Source: Candidatus Bathyarchaeota archaeon
GTDB lineage: Archaea; Thermoproteota; Bathyarchaeia; Bathyarchaeales; Bathycorpusculaceae
Assembly (NCBI GenBank): GCA_963702095.1
Contig: OY969706.1
Span: 2,336,001 to 2,400,000 of the forward strand
Direction: 5' to 3'
Length of the DNA stretch: 64,000 nucleotides
Part shown: positions 1 through 64,000 of the stretch, one piece after another
How positions within the stretch are numbered: the first letter of the stretch is position 1
Layout of the letters: every line of letters begins with the position of its first letter
Notes under the pieces: generated by a model
What the model saw: the letters and a program-made list of their open reading frames with translations, nothing else
What the model was told of the DNA's origin: nothing
Databases searched by the model: none
Made by a program: the position numbers and the translations under genes

Positions 1-2
1 CC

Positions 3-761
3 ACCCCAGAACAGATCGCGAATTTCCCGTCCGATGTAATGTACAATTTGAATTCAACACAGAGCACACTTACTGTTTCATGCTCTTTTATCAAGGGCAA
101 CCTAACAGCCTCCCACCTCTACCTCTACACAGGAACCGTCATAACAAAGCAACCCTTGAGCAGCAACCTAACCGAGGCAGCCATAAACTTCCTCACTACG
201 TACCAGAACTTTAGCGGACGCAACGTATCGGATATGCTTCAGACACTGGATGGAATAAACTTGGTTAACGGCAGCACCGTTCAGTTGGGCGACCTTAAAT
301 TTAATGCTACGCACCGAGACCTCACGGGCACGGTCTTCGGTGACAGTGTAGACTTTAGCTGGGTGAACATTTACAGCGGCTGCGAATACCGTGCGCTTTC
401 AGTCTCTTTCCAAGATGGGCATTTCGGCAGCTTCATCGACAATCGCCAATGGTACCAAATCGGCGACACAACAGTCAACGTTTCAGCTCAGCAAGCCATA
501 GACATCGCACTTAATGCCGCAGAGAGCTATTCCTACAAGATGTCTGACGATTGGTGGATAAGCGAATTCAACATCACACGCACCGAAGCCATACTGTATC
601 CGCAGTCCAGGGGCAGCGTATGGTACCCCTGCTGGACAGTCAACCTCTACTTCGACAAAACTTACCCTGGGAGTGTGCATGGAATAATGGTTTTTGTTTG
701 GGCTGGTTCAGGAGAAGTACAAAGCATCGGCAATATCGCCTATGCTTCACCAGACGATTAA
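3..761 (+). CDS. Hypothetical exported/surface protein, 5'-truncated by the window; PepSY-like C-terminal segment
   Basis: Frame open from the window edge; S/T/N-rich; 'SAQQAIDIAL...W.V' PepSY-like pattern. Confidence 0.6.
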   Translation, partial: TPEQIANFPSDVMYNLNSTQSTLTVSCSFIKGNLTASHLYLYTGTVITKQPLSSNLTEAAINFLTTYQNFSGRNVSDMLQTLDGINLVNGSTVQLGDLKFNATHRDLTGTVFGDSVDFSWVNIYSGCEYRALSVSFQDGHFGSFIDNRQWYQIGDTTVNVSAQQAIDIALNAAESYSYKMSDDWWISEFNITRTEAILYPQSRGSVWYPCWTVNLYFDKTYPGSVHGIMVFVWAGSGEVQSIGNIAYASPDD

Positions 762-833
762 CACGCCAGAGGGGGGTCCTCTGATTCCCCCAAAATTTTT
801 GTATAAAGAGCCGAAACTATTAGCAGTGGAATA

Positions 834-2020
834 ATGGAAAAAGCCCAGTCACCCAAAATCGGCAATAAACCTAAGGGGATACTTCTAATCGCTATCGTCG
901 TCTTCGCCAGCGCCATACTTGTCTACACACAGCAGCCCACAAAAGAAAAAAGCCCATCAACCGACACTTTCTATTTCGGCGTCTCCTTCGGCGGCGACAC
1001 CCCCCAAGAAGCCAAAACCCTAATCGACAAAGTCAAAAACTACACCAACCTCATCCTCATAAACTCCTATCCACTTATGACAAACGAAACAGCACTAAAC
1101 GAAGTCTGCGACTATGCCTTCCAAGCAAACCTCAAATTCATCGTCTATTTCCAATTTATTTCTAGGATCGTTCATCCTTGGCATCAAATCTGGCTTGTCT
1201 CTGCGGAGCAACGGTGGGGTGATAGGTTTTTGGGTGTTCACTTCATGGATGAACCAGGTGGGAAACAAATCGATACCCGAGAGCCCGTTACTAACGCTTC
1301 CAGCTATAGTGATGCCGCCAACCAATTCATCTACAACATCACGGCTTCTAACAGCATGGCAGATGCAAAAAACAAAAGCATCAGCACATTCACATCCGAC
1401 TATGCACTCTACTGGTGGGATTACCTTGCAGGTTACGACACGGTTTTTGCAGAGTTAGGCTGGGGACTTAGTTCAACGCGGCAGATAGCGCTTTGCCGTG
1501 GAGCCGCTGATATGCAGGGAAAGGATTGGGGTGCTATAATCGTGTGGACATACAATGATCCACCTTATCTGGCAAGCGCCCAAGAAATCTACGTCGACAT
1601 GTTATCCGCCTACAATGCAGGCGCAAAATACGTTGTAGTCTTCAATTACCCAACTTATCCAGAAGGAAATCTCTATGGCATCCTCTCAGAGGCGCATTTG
1701 GCAGCCATGGAGCGATTCTACAACTACACGCTTGAGAACCCTCGGGAGAACGGCGGCGTAGTGCATGGTGATGTGGCTTTGGTTTTACCGAAAGATTACG
1801 CTTGGGGCATGAGGCACAATCAATACATAACTAACGACAAAATCTGGGGCATATGGCCGAAGATGACAAAGCATCGCTCATTAGAAATAACACCGAGAAA
1901 CTGCTAAACAAGTACGGGTTGCAACTTGACATAATCTACGAAGACGAAAGATTCGATTTTAACGGCAAATACTCAAGGGTTTTCTTATGGAACACTACCC
2001 AGCCCTATTTGCCTCCGTAG
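834..2020 (+). CDS. Membrane-anchored conserved hypothetical protein, paralog of 58735..59883; apparent 1-nt frameshift near 1858
   Basis: N-terminal TM; shares FGGDT, DE.GG, DY..YW.DY..GYD.VFAELGW and DKIWG with the paralog; the shifted frame continues EDDKASLIRNNTEKLLNKYGLQLDIIY...PP* and matches the paralog C-terminus. Confidence 0.8.
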
Positions 2021-2170
2021 GCTTGTGGTTGTATCGCCCCTACTGCAAACGCTTTTACGTTTAAACCCGCTGAGTTTTGGTAAGTGACTTGCCCCAGAGT
2101 CGGGCATAACCTATTTCTGGAGAACAACGATAAGAGGTTCAACCCCATGGTTTTAGTTGAAGGATTAGAA

Positions 2171-2497
2171 ATGCAAGCGAAACACATACCAAAAAAGCAA
2201 CTCGTCGCCGCATGGAAAACATTAAGCGACAAACCGGTCCCAAACGTCAAGATGCTCCGGCTCAGCGACGACGACTTCAACCATGTCCTGCAGCACCGCC
2301 GCTGCCTCGAAGACGACCTCCGAGAAATCGAGGAATGGGGACGAGTGCTCCCAACAAAGGGAACGGACGCATGCATCTTTAACAGCGAAGGAGACAACGA
2401 TGCAGACTATATCATACTGGTCAGAGAAACCCCCTACCACACACTGGAAGAAATTATTTTGCATGAATTGAGGCACATCGCCAACGGCGACCTCTAA
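2171..2497 (+). CDS. Small hypothetical protein with HExxH (HELRH) zincin-like motif
   Basis: ORF 2084..2497; likely ATG at 2171; IILHELRH. Confidence 0.6.
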   Translation: MQAKHIPKKQLVAAWKTLSDKPVPNVKMLRLSDDDFNHVLQHRRCLEDDLREIEEWGRVLPTKGTDACIFNSEGDNDADYIILVRETPYHTLEEIILHELRHIANGDL

Positions 2498-3447
2498 CCA
2501 AGGATACAGGCACCAGCTTCTTTAAACAGCCTCAACCCCTCGACGCTGGGCAAATCAGCAAAATACAACATGAAATAGGTAACGCCCAAGTCTACGTAGG
2601 CTTGGAAGCCGCGGATGCAGTCTTCAGCGGTGCCCACTAAAGTGAACTGTTTAAAGTCTTCAAGCGAAGTACCCTCAGGCTTGTACCTGGCGATTTTTTC
2701 TTCCAGCTCTTTATGGTCGGCTGCAACTAATATTTGCCCGCTTGGCCAGCAGGACAGCTCTATTTGCTTGAAATCTCGGCCAACAAGTTCACAATTTCGC
2801 TGCAGAATAGACAATTTACGCCGATACTCCTCTATGGAGGGCAAAAAGCCCCAGTCGATGCGGTCAGCGTATTTGGCGGCAACTTTTAAGGTGTATTTTT
2901 CTCCGCTGCCCCCCACAATGATGGGCGGATGGGGCTTCTGTTTGGGTTTAGGTTCGCATGCGGCGTCTTTTAAGGCGTAGTATTTGCCTTGGTAGTTGGC
3001 TTTTGGGTATGTCCAGAGGCGCCGTATAACTTCTAAAGCCTCCTCCAACTGCGCTATTCTCACAGCGGGCTTGGGGAAACCGAAACCGTAAGCCTGATGC
3101 TCAGCCTCCTGTACGCCTGCGCCTATGCCGAACTCCAATCTGCCCTGAGAAACCACGTCCAATGTGGCAGCGGTTTTGGCGAGTAATGCGGGGTTGTGGT
3201 GGGCATTGCAGGTTACCATGGTGCCGAGGTGGATTCTGCTGGTTGAAGCCGCAAGCGCAGAGAGCGTGGTCCAGCATTCTAGAATGGGGGTGTCTTTGTA
3301 CATGAGGTGGTCGTCGAGCCAAACTGAGTCGTAGCCCAGCCGTTCGCATTCCAAAACGAGGTTTTTTAGCTGCTCAAAGTAATCTGCTGTTTTGAAGGCA
3401 TAGAAGGGGAGGAAGACTCCGAATTTGATTTTGCCCACGCAGTGCAC
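2494..3447 (-). CDS. LLM-class (luciferase-like) flavin/F420-dependent oxidoreductase
   Basis: GYDSVWLDDHL, LGTMVT, GRLEFGIGAG, PPIIVGG motifs. Confidence 0.9.
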   Translation of the reverse strand: MHCVGKIKFGVFLPFYAFKTADYFEQLKNLVLECERLGYDSVWLDDHLMYKDTPILECWTTLSALAASTSRIHLGTMVTCNAHHNPALLAKTAATLDVVSQGRLEFGIGAGVQEAEHQAYGFGFPKPAVRIAQLEEALEVIRRLWTYPKANYQGKYYALKDAACEPKPKQKPHPPIIVGGSGEKYTLKVAAKYADRIDWGFLPSIEEYRRKLSILQRNCELVGRDFKQIELSCWPSGQILVAADHKELEEKIARYKPEGTSLEDFKQFTLVGTAEDCIRGFQAYVDLGVTYFMLYFADLPSVEGLRLFKEAGACILG

Positions 3448-3477
3448 CGACGCTTACACATTTGGGTGCTTGGCGTA

Positions 3478-4917
3478 TTAGGTTTTAGGTTGTTTTCGAC
3501 GGTCTTCTCTGCCCCTGAAATAAGAAAAGACACCCGCTATAATCAAGATCCCTATGGAAGCGTAGAAAGCGTTGTGTATACCAAGCAGGAACGCGTTGCT
3601 GACGCCGCCGCTTAGATTCGAGGTGCCGATGAACACTTCAAACGCCACCGACCGCGGAACAGAAGCTGCCGCAACCGAAATCGCCAACACATAGCTGCCT
3701 ACCAACCCAATGTTCTGCACGGTTCGGAGTAGTCCTGAGATGCTGCCGAAGGAGCCTTGTCTCGCGTTTGCCATGACTGCGCTGTTGTTAGCAGGGAAAA
3801 ACATCGATGTGCCCAACCCTGACACTGCCGAGCCAATCAAAACTATGTAGAGCGGCGAAGTGGTGGTCATGGTTAGGTAGATGAGTATTGCAAGGGCTAA
3901 GAAGAACACGCCTGCAGTCGCGATCCCCCGCGACCCATACTTGTCGCTTAGCCTGCCCATGACTGGACCCAAAAAGCTGCCTGCAACGTAACCCGGCACC
4001 AACAGCAACGAAGCATCCAGCGGAGAGAGCCCCCGTATACCCTGCAAATACATTATCAACAGGAAGACGACGCTGAAGTAGCCGACGCTGAGGAAAAAGG
4101 CGGCATAGATGGCGTTACGCAGTACCCTGATTTTTAGGGCTTCAAAGTCGATGAGGGGGTTGTCTAATCGGCGGTCGTAGAGTATGAAAACAGGGATTAA
4201 CACGGCTCCCACAACAATTAAAATGGCGCTGAAGACGCTGAGTCCCTGCGCGGCAAAGCTAACCAAGCCCAAAGTAAGAAGAACCAAGGCGGTAGCCAAC
4301 AAGGCCATGCCTGCAATGTCGAGCTTCTTGTGTGTTTTTCCGGTGTCTTTTAGGTATTTCAACCCAATGGCTGCTGCCACGGCGCCGATGGGGATGTTTA
4401 TAAAGAAAATGAATTGCCAACCAAAGAAAGTTGTCAATATACCGCCTAAAACTATGCCAAGCATGGCGCCGGCGGTGAACCCCAACGAGTTGTACCCGTA
4501 TGCTCTGCCGCGGACTTGGGGCGGAAAAACATCTGCGATGATGGCGCCGCTGGTAGCCTGCAAAATCGCTCCGCCGACCCCCTGCACAATCCTAAACGCT
4601 ATGAGCATGTAGATGTTGAAGGAGAAGCCGCATAAGGCTGAGCCTACGGTGAAGATTAGGAAGCCTATGTTGAAGATTTTGCTGCGTCCGTAGCTGTCGC
4701 CGATTCTGCCCATCTGTGTGGTGGCAACGGCGAGCACCAGCAAGTAAGCAATGATGACCCAGATTGTGGTGGCGAGGTCTGAGTGGAGACTGTCGTTTAT
4801 GACTGGAAACGCCAAGAGCACAATCGTGCTGTCCAAGGCGCCCATCATGGTTCCCAGTACGATGACGGCTAAGATGATTCGACTGTGAGGGGAAGCTGGC
4901 GTTTGGAGTTGACTCAT
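3478..4917 (-). CDS. MFS transporter, DHA2 (EmrB/QacA-like, about 14 TM)
   Basis: LDSTIV, GRIGDSYGR and GRLSDKYGSR motif A copies, FFINIPIG. Confidence 0.9.
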   Translation of the reverse strand: MSQLQTPASPHSRIILAVIVLGTMMGALDSTIVLLAFPVINDSLHSDLATTIWVIIAYLLVLAVATTQMGRIGDSYGRSKIFNIGFLIFTVGSALCGFSFNIYMLIAFRIVQGVGGAILQATSGAIIADVFPPQVRGRAYGYNSLGFTAGAMLGIVLGGILTTFFGWQFIFFINIPIGAVAAAIGLKYLKDTGKTHKKLDIAGMALLATALVLLTLGLVSFAAQGLSVFSAILIVVGAVLIPVFILYDRRLDNPLIDFEALKIRVLRNAIYAAFFLSVGYFSVVFLLIMYLQGIRGLSPLDASLLLVPGYVAGSFLGPVMGRLSDKYGSRGIATAGVFFLALAILIYLTMTTTSPLYIVLIGSAVSGLGTSMFFPANNSAVMANARQGSFGSISGLLRTVQNIGLVGSYVLAISVAAASVPRSVAFEVFIGTSNLSGGVSNAFLLGIHNAFYASIGILIIAGVFSYFRGREDRRKQPKT

Positions 4918-5098
4918 CACATGCCTCTTCAAACAAATAAAAACAGTAACTTCCGCCGAGATTTAAAGGCGGCGACCCCGAAACCAAGCAACCGCTCAAT
5001 AAACAGCCAAAATCCTTGGTTAATTCATATTAAGTTTGGATAAAGTAATTATAATTCAAAAAAGCATTCTAAACCAAACTACCCTAGTGAATTCAAAG

Positions 5099-5620
5099 AT
5101 GCCGGACAAGCCGCCTTCTATATTCGATTTGATGGAAGAAGAGAGCGCAGCGGTTGACGAGGAAGAAGAAAAACGCAAAAGACGACAGGAACTCCTCGCA
5201 CCCACAGGAGTCAAAGAACTCTTTAAAGACGGCAAAATCACCATCAACAAATTCACCTGCGTCGGCGGCCAATGCAAAATCTGCATCCAAAAATGCCCCA
5301 CCAACGCGCTGTATTGGGGCAGCGGCGAAGTCGGCATAATCGAGGACCTCTGCGTGTACTGCGGCGCCTGCGTGGCTAACTGCATGGTGGATAACTGCAT
5401 AAAAATCGAGCGTATCCGAGACGACGGCACCACAGAAAAATTCAGCAAGGTCGCCGATGTGGTCAAGATGGCTGAGCGGTTAAACACTAAGAAACGGTTT
5501 GAAAGAGTAAAAACCAACGCGGTTATCCTAAGATGCCGCTACAAAGGTGGCAAAGACAAAAACAAGGACTACCGTAAATTAAGGCAGCTCTATGCAAAAG
5601 ACGAAAACGAAGTTCTATAG
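5099..5620 (+). CDS. 4Fe-4S dicluster ferredoxin-domain protein
   Basis: CVGGQCKICIQKCP and CVYCGACVANC. Confidence 0.85.
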   Translation: MPDKPPSIFDLMEEESAAVDEEEEKRKRRQELLAPTGVKELFKDGKITINKFTCVGGQCKICIQKCPTNALYWGSGEVGIIEDLCVYCGACVANCMVDNCIKIERIRDDGTTEKFSKVADVVKMAERLNTKKRFERVKTNAVILRCRYKGGKDKNKDYRKLRQLYAKDENEVL

Positions 5621-5700
5621 CCCCTCATGGCAAAGAAGATAAGCGGACAGATAAACTGATAAGTAAAAACATTGTTTTACACACCCAAAGTGGATAACCT

Positions 5701-6714
5701 ATGAAAACTTACAGCATAGCTGCCCTCAAAGGCGACGGCATCGGACCCGAAGTCACCGAAGCCACCGTCAGAGTGCTGCAAGCAGTTGAGAAAAAAGTAG
5801 ACTTCAAACTTAACTTCCTCTATGGAGAAGCAGGAGCACACTGCATACCCCAACAGGGCACAAACCTCCCAAAAGAAACAGTTGAGCTTATCAAGCAGAC
5901 TAACGCCTGCCTCAAAGGTCCCATGACTACCCCAGAGGAGCCTGGTGCACCAGTCAGCGTAGCAGTCACACTGCGGCGAATGTTTAACCTCTATGCTAAC
6001 GTGCGTCCATGCCGCACTTTCCCCAACGTTGAAAGCCTAAAACCCAACATCGACCTCGTGGTTGTCCGAGAGAACACAGAGGGCATGTACTCGGGGATGG
6101 AATCGGTTTTGGCGCCAGGCGTCGGTGTTGCACTCAGAATAATCACAAAAGAAGCCTCTTTGAAAGTGGCGGAATTCGCCTTTAAACTGGCGATGCAACG
6201 CAGAAAGCACTTAACTTACATTCACAAAGGCAACATCCTACGCGTCACCGACGGCATCTTCAAAGACGCCGTTAAAGAAGCCCAACAGAACTACCCTGAA
6301 GTTGAAGTGGACGACCTCCACATCGACGCAGCCACCATGCAGCTTATCAAGCAACCCGAAAAATACGACGTTATGGTCACAACCAACCTCTTCGGCGACA
6401 TCATCAGTGACGAAGCAGCACAGGTCACCGGCAGCTTAGGCTTAGCGGCAGGCGCAAACATCGGCGCAGTCTACGGCATGTTTGAACCGGTCCATGGCAG
6501 CGCACCCAAATACACGGGCATGAACCGCGTTAACCCCATCGCAACCATAATGGCTGGGGCGATGATGCTGGATTGGCTCGGCGAGAAAGCGGCGGCAAAG
6601 AAAATCGAGGATGCCGTGATAGCTGTGCTCAAAGAGGGCAAAGTCAGGACCCACGATTTAGGCGGCTCAGCGAAGGGCACAGAAATAACAGACGCTATAA
6701 TAGCTAACATTTAG
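5701..6714 (+). CDS. Isocitrate/homoisocitrate dehydrogenase family protein
   Basis: GDGIGPEV, KGPMTTP, RENTEG, NLFGDIISD, EPVHGSAP; substrate loop differs from the LeuB at 33987. Confidence 0.85.
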   Translation: MKTYSIAALKGDGIGPEVTEATVRVLQAVEKKVDFKLNFLYGEAGAHCIPQQGTNLPKETVELIKQTNACLKGPMTTPEEPGAPVSVAVTLRRMFNLYANVRPCRTFPNVESLKPNIDLVVVRENTEGMYSGMESVLAPGVGVALRIITKEASLKVAEFAFKLAMQRRKHLTYIHKGNILRVTDGIFKDAVKEAQQNYPEVEVDDLHIDAATMQLIKQPEKYDVMVTTNLFGDIISDEAAQVTGSLGLAAGANIGAVYGMFEPVHGSAPKYTGMNRVNPIATIMAGAMMLDWLGEKAAAKKIEDAVIAVLKEGKVRTHDLGGSAKGTEITDAIIANI

Positions 6715-7547
6715 GTGCCTACAAAGGTGTTGGAGTCAACATGGACTTCAACCGCACCACCTTTTGCTTCTTTCACTCTTGCATTCACCAGCAGCAACCG
6801 CGCACTTTCACGGAGCGCTTTTTCGAGTTCTTCCACTTTCTCGTTCCACACAACCACCGTCACCTCACCCGAATCATCCCGAAGCGCCAACCGCAACACC
6901 ACGCCATCGCTGTCATCGCCTCGTTTGAAGCCGCTTTTACCATAAACCGCCTTCACATTGCCAGTAAGGTGTACGTTGCCCATGTTTGGGTTTAGGGTGC
7001 CGATTTTTGTTGTAAAGCGTTCGATGGGTGGGATTTCGCCTGTTTTTTCTGGGGGTTGAAGTTCAATTAGGCTTTTGTTGCCCAAGTGCAACTCGGTTTT
7101 TCCATAGCGGTCTTCCCTTGTGTAAGCATGCAGCAGTTTGACGGCTTGCCCCGCTTTCAACTCGCCCCGCTCAACTAACTCAGCCTTCTCGTTCCAGAGC
7201 ATAACCCGCAGCAGCCCCTCGCTGTCGCCCAGCATTAACGTTGCGAATTTACCTGATTTCTCCTCGCCCTGAAATGTCTTCACAGGGAAAACAGCGATTA
7301 AGCGCCCTGCAATGTTAACGTCGTATAAGCCTGGGAATAGGCGGGCTGAGGAAACTGTGCTGCAGTTTTGATAGCAGTTTTGCTGGACTTGGACGCCCAT
7401 TTTTGCGGCGATTAACCGTAGCAGTGTTTCGTCACCGAGTAACCCGTTGGTTCTGGCGCGTTCCGCTTCAAGTCGCTCCAGAATCTGGGTTCGGGTCACC
7501 AGTGGGTTTTTGGCTTGAATTTCCCCGATGAGCTCTTGAGTGGTCAT
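6711..7547 (-). CDS. Replication protein A / OB-fold ssDNA-binding protein
   Basis: N-terminal helical domain plus two OB folds (LGDSEG..RVMLW, LRDDSGEVTVVVW). Confidence 0.85.
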   Translation of the reverse strand: MTTQELIGEIQAKNPLVTRTQILERLEAERARTNGLLGDETLLRLIAAKMGVQVQQNCYQNCSTVSSARLFPGLYDVNIAGRLIAVFPVKTFQGEEKSGKFATLMLGDSEGLLRVMLWNEKAELVERGELKAGQAVKLLHAYTREDRYGKTELHLGNKSLIELQPPEKTGEIPPIERFTTKIGTLNPNMGNVHLTGNVKAVYGKSGFKRGDDSDGVVLRLALRDDSGEVTVVVWNEKVEELEKALRESARLLLVNARVKEAKGGAVEVHVDSNTFVGT

Positions 7548-7654
7548 TTTGCGCCGAAACCCTAAAGCGTCTTGGAGCTTTTAATTTTTTGCATTCCCAC
7601 GGCTATTCTGCTACATTTATTAAAACGGGTGTTTCTATTCTGTTGGGTGCCTGT

Positions 7655-7927
7655 ATGGTTGATTTAACAGTTTTTTACTCGTTAGGCACAGCTTTAGTTG
7701 TCGTAGGCATAATCGTAATCGTCTTGGCGATTATCCTTGCTTCCAAGGGCTCCAAAAAAAAGGGACATCAAGGGCGGGTGCGGGGAGCAGGAGTCATCAT
7801 GATTGGACCCATACCCATAATTTTTGGCACAGACAAAAAATCAGTCAAAACAGTTTTAGCGTTGGCAGTAGCGCTCTCAGTAGTGGTTTTAATTATTTTG
7901 ATAGTTTATTATTGGTTGCTGAGGTAG
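7655..7927 (+). CDS. DUF131 (TIGR00304) membrane protein
   Basis: GAGVIMIGPIPIIFG. Confidence 0.85.
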   Translation: MVDLTVFYSLGTALVVVGIIVIVLAIILASKGSKKKGHQGRVRGAGVIMIGPIPIIFGTDKKSVKTVLALAVALSVVVLIILIVYYWLLR

Positions 7928-7934
7928 AAGCGAA

Positions 7935-8225
7935 ATGTTAAGCGATGATGAAAAGGAAGATGGGTTCGCTGTTTCTGGCAGGCTCTTTACTTTTCTGTTG
8001 CTGGGGTTAGCTTTGGTTTTCATAGGCGTCGCCGTGATTGTGGTTGCTTCTATAGCGTTGGGCGGGGGCAGTGTTGGCGGCGTAATCTTCATCGGTCCCA
8101 TACCCATAGTTTTCGGCGTTGGACCCGACGCAGCCTGGTTAATCCTCATAAGCGTAGTCATTTCAGTAATCAGTATAGTTTTGTTTTTGGTAATGAGTAG
8201 AAGGGCTAAAAGAATCGAAGAGTAG
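7935..8225 (+). CDS. DUF131 (TIGR00304) membrane protein, tandem paralog
   Basis: GGVIFIGPIPIVFG. Confidence 0.85.
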   Translation: MLSDDEKEDGFAVSGRLFTFLLLGLALVFIGVAVIVVASIALGGGSVGGVIFIGPIPIVFGVGPDAAWLILISVVISVISIVLFLVMSRRAKRIEE

Positions 8226-8234
8226 ATGGGTTTT

Positions 8235-8357
8235 TTATTCGGGTATTTGCTCTTCTTCTCGCCCATAGTAAGAGTATAGGAAGATTAAAGCTAAAGCAAT
8301 GAATACTGAGCCCATCAAGATGTATTGGAGCGTTAGGAAGTATGCGCCTAAATCCAT
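8235..8357 (-). CDS. 40-aa single-TM small protein (not in ORF track)
   Basis: Hand translation MDLGAYFLTLQYILMGSVFIALALIFLYSYYGREEEQIPE*; GAGG SD upstream; fills the gap after the SWIM gene. Confidence 0.6.
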   Translation of the reverse strand: MDLGAYFLTLQYILMGSVFIALALIFLYSYYGREEEQIPE

Positions 8358-8399
8358 TGAGGTTCCTCTATGTACTCCTAATCTTGTTACTCTTCATAT

Positions 8400-8810
8400 T
8401 TAAGGAGTAGCTTTTTTCCACTCATTCATCAACATGCCATAGCAGGCGTCGTTTTCCTCAAACACAGAAAACCAGCCGAGGTTCTGCGCGAGCTTCTGCG
8501 TCAACAAATGATAACACATATGCACTTTCTTGTCCAACACGCGGAAGTAGAAGTCGTCGCAGGGGCAAAACTCGGCTTCGGGCATGATGAGATAATCGCG
8601 TTCCCTGCCCACCACAATCCACACCACTCGTCCCGACGGCTTAAAAGTGTATTTTTTTACTCTGCCCTCTTTCACTGCGTCAAGTGCCTTGGTGAAACGT
8701 GGCCCAAAAAGTTCATAGAGCCTGTTTAGGTTGTCGCCTGAGAGTTTCCCCGCTGCTTTGGCTTCGCGGCAAATAGCGTTTAAGGTTTCGTCTTCGGAAC
8801 TGTCACTCAT
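8400..8810 (-). CDS. SWIM zinc-finger protein
   Basis: CPCDDF...CYH. Confidence 0.8.
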   Translation of the reverse strand: MSDSSEDETLNAICREAKAAGKLSGDNLNRLYELFGPRFTKALDAVKEGRVKKYTFKPSGRVVWIVVGRERDYLIMPEAEFCPCDDFYFRVLDKKVHMCYHLLTQKLAQNLGWFSVFEENDACYGMLMNEWKKATP

Positions 8811-8851
8811 CAGTACTCAAGGTATTATTGTGGGCGAGGGGAATTTAGGTT

Positions 8852-9457
8852 TTAGCCTATGTTTATGGGTTCGCCCCTCGATTTGGAGGGTTCAGCCTTG
8901 GGCAATATGACTTCTAAAACACCGTTTTTGTAGGTGGATGCAGCTTCTTTCACGCGGACTTTGGTGGGCAACTGCACTTCCTTGTAGTACTTGTACTGCG
9001 GCGTATCCACAGAGATGTCTATGGAGTCTTCGGTTCCATGCAGTTTAATATCGGTTTTCTCTACCCCCGGCAATTCAGCTACCACACGCACTTCGGACTC
9101 ATTCTCCACAATATCCACCAGCGGCTCGCGTTCCTCTTTGACTTCGGGGGGTCCTTTGAGGCCTTTTTTGATGTTGCCGAACTCTTGGATTTCAGGTTTC
9201 CCATCGGACCCGATTTTCATGCTGTAACCATAAACGAATGGTCCAAGCTCCTTAACTGTGCTGCCGTCGGGTAACTTACGTTCTTTGACGTATTCCTTTG
9301 GCACTTTTTCAGTGAAGTCTTTGAGTTCCTCATCCACCATCTTCTCCATCTCCTTGAACATGTCATCTATGTCGCCGAAGAAGGGATCTTTGTTTGGGCT
9401 GCGGCGTCTTTTGAACCATTCAGAAAAATCGTTATTATCTGAAGACACACAATTCAC
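8852..9457 (-). CDS. hsp20: Archaeal small heat-shock protein Hsp20
   Basis: GPFVYGYSM, REPLVDI, AELPGVEK, YKNGVLEV. Confidence 0.92.
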   Translation of the reverse strand: MNCVSSDNNDFSEWFKRRRSPNKDPFFGDIDDMFKEMEKMVDEELKDFTEKVPKEYVKERKLPDGSTVKELGPFVYGYSMKIGSDGKPEIQEFGNIKKGLKGPPEVKEEREPLVDIVENESEVRVVAELPGVEKTDIKLHGTEDSIDISVDTPQYKYYKEVQLPTKVRVKEAASTYKNGVLEVILPKAEPSKSRGEPINIG

Positions 9458-9563
9458 CTAAGGCTAATTGTTGTTTTTTCAATCCAATAAATTTATTGCA
9501 CAAAATTGCGGCATCGCTATGTTGGCTGAGGCACTTTTGGCTTAAAGGCATGCTGGTTGGGCT

Positions 9564-9752
9564 CTGTTGCTCTGCCGCTACCTCCCTCCTCCTATTTTGG
9601 AAAATCTGAATTGGTTTTTTGTTCTTCTAGTGTTAGAAGAAGAGGATGCCGCCCTTACTCATCATCTTCTCAGGGACATGGCAAGCAACTGTGTTTTGCG
9701 TTCGGCAATAGAGATGCGATGCTGGCTGGTTGAGGGCAAATCCTCAAGCAGA
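9564..9752 (+). repeat. Dispersed intergenic repeat family 1, copy A
   Basis: TTCTAGTGTTAGAAGAAGAGGATGCCGCCCTTACTCATCATC...CTGTGTTTTGCGTTC...TGCTGGCTGGTT aligns by eye with reverse complements at 50971..51086 and 58556..58732. Confidence 0.8.
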
Positions 9753-9793
9753 ACCAAAAAAACCCTTTGACTCCCCATTAAAGGCACAAGCCG

Positions 9794-10651
9794 CTACTTT
9801 TTGGGCAACCTACGCCACAACGCAACCAACCCAACCGCCAAAACAGCAACCACCACAACCAACCCAACAATAGCGATTTCTTCCCAATCTAGACTCAGTA
9901 TAACCCCACTTTGAGTCTGCGGTTGGTTGAAAGCTTCCGATGGGTAAAGCGTGGGTGTAGCAGTCGAGTTTTCGGCAGGCATTGGCAAAGAAGGGGAAGG
10001 CGTCGTCGTTGATAGGGTTACTATTGAGGCTCCGTTGACTAAGGTTAACGTTTGCGTGGGGCTCCATTCGCTTACGTCGACCAGTGCAATCGCTGGCTCT
10101 GAGTCGCCGCCGTATTGAGGATAGAGCGGATGCATCGGAACATACATCTGCGTGTTCTGCGCCAAGACGGCTTCAACACGGAAATCGACAGAGGAATTGT
10201 CTGGGTAATCAGGCGGCAACGAAAAAACAGTGTATTGAGAGTCCGATTGCTCTGGACCGTGGTTTGATAGGTAGTTGGAGCTGGTGTTTAGATAGGAATC
10301 CGTGTAGGTTGTATAGGTGTTAGGTGGATACTTGTCTGACCAGTATTGCCCAAAATGGCCTTTAACCTCAACATCATAGAATAAACGGTAGCCCTCGCTT
10401 ACAAGTTGATTCTTAATGGTTATCTCGATTGTCCAGTTGTCATAGTGGCCGCCCTGGTTGGTAACGACAGTTTCTCCAGTGTACTGGTCGATAGTTGACT
10501 CTTGCGCGACATCATAGGGGTGATTTATATACTGCACAGTAAATTGGGGCACAGACGGCTTGGGTACTGCTTGTACAGAACCTGATTCAAGCCACAGCAA
10601 ACACGACGCTGCCAAGAAAAATACAAGAGTTAATGAGAGTATCTTGCGCAT
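9794..10651 (-). CDS. Secreted, C-terminally anchored surface protein (PSVP.FTV family)
   Basis: Signal peptide, KPSVPQFTV, KGHF, WS.TQT, P/T linker, C-terminal TM plus basic tail. Confidence 0.8.
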   Translation of the reverse strand: MRKILSLTLVFFLAASCLLWLESGSVQAVPKPSVPQFTVQYINHPYDVAQESTIDQYTGETVVTNQGGHYDNWTIEITIKNQLVSEGYRLFYDVEVKGHFGQYWSDKYPPNTYTTYTDSYLNTSSNYLSNHGPEQSDSQYTVFSLPPDYPDNSSVDFRVEAVLAQNTQMYVPMHPLYPQYGGDSEPAIALVDVSEWSPTQTLTLVNGASIVTLSTTTPSPSLPMPAENSTATPTLYPSEAFNQPQTQSGVILSLDWEEIAIVGLVVVVAVLAVGLVALWRRLPKK

Positions 10652-10657
10652 ATTGTT

Positions 10658-11467
10658 CTATGCCCTCCTTCTACGTGAAAGCAGCAACACAACAACCAAC
10701 ACAGCAATCGCCGTGCAAGCCACCGCAAGGGCGATGTCTTTCCAAGTGAACCCAGATTGGACATCTGTTTGGGTGTTGGGTTGGATGGGTGCTTCGGTGG
10801 AGTTCTGTGTAGGTTCAACTCTACAGCTATCATTTAGTGTGGCTTGGAGAGGTGTGGGCGAAGGTGTAACTGATTGGCTATTTGAAACTTGGCTGTTGCT
10901 CAGGTCAATCGTTTGAGTGCTGCTCCAGCCGCTTGCTGAATCAAGGCTGAACCCGGTGCCCATCGGTTGTATCCCGCTTTGACTCCATACAAGATATTTG
11001 GTTCCCGTTACTGCCTGAACCCGGACATCCACTTGGTTGCCTGTTAAGAGGTACCAGCAATCGGAGTTAAGAGGGAATGTTACAACGGTTTCCTCAGAAG
11101 TTGACGGCTCGACAGTGTATCTGCCACGAAAATCAGAGCCAGTGATTGGCCAACTTTCAAAGTGACTTTTCGCCTCAATATTGTAGAATAACCCCGTTAT
11201 GTTCCCGGAGTCTTCTGTGCGTGTAAACGGCTGATTTTTTATTACTACATCGATCGTTCGATTCTCAACGCGATGTGCTGGGGTGGTTATTGTCTCCCCC
11301 GTGAGGGGGTTGGTCGAGTAGGAAGTTGCAACATCGTAGGAGCGGTCGACCAGTTTTACCGTGACTTGTGGCACAGACGGATTAGAGGCTGCAGACGCGA
11401 AGTGGATAACCGTTAAACTTGAAACTAATAGAACCGCTATGAGTGTTATGGTGATTGTTCTGCTCAT
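10658..11467 (-). CDS. Secreted, C-terminally anchored surface protein (PSVP.FTV family), tandem paralog
   Basis: NPSVPQVTV, KSHF, SGWSSTQT, TM plus RRRR; likely ATG at 11467. Confidence 0.8.
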   Translation of the reverse strand: MSRTITITLIAVLLVSSLTVIHFASAASNPSVPQVTVKLVDRSYDVATSYSTNPLTGETITTPAHRVENRTIDVVIKNQPFTRTEDSGNITGLFYNIEAKSHFESWPITGSDFRGRYTVEPSTSEETVVTFPLNSDCWYLLTGNQVDVRVQAVTGTKYLVWSQSGIQPMGTGFSLDSASGWSSTQTIDLSNSQVSNSQSVTPSPTPLQATLNDSCRVEPTQNSTEAPIQPNTQTDVQSGFTWKDIALAVACTAIAVLVVVLLLSRRRRA

Positions 11468-11679
11468 GCTCTGCCACCACATAACCCTTGGCGTTGATTG
11501 CCAATTAAAGGGTTCTTGTACAGGTTCCTTGACAAAGCTTAGTCTACGTTTCTTGACTAACCATCGATTCCAACATTGAATGGGATAGCCCATATTCCAA
11601 AGAAGCCTTAAAGTGCACTTTTTTAGTAAATATTATATGCTTGCTTTTCCTTTTCGATTGGCATCAAGGGTAAGCTACT

Positions 11680-13182
11680 TTGTCGCATCAAGAAAAAACC
11701 CGCACAATAGAGGAAATTAATGCGAAAATACGCAAAGGCGACGCGCAGGTCCTCACCGCCGAAGAAATGAAACGGTTGGTTGAGAGCAGCGGCGTAGAAG
11801 TCGCCTTCAAAGAAGTGGATGTTGTCACAACCGGCACTTTTGGCGCCATGTGCAGCAGCGGCGCAATCGTCAACCTCGGCCACTCCGATCCTCCAATCAA
11901 AATTGACAGGGCATGGATAAACGACGTGGCAGTCACACACCCCGGTGCGGCAGTGGACTTATTCATTGGTGCCACTAACATTTCTGAGAGGCATAACTAC
12001 GATTATGGCGGAGGCCACGTCATCTCTGATCTTGTCGCGGGTAAAGAAGTAGAGTTCCGCGCAACAGGCATCGGCACAGACTGCTATCCCCGAACCTCAG
12101 TCAAAACCACCCTCACCAAAAACGACCTCAACCAATTCTACCTACTCAACTTCCGCAACTGCTACCAACGCTACAACTGCGCAGTCAACGGCAGCGACGA
12201 AATCATCTACACCTACATGAGCAAACTCCTGCCCCGACTCCACAACGCCACCTTTTCAGGCGCAGGTGAACTCAACCCACTGATGAATGACCCTGACTAC
12301 GAAACCATGGGGTTGGGCACCCGCATTTTCTTGGGCGGCGGACAAGGCTACATCATAGGCGAAGGCACCCAGCATAGCCCCCAAAACCAAGACGGCACCT
12401 TAATGGTTAAAGGCGACGCGAAACAGATGTCGCCAGAGTTTCTGCAGGGCGCCAGTTTCACCCGATACGGCACCAGCATGTACGTGGGCTTAGGCGTCCC
12501 CATACCCATCCTCAACATGGGCTTAGCCAAAAAAACCGCCATACGCGACAGCGAAATCTTCACAAGCATCGTCGATTACAGTGTGCCGCGGCGGGACCGT
12601 CCCAAACTGGGCAAAGTCAGCTACCAAGAACTCAAATCAGGCAGCATAACGGTAAAAGATAAGAAAGTCCGTGTTAGCTCGCTTTCCAGCCTAAAAATGG
12701 CAAAAAAGGTTTCGAGGACGCTGAAAAGCTGGATTGAAGAGGGCACATTCACATTAACCTCGCCAGTGGAGCGGTTGCCCACCAACACCGTTTTTAAGCC
12801 GATGCGCCAAACTGAGGAAATCCCATTCGTCGTCAGCGTCATGCACTCTGCGGTCACCTGCACCGAAGACGAAGCCATCCGCGCCATCGCCGAACGCATA
12901 GTCACCAAATCAGTCAACCACATCGTCGTAGTAGACGAAACAGGCAAACTCAAAGGCATCGTCACTTCATGGGACATCACCCGCGCCATGGCAGAAGGCA
13001 AAAAAGCACTCGCCGACATCGAATCACACAACGTCATAACCGCCAAACCAGACGAGCCATTGGAAATCGCTTCTAAACGCATGGCACAACATAACATCTC
13101 CGCGTTGCCAGTGGTGGACATAGAAAAGAAAGTGTTAGGCATCATCACAGCTGAGGATGTCTCTAAACTGTTAGGACAGTAA
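11680..13182 (+). CDS. L-aspartate semialdehyde sulfurtransferase (homocysteine biosynthesis, DUF39 plus 2 CBS)
   Basis: VDVVTTGTFGAMCSSG, GTDCYPR, FSGAGELNPL.NDP, C-terminal CBS pair; MA1821-type. Confidence 0.92.
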   Translation: MSHQEKTRTIEEINAKIRKGDAQVLTAEEMKRLVESSGVEVAFKEVDVVTTGTFGAMCSSGAIVNLGHSDPPIKIDRAWINDVAVTHPGAAVDLFIGATNISERHNYDYGGGHVISDLVAGKEVEFRATGIGTDCYPRTSVKTTLTKNDLNQFYLLNFRNCYQRYNCAVNGSDEIIYTYMSKLLPRLHNATFSGAGELNPLMNDPDYETMGLGTRIFLGGGQGYIIGEGTQHSPQNQDGTLMVKGDAKQMSPEFLQGASFTRYGTSMYVGLGVPIPILNMGLAKKTAIRDSEIFTSIVDYSVPRRDRPKLGKVSYQELKSGSITVKDKKVRVSSLSSLKMAKKVSRTLKSWIEEGTFTLTSPVERLPTNTVFKPMRQTEEIPFVVSVMHSAVTCTEDEAIRAIAERIVTKSVNHIVVVDETGKLKGIVTSWDITRAMAEGKKALADIESHNVITAKPDEPLEIASKRMAQHNISALPVVDIEKKVLGIITAEDVSKLLGQ

Positions 13183-13187
13183 CAACT

Positions 13188-13616
13188 ATGGGAAGAATAC
13201 TTATCCGTTTCAACGAAGAAAAAGTGTCCGAGCCAATCGCCTCCCAAATCATCATCGAATACAAAGTGCCCATGGCAATCCTCTCAGCCCACATAAACTC
13301 CAAAGGCGGCGAAATCCTAGCCGAAATCCCCGACGACATGCAGGAAAAAGTGGTGGCGGCTTTCCGCAAACGCGGCGTAACCGTAACCGTGCCCAAACTC
13401 ATCGAAGTCGACACCGACAAATGCTTCAGCTGCGGCTCCTGCGTGGCGCTGTGCCCCGTCGAAGCCATCAGCATAGACAAAGACTTAACCGTCCAATTTA
13501 ACAAGGAGAAATGCCTCGGCAGCACCTGCAGCATCTGCGTCGACGCCTGCCCAGCACGGGCTATAAAGTCGCTAAAACCCAACGGCGGAGACCAAAACAG
13601 GGACAAAAAAACTTGA
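13188..13616 (+). CDS. NIL domain-ferredoxin, partner of the sulfurtransferase (MA1822-type)
   Basis: NIL-like N-terminus plus CFSCGSCVALCP and CSICVDACP. Confidence 0.88.
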   Translation: MGRILIRFNEEKVSEPIASQIIIEYKVPMAILSAHINSKGGEILAEIPDDMQEKVVAAFRKRGVTVTVPKLIEVDTDKCFSCGSCVALCPVEAISIDKDLTVQFNKEKCLGSTCSICVDACPARAIKSLKPNGGDQNRDKKT

Positions 13617-14317
13617 ATGACATACTCATCAAAGAAAACTTTACCCAAAAAGAATCCCAATGCACCATAATCTCTGACCGCGCAGAAGCCATAGAAGCCG
13701 CCAAAGAATCAATCCGCCGCAACCGTTTTGAACTCGAACTCTACGTCAGAGCCAACCCCAAATTTCTCTACACCTTAACGCCGATTCTAGCGCCCCAGAA
13801 GCCACTTGTGGCACGGTTGATGACTGAGGCTGCAGCGAAAGCGGATGTGGGTCCCATGGCGGCGGTCGCAGGAGCCATCGCGGATTTAGCGGTTTTGGAC
13901 ATGAAGCGGGTGGGCTGCAGGGTAGCGGTGGTGGAGAATGGCGGCGAAATCATGGCTGACTCCGATCAGCCTGTGGACATAGCGGTTGCTGCTGGGCAAG
14001 AGCCACTTTCTAAACGGTTCGGTTTCCGCCTAACAGAGTTCCCCATTGCAGTCGCCACGAGTTCGGGGCGCTTCAGCCATGCATTCAGCTTTGGCGAGGC
14101 GGAGGCAGCGACGGTTTTTGCTGGGAATGCGGCTTTGGCGGATGCGACAGCGACGGCAGTGGGCAACGTGGTGAAGGGTGAGGACGCAGAAGCAGCGATT
14201 CATGCTGGCATCAAAAGGGGCTTGTCCATCGAGGGCATCGAGGGGGTCTTGATTATCTATAAGGGGCAGGTTGGGACCGCCGGCAAGATTCCCCAAATAT
14301 TAAAAGTCGACCCCTGA
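13613..14317 (+). CDS. UPF0280 ApbE-like protein (sulfide assimilation, MA1715-type)
   Basis: VGPMAAVAGAIAD, VENGGE, ATSSG, ADATATA; TTGA overlap with the upstream stop. Confidence 0.88.
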   Translation: MNDILIKENFTQKESQCTIISDRAEAIEAAKESIRRNRFELELYVRANPKFLYTLTPILAPQKPLVARLMTEAAAKADVGPMAAVAGAIADLAVLDMKRVGCRVAVVENGGEIMADSDQPVDIAVAAGQEPLSKRFGFRLTEFPIAVATSSGRFSHAFSFGEAEAATVFAGNAALADATATAVGNVVKGEDAEAAIHAGIKRGLSIEGIEGVLIIYKGQVGTAGKIPQILKVDP

Positions 14318-14386
14318 TTGTGCGTCACCTCTGAGACACGCCAAGCGCTAATCTCTTCCGCATACACATTTTAGGGTTGGCTTGCC

Positions 14387-16039
14387 ATGACAGCGCAGAT
14401 TACCACCGAAAACACTGTTGTAGCTCAAGCGTCAGCTCTGCCGCCTAAAAAGCAGATCAGCCTCGACGAAATTGTAGAGTCATTCGACTCGGTCACACAG
14501 GACATCGTGCAGATTGGCAAGTTAGCCACCGAGGAAAAAACGGTTTTCGCCCAGTTCCTCGAGTCGCTGAAAAATCATCTTGAACCCTTATGTAGGCCCG
14601 TCGAGGTTTCAACGTCCATAGTGCCAATAGACTTAGGAGTGGTAAACCAAGCACACATCAAATGCACTGGGCATTTGGAGTTGACTTTCGTTGACGGGCA
14701 TAACGATCTTGTGGACCTAGGCGAACCCAGAAACCGCGACCTCATGATGGCGGTAATCGACGACGTTATGCCCAAGTTTGAAGCCTTAATCGGTGAAATA
14801 GAAGAGGAAAACCGTCGCAGAGCCAACTATAAAGAGCCGCTGCAGGTCGAGGTTGCTTTGCCGCAGACTCCAGCGCCAGTCATCCCTCAACCAGAGATTG
14901 TTCCAGTGGTTGCTGTGGAGCCGCCTGCAGCCGAATTACCCATCAGCCTGCCTGAACCTGTGACTCCAGAACCTGAGCCTGAGCCGCCCCAGATAGACCC
15001 CACGATAGCCCTTATGGAGGAACGCAACGCCCAAATTGAAGCCATCACAGCCGAAACCCTCACTTACCTAGACATGTTGGGAAGCGAAATGTTTGAGCAG
15101 AAACCTGTGAGCAAATACTTCGACGACTGGATGGGGAACCTCCGCCAAGTCATCCTCTCCTTTGAATCCAGCGAAGCCATAGGCGCATACGAAGACGAAG
15201 CCTTCGCCGCCCAGTACAACCAAATCTTTAGCAAAATCCAAACTGAACTTGACAACAGAATCGCCGACGAAGCAGAAATCGCCGCCTCGTACCTCACTCT
15301 CGCCGAAAACCGCCATCTCCTCAACAAAATCGACGAAGAACATACAGCTAAAACTAAACAGTTGGTTGAGAAGGGAGCAAGCGTCATCGAAACGCTGATG
15401 CGTAACGCAGCAAACATCGAGCGGGAACTCTCTGAGGTGCAAGCAGTCCAAGTCAGTTATCGTCATCCGATGCTAAGAATGGCTAAAGACCAAAAGGCAG
15501 AGGAACTAACCCAAAGATTAAACGCTGTTAAGAGGCGGCTGGCACTGGCAGTCGGTTATTCCTCCACGAACGCGGGTAAAGGCGACGTCGAAGCACAGTT
15601 TGTAGTGCAAACCAAGGCTCTTGAGGAGAAACGCAAAGTCGTCTTGATGCTACTAACCAAAAACTTCGATGACCTGGCAAACAAAATAGCCAAGCTAAAG
15701 AGGGCTAAAACAAGCAACCCCATCCACAACGTTGCCATTCAGCAGCAAGTGTATGAGACGGAGCAGAAACTGTTTGAAGCAAAGAAACAGCTCAAGCTGG
15801 CAGAGCAGAATTCCTCCTACGAAATGGCACGCCTGCGAGACGAGTCCGAGAAGAAGAAGCAGGCAGCATTGGGACAGGTGCAGACGCTTGAAAAGAACAT
15901 TGCCACCAAGGCGGTTGATAACTCGGCTGGGGTGCGTAAAGAGGCGGCTAAGGCGTTGGCGGAGGCAGTGAAGTCGCTGTCAGAGAAGAAAAAGGCAGCG
16001 TCGCTTTCTTTAACTAAAGAAAGGGCTCCTCAAGGTTAA
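14387..16039 (+). CDS. Hypothetical protein: globular N-domain, Pro/Glu linker, long coiled coil
   Basis: 550-aa ORF with PEPEPEPP linker and heptad-rich C-terminal half. Confidence 0.75.
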   Translation: MTAQITTENTVVAQASALPPKKQISLDEIVESFDSVTQDIVQIGKLATEEKTVFAQFLESLKNHLEPLCRPVEVSTSIVPIDLGVVNQAHIKCTGHLELTFVDGHNDLVDLGEPRNRDLMMAVIDDVMPKFEALIGEIEEENRRRANYKEPLQVEVALPQTPAPVIPQPEIVPVVAVEPPAAELPISLPEPVTPEPEPEPPQIDPTIALMEERNAQIEAITAETLTYLDMLGSEMFEQKPVSKYFDDWMGNLRQVILSFESSEAIGAYEDEAFAAQYNQIFSKIQTELDNRIADEAEIAASYLTLAENRHLLNKIDEEHTAKTKQLVEKGASVIETLMRNAANIERELSEVQAVQVSYRHPMLRMAKDQKAEELTQRLNAVKRRLALAVGYSSTNAGKGDVEAQFVVQTKALEEKRKVVLMLLTKNFDDLANKIAKLKRAKTSNPIHNVAIQQQVYETEQKLFEAKKQLKLAEQNSSYEMARLRDESEKKKQAALGQVQTLEKNIATKAVDNSAGVRKEAAKALAEAVKSLSEKKKAASLSLTKERAPQG

Positions 16040-16120
16040 GCTCTAAAACCGTTTCTAGCCTATAACTTTTTTACAAACATTTACCCATGAATTATCAAAA
16101 GCCAGACCGGTCAGTGTTGT

Positions 16121-16366
16121 TTAGTAAAGTTTTGAGTTGAAGTACCGCACAAGCTTAACGCCGAGGGGCAGGACAAGAAACGCTTGAGTTGTGCCTGTGA
16201 ACTCTTTTTTGAGTGCGTTTTGTTCCTGCAAGAAGGATAGACGTTTTTCTAGTTCTGTGCTGTCTATTTGGGTGGCGTTTTGGATTTCACTGAGTTGGAG
16301 GGGTCGCTGGTTTATGATGATAACTTGCAGAATGGCCAGGTAATCTTCCAGTTTAGTCCGATGCAA
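16121..16366 (-). CDS. Small winged-helix protein
   Basis: RTKLE.Y..IL...LSEIQ...L..L pattern of archaeal wHTH proteins. Confidence 0.7.
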   Translation of the reverse strand: MHRTKLEDYLAILQVIIINQRPLQLSEIQNATQIDSTELEKRLSFLQEQNALKKEFTGTTQAFLVLPLGVKLVRYFNSKLY

Positions 16367-16481
16367 TACGAGCGGGGCCTCTTTATTTGTGAAATACAGT
16401 AAGCGTCTACTATATACATATAACTGAAAACAAAAGCATCATGAGTCCAGATTTGCATCTCCCAAAATACCCAACTATTGG

Positions 16482-17345
16482 TTATCTGAGGATCAGAAGC
16501 CGTAACAGGAAAACCAGCGGCACCCATTCACCGTCAACCATTAGGGCAGCTTGCAGTCGGGGGCGGGTAGATTTGAAAAAGTACCAAATTAGCAGGCTTT
16601 CGTAAATAACTCCGAATCCTAAAGTAGGCAGATATTCAGTAAAGATTGCAGTGAATAAGCAGCAGATGAACCAGACGACCAATAAACCGTTGAAGCCTAA
16701 GAGAAGACATTTGGTTTTCTTTTGCCCTAACGCTAAGGGTACAGTTAGTATACCTGATTTGCGGTCACCTTGAATATCGAGGGTGTCAAAAATTATGGTG
16801 TTGACTAGAATTTGGATGAATATATAGATGAAAAGCATGACTTCTTTGTAAAAAGCGATTGATTGTATGGCGGAGGGTAGGAATGCGCCGGTAATGCCCC
16901 AACTTAACGCGACAACAACGCTTTTGACGCCTAAAATTTCTTTTAAACGCGGTATTGATTTGGCTATTTTGATGCTGTATGTGAACCCGATCATTAAAAT
17001 TGCAACTAAGATAAGTAACGCCGTTATACCTGCGGCTATGCCTAAGGCGATGCTTACAATTAAACTAGTCACTGACGGAACAAGGTAATAGAGGGTTTTG
17101 TTAGGGGCAGCCTCTAAGCGATTGATGGCGTCTTCTTTGCTGTCGGTAGCCATGTTTAAGCTGTAAATGGAGAATGTTAAAAAAAAAGCCGCCAAAACCA
17201 AAATCGGCGAAACCTGAATTTCATAGAGGAAGCTTGCAAAAACAAACACTAATGCCCCGTTAAGGGCCAAATAAATTGAGTTGGAGAAAGCTAATTTTAG
17301 GACCTTTGCTAACCAGGCTTTCTCTTTAGGGGTTATTCCAATTAT
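16482..17345 (-). CDS. UbiA-family prenyltransferase; probable ATA start at 17345
   Basis: YSLNMATDSKEDAIN and NTIIFDTLDIQGDRKSGILTVP Asp-rich motifs; multi-TM. Confidence 0.85.
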   Translation of the reverse strand: MIGITPKEKAWLAKVLKLAFSNSIYLALNGALVFVFASFLYEIQVSPILVLAAFFLTFSIYSLNMATDSKEDAINRLEAAPNKTLYYLVPSVTSLIVSIALGIAAGITALLILVAILMIGFTYSIKIAKSIPRLKEILGVKSVVVALSWGITGAFLPSAIQSIAFYKEVMLFIYIFIQILVNTIIFDTLDIQGDRKSGILTVPLALGQKKTKCLLLGFNGLLVVWFICCLFTAIFTEYLPTLGFGVIYESLLIWYFFKSTRPRLQAALMVDGEWVPLVFLLRLLILR

Positions 17346-18127
17346 ACGCTCACCTTTTCCGCTCGTTTTAAGAAGCTTTGGAAAACCTCTTCGCCCCATT
17401 CCAAAGCCCGGGGATCAATCGAAACTAAATCCATAGTGTAATCGTATTGTCCATCTAGATGAAAAAGCCCCAGGGACAATATGCTTTCAGTGGTTGTTAA
17501 CGCGATTTTTATATCATCTAGCAAGTAAAGGTTTAATCGTCCTTCTACCATGAATTTATGGAAAAGCTCCCCTGTACCCGCGGAGATTGCGAATTCGAAG
17601 GTTTTGTTAAAGACTTCCTGGGTAATAATTAGGTCAACTGATCCTCCCACGTTTAAGACTTTTTGGAACAGGCTAACAAAGTCAGGGTGAAAAATCGGTG
17701 AAATACCAGTCACTTTATTGGTGTTTTCCACTATTTTCAAGAAATTATTGTGGACTTTGGATAATTCACTACGTTCGCTTTTCACCACGGATGAGGTTTG
17801 AAGCATACCGATTTTAAGCAGCGAACTGCTGGGTATCTGGTGAATGTCATGGGTTAACCAGAAAGTCTTGAATTTTTCCATGATTTCAGAGGCTCCCAAG
17901 CAGGCGTCACATAGATGTGCTTCAATACACCCGAGGGACGAGAGACTGTAAAACCCAGAATTTTTTGTGGTCAGGTCAAGTTTCTCGAATTCTTTTAGGG
18001 CATGGAGTATGGTTGTTGCGGTGCTGTCGATTTCGTTTTTTAAGTCTGAGAGCTTTTTATCGCCCCCAAGCAGGCTAATTAGAATTTTTTGTTTGAGTTC
18101 CGATCTGATTAATGCTCGGTACTCCAT
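17342..18127 (-). CDS. Archaeal wHTH transcriptional regulator (DUF1724/FilR1-middle-domain type)
   Basis: N-terminal wHTH; FWLTHD...IP, GISPIFHP, LGLF..DG.YD, A.EWGEE. Confidence 0.8.
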   Translation of the reverse strand: MEYRALIRSELKQKILISLLGGDKKLSDLKNEIDSTATTILHALKEFEKLDLTTKNSGFYSLSSLGCIEAHLCDACLGASEIMEKFKTFWLTHDIHQIPSSSLLKIGMLQTSSVVKSERSELSKVHNNFLKIVENTNKVTGISPIFHPDFVSLFQKVLNVGGSVDLIITQEVFNKTFEFAISAGTGELFHKFMVEGRLNLYLLDDIKIALTTTESILSLGLFHLDGQYDYTMDLVSIDPRALEWGEEVFQSFLKRAEKVSV

Positions 18128-18318
18128 AAGTTCCCCCTCAGTTTAGAAATTATTCATTCAATACCATATTTAAGCGTTAAGACAAATAGGCAACTATTGG
18201 ACGCAGGTGAGGTGAGCGGTTTGCCCTCATGTTGATTGCTTTGTTTAGGCAACTTTGCCTAGTTTTGACAAGATTTATATTCTTAATCAACAAATGATGT
18301 AAAGCTAGGAGGCTAAAA

Positions 18319-18546
18319 ATAATTAGCACTAACTTTCCTAAAAAAGGGACTACAATAAAATGCAGCTGCGGATCAGAAATCCCAGTTATACCTAACGCAG
18401 AAGCAGTTGGCAACTTCATAGATGCCCACATTGAAGAGCACCGGAGACAACAACCGGACCCCGCCCAAGGTGAAATCGTAGCCAAAGAAGTCCACGACAA
18501 ACTCTTCAAAGCACTCTTCAAAAAAATTGGCAGTGCCCCAACTTAA
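18319..18546 (+). CDS. 75-aa CxC...HxxxH putative zinc-binding protein with ATA/ATT start (not in ORF track)
   Basis: AGGAGG at 18307..18312, then ATA ATT AGC...; translates (M)ISTNFPKKGTTIKCSCGSEIPVIPNAEAVGNFIDAHIEEHRRQQ...KKIGSAPT*. Confidence 0.65.
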   Translation: MISTNFPKKGTTIKCSCGSEIPVIPNAEAVGNFIDAHIEEHRRQQPDPAQGEIVAKEVHDKLFKALFKKIGSAPT

Positions 18547-18633
18547 CTTTGACCAGCATGAAATGAATGCTCTTCAGATTACGCCTAAAAAAAGATAAGT
18601 TAAGCATAACAGCGCACAGCCACATTCACTCTT

Positions 18634-18822
18634 CTCCCATATTCACATCTCTTTGGTTCCACAGGGAAACATTTATCGCGTGTGAAGAAAAACGCATATC
18701 ACACCCAAACAGACACAGAAAACGGTTGCAACCCCAAAAAACAACCGCCCCATCAAGCAGTTTTGTGAAAATTAAAAGACTCCAAACACCCAATAAAGAG
18801 AGAAAAATAGGGGGACAAGCCC
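18634..18822 (-). repeat. Dispersed intergenic repeat family 2, copy 1
   Basis: Reverse complement aligns colinearly with 30534..30719 (GGGCTT, TCTTTAT, TGGGTGT, GCGGTTGTTTTTT, GTTTTTCT.CACACGCG). Confidence 0.75.
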
Positions 18823-18829
18823 TCGAATC

Positions 18830-18845
18830 CGAAACGCTTATATTT
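18830..18845 (+). promoter_or_regulatory. Putative BRE/TATA promoter of the leader-aro operon
   Basis: CGAAACG-CTTATATT about 35 nt upstream of the leader ATG. Confidence 0.5.
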
Positions 18846-18877
18846 TCTGTGACCTGAGTGATTGCAGGTTCGAAGCA

Positions 18878-18967
18878 ATGACATCAAAAGAAGCCAAAAG
18901 CAGCATCCGCAAATGGCAGTTTCACAGCTTCGACTACGGCTTTTATTATTACGGTTATTTTCCATAA
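18878..18967 (+). CDS. Trp/Phe/Tyr-rich leader peptide of the aromatic amino-acid operon (29 aa)
   Basis: Hand translation MTSKEAKSSIRKWQFHSFDYGFYYYGYFP*; W1 F4 Y5 in the last 17 codons; ends 59 nt before the aspartokinase ATG. Confidence 0.85.
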   Translation: MTSKEAKSSIRKWQFHSFDYGFYYYGYFP

Positions 18968-19005
18968 GCCCAGAACTGACAGATTTTTTGAGATTGGTTC
19001 TGGGC
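18968..19005 (+). promoter_or_regulatory. Putative attenuator hairpin enclosing a T6 tract
   Basis: GCCCAGAAC (18968-76) pairs with GTTCTGGGC (18997-19005); TTTTTT at 18984-89 lies inside. Confidence 0.7.
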
Positions 19006-19026
19006 AGCAAACGGGTGACCTAAAAC

Positions 19027-20271
19027 ATGGCTAAACAACTTCCTAGTCGTAAAATCGTTGTTAAATTCGGCGGATCCAGCCTAGCCGACCACGAACGCAT
19101 GCTAAAAGCAGTCAACTCAGTGGTCACTGAAGCGAAGCGGGGCACAAAAATCGCAGTCGTTGTCTCCGCAATGGGCAAAACCACCGACGTCCTCATGACC
19201 ACAGCAGAAAACACTTCAAACGGCAAACTCCAAAAACACGAACTCGACGACATCCTCTCCATGGGCGAACGCACCAGCGTACGCATCTTCGCCGCCGCAT
19301 TGCGCAACAACGGAGTGGACGCCTGCTACTTCGACCCCACCGACAACCAGTGGCCAATCGTCACCGACGAGGCATTCCAAAACGCCAACCCCAACCTCAA
19401 AGAATGCAACAAAAACATCCATGAATGCATCCTGCCAATCGTCGAAAAAGGAACCATACCCGTCATCGCAGGCTTCGTCGGCAAAACCAAAGACGGCAAA
19501 ATCACCACTTTAGGCAGAGGCGGAAGCGACACTACCGCTTTCCTCTTAGCCGAGGGCATAGGCGCCGACCAAGTCGTCCTCGTCACAGACGCAGACGGCA
19601 TAATGTCGAGTGACCCCAAAATCATCCAAGCACCCAGACGGCTCCAAACCATAGACGTCACCACCTTAGTGGGTTTGGCGGATTCAGGCGCGAAATTCAT
19701 CCATAGCAAAGCACTCAAGTACAAGCCCAAAGACATCGACGTCACAGTCATAAGCAACCAGCATGGCGACTTAAGCCGTGAAGGCACGATAATCACTGGC
19801 GGATTAGCAACAGAGCTTGACGCGGAAATCGCCCACCCCACAGCAGTAGCGGAGATAACTGTGATTGGCAACGGCTTGTCAGCCAACCCGCAGATTATCA
19901 ACCAGATGATTGAAAAAGTCAAAGAAAACACCGTCCTCTTAGGCATGTCGATGAACACTAACTCGATTATCCTCTACGTGCCCCAAACTGAGTCCATCGC
20001 CACATTGTTCAACCAAATCCACCAGATCACAGTCGGCAACAGCGAAACCATCGCGATGGCGGTCAAAAAAGACCTTGTCTTCATCAAAACCAGCGGCGTA
20101 GGCCTAGAAGAAACTCACGGCATCATCGGCAGAATCAGTGAGGATTTACGCCTAAACGGCATAAACATTTCAGGCATCTTAACCATCACGTCGAGTATTC
20201 TGCTTTTTGTAGATTGGAATGAGAAAGAGAAAGCGCTAAAGTTAATTAAAAACGCGCTTAAAACACATTAG
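19027..20271 (+). CDS. lysC: Aspartate kinase (first gene of the aro operon)
   Basis: VVKFGGSS, VVVSAMG.TTD, TTLGRGGSD, C-terminal ACT-like region. Confidence 0.92.
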   Translation: MAKQLPSRKIVVKFGGSSLADHERMLKAVNSVVTEAKRGTKIAVVVSAMGKTTDVLMTTAENTSNGKLQKHELDDILSMGERTSVRIFAAALRNNGVDACYFDPTDNQWPIVTDEAFQNANPNLKECNKNIHECILPIVEKGTIPVIAGFVGKTKDGKITTLGRGGSDTTAFLLAEGIGADQVVLVTDADGIMSSDPKIIQAPRRLQTIDVTTLVGLADSGAKFIHSKALKYKPKDIDVTVISNQHGDLSREGTIITGGLATELDAEIAHPTAVAEITVIGNGLSANPQIINQMIEKVKENTVLLGMSMNTNSIILYVPQTESIATLFNQIHQITVGNSETIAMAVKKDLVFIKTSGVGLEETHGIIGRISEDLRLNGINISGILTITSSILLFVDWNEKEKALKLIKNALKTH

Positions 20272-20282
20272 AGGCAAAAATA

Positions 20283-21073
20283 ATGAACGTCGGCAAAACC
20301 CGCAGACTTAAAAAAATCATGCAGAAAGACAACCGCACAGTCATCGTGCCCATGGACCACGGCGTCACCATCGGACCAGTCCAAGGCATCACAGACATGC
20401 AAAAAATAACCAACCAGCTAATCGAAGGCAAAGTAGACGCCATCTTGGTACACAAGGGCATAGCAAAACGCATTGACGTCGACGGCGCAGGCTTAATCGT
20501 TATGCTCTCAGGCGCCTCAAACCTCGGCCCAAACCCCAACGGCAAAGTCCAAGTTTGCAGCGTAGGAGAAGCCCTCCGCTTAGGCGCCGACGCCGTCAGT
20601 GTACACGTAAACATAGGCGCACAGGACGAGGACAAGATGCTGGCAAACCTGGGCAAAGTCAGCGAAGAATGCGAACACTACGGGTTGCCATTGCTGGCGA
20701 TGATGTATCCAAGGGGCCCAAAATCCAAAACGAACACGACCCTGAAGTGGTGGCACACGCTGCCCGAATCGGCGCTGAACTGGGAGCAGATATAATAAAA
20801 ACCAACTACACAGGCAATATTGAAACTTTTAGGGTAGTTACAGAAAGCTGCCCAGCCCCAGTGGTCATCGCAGGGGGACCAAAATGCAAGTCTCTCCAAG
20901 AAGTGCTCCAAACCACCCACGACGCCCTCCAAGGAGGAGCTGCGGGTCTCTCGATTGGACGCAATGTGTTCCAATGTGAAAACCCAACCCAGATTTCAAG
21001 GGCGCTCTCAGCCATCGTCCATGAAGGCACCTCAATTGAGAAGGCAATGAAAATTCTCGGTGACAAACGTTGA
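20283..21073 (+). CDS. aroA': 2-amino-3,7-dideoxy-D-threo-hept-6-ulosonate synthase; apparent 1-nt frameshift near 20718
   Basis: PMDHG...AMMYPRGP in one frame; [14 protein letters not shown] and GRNVFQ in the next. Confidence 0.88.
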
Positions 21074-22110
21074 AGGAACTCTGGCTAGAAATCAATCCAG
21101 CCGCTTCGGCTCAAGAAAAAGAAGCCCTACTTAGCCTTGCCCACGAAAACGCTGTCGTAGTCTTGGAGAATGGCAACGCCAGTGGCTCCTCTGGCAAACT
21201 GGACATAACTTTTCTAGCCGACCTCAACGAGAAAAAAATTGCCCAACTCAAAAAAGAAGGCAAAAAAAACGTTTACCAAGTTACCATAAAAGGCAAAGAC
21301 GACGAAAACCGAGCTGCCACAGCCGCGGAACTCGGCGTCGACTACGTAATCATCAACTGCCAAGATTGGCGCGTCATCCCACTCGAGAACCTCATCGCCA
21401 AGGGCAGAGGCAAAAGCAAACTCATCGCCGAAGTATCAACAGCCGACGACGCCAAAGTCGTGTTGGAAGCCCTCGAGTTGGGCACAGACGGCGTCTTGCT
21501 CCAAACCGCCAATTCGGCTGAACTCGAAAAAACCATCAAAATCATCAAGAACCAAATGCCCAAGATAGCACTGACAACCGCCAAAATTCTCTCTGTTAGA
21601 CCAATCGGTTCAGGCGCACGTGTCTGCGTGGACACGGTGGATTTGATGGTGCCCGGCGAAGGCATGCTAGTCGGCTGCCAATCAGCGGGCTTCTTCCTCG
21701 TCGAAGCAGAGGTCAGTGAAAACCCCTACGTGCAATCGCGTCCTTTCCGCGTAAACGCAGGGCCCGCATCGCACTACACCCTGACATCGCTGCAGGGTAC
21801 ACGGTACCTCTCGGAGTTAAAAGCCGGCGACGAAGTCCTAATTGCGACCCGAGAAGGCAAAGTCCGAATCACCAACGTGGGCAGAAGCAAAATCGAGTTC
21901 CGACCGCTAATGCTCATCGAAGCCCAAGCAGGCGAAACCAAAATCAAAACCATTCTCCAAAACGCCGAAACCATCCGGGTCGTCACTCCCAGCGCGTCTA
22001 AACCCGTAACTGAACTCAAAGCGGGCGATGAGGTGCTGGTGCATTTGGCGGCGAAGGGCGGCAGGCACTTTGGCATTAGTGTGCCTGAAGAAACGGTGAT
22101 TGAGAAGTGA
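21070..22110 (+). CDS. aroB': 3-dehydroquinate synthase II
   Basis: [38 protein letters not shown]. Confidence 0.93.
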
Positions 22111-22793
22111 GCCTGAGAATCTGCGTTTCTATTCGCCCCAAAAACATGGCAGACGCACGCAACCTCATCGCCAAAGCTGAAGATGCGGGGGCTGATTTTG
22201 TTGAGGTCCGCATGGATTTTTTAGAGGAAAACAGCAGCCTCAAAGATTTGGCGGCAAACACCAAGCTGCCGCTTATAGCCACCAACAAGCTTCAGAGCGA
22301 AAACGGCTACTTCACAGGCACCGAAGCACAGAGGCTGCAAACCCTGCTGGATGCAGCGAAAAGCGGCTTCCAATACGTCGACGTTGAATACACCAGCTCA
22401 AAACGCGTGGAAACCGTCGCTAAAATCAAGCAACTCGGAGCCAAAGCCGTCGTTTCCTACCACAAATACGATGGAATCCTAAACGCTTCCAGTCTCGAAA
22501 AAATCCTCGACCAGGAAATCGCAGATGGCGCCGACATTTGCAAAATCGTGTTAACCGCCAAGCAATTCGAAGACAACATCCCCGTGCTCAGTTTCGTCTC
22601 GTTCGCTTCCACCAAAGCGAAGCTGGTTTGTTTCTGCATGGGTGAAGCAGGCAAAACCTCTAGGTTGCTCTCTCCCGCTTTAGGCGCTTATTTCACTTTC
22701 GCCGCGTTGGACGAGTGCAGCCAGACGGCGGCGGGACAGATGAGTATAAAAGAAATGAAGACCGCTTACAATCTATTAGGGATTGGGCAATGA
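22107..22793 (+). CDS. aroD: Type I 3-dehydroquinate dehydratase
   Basis: ADFVEVRMD, VVSYH, ADICKI, CMGEAGKTSR, AAGQ. Confidence 0.9.
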   Translation: MSLRICVSIRPKNMADARNLIAKAEDAGADFVEVRMDFLEENSSLKDLAANTKLPLIATNKLQSENGYFTGTEAQRLQTLLDAAKSGFQYVDVEYTSSKRVETVAKIKQLGAKAVVSYHKYDGILNASSLEKILDQEIADGADICKIVLTAKQFEDNIPVLSFVSFASTKAKLVCFCMGEAGKTSRLLSPALGAYFTFAALDECSQTAAGQMSIKEMKTAYNLLGIGQ

Positions 22794-23659
22794 CTATTTC
22801 AGGCAAAACCAGGGTCTGCGGAGTCATCGGCGACCCCATCGAGCACTCGTTGAGTCCAATCATGCATAACGCCGCTTTTGAAGCGCTGGATCTTGACTAC
22901 GTGTTTTTGGCGTTCAAAGTTAAACCTGCCCACGTAGCAGACGCAGTGGATGGCATGCGGGCGCTAAACATCCGTGGCTTAAACGTCACCATGCCACACA
23001 AAAAAAAGGTGATGGCAAGCTTGGACCGCATAGACCTCTCAGCCCAAATAATCGACTCAGTAAACACCATACTAAACCAGGGAAACCTGCTGTTTGGCTT
23101 CAACACAGACGGTGTCGGCGCAGTCAAGGCACTCAAAGAGAACGGAGTTGAGTTGAAGGGCAGAAAAGTGTTGCTTCTAGGCGCAGGAGGCGCAGCCCGA
23201 GCAATCGCTTATGCAATGGCTAAGGAAGCTGACGAACTCGCAGTGCTCAACCGCACCGTCAAACAAGCCAAAGCCCTCGCCAAACTCATAGAAAAAACCG
23301 CCAACAAAAAAATCGCTTCAGGCTCACTCTCGCCAAGCGACGTGCAAAAGAACCTGCAGGACTCCGACGTCTTAATCAACGCCACCTCCATAGGCATGAA
23401 ACCCCACCCCGAAGAAACCCCTGTTCCGCCGAAACTGCTCCGCTCCAACCTCTCAGTCATGGACATAGTCTACAACCCGTTAGAGACGAAGCTGGCGAAA
23501 GACGCAAAGGCAGCAGGCGCCAAAGTCGTCAGCGGAGTTGAAATGCTCATCTACCAAGGTGCAGCGGCCTTTGATATTTGGACTGGCAAGTCGGCGCCCG
23601 TTGAGGTTATGAGGAAGGCGGTGCTTATGCACCTGCAGCAGAAGGCGAAGGAAGGTTGA
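22790..23659 (+). CDS. aroE: Shikimate dehydrogenase
   Basis: GDPIEHSLSP, NVTMPHK, NTDG, GAGGAARA; ATGA overlap. Confidence 0.95.
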   Translation: MTISGKTRVCGVIGDPIEHSLSPIMHNAAFEALDLDYVFLAFKVKPAHVADAVDGMRALNIRGLNVTMPHKKKVMASLDRIDLSAQIIDSVNTILNQGNLLFGFNTDGVGAVKALKENGVELKGRKVLLLGAGGAARAIAYAMAKEADELAVLNRTVKQAKALAKLIEKTANKKIASGSLSPSDVQKNLQDSDVLINATSIGMKPHPEETPVPPKLLRSNLSVMDIVYNPLETKLAKDAKAAGAKVVSGVEMLIYQGAAAFDIWTGKSAPVEVMRKAVLMHLQQKAKEG

Positions 23660-24525
23660 CTGGGAAAGCTTCGGCAGTAGCGCATGGCGCAGCAACAGTT
23701 GTTAATGCGATTGCACTGGGCAAGGGCGCAGCGTTTGGCGTGGATTTGTGGACTAAAGCAGAGGTCAAATTGACAAGTGAACCCGACTTTTTCGAGGCAG
23801 AAATAACCTCAGATGCAAGTGAGAGTACACTGCTTCTTGAGCAAAGTGTGGCTCGGGTTCTTCAGCGCTTCGGAGTCGAGAAAACTTATGGTGCCAAAGT
23901 CAAAACCACATCCAACATCCCCTCAGCCCGCGGCTTGAAAAGCAGCAGCGTCGCCGCAAACGCAACCGCACTCGCCACAGTAGCTGCCTTGGGCAAAGAA
24001 CTCGGCGACTTAGAAATCGTAAAACTCGGCGTCCAAGCAGCATTCGACGCCAAATGCACCATAACAGGCGCCTTCGACGACGCCTGCGCCTCATACTTCG
24101 GCGGAGCAGTCATAACCGACAACACAAAGAGACTAATCCTCAAGCAATTGCCATTGCCCAACGACTTGGTGGTGCTATTCCATGTGCCGCCCCAAAAAGC
24201 CTACACCATCAACTCAGACGTGACACGCCTACAAACGGTCAAACCCCTTGTGGAGACTGCGTTTGAGAAGGCAATGGAGGGCAAACTTTGGGATGCTTTA
24301 ACGCTTAACGGTTTGGTTTACTCTGCGGCTTCTAATTTGAACCCAGCAATCGCCATTGACGCGTTGGCAGCTGGTGCAGTGGCTGCTGGACTCTGCGGCA
24401 AGGGACCCGCCGTAACCGCCGTAACCACCACTGATAACGTTGATAGAGTCAAAGCTGCGTTGCAGAAGTATGAAGGCATAGTTCTGATGGCACATTTCAA
24501 CAGCGAGAAAGCCAAGGTGGTTTAG
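23656..24525 (+). CDS. aroK: Archaeal (GHMP-type) shikimate kinase
   Basis: GAATVVNAI, GLKSSS, TGAFDDA. Confidence 0.92.
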   Translation: MTGKASAVAHGAATVVNAIALGKGAAFGVDLWTKAEVKLTSEPDFFEAEITSDASESTLLLEQSVARVLQRFGVEKTYGAKVKTTSNIPSARGLKSSSVAANATALATVAALGKELGDLEIVKLGVQAAFDAKCTITGAFDDACASYFGGAVITDNTKRLILKQLPLPNDLVVLFHVPPQKAYTINSDVTRLQTVKPLVETAFEKAMEGKLWDALTLNGLVYSAASNLNPAIAIDALAAGAVAAGLCGKGPAVTAVTTTDNVDRVKAALQKYEGIVLMAHFNSEKAKVV

Positions 24526-24528
24526 TCT

Positions 24529-25824
24529 ATGGCGGATGTGATTGTGAGGAAAACGGAGCGTTTAGAGGGTGAAGTTGAGGCGCCGCCATCTAAGTCTTAT
24601 ACTCAACGCATGGTTATAGCCGCCGCGCTCTCGGAGGGCACTTCTCTTATCACAAACCCGCTTCACTCAGAAGACACAGAGGCGGCGCTACGGGCAGTCA
24701 CGGCTTTGGGTGCAGGCTTCCGCACTGGAGACGGCTGCTGGCAAATCAAAGGGGCCCAGCCACTCCACGCCGCGGAGGAGCCTATTGACTGCGGTGAGTC
24801 AGGCGCAACCCTGCGCTTCATGATACCCATCGCCGTATTGGCAGATGGACCATCAACACTGCTGTTTAGAGGCTCCCTTGAACGTCGCCCCGTAGACCCC
24901 CTGCTAAATAGCCTCAAAGACCTCGGCGCCGAAGCCCGTGTGGGGAAAGTGGGCGATTTAGACGCGGTTTTTGTGGAGGGCAGAGGCATAGTCGGCGGCG
25001 AAACCTTCATTGCAGGTGACGTTAGCTCCCAGTTCATCTCGGGTTTAATGTTTGCTTGCCCGTTAGCTGATTCCGAAACCGAAATCACGCTTACGTCGCC
25101 GTTGGAGTCGGCGGATTATGTTAAGATGACTGAGGCAGTGCTCTCGAGGCATGCGGTTGTCGTCGGAGTTGAAGAACGTTGCATCGCCATTCCAAGCGGC
25201 CAAACCTACAAGGCTGCAGACGAGGCTGTGCCAGGCGATTTTTCTTCAGTGACTTTTCTTTTGGCAGCAGCAGCCATCACGAACTCCAAGATTACAATCG
25301 CCAATCTCGATTATGAGTCGGTGCAGGGAGACAAAGCCATTTTAACAGTGCTCAAAGGTATGGGTGTTGATGGTAGGGTTTGTCGGGGCAGCGTCGAAAT
25401 CGAAGGCAAGGGTAAGCAGCTCAAACCTATCGATGTTGATGCCCGAAACATCCCCGATCTGGTCCCAGCCATAGCAGTGCTGGCATGCTACGCAGACGGA
25501 ACCTCAAACATCACGGGTGCTAAACGGCTTCGACTCAAAGAATCCGACCGCCTGCTCACCATCTACGAGGAACTAAGCAAAATGGGCGCCAAAATAACCA
25601 TAACAGAAGACAGCCTAATCATCAAAGGCACACCACTCCACGGTGCAACCGTCGACCCCCACAACGACCACCGCATAGCCATGGCAGCAGCCGTAGCCGC
25701 ATTAGGCGCAAAGGGCGAAACAACGATCACAGACTTCGAGTGCATCAGAAAGTCTTATCCGCAGTTCCTCACTCATCTTAAGCAACTAGGAGCTGAAGTT
25801 GTTGGCGGGAAACTCGATAGGTAA
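24529..25824 (+). CDS. aroA: EPSP synthase
   Basis: PPSKSYTQR, SSQFISGL, LRLKESDR, DHRIAM, KSYP. Confidence 0.95.
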   Translation: MADVIVRKTERLEGEVEAPPSKSYTQRMVIAAALSEGTSLITNPLHSEDTEAALRAVTALGAGFRTGDGCWQIKGAQPLHAAEEPIDCGESGATLRFMIPIAVLADGPSTLLFRGSLERRPVDPLLNSLKDLGAEARVGKVGDLDAVFVEGRGIVGGETFIAGDVSSQFISGLMFACPLADSETEITLTSPLESADYVKMTEAVLSRHAVVVGVEERCIAIPSGQTYKAADEAVPGDFSSVTFLLAAAAITNSKITIANLDYESVQGDKAILTVLKGMGVDGRVCRGSVEIEGKGKQLKPIDVDARNIPDLVPAIAVLACYADGTSNITGAKRLRLKESDRLLTIYEELSKMGAKITITEDSLIIKGTPLHGATVDPHNDHRIAMAAAVAALGAKGETTITDFECIRKSYPQFLTHLKQLGAEVVGGKLDR

Positions 25825-26905
25825 AGAATTCATGGTAACAACGTTTGGCGAAAGCCATGGCAAAGTCGTCGGCGTAGTCGTCGATGGGTGTCCAGCAGGT
25901 TTGCCGCTTAGCGAAGTAGATTTCCAAGAGGAACTAGACCGCAGGATACCCTCGGAGCCTAAAATCGTGTCAGCCAGAGTGGAGAAAGACACAGCCAAAA
26001 TCTTAAGCGGCGTCTTTGGCGGCTACACCACTGGTGCCCCCATCGCTGTGATGGTTGAGAACAAAGAAACCAAATCAAGCGACTACGACGCCATCAAAGA
26101 CTTGCCCCGCCCCAGCCACTCCGATTACCCCGCCCGCATCCGCTACGGCGGCTTTAACGATTACAGGGGAGGCGGACGCTTCAGTGGGCGTGTCACAGTC
26201 GCGCTAATCATGGCAGGCACCATAGCCAAAAAACTACTGAGCAGATATGACATTGACGTTTTAGCTTACACCAAAACCATCGGGAAAATCCGAAGCGGCA
26301 AAGCGTTTAGTGCCGCGGAAATCCGCAGAAACCGTTTTGCCGCTGCCACAAGGTGCCCCGACTTGGAGTGCGCCGAAAAGATGGAGCAAGCCATCGTAGC
26401 GGCTAAAGAGTCAGGCGACAGCCTCGGCGGAGTCATCGAGTGCATAGCATTCAACATGCCTGCGGGCGTGGGTGAGCCGCTCTTTGACTCATTAGACGCG
26501 GATTTGGCGAAGGCACTATTCAGTGTTCCCGCTGTGAAGGGCGTGGAATTCGGCGCTGGTTTTAAGTCTGCGGAGATGCGGGGCTCAGAAAACAACGATG
26601 CATTCCTTGTCAAAGGTGGAAAGGTGGTGACGGCGACTGAGAATGCAGGCGGCATCTTAGGCGGCTTATCCAGCGGCATGCCCATCGTTATCCGCGTTGC
26701 CGTTAAGCCTACGCCCTCCATTGCAAAGGAGCAGCAAACCGTGAACATGTCGTCGATGGAGAACGCTTCCATAAGCGTTAAGGGCCGCCATGACCCCTGT
26801 GTTGTCCCTAAAGCCGTACCCGCCATAGAAGCGGCGGTCGCAGTAACCTTAGCGGATCACCTGATTCGTTCAGGCGATATTCCAAAAAAGTTAAAGGAGC
26901 AATAA
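25799..26905 (+). CDS. aroC: Chorismate synthase
   Basis: FGESHG, PRPSHSD, GGILGGLS, KPTPSI, GRHDPC. Confidence 0.95.
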   Translation: MLAGNSIGKEFMVTTFGESHGKVVGVVVDGCPAGLPLSEVDFQEELDRRIPSEPKIVSARVEKDTAKILSGVFGGYTTGAPIAVMVENKETKSSDYDAIKDLPRPSHSDYPARIRYGGFNDYRGGGRFSGRVTVALIMAGTIAKKLLSRYDIDVLAYTKTIGKIRSGKAFSAAEIRRNRFAAATRCPDLECAEKMEQAIVAAKESGDSLGGVIECIAFNMPAGVGEPLFDSLDADLAKALFSVPAVKGVEFGAGFKSAEMRGSENNDAFLVKGGKVVTATENAGGILGGLSSGMPIVIRVAVKPTPSIAKEQQTVNMSSMENASISVKGRHDPCVVPKAVPAIEAAVAVTLADHLIRSGDIPKKLKEQ

Positions 26906-26907
26906 AA

Positions 26908-27168
26908 ATGGATGAAATAGATAGTTTGCGTGAAAAAATCAATGCTGTTGACGAGCAAATCCTAAGAGACATAGTTGTGAGAGTAAAAATTTGCCGTGCC
27001 ATCGGCGAGTTAAAGAAGCAACATGGCAAACCCGTTCATGACATTTCCAGAGAGACAGAAGTTTACAATCGCATCAAGGAACGGGCGTTAGTGTTGAAGC
27101 TTGACCCAATTCAAACTGAACGCATCTTCCACGAAATAGTTAATATGTGCAGCAGCGTTCAACAGTAG
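26908..27168 (+). CDS. Chorismate mutase (AroQ type)
   Basis: LREKINAVD...R...IGELK...D..RE. Confidence 0.88.
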   Translation: MDEIDSLREKINAVDEQILRDIVVRVKICRAIGELKKQHGKPVHDISRETEVYNRIKERALVLKLDPIQTERIFHEIVNMCSSVQQ

Positions 27169-27196
27169 AGAACTCTCAACGGAGAGGTATTCATAG

Positions 27197-28279
27197 ATGC
27201 TCTATGAAATAAACGAGAAAGCCCTAAAACTCGAAAGTGAAGGCAAAAAAATCATTCGACTCAACCTAGGCGACCCCGACATGGCTACACCCCCAGAAAT
27301 CGTGGAGGCAGCCTACGCTTCGATGAAAGAAGGCAAAACCAAGTACTCCTCATCCTACGGCGAACTATCACTACGCAAAGCCATCGCTGAGGTACACGGC
27401 GTCAAACCCGAAAACGTTGTTATCACCCCCGGTTCGAAATGGGCGATATTCTCCACTATGTTTCTCACACTCAAAAACGGCGGCAACGTCATCATCCCCA
27501 CGCCGTACTGGACAGCTTACGACTTAATAGCAAAAAGCATTGGCGCAAAAACCAAATTGCTCCGCACAGAGATGGAGGACGGCTGGAAAATCCACCTTGA
27601 CAAACTCGAAAACCTCATCGACAGCGAAACAAAAATTATACTGCTAAACAACCCTAACAACCCCACCAGCAAAGCCATCGACGACAAAACCCTCGACGGC
27701 ATAGTTGAATTAGCCAACAAAAAAGGCGTCACCATCCTTAGCGACGAAGTCTACGGTGCCATCGCATTTAAGAAAACCAAGAGCATCCTCGACTACGGCG
27801 CAGACAGCCGCCACATCGTCAGCAACGGCTTCAGCAAAACCTTCACGATGACTGGCTGGCGCATCGGCTACTTAGTCGCCAACAAAACCCTAGTTGACAA
27901 CGTCACAAAACTTAACCAGATCACCTTCAACAACGTACCCGTCTTCATCCAAGACGCCGCACTCAAAGGCTTAGAACTCCACAAGCAAATCGCCAGCAAC
28001 ATCAAAGCCAAATACAAAGCCCGCGCCGACCTCGCAAGCAAAAAACTCTCCTCTGCAGGCTTCGAATTCACTAAGCCCGACGCACCCTTCTACGTGTTCC
28101 CAAAGAAAAAAGGGCTCGACGGTACAAAATTCACCCTCAACCTGCTCGACAGCGGCGTAGCAGTAGCCCCAGGCTCAAGCTTCGGCGACTACCCCGAACA
28201 CTTCCGCATCAGCCTAACCGCTCCAGACGACCAAATAGCAGTTGCCCTGGACAAAATCAGCGAGGCAGCAAATCAATGA
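27197..28279 (+). CDS. PLP-dependent class I/II (aromatic/aspartate) aminotransferase
   Basis: NNPNNPT, SDEVY, FSKTFTMTGWRIG. Confidence 0.92.
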   Translation: MLYEINEKALKLESEGKKIIRLNLGDPDMATPPEIVEAAYASMKEGKTKYSSSYGELSLRKAIAEVHGVKPENVVITPGSKWAIFSTMFLTLKNGGNVIIPTPYWTAYDLIAKSIGAKTKLLRTEMEDGWKIHLDKLENLIDSETKIILLNNPNNPTSKAIDDKTLDGIVELANKKGVTILSDEVYGAIAFKKTKSILDYGADSRHIVSNGFSKTFTMTGWRIGYLVANKTLVDNVTKLNQITFNNVPVFIQDAALKGLELHKQIASNIKAKYKARADLASKKLSSAGFEFTKPDAPFYVFPKKKGLDGTKFTLNLLDSGVAVAPGSSFGDYPEHFRISLTAPDDQIAVALDKISEAANQ

Positions 28280-29148
28280 GGACAGCCGTTCTCGGCGCAG
28301 GAAAAATGGGCATTTGGTTCACAGAGTACTGCAAAGAGAAAGGCGACACAGTAGTCCTTGCTGACCGCAACCCAGAGAAACTGGCAAAGTTAGGCGACGA
28401 GTTGGGCGTTTTAACCGCTGATTTCTCAGCCGCAGTCAAAGGCGCTGACCGCGTTTTACTCTGCATATCCATCTCCAGTTTTGAGGAAACAGTCAAAAAA
28501 ATCGCCTCCTCAATCCACAAGGGGCAGCCTGTCATGGATATCTGCTCCATCAAAGAGTACCCAGTTGAAGTCATGCACACGTATCTCAAAGGCGCCCTCA
28601 CACTGGGCACGCACCCAGTGTTTGGGCCAGGCAGCAACGGCGTAGCCCACAAAGCCTACGTTTTAACCCCCACCAACGCCGAGGAAATAGCCTACGCTAA
28701 AGAATACCAGCGGTGGCTTGAAAGTGAAGGCGCTCACGTCTTTGTCATGACGCCTAAGAAGCATGATGAGTTAATGTCGATCGTGTTGGGGTTCCCACAT
28801 TTCCTCGGCTTAGCCGCCTGCGAAACCCTGCTGGAGCAACCAGCCTTCGCCGAATCCAAAAAGTTGGCGGGAACAACCTACCGCATGCTATTCACCCTCG
28901 TCGAGGCAGTCGCCGCAGAGACGCCTGACCTCTACGCTAATTTGCAGACCAAGCTGCCGGGTATGGAGAAAATTGAGGAGCGGTTCATAGCCAATGCCGA
29001 GGAGTGGCTTGAGTTGATGAAGAAAAAAGATTCCAAAGCCATCATGAACCGCATGGACCGCCTCCGCGCGATATTGGAGAAAACTGACCGTGAATACGGG
29101 AAGAGTTATGAGGATATGTATAGAATGCTTCAGTCAACTGAGGAGTAA
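28276..29148 (+). CDS. tyrA: Prephenate/arogenate dehydrogenase
   Basis: GAGKMG, DICSIK, THPVFGP, HDELMS...PH. Confidence 0.92.
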   Translation: MRTAVLGAGKMGIWFTEYCKEKGDTVVLADRNPEKLAKLGDELGVLTADFSAAVKGADRVLLCISISSFEETVKKIASSIHKGQPVMDICSIKEYPVEVMHTYLKGALTLGTHPVFGPGSNGVAHKAYVLTPTNAEEIAYAKEYQRWLESEGAHVFVMTPKKHDELMSIVLGFPHFLGLAACETLLEQPAFAESKKLAGTTYRMLFTLVEAVAAETPDLYANLQTKLPGMEKIEERFIANAEEWLELMKKKDSKAIMNRMDRLRAILEKTDREYGKSYEDMYRMLQSTEE

Positions 29149-29153
29149 GCAAG

Positions 29154-29786
29154 ATGACTAAGACTTTACTGGTGAACTGTTACCTTGACAGCAACAAAAT
29201 CAACCCCCTCTGCGACGCACTCAACAAGTTCACAGTCTGCAAAACAGTGCCCTACACAAAAATTCAGAAAGACTATCGGTTTGGGGAAGATATCGCCGCA
29301 GTCGTCGTAAGCGGCTCCGAATCCCGCATAGTAAAACCTGAGGACCAAATCAAATTCAAAGGCGTCATAGATTTTATTCCAACATGCGAGGTGCCTCTGT
29401 TCGCCGTTTGTTTTGGGCATCAACTATTATGCACTGCTTTTGGCGCCAAAACCGCTTCGCTTCCCAAGCCAGTCATGGACCGGTTTGAACAGGTTAACAT
29501 TATCCAGACAGGCGACATTCTTAGCCGATTTAGAAAAGGCCAAGCGGTTCCCCTGGCAGAATACCACAACGACTACGTCTTAAAAGACAGCCTCTACGAC
29601 GCAGGCTTCAACTTGATCGCTGACTCCCCAAGCTGCGAAGTGGAAGCGGTGAAGCACAAGAGCAAGTTGTTCTTCGGCGTCCAATTCCACCCCGAACGCA
29701 TCACAATCGGAGACGAAACCCATCCTGAAGGTCATCAAATCATTGATAACTTTTTCTGCAACAATGTGAAACGACTCGGCATCTAG
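29154..29786 (+). CDS. Class I glutamine amidotransferase
   Basis: AVCFGHQ and QFHPE catalytic triad. Confidence 0.88.
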   Translation: MTKTLLVNCYLDSNKINPLCDALNKFTVCKTVPYTKIQKDYRFGEDIAAVVVSGSESRIVKPEDQIKFKGVIDFIPTCEVPLFAVCFGHQLLCTAFGAKTASLPKPVMDRFEQVNIIQTGDILSRFRKGQAVPLAEYHNDYVLKDSLYDAGFNLIADSPSCEVEAVKHKSKLFFGVQFHPERITIGDETHPEGHQIIDNFFCNNVKRLGI

Positions 29787-29825
29787 CTCCAAAACTTAAA
29801 CTGCACTATTCAAGTGTGAGATCAG

Positions 29826-29944
29826 TGTTTTTTCTTTAGTTGTTGTTGCAGGAAATCGCCTATACACAACAACAACCAACAGACTGTCTGGGCGACTGTG
29901 TTTTGGGTTCAGCTTGCGTCTGCAATTGAAGACTGCTTGTGGCG
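29826..29944 (+). repeat. Dispersed intergenic repeat family 1, copy C
   Basis: Shares CCTATACACAACAACAACCAACAG with the reverse complement of about 50889..50912, and CTGTGTTTTG.GTTC with copies A and F. Confidence 0.7.
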
Positions 29945-30058
29945 TATTCAACAATCACATCAAAAGAGGGCCGTAAAAGTTGATCTGAGATAGAAACGGA
30001 GCAAATTTGTATTTTTTGGGCAAAAACTAATTACATCCAAACCCAAGCAATAACAAAC

Positions 30059-30529
30059 GTGACCTCTATGGAAAACTGCGCCCGATGCGGAAAAGAGCTG
30101 CTCTGGAATGAGCGGAGAATGGTTTTCTGGAATAAGCAGCTCAAGAAAGGCTACATCAAATGGTACGTTATTGGCTCACGAGATGTGGGTAAACGCAAAG
30201 AATTCCCGGAACTCAAAGGAAAAAAACTTTGCCAAGCCTGCGCATACGCGGTTTTCCTCGGACCATTAGAACAATCAAAGACGCCTAAACCATCCAAACA
30301 ACGCGAGATGCCTCAAACAATCACCAGCATAGAAATCGCTGATTTTGCAGCACTAAACTGTTACCTCAAAGACAACGGCGTAGTCATGTCAGCGTTTAAC
30401 TGCCCCAAATGCAACAGCATGATAGACATCCCAGAAGAGGGCAAAGTTTTGGTTTGCAGACACTGCGGCAACCCAGTCAAGCCAGCGGATGTCTACGAGA
30501 AAGCCAAAGCCCTAATACCCGAAAGTTAA
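30059..30529 (+). CDS. Double zinc-ribbon hypothetical protein
   Basis: CARC, CQAC, CPKC, CRHC. Confidence 0.75.
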   Translation: MTSMENCARCGKELLWNERRMVFWNKQLKKGYIKWYVIGSRDVGKRKEFPELKGKKLCQACAYAVFLGPLEQSKTPKPSKQREMPQTITSIEIADFAALNCYLKDNGVVMSAFNCPKCNSMIDIPEEGKVLVCRHCGNPVKPADVYEKAKALIPES

Positions 30530-30533
30530 ATCG

Positions 30534-30719
30534 GGGCTTATCTGTTTTTTTCTTTATGTGGGTGTGGCGTTTTGCAGGGCACCACAAGAATGCAACTGAA
30601 TGCGGTTGTTTTTTTGGTTTGCTTTGTTTTTCTTTGGCTGTTTTGGTGTGGCAAGTGTGTTTTTCTCCACACGCGGTGCATGGCTCCTTGCAGAATCAGC
30701 CGCCGTGTGAGTGTGGAAG
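30534..30719 (+). repeat. Dispersed intergenic repeat family 2, copy 2
   Basis: Colinear similarity to the reverse complement of 18634..18822. Confidence 0.75.
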
Positions 30720-30803
30720 TATGTTGGATTTGATAATGGATTTACCGTTTAAAGTCAAGGTTTTTCGGAATATTTATGTACCAAATGGTACCATCTGTTA
30801 ACC

Positions 30804-31145
30804 ATGCAGAAACAGACCGATTCAGAAGGTTGCCAAGCGGCAGTGCGCCTCCCAAAATCAGACTACAAAAAAATCCAACACCTCATCGACGCAGGCCTCT
30901 ACCGCAGCTTCGCCGATTTCCTAAGAGACGCCGCGAGGGACAAACTCGCAAGCATGGAAGTCATCAGCGTCAAAGACGTTACAGTACAAGAAGCCGAACA
31001 CATGATTGGAGAATACCTAAAAGCCCATCCGGGGCCAAGTTTTGCCAGCGAAATAGCCGACACACTGGGGCTGGAATACGACATAACTTTTAAAACAATC
31101 CATAAACTGCTTGAAGAAGGACACATCAAGAAGGCAAAGAAATGA
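30804..31145 (+). CDS. Ribbon-helix-helix plus wHTH DNA-binding protein
   Basis: VRLP...IQHLIDAGLYRSFADFLRDAAR (RHH); SEIADTLGLE...L.EEG (HTH). Confidence 0.8.
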   Translation: MQKQTDSEGCQAAVRLPKSDYKKIQHLIDAGLYRSFADFLRDAARDKLASMEVISVKDVTVQEAEHMIGEYLKAHPGPSFASEIADTLGLEYDITFKTIHKLLEEGHIKKAKK

Positions 31146-31309
31146 CCACCCTAACCAGTGAAGGCGACGGCATAATCGGCAAACGCATAGTCTACATAGC
31201 GCGAAAAGTGTCTGGTCCAAGGCTAATTATGAAGGGTGGGAGGCACCGCGGTATGGAAGGCGTCCTCTACGACGGAAAAGCCTACGTGGACGTAGCTGTT
31301 GAAAAGTGA
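31142..31309 (+). CDS. 55-aa ORF translationally coupled to the RHH-HTH gene (possible remnant)
   Basis: ATGA overlap; MTTLTSEGDGIIGKRIVYIARKVSGPRLIMKGGRHRGMEGVLYDGKAYVDVAVEK*. Confidence 0.45.
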   Translation: MTTLTSEGDGIIGKRIVYIARKVSGPRLIMKGGRHRGMEGVLYDGKAYVDVAVEK

Positions 31310-31408
31310 TTACTGAATTAGGTAACCCAAGGGCAGGACCCCAGTATTTTATGAAGCGCCCATCAACAAGTTATTTTAATATCTATTACGACACTATACT
31401 GGGACGGT

Positions 31409-31612
31409 ATACTTGGGATTAGAAAGCGGCGTCAAACTAGGCGGCTCTGGGGCAGTTTTGTTGCACTCAGCCTTACGTTCCTCATGCTTGCTTGGGGCTA
31501 CTTCGTAGGAGCCGACGCTGTAACGTTTTGTTTGTTCTTGATAATTTCCCTTGCCGCCGCCTTTTCGGTGCTGATTATTTTTAGGGCAAAACGAGGAGTA
31601 AAGCAAGACTGA
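31409..31612 (+). CDS. Putative small two-TM protein (ATA start, or ATG at 31484)
   Basis: LGIRKRRQTRRLWGSFVALSLTFLMLAWGYFVGADAVTFCLFLIISLAAAFSVLIIFRAKRGVKQD*: basic-TM-TM-basic layout. Confidence 0.5.
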   Translation: MLGIRKRRQTRRLWGSFVALSLTFLMLAWGYFVGADAVTFCLFLIISLAAAFSVLIIFRAKRGVKQD

Positions 31613-31645
31613 AATGCCCGCTACGTTGGGCCAGAACTCGTCGGC

Positions 31646-32458
31646 TTAGATAACTCGCGGGTAGCTTCCCAGAATCTTTATGAAATTCGCGTACTTCTCC
31701 AAGGCCGCCAACGCCTCAGTGCAACGTTTCTCTGTCCGATGCCCCTCGAAATCAACGTAAAAGTTGTATTGCCAGGCGGTGGTTTTGGTGGGTCTGGATT
31801 CGATGCGTGTTAGGTTGATGTTGCGGGATGCGAATTCGCCGATTGCGTGATAGAGCGTGCCCGGCGCATGTTTGAGCGAGAAGATGATGCTGGTTTTGTC
31901 GTCGCCAGTTGGTGCCGCATCTTCTAATCCCAGTACGAGGAAGCGGGTGTAGTTGGTGGGGTTGTCGGCGATGTCTCTTGCGAGGATTTTCATGCCGTAG
32001 AGGTCGGCGGCTTTTTCAGATGCGATGGCTGCGGCGTCTGTTCGGCTTTGTTCTTTGACTATTTTGACTGCGCCGGCGGTGTCGTAGGCGGGGATGACGT
32101 CCCAGTTGTGTTTTTCGAGGTATTTGCGGCATTGCGCCAGCGCTTGGGGGTGCGAATAGACGGTTTTGATGTTGTCGATTTTGGTGTCGGGGTTGCCGAT
32201 TAAGACATGGGCGAGTTTGACTGCGACTTCCCCGCAGACTTTGAGGTCGTAAGACAGAAAAAGGTCGTAGTTTTGGTTGATGCTGCCCTCAATGCTGTTC
32301 TCAATGGGAACCACACCATGGGGCACAGCCTCGGTTTTGACGGATTCGAAAACATCGCGGAAGTCTTTGCAGGGCACCGGCTCAACTTTGCCGCCGAAAA
32401 ACTTGTAGACCGCCATCTCACTGTAGGCGCCGGTTTCACCCTGATAAGTTACCTTCAT
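31646..32458 (-). CDS. pheA: Prephenate dehydratase
   Basis: GAYSE, PIENSIEG, SHPQALAQC, NYTRF, IESRP. Confidence 0.95.
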   Translation of the reverse strand: MKVTYQGETGAYSEMAVYKFFGGKVEPVPCKDFRDVFESVKTEAVPHGVVPIENSIEGSINQNYDLFLSYDLKVCGEVAVKLAHVLIGNPDTKIDNIKTVYSHPQALAQCRKYLEKHNWDVIPAYDTAGAVKIVKEQSRTDAAAIASEKAADLYGMKILARDIADNPTNYTRFLVLGLEDAAPTGDDKTSIIFSLKHAPGTLYHAIGEFASRNINLTRIESRPTKTTAWQYNFYVDFEGHRTEKRCTEALAALEKYANFIKILGSYPRVI

Positions 32459-33981
32459 TGTTTCTTGCCTTGACTACGATTCTTTAGTAAGCACTTGTTT
32501 ATACCGTTTATCATTGCTTCCACAGATGCCATGACGATGTCTTCTCTGGCAGCACGGGCGCTGACTATGTTGCCTTTTTCGTCTTCGACTTTTATGACTA
32601 CTTCAGCGACTGCGTTGGAGCCGCCGGTGATGGCTTCCAATCTGTATTCGCTTAGGCGGATTTTTTCGAGGTTGCTGGTTAATTTCTGGATGGCTTTGAG
32701 TGCTGCATCGACGGGGCCGACACCGGTTTCTGCGGCAACGTATTCTTTGCCGTCCAGCGTCAGGCGTACCGAAGCGGTTGGGATGACTTTTATGCCTGTG
32801 ACGACTGCCATGTCGCAGAGGTCAACGATTTTTTCTTCGCCAATCACCTCACCCATGACTGCGGATGTTAAGGCTATTAGGTCGGCGTCGGTTACCATTT
32901 TACCTTTGTCGCCCAATTCTTTGACGCGTTTGACGATTTCGGATAGTTGCTCTTCGTTGGGGTGAATGCCGATATCTTTCAGTTCTGCTTGGATGCCTCT
33001 TGTGCCTGCAAGTTTGCCCGCGACGAGTTTGCGGGTTCTGCCCACGAGTTCAGGGCTGATGGGCTCAAAGGTCAACGGTTGCTCTGTGACGCCTCTGGTG
33101 TGAATACCGCTTTCGTGAGCAAAGGCATTTTCGCCGACAATTGCCTTGTTAACCTGCACGTTTATTCCTGTTAAAGAGGCTACCATGCGGCTGGTGCTGT
33201 AGAGCAAGCGTGTGTTAATGTTGGTTTTGTACTTGTAGACCACATGCAGGGTGGTGGCGACTTCTTCTAGGGCTGCGTTGCCTGCGCGTTCGCCAAGACC
33301 GTTTACGGCAGTGTGGACTTGGGCTGCGCCTGCTTCAACGGCGGCTAAGCTGTTGGCGACTGCTAAGCCGAAGTCGTTGTGGCAGTGGGCGCTAAGTGGA
33401 ACCTTGATGTAGCTTTTAAGTTCCTTAAAAAACTCAAAAGTTGTTCTTGGTATCATGCAGCCGACGGTGTCTGGCGTGTTTAAGCTGTCCATGCCTGCGT
33501 CCTGTGCTGCTAGGCAAATTTGTTTTAGGAAGGGCGGTTCGGTACGAGTGGCATCCATTGGGGAGAATTCACATTTTACGCCATGCTTCTTTACGTATTG
33601 AATTGAGTCTACAGCGGACGCTAAAACCTGTTCAGGGGTCATGTTAACGGCGTATTTCATCTGTACAGGCGAAGTGGGGATGAACACGTGGATTAAGTCA
33701 ACGTCGCAGTCTAGTGCGGCGTCGATGTCTTTTTTTGTACAGCGGGATAGGGCACAGATTTCTGAGGTTAAGCCCAGTTTGGCGATGTCTCTGACGACTC
33801 TTTTTTCGCCTTCAGAACTGCTTGGAAAACCAGCTTCGATAACGTCTACGCCGAGTTTGCTTAGTTGGCGTGCAATCTCGATTTTGTCGTCGGTTGTTAG
33901 GGAAACGCCGGGGGTTTGTTCCCCGTCCCTCAACGTTGTATCTAAAATGCGGATGGTTCGGGTTTCAGTTTGTTGTGTCAT
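32455..33981 (-). CDS. leuA: 2-isopropylmalate synthase (LeuA/CimA family)
   Basis: [28 protein letters not shown], regulatory domain GVGPVDA. Confidence 0.9.
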
Positions 33982-33986
33982 ATGGG

Positions 33987-35024
33987 TCAGCTTTTCGCAG
34001 CGGTTAAGGCTGCGGCGATGGCTTCTGCCATGCCCACGGTGGTGGTTTTGCCGCCGCAGTCAGGAACACATTGCCCATTCTTCAACGCGTAGATGGTGCC
34101 GTTTTCTATGGCTGCCGCTGCCTTAATGCATTTGGGATCATTGTATTTTTCACCCAGCCAATCCAGCATCATCTTTGCAGACAGGATCATGCTGATGGGA
34201 TTGGCGGTGTGTTTGCCTGCACGGTTGGGTGCGGAGCCATGGATGGGTTCGAATAAACCAAAGTTGTCGCCGATGTTTGCGCCGGGAGCCATGCCTAAGC
34301 CTCCGATGAGTTGCGCTGCTTCGTCAGAAAGGATGTCGCCGAACATGTTGCAGGTGCAGAAGACATCGAAGAATTCGGGTTCTTTGATTAGGCGCATGGA
34401 GGCGGCGTCAACGTAGAGTTCGTTGAACGCGATGTCTGGATAGCCTTTGGCGACTTCGCGGCATACGTCGCGGAATAAGCCGTCGGTTACACGCATGACG
34501 TTGGCTTTGTGGATGGCGGTAACGCGTTTTTTGCCATTACGTAGGCGGGCGACCTCGAATGCTTTTTTGGCGATGCGCGTGCTGTTTTGGCGTGTGATAA
34601 CTCGTAGGCACAGGGCTGTGTCGTTGCCTATCATGAATTCTAAGCCTTTGTAGACGTCCTCGGTGTTTTCGCGGACAAAAAACATGTCGATGTTTGGCCG
34701 TGCAGCCTGTACGCCCGGGTAAGTTTTCAGGGGGCGCAAGTTGGCATATAAGTCGAACATGCAGCGTAGTTTAACGATGACATCAGCTGCGGATTCGCCG
34801 ACTGGACCCTTCATGCAGGCGTGGCTGTTCTTGATTTTCTCCACAGTGTCCGCTGGTAGGGCGGCGCCGAGGGTTTCAAGGGCGATGTCGCCTGCTGGGG
34901 CTTCGATGATTTTTAGTTTCAATTCAAACTTTTTTTGGACTGCATCTAGGACTTTTAGGGTAGCTTCAGATAATTCGGGTCCGATGCCGTCGCCTGGAAT
35001 TAGGGATATTTTGTATTCAGTCAT
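33987..35024 (-). CDS. leuB: 3-isopropylmalate dehydrogenase
   Basis: KGPVGESAADVIVKLR, EPIHGSAP; leu operon context. Confidence 0.92.
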   Translation of the reverse strand: MTEYKISLIPGDGIGPELSEATLKVLDAVQKKFELKLKIIEAPAGDIALETLGAALPADTVEKIKNSHACMKGPVGESAADVIVKLRCMFDLYANLRPLKTYPGVQAARPNIDMFFVRENTEDVYKGLEFMIGNDTALCLRVITRQNSTRIAKKAFEVARLRNGKKRVTAIHKANVMRVTDGLFRDVCREVAKGYPDIAFNELYVDAASMRLIKEPEFFDVFCTCNMFGDILSDEAAQLIGGLGMAPGANIGDNFGLFEPIHGSAPNRAGKHTANPISMILSAKMMLDWLGEKYNDPKCIKAAAAIENGTIYALKNGQCVPDCGGKTTTVGMAEAIAAALTAAKS

Positions 35025-35524
35025 TTCTTGTTCATTCTCCTTCGTAAGTTCTCAATTAATCCGCCGTCCGCCAAAATCTCTAAGATGAAAGGCGGCAGTT
35101 TCTCCACTTGGAACTTTTTGCCATTGGAAACATTTTCAATCTTGCCGGCTACAAAGTCCACGGCTAATTCGTCGCCAGTCTTAACCGAAGTTGATATGCC
35201 TTTGCATTCAATTACGGGCAAACCGATGTTGATTGCGTTGCGGAAGAATATTCGGGCAAACGACTCAGCAATGACGCATTTGACGCCGCTGTACTTTAGC
35301 GCTAATGGTGCCTGTTCGCGGCTGGAGCCGCAGCCGAAGTTTTTGCCTCCGACCAAGATTACGCCTGGTTTGGCTTTTTTTACGAAGTCTGTGTCTAAGC
35401 CTTCCAAAGCGTGTTGGGCTAAGTCGTGGGGGTCCACTAAGATTAGGTATTTACCTGGTAAGATGACGTCGGTGTCAATGTTGTTTCCGAAGACTACTGC
35501 TTTGGCTTTGATTTTGCTCTCCAT
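35021..35524 (-). CDS. leuD: 3-isopropylmalate dehydratase small subunit
   Basis: NIDTDVILP, NFGCGSSREQA, SFARIFFRN; ATG at 35524 overlaps the leuC stop. Confidence 0.95.
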   Translation of the reverse strand: MESKIKAKAVVFGNNIDTDVILPGKYLILVDPHDLAQHALEGLDTDFVKKAKPGVILVGGKNFGCGSSREQAPLALKYSGVKCVIAESFARIFFRNAINIGLPVIECKGISTSVKTGDELAVDFVAGKIENVSNGKKFQVEKLPPFILEILADGGLIENLRRRMNKK

Positions 35525-36786
35525 TAAGTCACTACCTCCAGTGGACTCACTATTCTGCCAGCTATCGCCGAAGCCGCTACAGTGGCGGGCGAGGCTAAGT
35601 AGACGCTGGCTTGGGGGCTGCCCATTCGTCCGATGAAGTTGCGGTTGCTTGACGAAACACATGATTCGCCCGCTGCCAACAAGCCGATGTGGCCGCCTAA
35701 GCAGGGCCCGCATGCGCTGCCGCAGACGATTGCGCCTGCATCGGTAAAGATTTCCAGCAAACCCTCTTGAGCCGCTTCCTTCCATACCTCCTGAGAGGCA
35801 GGGATGACCAAGGCGCGGACGCCGTCTTTGACTTTTTTGCCCTTCATAACTTGGGCTGCTAAACGCAAATCTTCCAGTCTGCCGTTGGTGCAGCTACCGA
35901 TGAAAGCCTGCTCAATTGGAACGTTACCGACTTCTGAGACGGGTTTAACGTTGTCCACTGAACTGGGGCACGCGATTTGGGGCTCCAACTTTGCAGCGTC
36001 GAATTCAACTGTGCGCTCGTATTCGGCGTCTTTGTCGCTTTGCAATGCCGCTAAGTCGGGCATTTTGGAGATTCTGCCCTGCAAGAAGTCCTCGGTGGTT
36101 TCGTCAGGTGCGATTATGCCGTTTTTGGCGCCCATCTCAACCGCCATGTTGCAGACGGTCATTCTGCCCGCTACGCTCATAGCTTTGATGGTTGGACCAG
36201 TGAATTCTGCGGCTCGGTATATGGCGCCATCTACGCTTAGTGTGCCGATGATGTTTAGGATCAGGTCTTTGGGGGCGACGTATTTTTTGAATTTTCCTTT
36301 GACGTTGACTTTGATGGTTGGGGGTACTTTGAACCAGATTTTGCCGGTTGCCATGACTGCGGCTGCTTCTGTGGAGCCAATGCCCGTGGCGAAGGCTCCG
36401 AAGGCTCCGTAAGTGCAGGTGTGGCTGTCTGCGCCGACGACAACTGTACCGGGGGTGACGTGGCCTTTTTCGGGCATAACTTGGTGACAGATGCCTCCTC
36501 TGCCGACTTCGTAGAACTGGAGGTTCTGGGTTTTGGCAAAGTTGCGCATGGTTTTGTGTAGTTCCGCTGCTTTCACGGATTCAGCGGGAACCTGATGGTC
36601 CAGAATCACTACTACTTTTTTGTTATCCCAAACTTTTGGGGTTCCGATTTTGTTGAATGCTTCCACAGCTAAAGGTCCAGTTAAGTCATGCACCATAACC
36701 ATGTCGACGTTGGCGTCGACGATTTCGCCTGGATGCACGGCTTTTTTGCCTGCGGCTTTAGCCAAGATTTTTTCTGTAATGTTCAT
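35524..36786 (-). CDS. leuC: 3-isopropylmalate dehydratase large subunit
   Basis: GADSHTCT, GSCTNGR, CGPCLG, NRNFIGRMG. Confidence 0.95.
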   Translation of the reverse strand: MNITEKILAKAAGKKAVHPGEIVDANVDMVMVHDLTGPLAVEAFNKIGTPKVWDNKKVVVILDHQVPAESVKAAELHKTMRNFAKTQNLQFYEVGRGGICHQVMPEKGHVTPGTVVVGADSHTCTYGAFGAFATGIGSTEAAAVMATGKIWFKVPPTIKVNVKGKFKKYVAPKDLILNIIGTLSVDGAIYRAAEFTGPTIKAMSVAGRMTVCNMAVEMGAKNGIIAPDETTEDFLQGRISKMPDLAALQSDKDAEYERTVEFDAAKLEPQIACPSSVDNVKPVSEVGNVPIEQAFIGSCTNGRLEDLRLAAQVMKGKKVKDGVRALVIPASQEVWKEAAQEGLLEIFTDAGAIVCGSACGPCLGGHIGLLAAGESCVSSSNRNFIGRMGSPQASVYLASPATVAASAIAGRIVSPLEVVT

Positions 36787-36883
36787 TGCATTTTCTTTTC
36801 CTTTTAATTAAACTGCTTAACCATAGGATAATGGCAAATTCTAAAGAAGGGACGTTTAAGTATTTGGGCTTTGGACATGCAGT

Positions 36884-37395
36884 TTAATCGTCGATTCTTA
36901 TGGATTTAGCGCCCCGCGCCAATGCAGTGATGCCAGTGCGTGCAAGCTCGATAATGCCAAACGTTTTCATGAGGTTGAGGAAAGCGTCGATTTTGTCGGG
37001 AGCTCCGGTGATTTCTACGGTTATGTTGTCAGGGAGACATCGATGATTCTGCCTCGGAAGACTTCGACGAAGTTAATGATGTCACTGCGTTCCTTTGAAT
37101 CTTTAACTGCGACTTTAATCAGCGAGAGCTCTCTCATAACGTAGTTGCCGAATTCGAGTTCACCGACTTTTAAGACGTCGATTTGTTTTTCCACTTGCTT
37201 GACAACTTGGTCCAAGGTTTTCTCATCGCCGTTAACTGTTATGGTCATGCGTGCAATGTCGGATTTTTCTGTTGGGCCGACGGTGATGGATTCGATGTTG
37301 AAGTTTCGGCGTCTGAACAAGTTGGCAATCATGTGCAAGACACCTGGCTTGTTTTCGACTAGCACAGATATAACTTTGAGTTTTTCCGCTTGCAT
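36884..37395 (-). CDS. ilvN: Acetolactate synthase small subunit; apparent 1-nt frameshift near 37033
   Basis: [18 protein letters not shown]; the shifted frame continues [17 protein letters not shown]...IELARTG...DD*. Confidence 0.9.
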
Positions 37396-39100
37396 TAGTA
37401 GTCACCTCTCTGTTGGGGTAAACCGCAGCCCGGCGGCACAAACGGAACCACATCCGTCTCTGAACCGATAGGCACATCGATTACCGTAGTAACTTTACTG
37501 GTTAGTGCCTGCTTAACTGCTTTGCGGAATTCTTCTATGCTGTTGATGCGTACGCCGTTTGCCCCGTAAGCTTCTGCCAGCTTAACCATGTCGGGGTACT
37601 TGCCCAAGTTGACTGCCATGTAGCGACGGTTGTAAAGGGTGCGTTGCCACTGAGCCACCATGCCCAACACACTGTTGTTTAAGACGATGACTGTGACTGG
37701 GATGTTTTCGCTGACGCTGCATGCCAGTTCCTGCTCAGTCATGACGAAGCTGCCGTCTCCTGCAACGTCCACAACTGGACGGTCGGGACACGCGACTTTG
37801 GCGCCTATAGCTGCTGGGAAACCAAAGCCCATAGTTCCAAGCCCACCGCTGCTGATGAAGGTACGGGGTTTTAGTGCTCGGAAGTATAGTGCGGACCACA
37901 TCTGGTTCTGGCCGACTTCTGTGGTGATGATGCCGTTTTCAGGCAGCAACTCACGCAGTGCAAACAGCAAATGCTTTGGGACGATGTCTTTGGGTCTATC
38001 CTTTAGTAGGGGACTTAGTTGTTCTTTGGCTTCTTTGACGCGTTTAGTCCATGCGGTGCCTTCGCCCTTCCTTAGTTTATTGGAGGTGGCTTTTAGCAGC
38101 ATCTGCAGCGATGCCTTGGCGTCGGCAACGATGGGCACATCTATCTCTATGTTTTTGTTGATTTCCGCGTTGTCAACTTCGATTTGGATTTTCTTGGCTT
38201 CAGACGCGAAAGAGTCAAGGTTGGCGGTTGCGCGGTCACTGAACCTTGTTCCAACTGCCAACAACACGTCGGCTTCACCCATCAGCCTGTTTGCCGCGGG
38301 GTTGCCGTGCATGCCAATACTGCCCAAAGACAAGGGGTGGGTTTCTGGGAAAGCGCCTTTACCCATAAACGTGGTTGCAACCGGCGCCATCAACAGGTCT
38401 GACATCTGCACTATTTCGTCACTTGCACCTGCGATTATGGCTCCGCCTCCAACCAAGATAAGGGGGCGCTCGGCTTTGGAGAGCAGCTTGGCGGCTTCGC
38501 TGATCCGTGCGGGGTCCGGTTCGCCGGGCAGTTTGTAGCCTCGGGCGTCGATTTTATCGGTGAATTCGACTTCGGCGACTTCTGCTTGGATGTTTTTGGG
38601 CAAGTCGATCAGGACGGGTCCGGGTCTGCCGGTTGTGGCTATGTAGAAGGCGCTTTTGACGGCGACGGGGATGTCGTTAACGCGGCGGGGTTGGTAGCTG
38701 TATTTTGTGATGGCGGTTGTGATGCCTATGATGTCGGCTTCTTGGAAGGCGTCTCTGCCGATCATGTAGGTGGTATTGACTCCGCTGGACGGTACTTGCC
38801 CTGTTAAGGCGACTATGGGGGAGGAGTCCATGTAGGCGTTGGCGATGCCTGTTACGAGGTTGGTGGCTCCGGGCCGCTTGTTGCCATGCATACGCCTGCG
38901 CGTCCGCTGGCTTTAGCGTATCCTTCAGCTTCATGGGCTGCGCATTGTTCGTGTCGTGCGAGGATGTGGCGGATTTTTTTGTTGCCGCAGAGTGCATCGT
39001 ATACGGGTAGGATAGCGCCGCCTAAGATACCGAAGATTGTGTCAACTTTTTCTCGTTCAAGGGATTCTAAAAGTGCCTGAGCACCGCTCATTTCAGTCAT
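37395..39100 (-). CDS. ilvB: Acetolactate synthase large subunit; apparent 1-nt frameshift near 38872
   Basis: RHEQ...ATSGP|GATN join; [16 protein letters not shown]. Confidence 0.92.
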
Positions 39101-39200
39101 ATCTTACATGGTCTCCTGTTGTTTATGATTTATACTCTTGTCTGGTTGAAAAATTGTTTGCGAGAATTTTATGGATGATTCAGAGGGTTGCCTGGGTGAA

Positions 39201-39251
39201 TTAGTTGAAGTGTACCCGTCGATCCCAGCTATTGAGGTGACGATCCCTCAT
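39201..39251 (-). promoter_or_regulatory. 16-codon uORF in a structured ilvB leader
   Basis: GAGGCAGG SD-like sequence, then MRDRHLNSWDRRVHFN*; complementary segments GAGGG/CCCTC and CTGGG/CCCAG. Confidence 0.4.
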
Positions 39252-39529
39252 GGTTCCTGCCTCTATATCTCCAGTTCTTAAAAACTAAGCTGCAAATAAA
39301 TAAAAAGATTGTGGTGTCAATAGCGACTGTTACAGCAAGCAGTGCACAGTACCAGAGGCTTGGACGTATTTGGATCCTAATGTCCAAGGCATGCAGAAAA
39401 CCTATGGAGGGAAGTGTTCTCTAATTGGGAAGGTTTTATGAGAGATATTCCCTCAGCAATAGTGGCGGACCTTTTTTTGTAGGTATGGAACGGCAGGTTG
39501 ATATTTGATCGTGCCATGAACCGCTTCAG

Positions 39530-39622
39530 ACAAAGGAAGCTTTTCAGAGCCAAATGCAATACCTAAAAGACAACGGCTTCACAATAAGAACAATGAGCCA
39601 AGAGTTCCTCAAACAAGAATAA
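39530..39622 (+). pseudogene. C-terminal remnant resembling a polysaccharide deacetylase
   Basis: TKEAFQSQMQYLKDNGFTIRTMSQEF resembles the F..QM.YLK.NG..T motif; no N-terminal part. Confidence 0.5.
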
Positions 39623-39728
39623 TTAGTACTGATGACCTAGTTTTCCAAGCGCGCTGTAGTTACATCACTGTTGATACATACTCTAAAATTCCGCAGAATA
39701 CTTCCACTGTTTAGAATGAGGTATTTTA

Positions 39729-40592
39729 TTGGCAAAACTCGTTGTAAACGGAGCCGAATTATTCTACAAAGAATGGGGCAACGGTCAACCAGTCGTTTTT
39801 AGCCATGGCTGGCCACTAAATTCAGATGCGTTTGAAGATCAGATGTTCTTTTTAGCTTCCCACGGATACCGCTGCATTGCGCATGACCGCCGTGGACACG
39901 GACGCTCAAGCCAACCCTGGGGTGGCAACGACATGGACACTTACGCCGACGACCTAGCAGAAGTAATTGAGAAAACCCATGCGGAAAACGCAATTCTCGT
40001 CGGACACTCAACGGGCGGCGGCGAAGTTGCCCGCTACATCGGAAGGCATGGAACAAGCCGAGTCTCAAAAGTCGTGTTGATTAGCGCAGTACCTCCAGTA
40101 ATGCTTAAGTCATCCAATAACCCCGGGGGATTGCCGATGTCTGCTTTTGACCAGATCCGCGCCGCTGTCTTAGCTGATCGCTCACAGTTCTGGATGGACC
40201 TCTCCATGCAGTTCTATGGCTACAACCGCCCAGGCGCAAATGTCTCCAAAGGTGTTCGGGACGAGTTCTGGCGTGAAGGCATGATGTGCAGCCTGCCAGC
40301 GGCGTATTTCTGTATCAAAGCGTTTTCGGAAACTGACTTCAACGACGACCTCAAAAAAATCGATGTTCCAACCCTGATTCTCCATGGTGACGACGACCAA
40401 ATTGTTCCCTTTGCGGATTCAGGTATGCTTTCGTCAAAGATAATCAAAAATGCCACTTTGAAGGTCTACAAGGGCGCACCACACGGTATGTGTACCACGC
40501 TTAAGCAGCAGGTCAACAATGACCTTTTAGCATTCATTAAAGGCGAAATGGCGCCTAGCAGCAGAGAGACTATGCCGATGCAACCTGCTTAG
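39729..40592 (+). CDS. Non-heme chloroperoxidase/perhydrolase (alpha/beta hydrolase)
   Basis: [34 protein letters not shown]. Confidence 0.92.
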
Positions 40593-40640
40593 CCCCTTTT
40601 TTCTTTGTTTAGAACCAAAAAGGAAGAAGATAGCTTAGAG

Positions 40641-43600
40641 CTACCATTTTTTCCAAGGCAAATCATCCATGTACTCGTTTAAGGAGCGGATGCTGTTGCC
40701 GTTCTGGTTTTTCTGTTTCATAACATCCACCAACGCCTGCGCTAACTGGAGATTGGTGATGACGGGGATGTTGAATTCTACTGCTTGGCGTCGGATTGTG
40801 TAGCCGTCGGTTATGATCTCGTTTATGTTGCTGCGGCGGTTGGCAATGGGCACGTTGATAACGAGGTCGATTTTGCGTTCTTGAAGAAAGTCGAGAATGT
40901 TGGGTGTTACGTCGGGGTCTTTGACTTTATGCAGCACCGTCGCTGCTACGCCATGGGCACTTAAGACTTTGGCTGTGTTTGCGGTAGAGTAAATTTTGAA
41001 GCCCATATCTGCAAACGCCTGTGCGATTGGGACCACGCGGGCTTTACGTTCGACATCGCCGCCAACGCTGATAAGCACTGAGCCGCCTCTGGGAGGAATC
41101 GTAAACTCCGCAGACTGCAACGCCTTGGTAAAAGCATCTGCAAAACTTTCGCCGAGACACGCCACTTCGCCAGTGCTAAGCATCTCCACGCCTAAAACGG
41201 GGTCGGCACCGCTGAGCCGCATGAAACTGAACTGAGGCACTTTGACGCCCACGTGAGGTGCAACCTGCATGGGGGAGAGTTGAACGCCGTCGATTTTTTT
41301 GCCCAGCATCGCCAAAGTTGCGAGGTCAATGAGGTTTATGCCTCTGCATTTGCTTACAAAGGGCATTGAGCGGGAGGCGCGGAGGTTGCATTCGATGACG
41401 TTGACGACGTCGTCTTTGACGAGGTATTGGATGTTGTAGGGTCCGTGGATTCGCAGCGCTTTAACGATTTTTATGGTTGCGGTTTCGATGTCTTTCTGCA
41501 CTTCTGGTTTGAGTGCTTGCGGCGGGATAGTCATGGTTGCGTCGCCGCTGTGGACGCCTGCGTTTTCAACGTGTTCCATGATGGCGCCGATGAAAACGTT
41601 ATCGCCGTCTGAGACACCGTCAACTTCGACTTCTTTGGCTCGGGTGATGAATTTGCTGATAACCACCGGGTGGTCACGGGAAACCTTCGCAGCCAAATTA
41701 AGGAAGTTCTCGAGTGCGACTTCGTTGTAGGCGACACGCATCGCTGACCCTGAGAGCACATAGCTGGGTCGCACCAGTACAGGGAAGCCGATTTTTGTTG
41801 CAAACCGTTTGGCTTCTTCAATGCTCTGGAGCTTGCTCCAGCTGGGCTGGTGGATGTCAAGTTGATCGAGTAGCGCGCTGAATTTGCTGCGGTCTTCTGC
41901 CAAATCCACGTCCTGCGCAGATGTGCCCAATATGTTTGCGCCTGCCTCGCAGAGGGGCATGGAAAGGTTGTTGGGGATTTGTCCGCCGACGCTGGTGATG
42001 ACGCCCATGGGGTTTTCTTTGTCGTAGATGTCTAGGATACGTTCAACTGTGAGTTCTTCAAAGTAGAGTTTGTCAGAGATGTCGTAGTCTGTGCTGACGG
42101 TTTCAGGGTTGTAGTTGACCATTATGGCTTCTTTTATGCCGTTTTTCTTGAGTGCCCAAACCGTGTTGACGCCGCACCAGTCGAATTCCACGCTGCTGCC
42201 GATGCGGAAAACGCCTGCGCCCAAGACAATGACTTTGCTTTGGGTTTTGCTGAACTCTATGTCGTCTTCGTCTCCGCCATAGGTCATGTAGAGATAGTTG
42301 GTTTTCGCCGGCCACTCTGCCGCTAAAGTGTCAATTTGTTTTACGACTGGGAGGATTTTGTTGTTTTTGCGGTAGGTGCGGATGGTGGCTTCGTCGGTTT
42401 TTTGGCACACTGCGATTTGCTGGTCGCTGAAGCCGATACGTTTGGCTTCGCGGATGACTTCGGCTGCTTCGGAAGTGGCTAAGTTGAGGGTTTTTAGCTC
42501 CTGTTCCATGTTGAGGATGTTTTGGATTTTGTATAGGAAGAAGGGGTCGACGCCGCTTATACGGTAAATCTCCGTGATGGGGATTCCGATTTTTAGGGCT
42601 TTGCCGATTTTGTAGAGTCGCTCATCAGTTGGGTGCGCCATTTCGTCTCTGAGGCGCTCTTCAGATTCGGGTTCGTTATCTTCAGGGTTGCAGACTAAAC
42701 CGATTTTGCCTGTGTCCAGCATGCGCACGGCTTTTTGCAGTGCCTCTTCGAAGCATCTGCCAATAGCCATGACTTCGCCGACACTACGCATCTGTGGTCC
42801 AACGTGGCGGTCGGCGTTGCGGAATTTCTGGAGGTCCCAGCGGGGGATTTTAACGGTTATGTAGTCCAGTGCGGGTTCGAAGCATGCGGTTGTGACTTCG
42901 GTGACTTTGTTGATGAGTTCAGGCAGCGTGTAGCCTAAAGTGAGTTTGGTTGCGATGTAGGCAAGCGGATAACCTGTGACTTTGCTGGCTAAGGCGCTGC
43001 TACGTGACATTCGGCTGTTGACTTCGATGACACGGCATTCCTCTGATTTGGGATGCAGCGCCCACTGTATGTTGCATTCTCCGACTATGCCTAAAGCTCG
43101 GATAGCGTTAATGGAGATGGAGCGGATCTGGTGATATTCGCGGTTAGTCATGGTCTGCGAAGGCGCCACAACTATGCTGTCGCCAGTGTGGATGCCCATG
43201 GGATCAAAGTTTTCCATGTTACAAACGGTTAAACAGTTATCAGCGTAGTCACGCATAACTTCGTACTCAACTTCTTTCCAGTGCCCCACGTACTCTTCGA
43301 CGAGGACTTGGCGGATGCGACTCTGGGCGATGCCGATGGTAGCGATCTCTTTGAGTTCCTTCTGGTTATGGGCAACGCCTGCGCCTTTACCGCCCAACGT
43401 GTAAGCAACTCGGACCATGACGGGGTAGCCGATTTCGTCGGCGATTTCGAGCGCCTGTTTGACGCTGGTGGCGGTTCTGCTCTTTAGGTATGGGATACCT
43501 GCTTTCTGCATGGCTTGGCGGAACCGTTCACGGTCGCCTGTGTCTTCGATGGCTTGGACAGGGGTGCCTAAAACTTTAACGTTGTATTTTTGGAGGATGC

Positions 43601-43916
43601 CTGTTTTTTCGAGTTCTAAGCCGCAGTTAAGCGCGGTTTGCCCGCCGAAGCCTAAGAGGATGCCGTCGGGGCGTTCTTTAGCGATGACTTTTTCAACGTA
43701 TTCTGGGGTGACGGGGAGAAGGTAGACTTTGCCGCTGAGGCGGGGGTCGGTTTGGATGGTGGCGATGTTTGGGTTGATGATGACGGTTTCTATGCCGTCT
43801 TCTCGCAGCGCTTTTAGGCATTGGCTGCCGCTGTAGTCGAATTCGGCTGCTTCACCGATTTTGATGGCGCCGCTGCCTAGAACAAGGACTTTTTTGATCC
43901 AGTCGAACTTGGGCAT
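40641..43916 (-). CDS. carB: Carbamoyl-phosphate synthase large subunit
   Basis: EFDYSGSQ, two ATP-grasp halves, MGS domain. Confidence 0.97.
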   Translation of the reverse strand: MPKFDWIKKVLVLGSGAIKIGEAAEFDYSGSQCLKALREDGIETVIINPNIATIQTDPRLSGKVYLLPVTPEYVEKVIAKERPDGILLGFGGQTALNCGLELEKTGILQKYNVKVLGTPVQAIEDTGDRERFRQAMQKAGIPYLKSRTATSVKQALEIADEIGYPVMVRVAYTLGGKGAGVAHNQKELKEIATIGIAQSRIRQVLVEEYVGHWKEVEYEVMRDYADNCLTVCNMENFDPMGIHTGDSIVVAPSQTMTNREYHQIRSISINAIRALGIVGECNIQWALHPKSEECRVIEVNSRMSRSSALASKVTGYPLAYIATKLTLGYTLPELINKVTEVTTACFEPALDYITVKIPRWDLQKFRNADRHVGPQMRSVGEVMAIGRCFEEALQKAVRMLDTGKIGLVCNPEDNEPESEERLRDEMAHPTDERLYKIGKALKIGIPITEIYRISGVDPFFLYKIQNILNMEQELKTLNLATSEAAEVIREAKRIGFSDQQIAVCQKTDEATIRTYRKNNKILPVVKQIDTLAAEWPAKTNYLYMTYGGDEDDIEFSKTQSKVIVLGAGVFRIGSSVEFDWCGVNTVWALKKNGIKEAIMVNYNPETVSTDYDISDKLYFEELTVERILDIYDKENPMGVITSVGGQIPNNLSMPLCEAGANILGTSAQDVDLAEDRSKFSALLDQLDIHQPSWSKLQSIEEAKRFATKIGFPVLVRPSYVLSGSAMRVAYNEVALENFLNLAAKVSRDHPVVISKFITRAKEVEVDGVSDGDNVFIGAIMEHVENAGVHSGDATMTIPPQALKPEVQKDIETATIKIVKALRIHGPYNIQYLVKDDVVNVIECNLRASRSMPFVSKCRGINLIDLATLAMLGKKIDGVQLSPMQVAPHVGVKVPQFSFMRLSGADPVLGVEMLSTGEVACLGESFADAFTKALQSAEFTIPPRGGSVLISVGGDVERKARVVPIAQAFADMGFKIYSTANTAKVLSAHGVAATVLHKVKDPDVTPNILDFLQERKIDLVINVPIANRRSNINEIITDGYTIRRQAVEFNIPVITNLQLAQALVDVMKQKNQNGNSIRSLNEYMDDLPWKKW

Positions 43917-45061
43917 TAGTTGACCTCCAAGGTTTTAGCGAATTTGTCAAACAAGAGTTCAGTGTCGTAGGGTCCCGGCGACGCTTCAGGATGCCACTGC
44001 ACGGCGAAAACAGGCTTGTTTTTGCAGCGGATGCCCTCGGTGGTTTTGTCGTTGGGGTTGATGAACCAGGGTTCGAGACAGGTGTTTTTGAGTGAATCCA
44101 GGTTTATGGCGTAACCGTGGTTTTGGGTGGTGATGTAGCATCGGTTGTTGTATAAGTCTAGTGCCGGCTGGTTTTGGGCGCGGTGGCCAAATTTGAGTTT
44201 GTATGTGTCTCCGCCTAAGGCTAAGGCGAGGATTTGGGCTCCGAGGCAGATGCCCATTAGCGGGGTTTTCTCGCTGAGTTCCCGGATGGCGTCGATGGTT
44301 TTGACACATTTTTTGGGGTCGCCTGGACCGTTGCTTATGAATACGCCGTCTGGGTGGTAATCCAAGATTTCTTTAGCTGAGGTGTCATAGGGGACGCGGA
44401 CGACGTTTATGCCTCGTTTGAGGAGGTTGCGGATGATGCTGTACTTGACTCCGCAGTCGATTAATACAACGGTTTTTTTGCCATCTACACTGTAGGATAT
44501 GGGTTTCTTCACGGATACTTCTTTAACGAGGTCGGTTTGGTTGGGGTCAGCGATGTTTTGGCTGCTTTTAAGCATCGATTCTAAGTCTGGTTCAACGTCT
44601 TCTTCGAAAACCTGCAGGACCCCCAGCATGACACCGTGGGTTCGCAGTTTCTTTGTGAGGCGTCTGGTGTCTACGCCGTAGATGCCGGGGACGCCTTCGT
44701 CGGCAAGCCACTGATCTAGGGTGCGTGTGGATGCCCAGTGGAAAGGTTCCAGACATAACTCGTGAATAATTAAGCCTTGAGGCTGAATGTGATCGGATTC
44801 GAAAAAGAGCGGCAGCCCACGATCCATAACTTTGTCTGGGACGCCGTAGTTGCCAACCATGGGATAAGTGAAAGTTAAAACCTGCCCCTTATATGACGGG
44901 TCAGTTAAGGCTTCAGGGTACCCCACCATCTGCGTGGAGAAAACAACTTCGCCTGAAATTTTTGCTGTTGCGCCAAAACCTTTACCGGTAAATGACGTTC
45001 CGTCTTCGAGAAGCAGAACCGCTTTTTTATTATTCTTCAACGTGCTATGTTGTGGAGCCAA
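43916..45061 (-). CDS. carA: Carbamoyl-phosphate synthase small subunit
   Basis: LTDPSY.GQ, SNGPGDP, GICLG, QWHPEASPGP. Confidence 0.97.
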   Translation of the reverse strand: MAPQHSTLKNNKKAVLLLEDGTSFTGKGFGATAKISGEVVFSTQMVGYPEALTDPSYKGQVLTFTYPMVGNYGVPDKVMDRGLPLFFESDHIQPQGLIIHELCLEPFHWASTRTLDQWLADEGVPGIYGVDTRRLTKKLRTHGVMLGVLQVFEEDVEPDLESMLKSSQNIADPNQTDLVKEVSVKKPISYSVDGKKTVVLIDCGVKYSIIRNLLKRGINVVRVPYDTSAKEILDYHPDGVFISNGPGDPKKCVKTIDAIRELSEKTPLMGICLGAQILALALGGDTYKLKFGHRAQNQPALDLYNNRCYITTQNHGYAINLDSLKNTCLEPWFINPNDKTTEGIRCKNKPVFAVQWHPEASPGPYDTELLFDKFAKTLEVN

Positions 45062-45097
45062 AGCCCTATTACACCTATCAGTCTGAATTTTTAAGTT

Positions 45098-46588
45098 TTA
45101 CGTTTTCTTGCTCGTTGAGCGAGTGTATTCTTTAACAGTACAGTTGAGTGCGGTTTCGGCGGCGGCGAGGTCTGCTTTGAGTTTGGCGATGCCGGCTTTG
45201 CTTTCGGCGACGGCTTTTGTTTTTGTCTTGAGTGCCCTTTGAACTTCCGCGGGTGAAGGTCCGCCTTGCACTTTATATGTTTCGATTATTTTGCGTAAAT
45301 TTGTGCATGAAACTATGTCTTCGCCTCTAACCGCCAGCTTGATTCCCGCCGTTTCCAGGGCAACGTTAGCCAAGAGTTGAGGCGTGACATCGCTGAGCGT
45401 CTTGTTTTCGTCAATTAATGCCTTGACGAGTGCCCCAACGATCTTGTGTGAGGTGCGGAAAGCCACATCGTACTTGCCGACCAGCATGTTGGCGACTTCG
45501 GTGGCGGCGACAAAGCCCTTTGCAGCTTTCTCCTCAACTTTTTCTGTCTTGACTTTTATGTTGGGTACAAGCGCCCCAAAGATGTGCAGCGACGCTTCCA
45601 AGTTGTCAGTCACTGCCCAAAGCTTCGGCGTAACCTCTTGAAAATCCAAGTTGTACGTTGTCGGCAAACTCTTCACAATGGCAGCAGCAGCAACGAAATC
45701 GCCCAAAGCATAGCTTGCCCGTGCCCGGATGACTTCGAGGACTTCAGGGTTCTTTTTCTGGGGCATGATGCTGCTGGTCGAGGTGAATTCGTCGGGTAAC
45801 TCTATGGTGCCGAATTCGGTGGAGCTCCAGATGATGAGGTCTTCGGCGAAGCGGCTTAGGTTAATTGCCAACAGCGCCAGAGTTGCTTGGGTTTCGATGA
45901 TGAAGTCTCGGCTGCCCACTGCGTCAAGCGAGTTCTCCAAGACATCACCGAAGCCTAGGAGCCACGCGGTTTTTTTGCGGTTAATCGGGAAACTCGTAGT
46001 TGCCAAAGCACCCGCACCCAAGGGGCACAGGTTTACCCGTTCGTAGGCGCTTTGTAGCCGTTGCAGGTCGCGTCCCAACGCGTCGAAATGGAACAGCAAG
46101 TAGTGCGCGTAGGTTACGGGTTGCGCGGCTTGCAGGTGAGTGTACTGGAGGATGATTGTGTCGGTGTGTTTGGCAGCGGTTTCGAGGAGCGCCTGCTGCA
46201 TGCTAAGGATTTCCTGCATGATGCAAAGCATTTCTGTGCGCAGAGCCATGCGGATGGCGGTTGCGGTTTGGTCGTTGCGGCTTTTGGCGATGTGGAGGTT
46301 CCCGCCGACTTCAGGACCCGTCTCCGCCAAGACGGCTTCTTCGACTGCCATGTGCACGTCTTCGGCGTTGGGGTCAAGTTGGGCACTGCTGAGTTTCTGG
46401 AGGGCACACAGGAGTTTTACGCCGTCTTGCTGCTCTATGATTTTTTGTTCGAGGAGCATGGCGACGTGGGCTTTGTTGATGGCTAAAACAGCGTCGGCTA
46501 AGCGTGCGTCGTCTTTGCGGGACGAGCAGTATTTTGCTACATCCCCTCGGACATCGCCTAGTCTTCCGCCATGCAGCATCTTTGACAC
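45098..46588 (-). CDS. argH: Argininosuccinate lyase
   Basis: SRNDQ, THLQAAQP, SSIMPQKKNP. Confidence 0.95.
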   Translation of the reverse strand: MSKMLHGGRLGDVRGDVAKYCSSRKDDARLADAVLAINKAHVAMLLEQKIIEQQDGVKLLCALQKLSSAQLDPNAEDVHMAVEEAVLAETGPEVGGNLHIAKSRNDQTATAIRMALRTEMLCIMQEILSMQQALLETAAKHTDTIILQYTHLQAAQPVTYAHYLLFHFDALGRDLQRLQSAYERVNLCPLGAGALATTSFPINRKKTAWLLGFGDVLENSLDAVGSRDFIIETQATLALLAINLSRFAEDLIIWSSTEFGTIELPDEFTSTSSIMPQKKNPEVLEVIRARASYALGDFVAAAAIVKSLPTTYNLDFQEVTPKLWAVTDNLEASLHIFGALVPNIKVKTEKVEEKAAKGFVAATEVANMLVGKYDVAFRTSHKIVGALVKALIDENKTLSDVTPQLLANVALETAGIKLAVRGEDIVSCTNLRKIIETYKVQGGPSPAEVQRALKTKTKAVAESKAGIAKLKADLAAAETALNCTVKEYTRSTSKKT

Positions 46589-46612
46589 GTCTTAGCCTCC
46601 ATACAAGAAAAG

Positions 46613-47836
46613 TTAAGGTTTTTTGGCTTTAGCTTTGGGCTTCTTGCTTGCGGCTTTAAGCGAATTATACATCCGCGTCTGCAGCCCCCAGAGTTCAATG
46701 AAGCCTTTGCTGTAGCTTTGGTTGAAGCTGGTTTTGATGTTGTAGTTGGCGAGGTTTTTGTCGTATAGGCTGTTGGGTGAACTGCGTCCGATGACGATTA
46801 GGCTGCCCTTGAAGAGTTTGAGTTTGACTTCGCCGGTGACGTTTTCCTGTGAGTGGTTAATGTAGGCGTCTAAGTCGTCTTTGAGCGGGTCAACCCACAA
46901 CCCCGCATACGCCAAAAACACCCATTCTGCGTCGATTTGCTGTTTAAAGAGCACTTGATGTCGGGTCATAACCATCTTTTCAAGGTCCTTGTGGGCTTCC
47001 AAAATAACCAGCGCCGCTGGGCACTCGTAGACTTCGCGTGATTTTAAGCCGACGATGCGGTCTTCGATGTGGTCGATTCTGCCGACGCCATTTCGCCCAG
47101 CGACCTTGTTCATTTCTTCGATGAGCGCGAGGGGCTTCATTTTTTTGCCATTAACCGAGACGGGCACGCCTGCTTCGAAGCCGATGGTAACCACTTCCGG
47201 GGTGTTCGGCGCCTTCTCAGGCGAAGAAGTCCACTCATAAGCGTCCTCAGGCGGCTCATTGTTTGCGTCCTCAAGTAGTCCGCATTCGATGGCGCGTCCC
47301 CAAACAGAAGCATCTATGCTGTATTTTTTAGCGTTTTCACAGATGGGAATGCCTTTGGTTTTGGCGTACTCGATTTCTTCGTCACGTGTTAAACCCCATT
47401 CACGGACGGGGGCGAGGATTTGTTTGTCTGTTGCTAAAGACCCCAATGTGATGTCGAAGCGGACTTGGTCGTTTCCGCGTCCCGTGCAGCCATGCGCTAA
47501 GCCGTTTGCGCCTTCTTTCTCTGCGATTTCCACCATCTTTTTGGCGATGAGGGGGCGGCTTAGGCTGGTGCTGATGGGGTATTTGCCTTCGTAGAGGGCG
47601 TTGGCTTTGATAGCGGGGAAAATGTAGTCTTTGCAGAACTCTTCTTTGGCGTCGATGCTGAAGTGTTTTAGGACGCCGAGTTTATGTGCTTTTTCCTCTG
47701 CTGCTTCTAAGTCTTCGCCTTGACCTACATCGACTGTGACTGTGATGACTTGGGCGCCAAGTTTCTCTTGGAGGTACTTGATTAACACGGATGTGTCTAA
47801 TCCGCCGCTGTATGCTAATACGTATTTGTCGGTTAT
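46613..47836 (-). CDS. argG: Argininosuccinate synthase; true N-terminus extends upstream of the ORF-track start
   Basis: In-frame ITDKYVLAYSGGLDTSV precedes the called start; HGCTGRGNDQVRF; start is ATA at 47836, or ATG at 47852 if the G5 run is miscalled. Confidence 0.93.
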   Translation of the reverse strand: MTDKYVLAYSGGLDTSVLIKYLQEKLGAQVITVTVDVGQGEDLEAAEEKAHKLGVLKHFSIDAKEEFCKDYIFPAIKANALYEGKYPISTSLSRPLIAKKMVEIAEKEGANGLAHGCTGRGNDQVRFDITLGSLATDKQILAPVREWGLTRDEEIEYAKTKGIPICENAKKYSIDASVWGRAIECGLLEDANNEPPEDAYEWTSSPEKAPNTPEVVTIGFEAGVPVSVNGKKMKPLALIEEMNKVAGRNGVGRIDHIEDRIVGLKSREVYECPAALVILEAHKDLEKMVMTRHQVLFKQQIDAEWVFLAYAGLWVDPLKDDLDAYINHSQENVTGEVKLKLFKGSLIVIGRSSPNSLYDKNLANYNIKTSFNQSYSKGFIELWGLQTRMYNSLKAASKKPKAKAKKP

Positions 47837-48045
47837 TTGCTTGTTCCCCCATTTTTTGTTTGGAACTGTTTTCCTAACCTCAGGGGCTGTATTTTTAAAG
47901 GTTGCGACTTTTTTGTTACTTAATAAGCTTTAAATGTCTTATTTGGGACATTTATCAGAAGAGTTTACGGTTCATTTCCTTAGTATTTAGTGGCTGCTCA
48001 ACCCTGTTTTTCCAAACAAAAGAATTTGAAGAAAAAGAAACTGGA

Positions 48046-48189
48046 TTACTGCTCTTTTGATTCAGATTTCATATCCCTCGGTTTCTTTCTCTCGGAAATT
48101 AGACCTACTGGATTCTTAGCTTTCCTTTCCAAATAAGCAGCATATTGCTCTGGCGTAAAGTCTTTCCTAAACTTATGTTCTTTACCCAA
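48046..48189 (-). CDS. 47-aa charged small protein (not in ORF track)
   Basis: GGAG SD, TTG start; MGKEHKFRKDFTPEQYAAYLERKAKNPVGLISERKKPRDMKSESKEQ*. Confidence 0.5.
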   Translation of the reverse strand: MGKEHKFRKDFTPEQYAAYLERKAKNPVGLISERKKPRDMKSESKEQ

Positions 48190-48224
48190 ATTTTGTTTCT
48201 CCTGCGCCGCTGCCACCTAAATGC

Positions 48225-48398
48225 TCAAACTAGGGATGATGTCTTGCTATATCTAAATTTTACCGCAATAAACAGCGTCGCAACAAGCAAAGGCACAATA
48301 GCCAACCAAGATAACTCTGGAACGGAAGGAGATGGATTCGATATTAAGGTTGGATTAGGTAATATATTAGCGGTCGGGATAATGATGCTCTGAGTAGT
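48225..48398 (-). pseudogene. Orphan C-terminal anchor segment (VPEL-TM-basic, PEF-CTERM-like)
   Basis: TTQSIIIPTANILPNPTLISNPSPSVPELSWLAIVPLLVATLFIAVKFRYSKTSSLV*, start-less, right after the stop of 48400..49218. Confidence 0.6.
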
Positions 48399-48399
48399 T

Positions 48400-49218
48400 C
48401 TAAGGTGGTGGGGGCGGAGGAAAAGGTCGTCCGTTAATCAAACTATCGGTCTTTCGCCGTTTTATAATTAATAAACAAATAACAATAATCAAAACTGCAA
48501 AGATTAGGAAAGCTAAAATCAATAGAAAAATTATATCCGATGAAAAGAGACTTGCCCACCCTAATGTTAATGTCTGAGTGTCACTCCAACCGCTATCTGC
48601 ATATGAGACAAAATCCACTCCTGTTGGATACAGGAAAGCATAAGTTGTATATTGATAGCCAAAACTTGCTTCAACTTGAAAGTCTTCTTGACCGCCTGCT
48701 GGAATATAGACGTCAGCATACCCCATAATTATGTCGTTTGGGGAGCCTATAACTAAAGTCACAACTGTGTAATCGGAAGTTGATGCAAATACTCGAGTGA
48801 AAGAATTACCACCTTCATAAGTCGCTGTTGAAGTCCAAGGAACATTAGACGACCACCAATAATCCGAAAAGTGTCCCTTGGTGCGGATTGTATAGTACAT
48901 TTTCTCCACAGTACCGTTTGCCAAAGTAACAGATGTTAACGGGGGATTTACTATCTTTATGTCAACAGTTTCGTTTTTCACATACTGACCGCCACTTGTG
49001 TGGGTTAGTTGTTGACCTGAGAAAGGGTCTGTTGTTTGCGTTGTAGTAATTGGAGCCGTGTAAGAACGGTCGACAAATGTAACCGTAAACTCAGGAACAG
49101 ATGGTTTAGGTATTGTTTGAGCATTTGTAGGTTTAACTGTTAACAGGGTCAGACATGACATAGCGATGATTAAAGTTAGTAGTAATGCGAGAGTCTTGCT
49201 GATTTTACCCATATCCAA
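48400..49218 (-). CDS. Secreted, C-terminally anchored surface protein (PSVP.FTV family)
   Basis: Signal peptide, KPSVPEFTV, KGHF, SGWSDTQT, TM, poly-Pro tail. Confidence 0.8.
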   Translation of the reverse strand: MDMGKISKTLALLLTLIIAMSCLTLLTVKPTNAQTIPKPSVPEFTVTFVDRSYTAPITTTQTTDPFSGQQLTHTSGGQYVKNETVDIKIVNPPLTSVTLANGTVEKMYYTIRTKGHFSDYWWSSNVPWTSTATYEGGNSFTRVFASTSDYTVVTLVIGSPNDIIMGYADVYIPAGGQEDFQVEASFGYQYTTYAFLYPTGVDFVSYADSGWSDTQTLTLGWASLFSSDIIFLLILAFLIFAVLIIVICLLIIKRRKTDSLINGRPFPPPPPP

Positions 49219-49331
49219 TTATTGACTATAGAAGCGATTAATAGTTTACTCAAATGGCTGCCTTTGAAGGCGACTCAACCGGGGCATTAAATAAGCTTTA
49301 AATGTTCCAATTGATACATCAAAGAAACATT

Positions 49332-49910
49332 ATGACAGTCGCCCAAAACGTCCGAAACCACCTCAGAAACAAGCCGTATCTTCTCGAAGCACTAGAAAAG
49401 GGCATCGTTAACCTAAGTGAGCTTTCAAGGCAGCTGCAGACGGAACTAAAAAGTGAAGATACAAGCGCCATAAAAGCCGCCCTGCGCCGCTACAGCGAAG
49501 AACTCCAGAAGCACCGCCAAAAGAGAGAGGAAAAAGTTTTGGCGCTCCTTAGACGTAGCGGCATAGCAGTCTACGACCGCAAATCAGTAATGATAACTGG
49601 AAAAGAGCTCGAAACCAAAACAGGCATGAAAGTGGATTTGCTCGACAAGTACGTTTACCTCTTGGACCGAAGCGATTTGCCCGAGCGAATTTCTTCGTTG
49701 GTTAAGCATGAGAACTGCACGATGATTGTGGTGCATTCCCCCGAGGAGTTGGAGAATACACCGGGGGTCGTCGCTTTTCTGGCTACGCTATTGGCGGAGC
49801 AGAACGTGAACATCGTCGAGTTCATTTCCTGCTGGACAGAAACCATAATGGTGGTTGAGAAGAAGGATAGCCTCAAAACCTACGAGGTACTATCAAACCT
49901 AGTCGGCTAA
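49332..49910 (+). CDS. HTH-like plus ACT domain protein (putative amino-acid-sensing regulator)
   Basis: GIVNLSELSR...AIKAALRRY N-domain; TPGVVAFL...LAEQNVNIVEFIS ACT domain. Confidence 0.8.
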   Translation: MTVAQNVRNHLRNKPYLLEALEKGIVNLSELSRQLQTELKSEDTSAIKAALRRYSEELQKHRQKREEKVLALLRRSGIAVYDRKSVMITGKELETKTGMKVDLLDKYVYLLDRSDLPERISSLVKHENCTMIVVHSPEELENTPGVVAFLATLLAEQNVNIVEFISCWTETIMVVEKKDSLKTYEVLSNLVG

Positions 49911-49923
49911 GGGTAATGAGCGT

Positions 49924-50331
49924 TTAGTGGATTCTTTCAGTTAAACCGTCGAAGCCATGGTCAAAGCTCATTATCTGTTTTATGCCTCGACTCTCCATCA
50001 ATGCTAAAGAGTTACAGTCGGTAAAGCTAAGGGGTTTATCTTTAAAGTCCCTGAATTTTTTCCATGTATGATTAAATGCATCCTCTGTTACCCATATTTT
50101 AGTGATGCGAGGAGATTCAATGATGTATTTTCCTAAGTCGATGGCTAAATCTTTTCGTTTTGTTCGAGCTAAAGCGGTAGTTACTGCTTCATCGATGATG
50201 TAGTCGGATGTGAATATTGCCCCAAAATCGCCATTTAGGGCTTGCTTGAAGAGTTCTCTGGCTCTTGAGTGATGGTTGTCAACGCTGTTGTTTAATGCAA
50301 CAAAAATGCCGGTATCAACAAAAACAGCCAT
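49924..50331 (-). CDS. vapC: PIN-domain toxin
   Basis: VFVDTG, IIDE, LSFTDC, SFDHGF. Confidence 0.9.
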   Translation of the reverse strand: MAVFVDTGIFVALNNSVDNHHSRARELFKQALNGDFGAIFTSDYIIDEAVTTALARTKRKDLAIDLGKYIIESPRITKIWVTEDAFNHTWKKFRDFKDKPLSFTDCNSLALMESRGIKQIMSFDHGFDGLTERIH

Positions 50332-50340
50332 GGTTATCTA

Positions 50341-50613
50341 TCAACCGTAGAGTACTTCGTCGATTTTTTCTGACGCGTCTTTTACGCCCCAGTTTTTGGG
50401 TTTCTCAAGTAAGTTCCAGGCGGGGTCTTCTTCTAAGGGGGGAAGTGCTTGGAACTGTTGCATGAATTCCTCTTCGTCTTCTAGCGCGTGGTCTATCATT
50501 GCGCCGACGGCTTCTTGTATGGTTACTTTTTTGCCTTCACGGAGGTATAGTTTTGCTAAGAAGCGGTCAAGCTTTTGTTTTTTGCAGTCGTCGATTTTTA
50601 TTGTAAGTGTCAT
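50341..50613 (-). CDS. vapB: Putative antitoxin
   Basis: Small acidic protein upstream of the PIN gene; DASEKIDEVLYG C-terminus. Confidence 0.75.
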   Translation of the reverse strand: MTLTIKIDDCKKQKLDRFLAKLYLREGKKVTIQEAVGAMIDHALEDEEEFMQQFQALPPLEEDPAWNLLEKPKNWGVKDASEKIDEVLYG

Positions 50614-50825
50614 AGTGGAATAGTGTAAAATAACACTAAAATACCTTTGCGAGAATACAAATCGGAAGCCCTTGAACTGCCAACCGAATTCCACCAATTT
50701 TAGCTAATAACTAAACTCCTCAATAGCATCCTTGAATGTAGGCATCTTTGCCGGAGCTCATTGCTTCGTTGGTTATCTAACGGAGCAGAACTGCTTTATC
50801 TTACCTCTGGAACAGCTTGCCTAAA

Positions 50826-51086
50826 TCGCCACAACCAATCTACAACTAGGCACAGATGCAGAAACTGAAACGCAATGTTAACCTGAGCCTGTTGGTTGTT
50901 GTTGTGTATAGGGGGTTTTTCCCTACTACTAACAATAGAAAAAAATTGAAGCGGCTTAAGCGGAACTGCATCTGCTTGAGGAAACCGCCACAACCAGCCA
51001 GCAACCCAACCCAGACGCAGATACCAAAAAGCAACCTCCAGATGATGAGCAAGGGCGGAACTCTCTTCTTCTAATACTAGAAAAAT
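50826..51086 (-). repeat. Dispersed repeat family 1, two tandem copies (E about 50826..50947, D about 50971..51086)
   Basis: D: TTCTAGTATTAGAAGAAGAGAGTTCCGCCCTTGCTCATCATC...TGCTGGCTGGTTGTGGCGGTTTCCTCAAGCAGA; E: TTCTATTGTTAGTAGTAGGG...CCCTATACACAACAACAACCAACAG. Confidence 0.8.
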
Positions 51087-51199
51087 GGAAAACAGGTTGC
51101 TGCTTAATCTTAGGCTACACCAAAATTATTAATTCCACCGCTGATACTTCTCTGACTATACCCCTAATCTAGTCGCAAGTCCAATGGAGATGCAACAGT

Positions 51200-52444
51200 T
51201 TGGTACATCAAGAATGCATAAACTGCAAAACCGCCTACGACATAGATGAGATACTGTATTTCTGCAGAAAATGCGGAGACATCCTAGAAGTCAAGTTTGA
51301 ACATGGCGAGTTAGCCGAAGCTGCCAAAGCAAGCGACTGGAAAACCAAGCCGCTCTCTGTTTGGCGGTACCGCCCGTTTATGCCCATCCATGAATCCACA
51401 AAACTCGTAACCCTCGGCGAAGGCGGCACTGGACTACACCGCTCGGAACGCCTGGGCAACGAGTTAGGCATCAAAAGCCTCTACATCAAAAACGAGGGCG
51501 AAAACCCCACAGGCAGCTTCAAAGACCGAGGCATGACAGTGGGCGTCACCAAAGCCGTCGAACTCGGCGCACGCCACGTAATCTGTGCATCCACAGGCAA
51601 CACCAGCGCAGCCCTCGCCGCATACGCCGCCAGAGCAGGCATCCGCTGCACAGTCCTCATCCCATCAGGCAAAATCGCCTACGGCAAACTCAGCCAAGCC
51701 ATGATCCACGGCGCCAAAGTGCTGCAAGTCAAAGGCAACTTCGACGAAGCACTGGAATTCGTGCTTAAACTCGCCGAGAAACACAAAGACATTTACCTGC
51801 TTAACTCAATCAACCCCTTCCGAATCGAAGGGCAGAAATCGTTGGGCTATGAAATCTGTGAACAACTAAACAACGAAGCCCCTGATCGTATCGTCATCCC
51901 CGTGGGCAACGCGGGCAACATCAGCGCCGTCTGGAAAGGTCTCAAAGAATTCAAGGAACTGGGATTAATCAATAAACTGCCCAAAATGACCGGCATCCAA
52001 GCCGCAGGCTCCGCACCCATCGCACAAGCCATCAAAGCGGGCAGCGACAAAATCACCCCAGTGGAAAACCCCGAAACCATAGCCACAGCCATCCGCATAG
52101 GCGCACCTGTAAGCTGGAAAAAAGCCGTCCACGCCATCCGCGAATCCCAAGGCACAGCCGAAACCGTAACCGACGACGAAATCCTCGATGCACAGAAGAC
52201 GTTGGCGAGGGTTGAGGGCATCTTTGTGGAGCCCGCTTCAGCTTCATCCATTGCTGGCCTCAAGAAGCTAATCCACAAAGGCATCATAATGGCAGATGAA
52301 AAAGTTGTCTGCATCACTACGGGTCACGGCTTAAAAGACCCAGATACAGCGATTAAGCAAAGCGAGAAACCCATCGAAGTTGACGCTGAAATAGGGGCGA
52401 TTGAAGCTGCCCTGGGCTTAAAACAGGCAATCCTTGCACGGTGA
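51200..52444 (+). CDS. thrC: Threonine synthase
   Basis: NPTGSFKDRG, ASTGNT, PVGNAGN, TGHGLKD. Confidence 0.95.
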   Translation: MVHQECINCKTAYDIDEILYFCRKCGDILEVKFEHGELAEAAKASDWKTKPLSVWRYRPFMPIHESTKLVTLGEGGTGLHRSERLGNELGIKSLYIKNEGENPTGSFKDRGMTVGVTKAVELGARHVICASTGNTSAALAAYAARAGIRCTVLIPSGKIAYGKLSQAMIHGAKVLQVKGNFDEALEFVLKLAEKHKDIYLLNSINPFRIEGQKSLGYEICEQLNNEAPDRIVIPVGNAGNISAVWKGLKEFKELGLINKLPKMTGIQAAGSAPIAQAIKAGSDKITPVENPETIATAIRIGAPVSWKKAVHAIRESQGTAETVTDDEILDAQKTLARVEGIFVEPASASSIAGLKKLIHKGIIMADEKVVCITTGHGLKDPDTAIKQSEKPIEVDAEIGAIEAALGLKQAILAR

Positions 52445-52451
52445 ATTATCG

Positions 52452-53482
52452 ATGAGAATTATACTTGTGGGATACGGCGTTGTCGGTAAAGGTGTATCGA
52501 CGATTCTGGCTAAGCGGACAGTCGAGAAAGGCAAAGACTACGGGTTTAACCCCAAAATCGTCGCCATCGCAGACATCGACGGCGCAGTCATCAACCCCCG
52601 GGGGTTTAGCCCTGAGAAGCTCGAGGCGATAAAGCAGAAGGGGTACCCGATTTCTGGTGACCCAGAATATGGGCATAAAGGCATTAAGGCACTTGACGTG
52701 ATTGAATCCGTTGAAGCCGAAGTCGTCGTCGAAGTCACCCCGGTCAACATCCAAACCGCAGAGCCTGCGCTTTCGCATATCACAACAGCTTTCAAAACAG
52801 GCAAACACGTCGTTACAACCAACAAAGGCCCCTCGCCCTTGCCATGCCAGCCCTCACAGAACTCGCCGAGTACAACAACGTGTATTTCCGTTTCAGCGGC
52901 ACAGTCGGCGGCGGCACCCCCATGCTGGAATTCGCCAAACGCTGCCTAGCAGGCGACCGCATCCTCGGAGTCAAAGGCATCCTAAACGGCACCACCAACT
53001 ACATCCTCACTGAGATGGGGCAGAACCGCGTCACCTTCCAAGACGCCCTCTCAAACGCCCAGAAACTCGGCTACGCGGAAAGGGAACCATCCATGGACAT
53101 CGACGGCTTCGACACCGCATGCAAAACCGTCATCTTAGCAAACTGGATACTTAACCAGAAAATCACTCTAAAAGATGTGGACCGCGTGGGCATCCGCGGC
53201 GTCACCTTAGACAGGCTTGACGAAGCCGCAAAACGGGGCAACACTGTCAAACTCATCGGCGCCTTAGACGGCACCAGCAAACCAGTTGTGAAACCTACGG
53301 AAATCCCCAAAACCAATCCGCTCTGCGTCAGCGGAGTTTTAAACGCCGTCACCTACCAATGTGAATTCGCCGCTGAACAAACCATCATCGGCAGAGGCGC
53401 AGGCTCAATAGAGACGGCTGGCGCTGTTTTGAGGGACCTCTTAGACATAAGACATAAGTTAGCAACTAAACTACTAACGTAG
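52452..53482 (+). CDS. hom: Homoserine dehydrogenase; apparent 1-nt frameshift near 52830
   Basis: GYGVVG...HVVTTNKGP|LA join; GILNGTTNYIL, GYAE, GRGAG. Confidence 0.92.
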
Positions 53483-53501
53483 ACGAAAAGTGATTTGAGC
53501 C

Positions 53502-54911
53502 ATGAAAATCGTGATGAAGTTCGGTGGAACCAGTGTTGGCACAGGCGACAGCATCCGCCACGTAGCCGAGTTAGTTACCCAATACGCCAAAAAAAACAAC
53601 AGCGTAGCAGTAGTTGTTTCTGCGTTGGCAGGCGTCACTAACGAGTTAATCGAGACAGGGTGCAAAGCAAAAAAAAGCGATGAGAAACACATCCAAGCAT
53701 TCACCGCCAACCTCCTAAAGAAACACAAAGAAGCCATTGCAACCGCCATAACTAGCAAAACCATTCAAAAAGAAGTCACAGAAAACACGGAGAAAACCAT
53801 CGCTGAACTCGAAAAAGTCTTAACAGGCATCTGCTACGTCGGCGAACTCACACCTAAAAGCAAAGACTACGTGATGTCTTTTGGCGAACGCCTCTCTGCG
53901 CCGATTGTTTCAGGAGCCATAAGAGACCAAGAGGCAAAAAGCCAATTCTTCACAGGCAAAGACGCAGGCATCGTGACTGACAGCAACTTCGGCGACGCAG
54001 ACCCACTTATGAATTACACCACGCATTTAATCCGCGAACGGCTTGGACCAATAATGGAGGGTGGAGTCATCCCAGTTGTCACAGGCTTCATAGCTGCAAA
54101 CCAAGACGGAGTAGTCACCACCGTCGGACGCGGAGGCTCAGACTACACCGCCACTATCCTGGGCGTAGCGTTGCAAGCCGACGAAGTTTGGATTTGGACA
54201 GACGTGGACGGCATAATGACCACTGACCCCAAACTGGTGCCAGCCGCCCGCATGCTACCGCAACTCAGTTATCAGGAAGCCGCGGAAATGGCGATTTTCG
54301 GAGCCAAAGCCATGCATCCCCGTGCACTCGGACCCGTAAGCAAAGCCAACATTCCAGTGAGAATCCGCAGCACCGCCAACCCCCAAAACACGGGCACACT
54401 CATCACTAAAGAACCAGCGCAAAACCAAAACAAACCAGTCAAAGCAGTCGCCATGATAAAAGACGTAGCCATGCTAAACGTGTACGGAGCCGCCATGGTC
54501 GGTGCACCGGGCAGCTATGCCAGAGTCTTCGATGTTTTGGGCAAAAACGGCATCAACGTCATGATGCTGTCTGCAGCCGCGTCAGAAGCCAACATTTCAA
54601 TGATAATCAAACGTGGACTGCTGGGCAGAGCCATCAGCAACCTTGAAATCGCCTTGCAAGAGCGCGGCGGCATCGTAAGCGAAGTTTCCGCCGAAGACGA
54701 CGTCGCAGTCATCGCAGTTATGGGCGCCTATATGAAGGGCACCTTGGGTGTAGCCTCAAAAATCTTTGAGACAGTTGCCAAGAAAAGCATAAACATCCGC
54801 ATGATTGCACAGGGTAGTTCAGAACTCAACATCAGTTTCGTCGTGAAAGAGAAAGACGGGCAAGCTGTTGTCCGAGCGATTCATGAAGAATTCAACTTAG
54901 ACAAAGCTTGA
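53502..54911 (+). CDS. lysC: Aspartate kinase with two ACT domains
   Basis: MKFGGTSV, GRGGSDYTA, WTDVDG, QGSSE. Confidence 0.95.
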   Translation: MKIVMKFGGTSVGTGDSIRHVAELVTQYAKKNNSVAVVVSALAGVTNELIETGCKAKKSDEKHIQAFTANLLKKHKEAIATAITSKTIQKEVTENTEKTIAELEKVLTGICYVGELTPKSKDYVMSFGERLSAPIVSGAIRDQEAKSQFFTGKDAGIVTDSNFGDADPLMNYTTHLIRERLGPIMEGGVIPVVTGFIAANQDGVVTTVGRGGSDYTATILGVALQADEVWIWTDVDGIMTTDPKLVPAARMLPQLSYQEAAEMAIFGAKAMHPRALGPVSKANIPVRIRSTANPQNTGTLITKEPAQNQNKPVKAVAMIKDVAMLNVYGAAMVGAPGSYARVFDVLGKNGINVMMLSAAASEANISMIIKRGLLGRAISNLEIALQERGGIVSEVSAEDDVAVIAVMGAYMKGTLGVASKIFETVAKKSINIRMIAQGSSELNISFVVKEKDGQAVVRAIHEEFNLDKA

Positions 54912-55013
54912 AGTAAATACTGAGATAAAAAGCCCTAAACTTTTTGTTCTAATTTTCTATTTTGCAGTTTTGAAAAAGAAAAAAGGAAAGGGGATTTTGT
55001 TGCGGTTGCTTTT

Positions 55014-57736
55014 TTAGTGTTTTCTTAGCACTAGCACGCCGACTATGGCAATTGCAATTACGATGATGATTACGCCGATTGCCATGTAGGTTATCAGGTC
55101 AGTGGTTGTTGCTACGCCAGGGGCGGTGTCGTTGAGGGACCAGAAGTGGCAGCTGCTTCGCTTGCAGTGAAGTGTCCTATAGCAGACGACGGCCAATACG
55201 AGTTAGAACCTGCAAAGCTGGCAACAACTTCGAAGTCGCCTGAAATGTCGGGGGTCCATGTGAAAGAGTATGTTCCGTCGACTGAAGTGGTTTGGCCGAT
55301 TTGGCGGTAGTTGCCGTTGCTGTCTACGACGCTGATAATGACTGGAACGCCAGAGGTGTTGCTTGGCAGTGGTTGTTGCTCATAGACGTATTCCATCCAG
55401 AGGCTCTGACTCTCGTCTGAGACACAGGGTAAGCCATTTGGGAACCGTAATGCGACTTCGTTTTGCTTTGTCATTGTTACATCAGGTTGCACTAATGCTC
55501 GTGTGCCAGGAGACACATCCGTTATGGTGCCAGTAATGCTGATTGATGTGGCAGTTGTGACTCCGACACTGGGCGCTGAAATAGTCATAGCAGTGGGTCC
55601 TTTGCCAAAAGCGTACAGCATGTTGTCGTAGGCGTTTAGTGACAGAATGATGCCATATGCGATCGATGTTGAGGTGACTGATGTATCCAGTATCTTCCAT
55701 CCTAGTGAGCCGTCAGTCCAGTTGAGAGCCAGTAGTTGCGCTCCGTGGAATAGCGGCGGGTTGTATTCGTGGCCTACAGTGACATATGCAAAGTCATTGT
55801 CTGCGCATTGACTGCTGAAAACCCATAAGGGCCAAATTGCGTATGGAGTTTCCAAACCGGGGTTGCCTAGAATATCGTTTGTAGTTGTCAGCCATTTTAC
55901 GTTTCCGTTTGCTGTGTCTATACACCAGACTTCTCCGCCGAAGCCTATTAGTGCAATGCTGGCGTTGGGTCCGTTTAAGCTTCTGAGGCCGAATACTGTG
56001 TAGCCGTGTGGAAGATCACCATTTGCATCTCGTAGCTCTTGTGACCAAGCGTGGTTGCCAGTGCGTGCATCAAGTGCGTATACGTCAGCAAATGCCAAGT
56101 TCGCCAGTAAAACCTTGCCGTCCTGTATGTATAAGTTAACTCTTGAGTCTGTGGCTAATGTGTCAGTTTCTGAAGCGGTTACGTTGCGAGCCCATAGTTG
56201 AGCGCCTGTTGTGGCGTCCATTGCACCTATGACTAGCCAGCCGTTCATTTGTCCGCCGAAGCCCTGTCCGAAAGTATAGCCTGCGGTCATTACAACTGCG
56301 TTGTCGGTTATGCCGTTTATTGCCATAACTGGGTTTCCTGAAGCGCCTGTGTTGATGGTGTATCCTCCGGTACTTGTGACGTTGGGTAGGGGTGCAGTCC
56401 ACATGACGCCTGTTTGCCAATCACGAACCGTGTTTCTTGCTGGTTGCCAAGAGCCACCGGTTTGTCCGATAGCCATTGTCATGTTCCAGCATGTCAAGTG
56501 TGGTCCTGTGCTTGTGGTCATGACAGTTTGCCCTGGGACTGGATATGTGGGTTCTGTGCCAGAAGTAGCGTTGATGTAGTAGCCGATTATATCTCCTTGG
56601 TCGTCAGTGGTAAGTGCGGGGGTGGTACCGTTAACGATGCTGAGCATGTATTGTCCAGTTAATCCTTGGTACATGTTCCATTGTACAAATCGATCTGATG
56701 TGCCCATTATACCCAATGTGCCACTAAAGCCATTACTATTGTTGGGTATAGTTCCACCAGTGTCTGCTGCGGGGAGGGTGCCTGTCGTCCAGATGAATGG
56801 ACCGATAACACCGTATTGGTTGATTTGGTGGTATTGTGTATTCATGCCGCATCTCAATGGATTGGTTGTGTTTATGGTCCATAGTGTTTGTCCAGTGTAT
56901 ATGTCAACAGCTTGAATGCCTTGTCCCATGTTAGTTCCCATTGTTGTGGGGAACCACTGAGAATACATGATGCCATTCATTATGACGGGTGCATATTTCG
57001 GTTGGTACTGCGAAGTTGACCAGTAGTTGCTGCTTTCAGTTCCACCTGCGTCTCCTCCAGCTACACCGCCTGAAGCCCAAATCTTTGTCCAGAGGACATG
57101 TCCAGACATTACTGATTGAGTGTAGGGGTTGTAGTTGCCAGTGTAGTTGTAGCCACCTGTTGTTGCGAAAGTAACTGAGCCATAGCCAAGCCATGGTCCA
57201 GTTATTTTATACCAGTTTTGAACGTTTTCAGCGGTAACTGGAGTTTGCCAATATTCTGTCGGGAGTGGAGTAACTGCATAGTAGCCCAGCTGTATGGGTT
57301 CTTCCTGTACTGTAACCACTACTGTGTTACTTGTAGCCGCTAATGCGATGACGCCGTTGGTTAAGGTTTGTTGTCCGAAGTAAGCTACGAATGTATAGTT
57401 TCCTGTAGTTTCCGGAACTATAGTAGTGTACGAGCCTCCGGTAGCATCCGATCTGAACGGTCCGAGGGTGACTTGGGTGCCGTCTGGTTTTGTTTCAACG
57501 ACTGTCCAGTTAGTCGCACTTTCGCTTGTTAACAGCGGTGCGGCGATGAAGAAGTTGAGTGTCAATGTTTGACCGACGCCGATTGGGTTGGGTCCAGCAT
57601 TTATGAAAGCATAGATTGTTTGTGTTTGTCCTGGTGATTTTGGAACCTGACTGTTGATAGGTAGAATAGGGATTGCAATCGATAGGATTAAAAGTAAAGT
57701 AATTGTTGTTGCAAATAGACTTTTCAAAAATTTCAT
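55014..57736 (-). CDS. Large secreted PQQ-like beta-propeller surface protein with C-terminal TM; apparent 1-nt frameshift near 55122
   Basis: Signal peptide; repeated A.D..TG...W blades; YDN..YAFGKGP; TM anchor in the adjacent frame (55014..). Confidence 0.85.
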
Positions 57737-57944
57737 TTCTTCTTTGTTCCTTTATTTTATAGGCGAAAAGCTTTCTAAAAGTTAGCGTTTCGCCATGTGT
57801 TGATTAAAAAAGATATCGTATTTATATTTTTCCATATACCAAGGTACCGTCAAGGTAAAAAGCGACAGCTAAACTAAAAGTACATAAAAAGCATGGGTAT
57901 CACCCGTGTGTTTATCGCTGGTTAAACCACTAAGAGGTTTGGGT

Positions 57945-58316
57945 TTATAGAAGGAAAGGAAGTTCTTTGTTTCCTTCTCTTTCCTGTTGCCAACCGCTGT
58001 CTTTGCCCACTCGCAGCCTGATTCTGGAGACAAGTGTTGATAGTTTACCGGCGCCGGGTTGATAACCGTATTTTGTTTTTAACATCAGAATAGCTATTGT
58101 CTGCACGAACACCACTGAATTGGATGACACCAGTGGCATGTTAGTGACCAAGACACCGTAGGCTAGCCATAGCACGACAGAGGTGCACATGATGCCACAC
58201 ATCAAAGTGGAGATGTCTTTACCTGATTTTGTTCTCCAGACTCTTATTAGCTGCGGAAGCAAAGAAATAGTGCTTAAGGCAGCAGCTACTAAACCTATCA
58301 TGGTTATAATTTCCAT
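57945..58316 (-). CDS. SemiSWEET/PQ-loop transporter
   Basis: LLPQLIRVWRTKS.KDIS, LWLAYG; likely ATG at 58316. Confidence 0.88.
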   Translation of the reverse strand: MEIITMIGLVAAALSTISLLPQLIRVWRTKSGKDISTLMCGIMCTSVVLWLAYGVLVTNMPLVSSNSVVFVQTIAILMLKTKYGYQPGAGKLSTLVSRIRLRVGKDSGWQQEREGNKELPFLL

Positions 58317-58555
58317 GTTTTTCCCTCTCTCCAAGTTCTCCACTAAATGAATGCATGTCTTATTTAACTTTCGATTTTTTAGACTAAAATACCTACAAAA
58401 AAGTATTAAACGAGAATTAATATGATTGGAATTGAATACGGTAAAATGACTAGTTATCAAAAGTTATTAGGCGTGGAACTCAAAGCACGGCTACTCGATC
58501 TTCGGCGCTTTATCGGTAGATGAAAAATCTGCCTGAACTGCTTGTAGTTTGTTCC

Positions 58556-58732
58556 AAACCAGCCAGCAACCAGTTTCCGATGCAGAACACAAAACACAGC
58601 CGCCTATACAATCCACAGGAAGAAGAAGAGTAAGGAGCACTCTGCCTTCATCTAACAATAGAAAACAAAAAAGCCCAAAAATTGATCCAATGTTATACAG
58701 GGGGAGGGAGACTTCGGCAGAGCAGCAACAGA
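58556..58732 (-). repeat. Dispersed repeat family 1, copy F
   Basis: Reverse complement TGCTCTGCCG...CTCCCTCC...TTCTATTGTTAGATGAAG...CCTTACTC...CTGTGTTTTGTGTTC...TGCTGGCTGGTT is colinear with copy A. Confidence 0.8.
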
Positions 58733-58734
58733 AA

Positions 58735-59883
58735 CTAACCCGTCGAGTCCCAATAATAAACCGCCGCACTATACTCCTCCGGAACCGGAAAAGATGGATC
58801 TGCGTAGGCTATGTCCAAAGCGTAACCATACTGGCTCAGCATGGATTCAACACTGCTCCAAACCATCGGCGACACCTCGTCTGGACCCCAGAAACCCCAA
58901 ATCTTATCCTCGGGGTAACGTAACCCGTAACCGTAGTTTTGGGGCAGAACCAAGACGGCTTGTGCAGGGCTGTCGCGGGCGATTTTGCCGGTTGTTATAT
59001 CGGTCCAGAGTTTTTTAAGCGCTTCAAAATGCTCGTCTTCCATGATTCCGTAGGCGCTGCCGTTATAGGGATAGTTGAAGATGGAGATGTATTTGGCTCC
59101 AGCCCGATAAGCGGAGACCATCTGGCTGTAGATTAGGTCGCCGCTTTCCAATTCGGCTGTAGAAGGGCTTTTCCAAGTGACTATGGCACCCCAGTCTTTA
59201 TGCTGAAACGTTGCGGCACCGCGGACTAAGGCGATGTCTTTTGCGGTTGTGTGGTTCCAGCCTAACTCTGCGAAGACGACATCGTAGCCTGAGCGGTAGT
59301 CAAACCAGTAAAGCCCATAGTCAGAGCAGAACATGGGAATGCCTTCATTCTTGAGCAAAATAGTGCCTCCGTCCTGCAACATTTTGCTTTCAAATTCTGC
59401 TGCCACAGAATCGTAGGTTGCATTAGAAGGCAGGGACGGCCAAGCAGTTTTGTCACTGTCAAGGTAGATTCCGCCTCGCTCGTCATAGTAGTACACGCCC
59501 AAGAAATGGTCGCCGTAGGCTTGTTTTGCGTTGCTTACCCATGTGGCACGCCAAGTGAGGTTTTTCTGCGCCAATATGGGTGGGGCGAGGTCGCCGAAGT
59601 AAACGATAATGCTTTGTCCCGAGTTGACGGCGTAGTCGCAGATTTCAGTTGTCGCGGACTCATTGGTGCTGATGGGTCCGGATTGGAGGATAAAGAGGTT
59701 AGTGTAGGCTTTGGTGCGGTCAATGAGCTGTTTTGCCTGCTCCGCGGTGTCTCCGCCGAATGCCGCTCCAACGTAGCATGGGCTGCTTTTGCTGCCGGTA
59801 AGCGATAACTGTTCAAACACTAAAACGCCTACTAAAACAGCTAAGAGCAAAACCGAAAAGCCGATGATCACATGTTTTTTCAA
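58735..59883 (-). CDS. Membrane-anchored conserved hypothetical protein, paralog of 834..2020
   Basis: Shared motifs (see 834..2020). Confidence 0.8.
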   Translation of the reverse strand: MKKHVIIGFSVLLLAVLVGVLVFEQLSLTGSKSSPCYVGAAFGGDTAEQAKQLIDRTKAYTNLFILQSGPISTNESATTEICDYAVNSGQSIIVYFGDLAPPILAQKNLTWRATWVSNAKQAYGDHFLGVYYYDERGGIYLDSDKTAWPSLPSNATYDSVAAEFESKMLQDGGTILLKNEGIPMFCSDYGLYWFDYRSGYDVVFAELGWNHTTAKDIALVRGAATFQHKDWGAIVTWKSPSTAELESGDLIYSQMVSAYRAGAKYISIFNYPYNGSAYGIMEDEHFEALKKLWTDITTGKIARDSPAQAVLVLPQNYGYGLRYPEDKIWGFWGPDEVSPMVWSSVESMLSQYGYALDIAYADPSFPVPEEYSAAVYYWDSTG

Positions 59884-59940
59884 TGCTCTGTCTCCTAGCC
59901 GTGGCTGTTTTTTGTTATAGATTAATATTGAACTCCACGT

Positions 59941-61032
59941 TTAAAGCGCGTTTGCTTCCTTCTCAACTGTGTAGAGCAACGCGGTTTCCCCCAGAATCAG
60001 CATTGTATCGTCCTCCTGCAAGGTGAAGCTGGGGTCAAAGAGGTTAGTTACCACTTTGCCATCCCTGATTACGCCGATGACTGAGCCGTACTTGGAGATT
60101 TCCTGCAAGCCCTTACCGATTAATGGCGAAGATTTGAAGATGGTGAATTCAGCGATCTCTTTGGCCCCGATTTTCTCGGAGAAAACAATCCCCACCAAGC
60201 CTTTGGTTACGGCTGAGAGAGCCAAAAGATGCCCCACCGTCACTGAGTCGGGGATAACCATACTTGCGCCTGCCTCTTTGGCGGTGTCGACTAAGGTGGG
60301 GTCATGGACGACGGTGATGATACGGACGTCTCTGCGGACTTTTCGTGTGGTTAGAAGGATTAGCATGTTTTCTGCGTCTTGCTCATGTGCGATGACTACC
60401 ATGGAGGCTTGGTCGATGCCGGCTGCTTTTAGGGCTTCTATGGGTTGGGTTTCGTATTCGAGCACAACGAATATGTTTCGTTTGAGCAGTTCGTTGTAGG
60501 TGTTGGGGTCTTTAGTCATGATGACATAGTCGAAGCCTAACTCTTCGAGTTTCTCCGAAACATACTTGCCCAAGTGGCTGTAGCCGAACACGACCACGTG
60601 TTTTCTTAGCCTCTTCATTAGCTGTCTTTGGGCTTCGCTTTTTGCAAGTTTACCATCAACCAACATGCTGACCATACTCTGAACTATCGACGCTAACGCT
60701 CCCACCGATATGATAATCAACACTATTAAAAGCACTGCTTCAGTGGAGTTTATGGTAAAAAAGTTGCCACCGTTAGGAATGAACATGCCGATGGTGGTTA
60801 TCGTAGAAACCGAAGCCAAAAATGCGCCTACAGGAGGCAAATGGTCATAAACGTAGAAGATCCCAGCGCCGAAAACAAACATGGCTGCAAGCACAAGCAC
60901 CTGCCGATAAACAGCTTTTACGAAGGCTATGGGGCCGTAGAAGGCTTGGTAGAAAGCGAAGCTGAATTTTCGGGTTTGCTTGTGTACGCGCCCTTTGGCG
61001 TGGCGCCCGAAAATAACTTCGTCTTCATTCAT
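59941..61032 (-). CDS. Potassium channel-like protein with TrkA-N/C (RCK) domains
   Basis: TM-pore(TITTIG)-TM, then HVVVFGYSHLG RCK domain. Confidence 0.85.
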   Translation of the reverse strand: MNEDEVIFGRHAKGRVHKQTRKFSFAFYQAFYGPIAFVKAVYRQVLVLAAMFVFGAGIFYVYDHLPPVGAFLASVSTITTIGMFIPNGGNFFTINSTEAVLLIVLIIISVGALASIVQSMVSMLVDGKLAKSEAQRQLMKRLRKHVVVFGYSHLGKYVSEKLEELGFDYVIMTKDPNTYNELLKRNIFVVLEYETQPIEALKAAGIDQASMVVIAHEQDAENMLILLTTRKVRRDVRIITVVHDPTLVDTAKEAGASMVIPDSVTVGHLLALSAVTKGLVGIVFSEKIGAKEIAEFTIFKSSPLIGKGLQEISKYGSVIGVIRDGKVVTNLFDPSFTLQEDDTMLILGETALLYTVEKEANAL

Positions 61033-61128
61033 CGATTTAACTTCCGCTGTTAGGCTTTTTGGTTTAATTGATTACGCTATTAGATAACGGTTCCTGTTTT
61101 CTGACGCTAAACACGGCTTGTTTGACTT

Positions 61129-63999
61129 TTAAGGTGGCTTTTGGAATTTTACGTAAACTTCGACATTAACAGTTACCGCACTCTGCCCAGTGAAATCCGA
61201 CAAGTTCCCTGCCCATTTAGGGGTAGAATCCGCCGTGAACCCGACAGTTTCTGAGATGCCACGCCACAATAGTGCTTTGTCGTAGTCTCGGGCGTCTTGG
61301 GGCATAAACTCGAAGATGCTGCGGCTGGCGACGATGACAAGTTTCTTCTTCATGCGGCTAATCGCGACGTTGATGCGGTTTAGGTTGAGGAGGAAATCGC
61401 TTTCACTACGCACATAGTCGGGATCGCTAACACAGGAAGAGATTATGATGAAATCGGCTTCTCCGCCCTGATAACGCTCCACAGTGTCAACACGGGCGTT
61501 TTTGCAGCCTTCGCCGAGCCTGTTTTTAAGCAGCCCCTTCTGGGCGTTATGGGGAGTTATGACGCCGATGTTTTCGGCGACAGCGTTTTTGACGAGCGCC
61601 TGCACAATCTCGGCTTCGACAAGGTTAGATTGAAAACTCTCAGCTTCATCATGCACTATTAGGACAAACACGTTTTCAGGCGCCAACGCAGTCGCTAAAC
61701 CATCCGTGCCCGCTTTAGTCGGCGCTAACGTCTGTTTCTGGTCAGAGCGGAAATCAATGCCGTCCTTCTCATACACCCATTCCTTGAGGAAGTCGGCGAC
61801 GACAGAGTGGCAACGGTGGCTTTCACAGAGCCGAACCGCAGGAATATCCGCCTCGTAATCGCGTTTTATGCGTTCGATGCCGAGGTCTTCTTTACGGAGC
61901 AGCCGCAGGAAATCCATTGCTGAGAGAAAAGACGCCATTTCTTCGAGGGTTCGGCGGTCTTCTTTTTCCCAGTTATGCGCCACAATCGGGGGCAGTTGGC
62001 GGTGGTCGCCGGCGACTATGATTTGGCTGTTTTTGGATAGGAAGCTGCCTGAGAGGATGAGTTCGGGAAGCCGCATCATGCTGGCTTCATCAACCACTAG
62101 CAAATCGAAGTAGCCTTCGCCCCACGGAGGCTCCTTGTCGCCGATCTTCTTCATCAACCCGTAGAGTCCCGGCGGGGTGAGGCACAGCACAAGCGGCGCG
62201 GAGGCGGCGGCGCTTGACACCAGCGTTGCCTGATTCATCAAGCAATCCGTCAACTCCTTCACGGTTTCGACGTCTTCGTTGTAGTTGAAGTATTTGACGC
62301 CTTCAAGCGGCGGAGTCAACGCGGCATCACTGCTCAAGACACGGTAGATATGGAGGTCTTTTAAGTCCACTCCGCCCTGCGAAGTGTATTCCTGCAAGCA
62401 CCTTGCGAGTTTAGCAACGAATTCCTGGATGGCTTTATGGGTTGGCGCAACCATCAACACCCGGCAGCGTGAATGGGCTCGGTGAGCGGCAATGTGGGCG
62501 AGGACTGCAAGTTGGAGGGTTTCGGTTTTTCCTGTACCCGGCGGACCCTGCAGCATAACGATGGGTTCTTTGCCAAACACCCGGTCAACTAGGAGTTTCT
62601 GTTCAGCTTTGGGTCTCAGGTGCCTCTTCTCTACCCAGCTGAGGAATGCGGTGGCGCCGTCTTTTGGCAATGCTGTATGTGTTGAGCCGCCGGTTTTACC
62701 TGCCAAAAAATCCGCCAGCAAACAATAAAGCACGTTGTTGGCTGCGTAATCTAGGCATTTGGCTGCGCGGTCAGAAATGATGTCGTCGGCTAAGTCGTCG
62801 AGGATATAGTAACGTCCCGGCTCGAAGAGTTGCATGTACTTGTTTTTGGCTTTCTCTGGGTCAGTGGTTGGGAGGTTATGCCATGCGCTGTATTTACTGC
62901 CCTTGCCCCTTGGCCAACTAATTATTTTAACCACAACTTCAAGCTTAGGCACATCCACCCGCTCAACGATGGCACGCGCCGATTTTTCCACTTCGCCAGG
63001 TGAGCGTTTCTCGGTTTCTTCAAACTGTCCCTGCCCGTTACGCGTCAACTCGGTAACGACCATCCAGTCGCCTGAACTGGAGCCGTCTGAGCCTTTGACT
63101 CTGCAGGCGTTGGCAACGCAGTCAGCCTTAGGCAACCCAATGCCCTCATAGATGAGTTTGCCCCTGACGATGAACTCCTTTTCTAACTCGTCCACTCTGG
63201 TACACTGGAAAATCACTGATCTCCCTGAGGCGACGCGTTGGTAGGGTAGCATAGCGTAATGCTGATACATTTCCTGGCGTTTGGAAAAGTATTCGAGGTC
63301 AAGGAATTCTCGGCAACTGCGCTCCAAGGTGGTGGCGCCGAGGCTAAACTCGCTGATTTTGGGGACCACTATGGGTTTTTTGCCTAGGCGACGGTTGCGG
63401 ATGGTTAGTGACCGCTCGATTTGCTCGAGTGCTATGCAGATTTTTGTGCCCATCAAGTTGAGCTCTTCATCGGTTATTCGACGGGTTTTTTGGGTGTAGT
63501 CGCACCATTTGCGTTTGTCGAGGAGAATTTTGGCTGGACCTTTGACCTGTTCAAAGTTGTCGAGGCGGCCTTTGGCACCCCAGAGGTACTCAATTGGCAG
63601 TTGATTGCCGAAGCGGGCGCGGGCTGGGTAATAGCCGTCGCTGGTTCCCCCTTTGAGAAAGCCTATGGCGCCGTCTGGTTTTCGATGGAAAGGCAATGAG
63701 TAATTGAATAAGCCGTCGCGGAAAACCATGGCTAAATCGACGATTGAACCATCCTTGCGTTTTACCCGCCATTGTCCCCGGTCAAAAAAGCAGGCTTGAT
63801 CCAGAAGCGGCAGCAACCCCGAACTATGATAGCGCAAAGCTTTACGGTGAACTACTTCGTCTTGGAGGATGGAGAACATGGGTTGGTCGATGGCTTGTCG
63901 CAATCCCAAGAGGTCACGGACCGCTTGGGCGCTTATGAGTGAGGGTTGGCGGCAGACGGTTTTCATGAGTACGTCGCGTTCTTGGCGGCTGAAAAAGTA
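61129..63999 (-). CDS. Large SF1B (DNA2/NAM7/Upf1-like) helicase, 5' end outside the window
   Basis: QGPPGTGKT, DEAS, GDHRQLPP, TPHNAQ, TVERYQG, RINVAISR; frame open to the window edge. Confidence 0.88.
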   Translation of the reverse strand, partial: YFFSRQERDVLMKTVCRQPSLISAQAVRDLLGLRQAIDQPMFSILQDEVVHRKALRYHSSGLLPLLDQACFFDRGQWRVKRKDGSIVDLAMVFRDGLFNYSLPFHRKPDGAIGFLKGGTSDGYYPARARFGNQLPIEYLWGAKGRLDNFEQVKGPAKILLDKRKWCDYTQKTRRITDEELNLMGTKICIALEQIERSLTIRNRRLGKKPIVVPKISEFSLGATTLERSCREFLDLEYFSKRQEMYQHYAMLPYQRVASGRSVIFQCTRVDELEKEFIVRGKLIYEGIGLPKADCVANACRVKGSDGSSSGDWMVVTELTRNGQGQFEETEKRSPGEVEKSARAIVERVDVPKLEVVVKIISWPRGKGSKYSAWHNLPTTDPEKAKNKYMQLFEPGRYYILDDLADDIISDRAAKCLDYAANNVLYCLLADFLAGKTGGSTHTALPKDGATAFLSWVEKRHLRPKAEQKLLVDRVFGKEPIVMLQGPPGTGKTETLQLAVLAHIAAHRAHSRCRVLMVAPTHKAIQEFVAKLARCLQEYTSQGGVDLKDLHIYRVLSSDAALTPPLEGVKYFNYNEDVETVKELTDCLMNQATLVSSAAASAPLVLCLTPPGLYGLMKKIGDKEPPWGEGYFDLLVVDEASMMRLPELILSGSFLSKNSQIIVAGDHRQLPPIVAHNWEKEDRRTLEEMASFLSAMDFLRLLRKEDLGIERIKRDYEADIPAVRLCESHRCHSVVADFLKEWVYEKDGIDFRSDQKQTLAPTKAGTDGLATALAPENVFVLIVHDEAESFQSNLVEAEIVQALVKNAVAENIGVITPHNAQKGLLKNRLGEGCKNARVDTVERYQGGEADFIIISSCVSDPDYVRSESDFLLNLNRINVAISRMKKKLVIVASRSIFEFMPQDARDYDKALLWRGISETVGFTADSTPKWAGNLSDFTGQSAVTVNVEVYVKFQKPP

Positions 64000-64000
64000 G

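Follow-up and report, generated by a model that had tools for sequence, protein, structure and literature searches.

The closest described systems are mostly bacterial. In the pyrBI and pyrE leaders of E. coli, a ribosome close behind RNA polymerase blocks a terminator hairpin, and UTP is sensed via the speed of the polymerase. In translational attenuation of the ermC/cat type, the hairpin contains the Shine-Dalgarno (SD) sequence of the regulated gene, and a drug causes the ribosome to stall. Arrest peptides of the TnaC type sense a free amino acid, and their conserved residues act in the exit tunnel. The pheM-pheST, trpL, hisL, thrL and leuL leaders are enterobacterial leader-peptide attenuators, of the same class as pheL-pheA. 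An excerpt of PMC3082878 describes pheL-pheA as an enterobacterial leader-peptide transcription attenuator.

For Archaea, excerpts of PMC6737238 state that little is known about the control of aromatic synthesis. They describe TrpY (Methanothermobacter) and Tar (TK0271, Thermococcus kodakarensis) as DNA-binding proteins at the promoters of aromatic operons, report Tar/TrpY homologues from almost no Crenarchaeota, and suggest a third regulator or mechanism. A leader of the kind presented here could be that mechanism. The initial annotation of the locus had stated that no leader-peptide attenuator is known to be mechanistically established in Archaea, and our search of the full-text literature, with subscription journals outside its coverage, found none either. 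Two reviews, one covering archaeal coupling (PMC8116511) and the other termination signals (PMC13675443), use neither the term "attenuation" nor "leader peptide". Excerpts of Ribo-seq papers on Haloferax and Methanosarcina mention leader peptides solely by analogy with bacteria or within a cited reference.

We analysed a 64,000 nt stretch of a Candidatus Bathyarchaeota archaeon genome (GCA_963702095.1, OY969706.1:2336001-2400000), hereafter the window. Judging from comparative sequence data, an ORF at 18878-18967 (+ strand) is probably a translated, Phe/Tyr-sensing regulatory leader of an operon for aspartate kinase, the shikimate pathway and Phe/Tyr synthesis. In brief, the ORF has 29 codons and a TAA stop, with the ATG at 18878, the stop at 18965-18967 and the product MTSKEAKSSIRKWQFHSFDYGFYYYGYFP as translated from the window. 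Start, stop and translation are as given in the initial annotation, and so is the skew in composition: none of the 12 N-terminal residues is aromatic, compared with 10 of the 17 C-terminal ones (1 W, 4 F, 5 Y). Across relatives, the N-terminal half varies and the C-terminal half is rich in Phe and Tyr. The aromatic codon tract extends from W13 to F28 (18914-18961, +), and 10 of its 16 codons are aromatic. F28 is the final aromatic codon, with the stop one codon further.

The window's leader has the most aromatic tail of all 17,736 short ORFs (ATG-started, 20-45 codons) in the whole genome. It alone has at least 10 aromatics in the last 17 residues; the runners-up reach 9/17 in three ORFs and 8/17 in 14.

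A promoter, CCGAAACGCTTATATTTT, is predicted at 18829-18846 (+) and consists of a BRE-like CCGAAA and a TATA box (CGCTTATATTTT, 18838-18846). It is almost unchanged in the alignment of the 29 same-genus upstream regions that extend that far, which supports the TATA-like box proposed earlier. A 13-mer and a 14-mer spanning the promoter occur once each in the genome. The usual archaeal spacing from TATA box to start site predicts that the transcript starts at approximately 18867-18868. The leader ORF thus sits between the promoter and the first structural gene, whose ATG is at 19027 on the same strand, and is presumably co-transcribed with it. Just upstream of the promoter lies an approximately 110-nt intergenic stretch (18700-18808), of which 14 other partial copies (49-112 nt, 70-90% identical) are found in the genome on both strands. 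Contigs from three soil small-RNA metatranscriptome runs (one sample; 0.09 share of words each), compared with 18600-20300, cover only 20206-20300 and 32 nt of this repeat (18720-18751), and most of them continue into unlike sequence.

Downstream of the leader we found the 12-gene lysC-aro operon of the initial annotation, its content now assigned by Pfam and spacing (19027-29786, +). The genes encode, in order, aspartate kinase (414 residues, ATG at 19027), a DeoC-type aldolase (aroA'), DHQ synthase II (aroB'), DHQase I (aroD), shikimate dehydrogenase (aroE), a GHMP-type kinase (shikimate kinase), EPSP synthase (aroA), chorismate synthase (aroC), chorismate mutase, a class I/II aminotransferase, prephenate dehydrogenase and a GATase. 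All are encoded head to tail on the + strand, and adjacent genes either overlap by a few bases or are a few bases apart. The SD of the kinase, GGGTGA (19013-19018, +), lies 8 nt after the hairpin P2 described below and 9 nt before the ATG, and its GGGTG block is conserved in same-genus alignments.

In the assembly, a frameshift at an A-run close to 20715 breaks the aroA' gene (20283-21073, +), which three relatives have in intact form (270-275 aa). Two more biosynthetic genes are split by frameshifts: ilvB (37395-39100, -) into 82 aa and 498 aa, and trpE, with its N-terminus out of frame (C1, approximately 1944830-1946247). The assembly is a single contig with 90% completeness, and the three frameshifts are probably homopolymer errors rather than pseudogenes. 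Two genes upstream of the leader, a FilR1-like regulator (Pfam FilR1_middle, E = 1.2e-25) is encoded on the opposite strand (17342-18127, -). Relative L011 has another, same-strand ORF upstream of its leader, and hence no conserved linkage of the FilR1-like gene was seen.

The initial annotation had proposed to look in related genomes for a conserved short ORF enriched in F/Y/W, and a conserved F/Y-rich one is what we found. In each of the 30 same-genus genomes, the orthologous kinase is preceded by an ATG-started ORF of 24-29 codons, and a comparable ORF is present in 53 of 53 further public contigs with sufficient upstream sequence, including that of Ca. Bathyarchaeum tardum; other families have it too. 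In the same-genus ORFs the N-terminal half drifts freely, and the C-terminal half holds a block of the type SF[DE]Y-x-FYY-x-x-[YF]F. The promoter, a 10-mer, the block AGCTTCGA, the hairpin arms and GGGTG are near-invariant in the base alignment, and the first 15 codons are not. Gaps within the ORF are multiples of three, so that the indels keep the frame; frame-breaking indels had been named beforehand as a sign against a coding leader.

The class-wide sample comprised 301 genomes, of which 95 have a kinase orthologue at E <= 1e-90; 60 further upstream regions were taken, plus six from the order. Pooling gave 148 loci and 131 unique upstream regions. As a leader we counted any short ORF whose end lies 25-130 nt before the kinase and whose last 14 codons include six or more aromatics. 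Such leaders were found in 106 of the 131 unique regions, with 66 of the 106 coming from one genus and kin not being independent. They represent 12 families: f1 (10 genera), f5, f7, f11, f14, f16, f19, f27, f30, f32, f34 and f37. As a control, the reverse complements of the same 131 regions gave 2 matches at 6 aromatics and none at 7. Families f12 and f15 have weaker candidates (4 of 14 codons aromatic).

Not included in these counts are L084, L086 and L088, which are at contig ends and have no upstream sequence, L101, which is cut inside the leader, and L145, with 17 nt of upstream sequence only. The same applies to L104 and L105, kinase paralogues (35-40% identical) located directly behind another gene and lacking a leader, and to L095 and L096, which are bacterial (25-26% identity).

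We did not find a Phe/Tyr-rich leader in f26 (9 loci) or f35 (13 loci). Before the kinase, the loci of these two families (L121-L136, L157-L162) have a different conserved short ORF, which contains ..FGDGVY.. or ..FGGHIYG.. as a motif together with a stretch of conserved bases. This ORF has two to four aromatic codons only and a variable tail.

Between families the leader peptides cannot be aligned, as exemplified by the tails FFDFFYYYFYFE, NPYYYYYYYCFF, RFFGYFYFYYFK and PFFGSFGYFGYRG. The start codon is ATG in 104 of 106 leaders, and all three stop codons are used (TAA 68, TAG 28, TGA 10). The aromatic codons of the 106 tails are TTT (206), TTC (187), TAT (302), TAC (145) and TGG (25). The synonymous divergence looked for at the outset is thus present, with both Phe and both Tyr codons in use. 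Mixed codons and diverged peptides, with aromatic richness kept, are the pattern expected under selection on codon meaning. Together with the ATG, the variable stops and the frame-keeping indels, this places the constraint on coding meaning and not on bases. Downstream of the kinase come, in 10 of 10 other families, either aroA' and aroB', optionally preceded by asd (aspartate-semialdehyde dehydrogenase) and followed by aroD, or aroB' and aroD. The kinase thus heads aro genes in all ten, indicating the same target pathway throughout.

The last 14 codons of the 106 leaders contain 865 aromatic codons: 393 for Phe, 447 for Tyr and 25 for Trp. Trp occurs in this part of 24 of the 106 leaders, and anywhere in 21 of the 66 same-genus leaders. 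Because Trp is this rare, W13 of the window's leader is not a conserved feature. The initial annotation had one leader sense all three aromatic aminoacyl-tRNAs. The enrichment agrees with this for Phe and Tyr; sensing of Trp is not supported, given 25 of 865 codons and no such leader at the trp operon. In that operon of the same genome the promoter lies directly before trpE, with no Trp-rich ORF. That earlier reading was nevertheless largely right in kind, as it described a cognate leader and candidate ribosome-mediated control.

The pheA gene (prephenate dehydratase with an ACT domain) is located outside the aro operon, as the last gene of an ilvB-ilvN-leuC-leuD-leuB-leuA operon (31646-39100, -). 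A TATA box lies approximately 30 nt before ilvB; the gene names, except those of leuA and pheA, were read from translations. This operon lacks a leader ORF enriched in Leu, Ile, Val or Phe, and no cognate leader was found for ilvC. A crude genome scan for single-amino-acid leaders gave 101 noisy matches and nothing convincing. Scanning the genome for the architecture (TATA box, short ORF, abutting hairpin and downstream gene) gave 27 matches, among which the aro leader alone has a tail enriched in the product of the downstream genes.

The stop codon of the window's leader is followed directly by a hairpin, P2 (18968-19005, +), which begins at the next base. Its arms are 18968-18979 and 18994-19005, and its apical part contains a T6 run (18984-18989). 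The predicted energy is -18.7 kcal/mol (z = -5.0), which none of 200 dinucleotide shuffles equals. P2 is almost invariant in the genus (99.3% of cells paired). Across 64 same-genus sequences nine base pairs are kept; the changes are G-U compatible, most of them turning A-U pairs of the sense strand into G-U, and 2 are double changes. Covariation within the genus, with double changes in 2 pairs, is too low to prove the helices, and the support comes from comparison across families. A counterpart of different sequence is found at the same place in every other family, and we regard this constancy of place with varying sequence as the true evidence of an RNA helix. No other site in the genome was found to combine copies of the hairpin arms and of the 5' motif.

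The spacing of these elements is tightly kept. The last aromatic codon is separated from the stop by 0 codons in 18 leaders, 1 in 80 and 2 in 8, which accounts for all 106. Measured from the end of the stop codon, all 106 leaders have the first paired base of the hairpin at -3 to +7 nt, 90 of them at -3 to 0. For 105 of 106 leaders the hairpin has -10 kcal/mol or better, the mean being -17.2 and the mean z against shuffles -3.7. The distance from leader stop to kinase start is 48-74 nt, with the kinase SD within about 12 nt of the hairpin.

P2 is followed by AGCAAACGGG in the window, and the mean for the genus is 0.8 U in 8 nt. An intrinsic terminator, i.e. a GC hairpin directly followed by a U-tract, is thus absent before the first gene in the window's genus. 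A U-rich stretch does follow the hairpin and run into the SD in f14 (hairpin, then UUUUU), f11, f37, f7, f32, f27 and three genera of f1. Judged by sequence, hairpin and U-rich tract in those families have the shape of a bacterial intrinsic terminator. According to an excerpt of a 2026 review (PMC13675443), archaeal polymerase can obey a terminator of the bacterial type.

In the window's genus, a run of at least five T is located inside the hairpin in 49 of 66 sequences. We rejected T6 in the loop as a universal terminator, as it is missing in 17 of the 66 leaders, including a termite-gut clade. Runs of T5 or longer are found at 367 of 996 gene 3' ends in the whole genome, versus 242 of 1102 5' sides, and only 5% of the T-runs at least 20 nt from a stop are preceded by a hairpin of -10 kcal/mol or better. 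For its ordinary terminators this genome appears to use the archaeal type without a hairpin, which sets the leader hairpin apart as a special device rather than a stock terminator.

Our best explanation is a ribosome that acts as a gauge of Phe and Tyr. What we infer, from translation and stalling to the sign and level of the hairpin effect, runs as follows. Transcription would begin approximately 10 nt ahead of the ATG of the leader, with immediate loading of a ribosome. When Phe-tRNA or Tyr-tRNA is scarce, it would slow down through the aromatic tract. Because a single codon separates the tract from the stop, which in turn abuts the hairpin, a ribosome waiting at the last aromatic codons should, from the known size of the ribosome footprint, cover the first bases of the 5' arm and keep the hairpin open. 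With both tRNAs in ample supply, the ribosome would get to the stop and depart, and the hairpin would fold and reduce expression of the operon. Where a U-rich tract trails the hairpin, the reduction would most likely come from hairpin-assisted termination of transcription; the window's genus has the T-run inside the hairpin instead.

We put forward this core, a late stall that occludes a hairpin with negative effect, as a tentative model. The chance is slightly better, and not far short of even, that aromatic synthesis in Bathyarchaeia is under an attenuator unlike the bacterial build, in which a Phe/Tyr-starved ribosome on the last sense codons itself opposes the hairpin, without the need for an alternative RNA fold. 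The conserved aromatic codons right up to the stop are sensible only if a stall beside the hairpin matters. It should be noted that what the hairpin does is the weak point. Occlusion also requires that release at the stop is faster than the stall at a hungry codon, since a ribosome at the stop codon would cover the 5' arm as well, and that RNA polymerase does not outrun the ribosome. A stall early in the tract, which would leave the hairpin free, counts against it.

An unlikely explanation, and still the best placed of the alternatives, is a classical attenuator with alternative structures. It involves a second helix, P1, formed by element A (GGTTCGAAGC, 18867-18876, +), at the predicted 5' end of the transcript and 1 nt before the leader ATG, and element A' (AGCTTCGAC, 18926-18934, +), which covers codons Ser17-Phe18-Asp19 at the start of the aromatic tract. 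RNAalifold pairs the two, the alignment columns of element A are at least 90% conserved, and 99.3% of cells in P1 are paired with G-U compatible changes. From our reading of the printed sequences, P1 is lengthened by matching changes in other f1 genera. A ribosome stalled on A' (codons 17-19) would free element A to pair with the 5' arm of the hairpin as an antiterminator; without the stall, P1 would form and the hairpin would terminate. The conservation of P1, with its 3' strand at the start of the tract, suits this proposal, as does the pairing of leader and 5' arm in several families, where 0-2 of 23 foreign leaders do better than the own one: -14.7 kcal/mol in f7 (0 of 23), -19.9 and -18.0 in f5, -21.5 in f12 and -17.3 in f11 g47. 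In the window, however, the duplex of element A and 5' arm reaches -9.5 and foreign leaders average -9.0, 7 of 23 of them doing better, and the pairing is no better than foreign in f14, f30, f32, f27, f34 and f11 g42 either. Taken by itself, the P1 segment yields z = -1.3, and 22 of 200 shuffles fold equally well; the genus also lacks the U-tract behind the hairpin. We rejected an antiterminator formed by 5' leader and 5' arm as a general rule, the pairing being non-specific in the window and in f14, f30, f32, f27 and f34. Of the pheL/trpL-type design in the initial annotation, the leader with end-product codons and the hairpin stand; alternative terminator and antiterminator hairpins are not generally found.

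Somewhat less probable is translational attenuation, where the last codons of the leader, or the flank of the hairpin, would pair with the kinase SD and mask it until a stall at the leader end freed it. The fold of the window does pair GGUUAUUU (codons 26-28) with GGGUGACC, the predicted unpaired probability of its SD rises from 0.11 (naked RNA or early stall) to 0.55 (late stall), and the SD is always at most about 12 nt behind the hairpin. Averaged over the 66 same-genus leaders, however, SD accessibility hardly moves (0.38 naked, 0.36 early, 0.41 late, 0.40 at the stop), in other families it shifts in either direction, and the SD lies outside the hairpin. With changes this inconsistent over leaders, an SD-masking switch was rejected as a general rule. 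Of the three models examined, only direct occlusion explains the terminal aromatic codons in 106 of 106 leaders, and its sign is right if the folded hairpin is negative.

It is very improbable that the ORF is incidental to an untranslated RNA or protein-binding element, e.g. a site for an amino-acid-activated RNA-binding protein, made of the conserved U-rich tract and the helices. Within the genus, tract and both helices are indeed conserved at the base level, including some third positions. Against this stand the ATG-led open frame in 104 of 106 leaders, the variable stop always at the foot of the hairpin, the indels that keep the frame, and the turnover of bases between families while aromatic codon content stays. 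A cmscan of 17000-21000 on both strands also gave no match to an Rfam family at E up to 1. Least probable of all is a small functional peptide with a non-regulatory position before the operon, which would account for conservation as an ORF but not for a composition that is kept while the sequence is not, an N-terminal half that varies freely, or a constant tie to an abutting hairpin and a kinase-aro operon.

The Phe/Tyr leader looks like a ribosome-based amino-acid gauge of the kind so far described only in bacteria. If this is true, it would be the first amino-acid-sensing attenuation in Archaea, and direct evidence that archaea exploit the coupling of transcription and translation for gene control. 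It thus bears on whether archaeal regulation uses this coupling as bacterial attenuation does. The leader of 12 Bathyarchaeia families is a concrete element that can be tested and that makes a clear prediction for every one of its components (the ATG, the aromatic codons, the position of the stop and the hairpin), and annotators gain a small gene missed by gene callers.

Compared with the systems described at the outset, the leader shares with TrpY and Tar the pathway under control in Archaea; unlike it, those are DNA-binding proteins that act at promoters. From arrest peptides of the TnaC type it differs in that leaders of different families share a composition and no conserved peptide positions. 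As in ermC/cat, a stalled leader ribosome is proposed to open a downstream hairpin, but the SD is 8 nt behind that hairpin and no conserved switch in its accessibility is predicted (0.38 to 0.41 over 66 leaders). With the pheL/pheM class it shares a short ORF between promoter and biosynthetic operon, end-product codons packed C-terminally with a hairpin next, and a peptide sequence that is free while codon content alone is kept. Unlike that class, it is archaeal, is proposed to sense Phe and Tyr jointly, and has a stop that abuts the hairpin, and the window's genus has no Rfam match, no U-tract after the hairpin and no demonstrable antiterminator. As in pyrBI/pyrE, the leader ends at or in the hairpin, and the ribosome itself would be the antiterminator with no alternative fold. 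Unlike there, the signal would be charged tRNA, and the sign needs a long stall at the last sense codons and not mere proximity. By analogy, we suggest that the geometry of the leader is closer to ribosome occlusion of the pyrBI/pyrE type, and that its function resembles that of the pheL/pheM class.

Follow-up and report, generated by a model that had tools for sequence, protein, structure and literature searches.

An RNA hairpin, here called P2, is tied to the stop codon of a small aromatic-rich leader open reading frame (ORF) and has been kept across deep divergence within the Bathyarchaeia. It lies in a 64,000-nt stretch of bathyarchaeal DNA, referred to below as the window, whose relevant features are collected in Table 1. 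We consider it somewhat short of an even bet (a probability of about 45%) that the hairpin serves as the RNA component in ribosome-mediated attenuation of an aromatic amino-acid operon, in which the folded hairpin is the ON state and a ribosome at the leader stop melts it to give the OFF state. This reading is the most coherent of those considered, and is unproven; we infer the sign of the switch, its co-transcriptional timing and its effector. More tentative still is the specific form that such a system might take, an archaeal attenuation that dispenses with a terminator hairpin and uses a stop-abutting anti-terminator hairpin to hide U-rich RNA from aCPSF1/FttA.

Table 1. Features of the leader region and the operon that follows it (positions in the window)
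Feature	Position	Strand	Sequence or remark
Promoter box, BRE/TATA-like	18829–18846	+	CCGAAACGCTTATATTTT; conserved
P1, 5′ strand	18867–18876	+	GGUUCGAAGC; predicted transcript 5′ end; ends 1 nt before leader AUG
Leader ORF, 29 codons	18878–18967	+	MTSKEAKSSIRKWQFHSFDYGFYYYGYFP; stop TAA at 18965–18967
P1, 3′ strand	18927–18935	+	GCUUCGACU; covers Ser17-Phe18-Asp19 codons, start of aromatic run
Dense control-codon run, Phe18–Phe28	18929–18961	+	U-rich, predicted unstructured, between P1 and P2
P2 hairpin	18968–19005	+	5′ arm 18968–18979, apical part 18980–18993, 3′ arm 18994–19005
T6 U-tract in apical part of P2	18984–18989	+	A-rich stretch before it, with which it partly pairs
Shine-Dalgarno (SD) of aspartate-kinase gene	19013–19018	+	GGGUGA; 7 nt past P2, 8 nt before AUG
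Aspartate kinase with ACT domains, first operon gene	19027–20271	+	Pfam, NCBIfam NF005159
Next operon genes			ADH synthase, DHQ synthase II, DHQ dehydratase, shikimate dehydrogenase, shikimate kinase (Pfam/NCBIfam)
Further operon genes	to ~29148		EPSP synthase, chorismate synthase, chorismate mutase, aminotransferase, prephenate dehydrogenase

The match of the first operon gene to the NCBIfam aspartate kinase model NF005159 scores 387 bits against a cut-off of 379. NCBIfam also identifies the ADH synthase and the archaeal chorismate mutase, and from its gene content the operon is predicted to make chorismate and tyrosine. Within the leader ORF 10 of the 29 codons specify Phe, Tyr or Trp, and the last 15 codons hold nine of these. 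A small aromatic-rich ORF ending 44–77 nt 5′ of the aspartate-kinase start is found at 109 of 110 loci at the level of the order (L109 has no aromatic ORF inside its 400 nt) and, elsewhere in the class, at 20 of 40 loci belonging to other orders. Gaps in the alignment of the leader ORF are multiples of three. The tails of the leader peptides vary by lineage, with aromatic richness as their only common feature, so that every lineage has a Tyr/Phe-rich leader without conservation of the peptide sequence. Among the 39 loci of the genus an aromatic codon stands at positions −2, −3 and −5 to −8 from the leader stop in 82–100% of cases, and positions −1 to −3 are aromatic in 82–100% of loci in every group, across all lineages. 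Codon choice is also skewed: TAT and TTT have shares of 0.63 and 0.56 in leader tails, compared with 0.33 and 0.42 in the long ORFs of the genome, and the TAT share in leader tails ranges from 0.63 to 0.90. Scans of the same genome for a second such leader, by composition plus hairpin and by intergenic composition, gave no convincing case; the scan for stop-abutting hairpins returned 56 candidates, none of them convincing as a second leader, and a scan for aromatic-dense windows yielded none either, all of these scans being run on rough ORF masks rather than gene calls.

The promoter box, which the first-pass annotation of this DNA had omitted, is near-invariant in all those same-genus loci that reach that far, 29 of 30 (L010 is shorter), and group C has a comparable AAAGTATAAAT box. 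Placed by the usual archaeal TATA-to-start distance, the transcript probably begins at about 18867–18869, with a 5′ UTR of some 10 nt. A gene for a FilR1-like helix-turn-helix protein lies divergently upstream of the leader. At the other end of the region, the SD is complementary to the 3′ end of the genome's own 16S rRNA (...GGAUCACCUCCU), and relatives have GGGTG, GGATGG, GGGGG or GGAGG in its place. Three small-RNA soil metatranscriptome runs, all from one study, matched (0.09 share of words each); within the interval 18700–20300 their contigs cover only 20206–20300 and a 32-nt piece at 18720–18751, none of them touching the leader or P2, and have no bearing on leader expression.

As the first-pass annotation had reported, the 9-bp stem of P2 is perfect (GCCCAGAAC at 18968–18976 with GTTCTGGGC at 18997–19005), and its first base is the first after the leader stop. 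U·G, G·U and A-U pairs lengthen it to 12 bp. On its own P2 folds at −18.7 kcal/mol (z = −3.9), a value equalled by 1 of 200 shuffles, and of 200 dinucleotide shuffles of the intergenic segment one produced an equally strong hairpin starting no more than 5 nt from the stop. The palindrome is present in a single copy in the 2.94-Mb genome, which rules out P2 as a repeat element. Across the Bathyarchaeia P2 is found at 123 of 128 leader-bearing loci (hairpin counts exclude L054, whose kinase start is mis-set), with its first paired base between −2 and +5 from the end of the stop, and between −2 and 0 in 104 of the 123. At these 123 loci the outer helix has a median length of 10 bp. P2 and the SD are separated by anything from 2 to 21 nt.

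The sequence of the hairpin has meanwhile changed a great deal. Non-conservation or a lack of covariation had been named at the outset as evidence that would count against the stem; instead, it is kept across deep divergence with altered sequences. There are 36 distinct versions of the stem, in which non-Watson-Crick positions are G·U in 30 cases and A·C in two, and this asymmetry indicates that P2 is an RNA structure of the sense strand. In alignment A1 97% of the P2 cells are paired, compensatory changes are seen in the P2 alignments, stem sequences differ by lineage, and stem and loop sequences are unrelated between lineages. A search of Rfam 15 over 18500–19200 on both strands, at E up to 10, gave only two matches, both of chance level (E 5.5 and 9.8) and well short of the gathering scores.

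The first-pass annotation had overlooked a further conserved helix, P1. In the minimum-energy fold the 5′ end of the predicted transcript pairs with the Ser-Phe-Asp codons of the leader, and the core pairs are kept in 74–78 of the 78 sequences of alignment A1, including changes from A-U to G·U. The pairing of the P1 3′ strand accounts for the conservation of AGCTTCGAC at the nucleotide level. Group C has a predicted helix at the same place with another sequence (CCAAUAGCCAC/GUGGCUAUUGG, 11 pairs) and compensatory changes. RNAalifold predicted P2 alone, with no alternative helix, from the 78 group-A sequences, and P1 and P2 alone, again with no alternative helix, from the 18 group-C sequences; comparison by eye of the P1 strands with the P2 arms and the ribosome-binding site gave matches of 4–5 bp only. 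Alternative helices between GGCTT in the control codons and two copies of AAGCC had also been suggested. The 5-mers are indeed present, but the helices are not conserved and are 5-bp matches of the kind expected by chance: GGCTT occurs only where the codons read TAC-GGC-TTT, and many relatives have TAC-TAC-TTT there.

The placing of P2 matters because of what a ribosome would cover. In Haloferax the P site lies 15–16 nt from the 3′ edge of the ribosome (PMC7261190), and our footprint-constrained folds use this value. A ribosome with the stop codon in its A site then masks 9–10 nt beyond it, in line with the median outer helix of 10 bp. When the A site is 6 or 10 codons before the stop the probability of P2 is ~1.0, at 3 codons before the stop it is 0.83, and at the stop it falls to 0, in agreement with the behaviour anticipated for ribosome-constrained folding. 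The leader lacks antiterminator and terminator helices of the classical kind that exclude each other, and a ribosome on the control codons leaves P2 intact; the G+C-rich hairpin directly before a U-run that a classical attenuator would have is likewise absent from the window.

Instead, the T6 run lies inside the hairpin loop, as first described, and what comes after P2 in the window is AGCAAACGGGTGA, with no T-run following the stem. Within the genus a run of T5 or longer occurs inside P2 at 30 of 39 loci, where shuffled apical sequences lead one to expect 2.0; for the group's other genera the figures are 19 of 39 and 1.8. A run of T4 or longer after P2 is found at none of the 78 group-A loci, at five of the six group-B loci and in some other families; at 11 of 18 group-C loci and at 9 of 17 other-order loci with P2 such a run lies inside or just after the hairpin. 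The arrangement that the first-pass annotation described as a hairpin hiding a U-tract is thus strongly conserved in the genus, but elsewhere the T-run follows the hairpin or is missing. Since a U-tract within the hairpin is typical of one family-level group, hiding one cannot be a universal principle.

The premise that archaeal termination relies on U-tracts rather than hairpins holds in this genome. Runs of T5 or longer concentrate 0–40 nt past stop codons, 643 of 1892 long ORFs have one within 80 nt of the stop, and the RNA upstream of gene-end T-runs is not more structured than controls (−4.97 vs −5.74 kcal/mol). The genome encodes aCPSF1/FttA (TIGR03675, 903 bits against a cut-off of 580, G000:C1:372655-374538). 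As its terminators are without hairpins, the machinery able to read the leader acts on U-rich single strands. An archaeal U-tract/aCPSF1 terminator has four to seven U in the nascent RNA and does not require a hairpin, and the KH domains of aCPSF1 need and bind such tracts whilst its nuclease cuts downstream (PMC8716108); judged by its sequence, the leader would offer the U-run, T6, and the genome encodes the factor. According to a review, bacterial-type hairpin-U terminators can nonetheless work with archaeal polymerase (PMC13675443). According to structural work FttA receives its RNA directly as this leaves the exit channel of the polymerase (PMC11616081). The polymerase would pass T6 before the 3′ arm is made, so that P2 would affect only factor-dependent events after its passage, and first-pass intrinsic termination at T6 could presumably not be regulated by P2.

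The elements would be arranged as follows: a transcript start ~10 nt before the leader ORF, P1, a U-rich Tyr/Phe run reaching to within one codon of the stop, P2 and the ribosome-binding site. With no terminator/antiterminator pair, P2 alone would be able to switch, its state being set by where the leader ribosome stands. When Tyr or Phe is scarce the ribosome would stall four or more codons before the stop, leaving the 5′ arm free, and P2 would fold once transcription has supplied the 3′ arm. Structure would then lock up the RNA between the two cistrons, and with it the U-tract, which is paired with the A-run at the top of P2; the polymerase would get to the kinase gene, a new ribosome would load, and expression would be ON. 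With abundant charged tRNA, a ribosome standing at the stop would cover ~9–10 nt of the 5′ arm and block P2, so that the U-tract and the 3′ arm would be single-stranded behind an uncoupled polymerase. Termination or cleavage that depends on the U-tract, by aCPSF1/FttA or another single-strand-specific nuclease, would then turn the operon OFF.

Several features sit uneasily with this scheme. A ribosome stalled at −1 to −3 would itself open the base of P2, and the starved state would bare U-rich codons ahead of the stalled ribosome, which could attract aCPSF1. The stay of a ribosome at the stop is transient, so a kinetic assumption like that of the trp attenuator is needed, and the coupling of transcription to translation in archaea is poorly documented in the source consulted (PMC13681488). 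The U-tract, moreover, is not universal, and in group B and some families P2 with its U-run resembles a bacterial-type terminator.

In a reversed reading, which we regard as unlikely, P2 is the OFF element: a terminator-like or pause hairpin, joined by the U-run after it in those lineages that have one, that is melted by a ribosome on the last aromatic codons (−1 to −3), by direct occlusion as in the pyrBI and pyrE attenuators and with no need of an antiterminator. A ribosome on these codons does reach 0–8 nt into P2, group B and some other families have a long perfect P2 stem followed by T5 and then the SD, and at bacterial-like terminators a hairpin can help an archaeal polymerase to terminate (PMC13675443). 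However, no T-run follows P2 in the window or in its whole family-level group, and the terminators of this genome are without hairpins. The sign also appears to be wrong for a biosynthetic operon: a starved ribosome meets 5–8 hungry codons before reaching −3, so that P2 would form and close the operon at the very time of need, whilst a replete ribosome at the stop melts P2 better. A rather unlikely alternative would give the correct sign without any alternative structure. Here P2 does not switch; P1 and P2 insulate the leader so that only the aromatic-codon run is single-stranded, and P2 merely removes free RNA between the leader stop and the next ribosome-binding site. A starved ribosome parked on the run would hide it from aCPSF1 or other nucleases specific for single strands (ON), and fast passage of ribosomes would bare it to be cut or terminated (OFF). 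P1 and P2 directly frame the control-codon run in two groups with unrelated helix sequences, in all lineages P2 lies near the stop as well as the SD, and no U-tract near P2 is needed, which fits the lineages that lack one. The excess of U-ending codons, seen above for TAT, points the same way, but it may reflect the use of rare codons, as in bacterial leaders. A distant upstream stretch would also have no obvious entry site for a factor that takes its RNA at the exit channel (PMC11616081), and both the start of P2 within 0–5 nt of the stop and the conserved T-run inside it in the genus are left unexplained.

Translational control of the kinase gene, with the freed 3′ arm or the last leader codons pairing with the SD according to the position of the ribosome, seems to us very improbable. 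In the window itself the fold looks suggestive: when the RNA is folded freely the SD has an unpaired probability of 0.06, as leader codons GGUUAUUU at 18953–18960, and not the 3′ arm, pair with GGGUGACC at 19013–19020, and the value rises to 0.46 with a ribosome at the stop and to 0.77 with one at codon −6. P2 is always 2–21 nt from the SD, and in group B a ribosome at the stop lowers the accessibility of the SD (from 0.22 to 0.04, n = 6); in group C the change has the opposite direction. The effect is not conserved, however. In constrained folds of 95 loci the genus averages 0.35 when free, 0.36 when a ribosome occupies the stop and 0.38 when it is at codon −6, and between the first two states 13 loci go up and 13 down, so that occlusion of the SD by a ribosome at the stop, as the first-pass annotation had suggested, is not borne out; the other group-A genera give 0.36, 0.41 and 0.36. 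The weak pairing that it had drawn between the 3′ arm and CGGGTGACC was not seen either, and in none of the groups is the arm more complementary to the SD than shuffled versions of itself. When the 5′ arm is taken away, on 116 loci in six groups, the observed 3′ arm sequesters the SD no better than shuffled arms (means 0.50/0.50, 0.60/0.61, 0.26/0.34, 0.31/0.33, 0.47/0.48 and 0.40/0.41, observed/shuffled). Competition for the SD was set aside for want of a consistent effect in either analysis. The SD, lying 7 nt outside P2 and without consistent switching of its accessibility, differs in this from the ermC/cat type. Distinctly unlikely, finally, is a hairpin that is not read by the ribosome at all but acts as a DNA operator bound by a dimeric regulator, as a protein-binding RNA element or as a stem-loop that stabilises a processed mRNA, its adjacency to the stop being incidental. 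P2 is a perfect inverted repeat, the FilR1-like helix-turn-helix gene lies divergently upstream, and in another archaeon the aromatic operons are under a protein activator (PMC6737238). The excess of G·U over A·C nevertheless argues for selection on sense-strand RNA rather than duplex DNA, the unrelated stem and loop sequences speak against a shared protein-recognition motif, and it is the distance to the stop that is fixed whilst that to the SD varies.

If the reading of P2 as a ribosome-gated ON hairpin is correct, this would be the first instance in Archaea of factor-dependent termination under gene-specific, translation-gated control, spread across many families of the Bathyarchaeia. It would be regulation after initiation, in a domain where known control acts at the promoter; recruitment of polymerase and initiation factors is described as the only known target of archaeal transcription regulation (PMC8448881). 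Because such a design must do without a hairpin-dependent terminator, it would solve the same regulatory problem on a eukaryote-like transcription machine. The conserved, covarying module of leader and hairpin, present in ~120 genomes, provides a test system for functional coupling of ribosome and polymerase in archaea, and could be used to find out whether aCPSF1/FttA can be gated by RNA structure. For annotation, it places a small ORF and two RNA helices overlooked by gene callers ahead of a central biosynthetic operon. In our full-text literature searches we came across no leader-peptide attenuator from an archaeon. The strings 'attenuat' and 'leader peptide' are absent from a 2026 all-domain review of termination signals (PMC13675443), and in the termination literature consulted (PMC8716108, PMC11616081, PMC10450193) we found no account of an aCPSF1 terminator that a hairpin conceals and a leader ribosome gates.

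The closest parallels are bacterial. E. coli trpL, pheL-pheA and hisL are ribosome-mediated transcription attenuators of amino-acid operons, and as in these classical cases a predicted short ORF rich in codons for the end product precedes the cognate operon here, with those codons near its stop. P1 covers the start of the control codons as the trp segment 1:2 does, and the position of the ribosome would set the RNA structure beside the stop. Unlike them, the system described here has no mutually exclusive terminator and antiterminator hairpins, the U-run in this genome is inside the stop-adjacent hairpin with none after it, the terminators of the host archaeon lack hairpins, and the sign is likely to be reversed, with the hairpin as the ON state. 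In E. coli tnaC-tnaA the ribosome at the leader stop gates the access of Rho. The decisive ribosome position is again the leader stop, where TnaC is known to stall its ribosome (PMC8429421), and the output would again be factor-dependent termination in the spacer. In tna, however, the stalled ribosome blocks the factor site to give ON, and the nascent peptide senses free tryptophan as the signal, whereas here the peptide is not conserved, tRNA charging would serve as the signal, and a ribosome that has reached the stop would lay the factor site open. With E. coli pyrBI and pyrE, which sense polymerase speed through the supply of UTP and in which the hairpin is a true terminator, the leader shares a single hairpin near the end of an upstream ORF whose folding is physically prevented by a ribosome near the stop; the sensor here would instead be the speed of the ribosome at aromatic codons, and a terminator hairpin would give the wrong sign.

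Within the Archaea the points of comparison are of two kinds. The T6 is of the sort that ends the genes of this genome, which also encodes aCPSF1, and in this the leader is like archaeal U-tract/aCPSF1 terminators. Archaeal aromatic amino-acid genes are controlled by the protein regulator TrpY. Another regulator of these genes is Tar (TK0271) of Thermococcus kodakarensis (PMC6737238), and the known U-tract/aCPSF1 terminators, for their part, are located at the ends of genes and operons or at constitutive internal sites (PMC10450193). The pathway regulated and the domain of life are thus the same as for Tar and TrpY; but where those proteins bind promoter DNA, the bathyarchaeal operon would be governed by a translated leader and an RNA structure downstream of the promoter.

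The leader stop codon abuts a hairpin, P2, whose stem is beyond chance. In isolation it folds with -18.7 kcal/mol (z = -3.9). When the segment from stop to start was dinucleotide-shuffled 200 times, one shuffle gave a hairpin of this strength or more that began no further than 5 nt from the stop, and across the 2.94-Mb genome there is a single copy of the palindrome; Rfam has no family for the leader/P2 region. The sequence bears out the first-pass annotation in placing a perfect stem from the first base after the stop and a T6 run (18984-89) inside the hairpin rather than after it: T6 belongs to the apical part of P2, and no T-run lies 3′ of the stem.

The conservation and covariation that the same annotation proposed as a check on the stem were both found. 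A hairpin with an energy of -9 kcal/mol or lower and its first paired base at -2 (inside the stop codon) to +5 from the stop end, is present in 123 of 128 leader-bearing loci, a count that overstates the number of events, as kin are not independent; the others are L083, L087, L209 (-8.9), L228 and L230. Pairing starts at -2 to 0 in 104 of the 123, and the medians are -17.2 kcal/mol for energy and 10 bp for the outer helix. By lineage the stems read GCCCAGAAC/GTTCTGGGC, GCCCAGGCG/CGTCTGGGC, GCTAAAGCGG/CCGTTTTAGC, GGAGAAACCG/CGGTTTCTCC, GCCGCGACCG/CGGTTGCGGC, AAGCTTCGAGGCC/GGTTTCGAAGCTT and others. The nine basal pairs occur in 36 distinct versions, which give 324 positions, comprising 272 Watson-Crick, 30 G·U, 2 A·C and 20 other. 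Duplex DNA with equal transitions would yield G·T and A·C equally often, so the imbalance of 30 to 2, as a comparative signal, shows selection on the sense-strand RNA. For group A, the lineage group of the window's genus, RNAalifold (78 sequences) predicts P2 with double changes at three pairs; P2 cells are 97% paired, and the whole named structure 92.6%, vs 18.7-56.5% with partners slid. At 15 representative loci, 0 to 22 of 200 shuffles were as good, a conservative test because shuffles retain complementary composition. All this structure evidence is comparative and thermodynamic.

Features of the leader and operon, with U-tract counts by lineage
Feature	Position	Strand	Remarks
Promoter-like box	18829-46	+	CCGAAACGCTTATATTTT; nearly invariant in genus
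P1 (upstream helix)	first ten transcript bases / 18927-35	+	GGUUCGAAGC with GCUUCGACU; folds and group A pair conservation
Leader ORF	18878-18967	+	29 codons; stop TAA 18965-67
P2 stem	18968-76 / 18997-19005	+	GCCCAGAAC / GTTCTGGGC; perfect 9 bp; U·G, G·U, A-U extend to 12 bp
SD	19013-18	+	GGGTGA; fits genome's own 16S 3′ end
Gene 1	19027-20271	+	aspartate kinase, ACT domains; NF005159, 387 bits vs cut-off 379
Genes 2-5			downstream, in order: ADH synthase; dehydroquinate synthase II; dehydroquinase; shikimate dehydrogenase
Genes 6-8			downstream, in order: GHMP-type shikimate kinase; EPSP synthase; chorismate synthase
Genes 9-11			downstream, in order: 86-residue archaeal chorismate mutase; an aminotransferase; prephenate dehydrogenase
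U-tract, genus	inside P2		T5+; 30/39 (2.0 expected)
U-tract, other group-A genera	inside P2		T5+; 19/39 (1.8 expected)
U-tract, group B	after P2		T5+; 5/6
U-tract, group C	inside or after P2		T4+; 11/18
U-tract, other orders (loci with P2)	inside or after P2		T4+; 9/17

The kinase has orthologs in 36/36 same-genus genomes (within 61 relatives), 81/201 of the family (E <= 1e-100) and 109/301 of the class (E <= 1e-80). Upstream regions were read for 110 loci of the order and for 40 of other orders. An aromatic-rich small ORF ends 44-77 nt 5′ of the kinase start in all order-level regions except L109 (109/110; L054 has the ORF and was left out of later counts), and in 20 of the 40 others by a fixed criterion of at least six Phe/Tyr/Trp within the last 16 residues and a stop 35-90 nt upstream. 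The peptide tails are lineage-specific and mutually unrelated (SFDYGFYYYGYFP; SFGYYFYYYFN; RYFFKYYYY; FSGYWYTFNY; FFDFFYYYFYFE; PYYYYYYYCFF), the leader peptides of all lineages share only aromatic richness near the C-terminus, and alignment gaps inside the ORF are multiples of three; such a pattern, on these alignments, marks a leader that senses codons rather than a functional peptide. U-ending Tyr and Phe codons are preferred in the tails of 108 loci (window 18914-18961 included): the TAT share is 0.63 in genus tails and 0.84 in group C, vs 0.33 in this genome's long ORFs, and the TTT share 0.56 and 0.74 vs 0.42. Two further Bathyarchaeia families, f26 (L193-L198, L232) and f35 (L204-L207), carry other conserved small ORFs 5′ of the kinase ortholog, one sequence each and with no aromatic run (MGDxLFGDGVY... 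and MGGHLYWH(K/R)PAPETL(I/V)QV, the latter ending 49-61 nt upstream); these may be leaders of another type.

The operon covers the archaeal chorismate route and the tyrosine branch, and the kinase in front would provide the aspartate semialdehyde that this route uses up. Of 301 sampled Bathyarchaeia genomes, 109 have a full-length ACT-domain aspartate kinase at the head of the aromatic operon; since the present genome holds additional, weaker matches to the protein, the copy in the operon may be reserved for supplying the ADH route with aspartate semialdehyde under aromatic control. The ADH synthase gene is split over two frames (20283-20795 and 20555-21073), which between them match one family, TIGR01949, end to end (positions 1-153 and 143-255); the frame changes near an A-rich stretch (~20700-20760), and the cause may be an indel introduced in assembly or a genuine frameshift. 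Contigs of related organisms, from three small-RNA metatranscriptome runs on soil in a single study, cover 20206-20300; they start at 20229, just inside the kinase 3′ end, and continue into the ADH synthase gene. An internal start or processing site may lie near 20229, though contigs cannot show ends. Upstream, a divergent gene (17342-18127, minus strand) encodes a protein that resembles FilR1, has an N-terminal domain of the HVO_A0261 type and may regulate the same operon; the 750-nt gap to the leader (18128-18877) contains only a 114-residue ORF with no family match.

Alongside the ORF, stem and T6 that it listed correctly, the first-pass annotation overlooked the promoter-like box and P1. 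The box would put the transcript start near 18867-69. The 3′ strand of P1 consists of the Ser-Phe-Asp codons, with which the aromatic run begins, and group C has in its place a helix of other sequence, CCAAUAGCCAC (codons 4-7) with GUGGCUAUUGG (Ser-Gly-Tyr-Trp codons), with 11 pairs and compensatory changes. The layout that is conserved thus runs: P1, an unstructured U-rich control-codon run, stop, P2, 2-21 nt, SD and start. The GGCTT/AAGCC helices proposed earlier fare less well, as the 5-mers are present but the 5-bp matches are not kept in relatives. In family f14 (L213-L215) the stop-abutting hairpin is built on AAGCUUCGA.../...UCGAAGCUU, the same palindromic core as P1 in the window's group (UUCGAAGC/GCUUCGA); the shared core could be accidental or the remnant of a rearrangement between the helices.

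The U-tract strongly marks certain lineages but is not universal; an A-run always precedes it, and the two can pair. Of this genome's 1892 long ORFs, 643 have T5+ within 80 nt past their stop, mostly in the first 40 nt, and the 40 nt upstream of gene-end T-runs are no more structured than those before T-runs inside genes (-4.97 vs -5.74 kcal/mol). Its terminators are thus of the hairpin-less archaeal kind, in keeping with the earlier statement on archaeal termination, and aCPSF1/FttA is encoded. The aCPSF1 KH domains bind nascent-RNA U-tracts and the nuclease cuts downstream (PMC8716108).

Constrained folds used a footprint set by the P-site-to-3′-edge distance of 15-16 nt measured in Haloferax (PMC7261190). 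P2 formed with a probability of about 1.0 with the A site at codon -10 or -6 (counted back from the stop), 0.83 at -3 and 0 at the stop codon, and the geometric half of the proposed switch, in which a ribosome at the stop blocks P2 and an upstream stall leaves it, holds. A biosynthetic operon must rise when Tyr or Phe is short. Under starvation five to eight hungry codons would lie before the ribosome could touch P2, and P2 would therefore fold while polymerase continues; a ribosome at the stop, as in replete cells, would mask about 9-10 nt of the 10-bp helix. Folded P2 would then have to be the ON state, which fits the candidate readers (aCPSF1/FttA, single-strand nucleases, U-tract termination), all of which act on unstructured RNA. 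With the sign correct and the readers compatible, P2 folded as ON and melted by a ribosome at the stop as OFF is our tentative best explanation (probability about 0.45). Leader start sites, leader translation, coupling and effector we infer. P2 cannot act on first-pass termination at T6, because the 3′ arm is not yet made, and the U-tract cannot by itself be the effector in lineages without one. The model leaves unaccounted for the aromatic codons at -1 to -3, as well as the U-rich codons that lie bare in front of a stalled ribosome.

The leading alternative, yet an unlikely one, has P1 and P2 framing a shielded U-rich window. Slightly behind it in our estimate, and likewise unlikely, P2 could be an OFF hairpin melted through direct occlusion by the ribosome; hairpin-plus-U lineages favour this, as does PMC13675443, but the sign is wrong. 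To a role of P2 not read through the ribosome we give little credence, and SD control seems the least probable of all. For the latter, the genus mean probability of an unpaired SD is 0.35 in the free RNA and 0.36 once a ribosome sits at the stop, shifts above 0.05 going up at 13 loci and down at 13; the values are 0.36 vs 0.41 in other group-A genera and 0.45 vs 0.39 in group C, and only group B (n=6) drops clearly, from 0.22 to 0.04. In folds lacking the 5′ arm, none of the six groups has a 3′ arm that conceals the SD better than shuffles of that arm do, so that the SD occlusion by this arm suggested earlier is not supported; the window's free fold pairs the SD with leader codons 18953-60, in a helix that is not conserved.

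Full-text literature searches found no archaeal leader-peptide attenuator, and a 2021 paper gives promoter recruitment as the sole regulatory target known in archaea (PMC8448881). The element, whose function we infer, would be a form of leader-peptide attenuation in an archaeon, without archaeal precedent in the literature searched. It would work like leader-peptide attenuators; however, classical ones have alternative helices, which the predicted structures here lack, and a U-run following the hairpin, whereas none follows the window's P2, and it fails these two defining features of the classical family.
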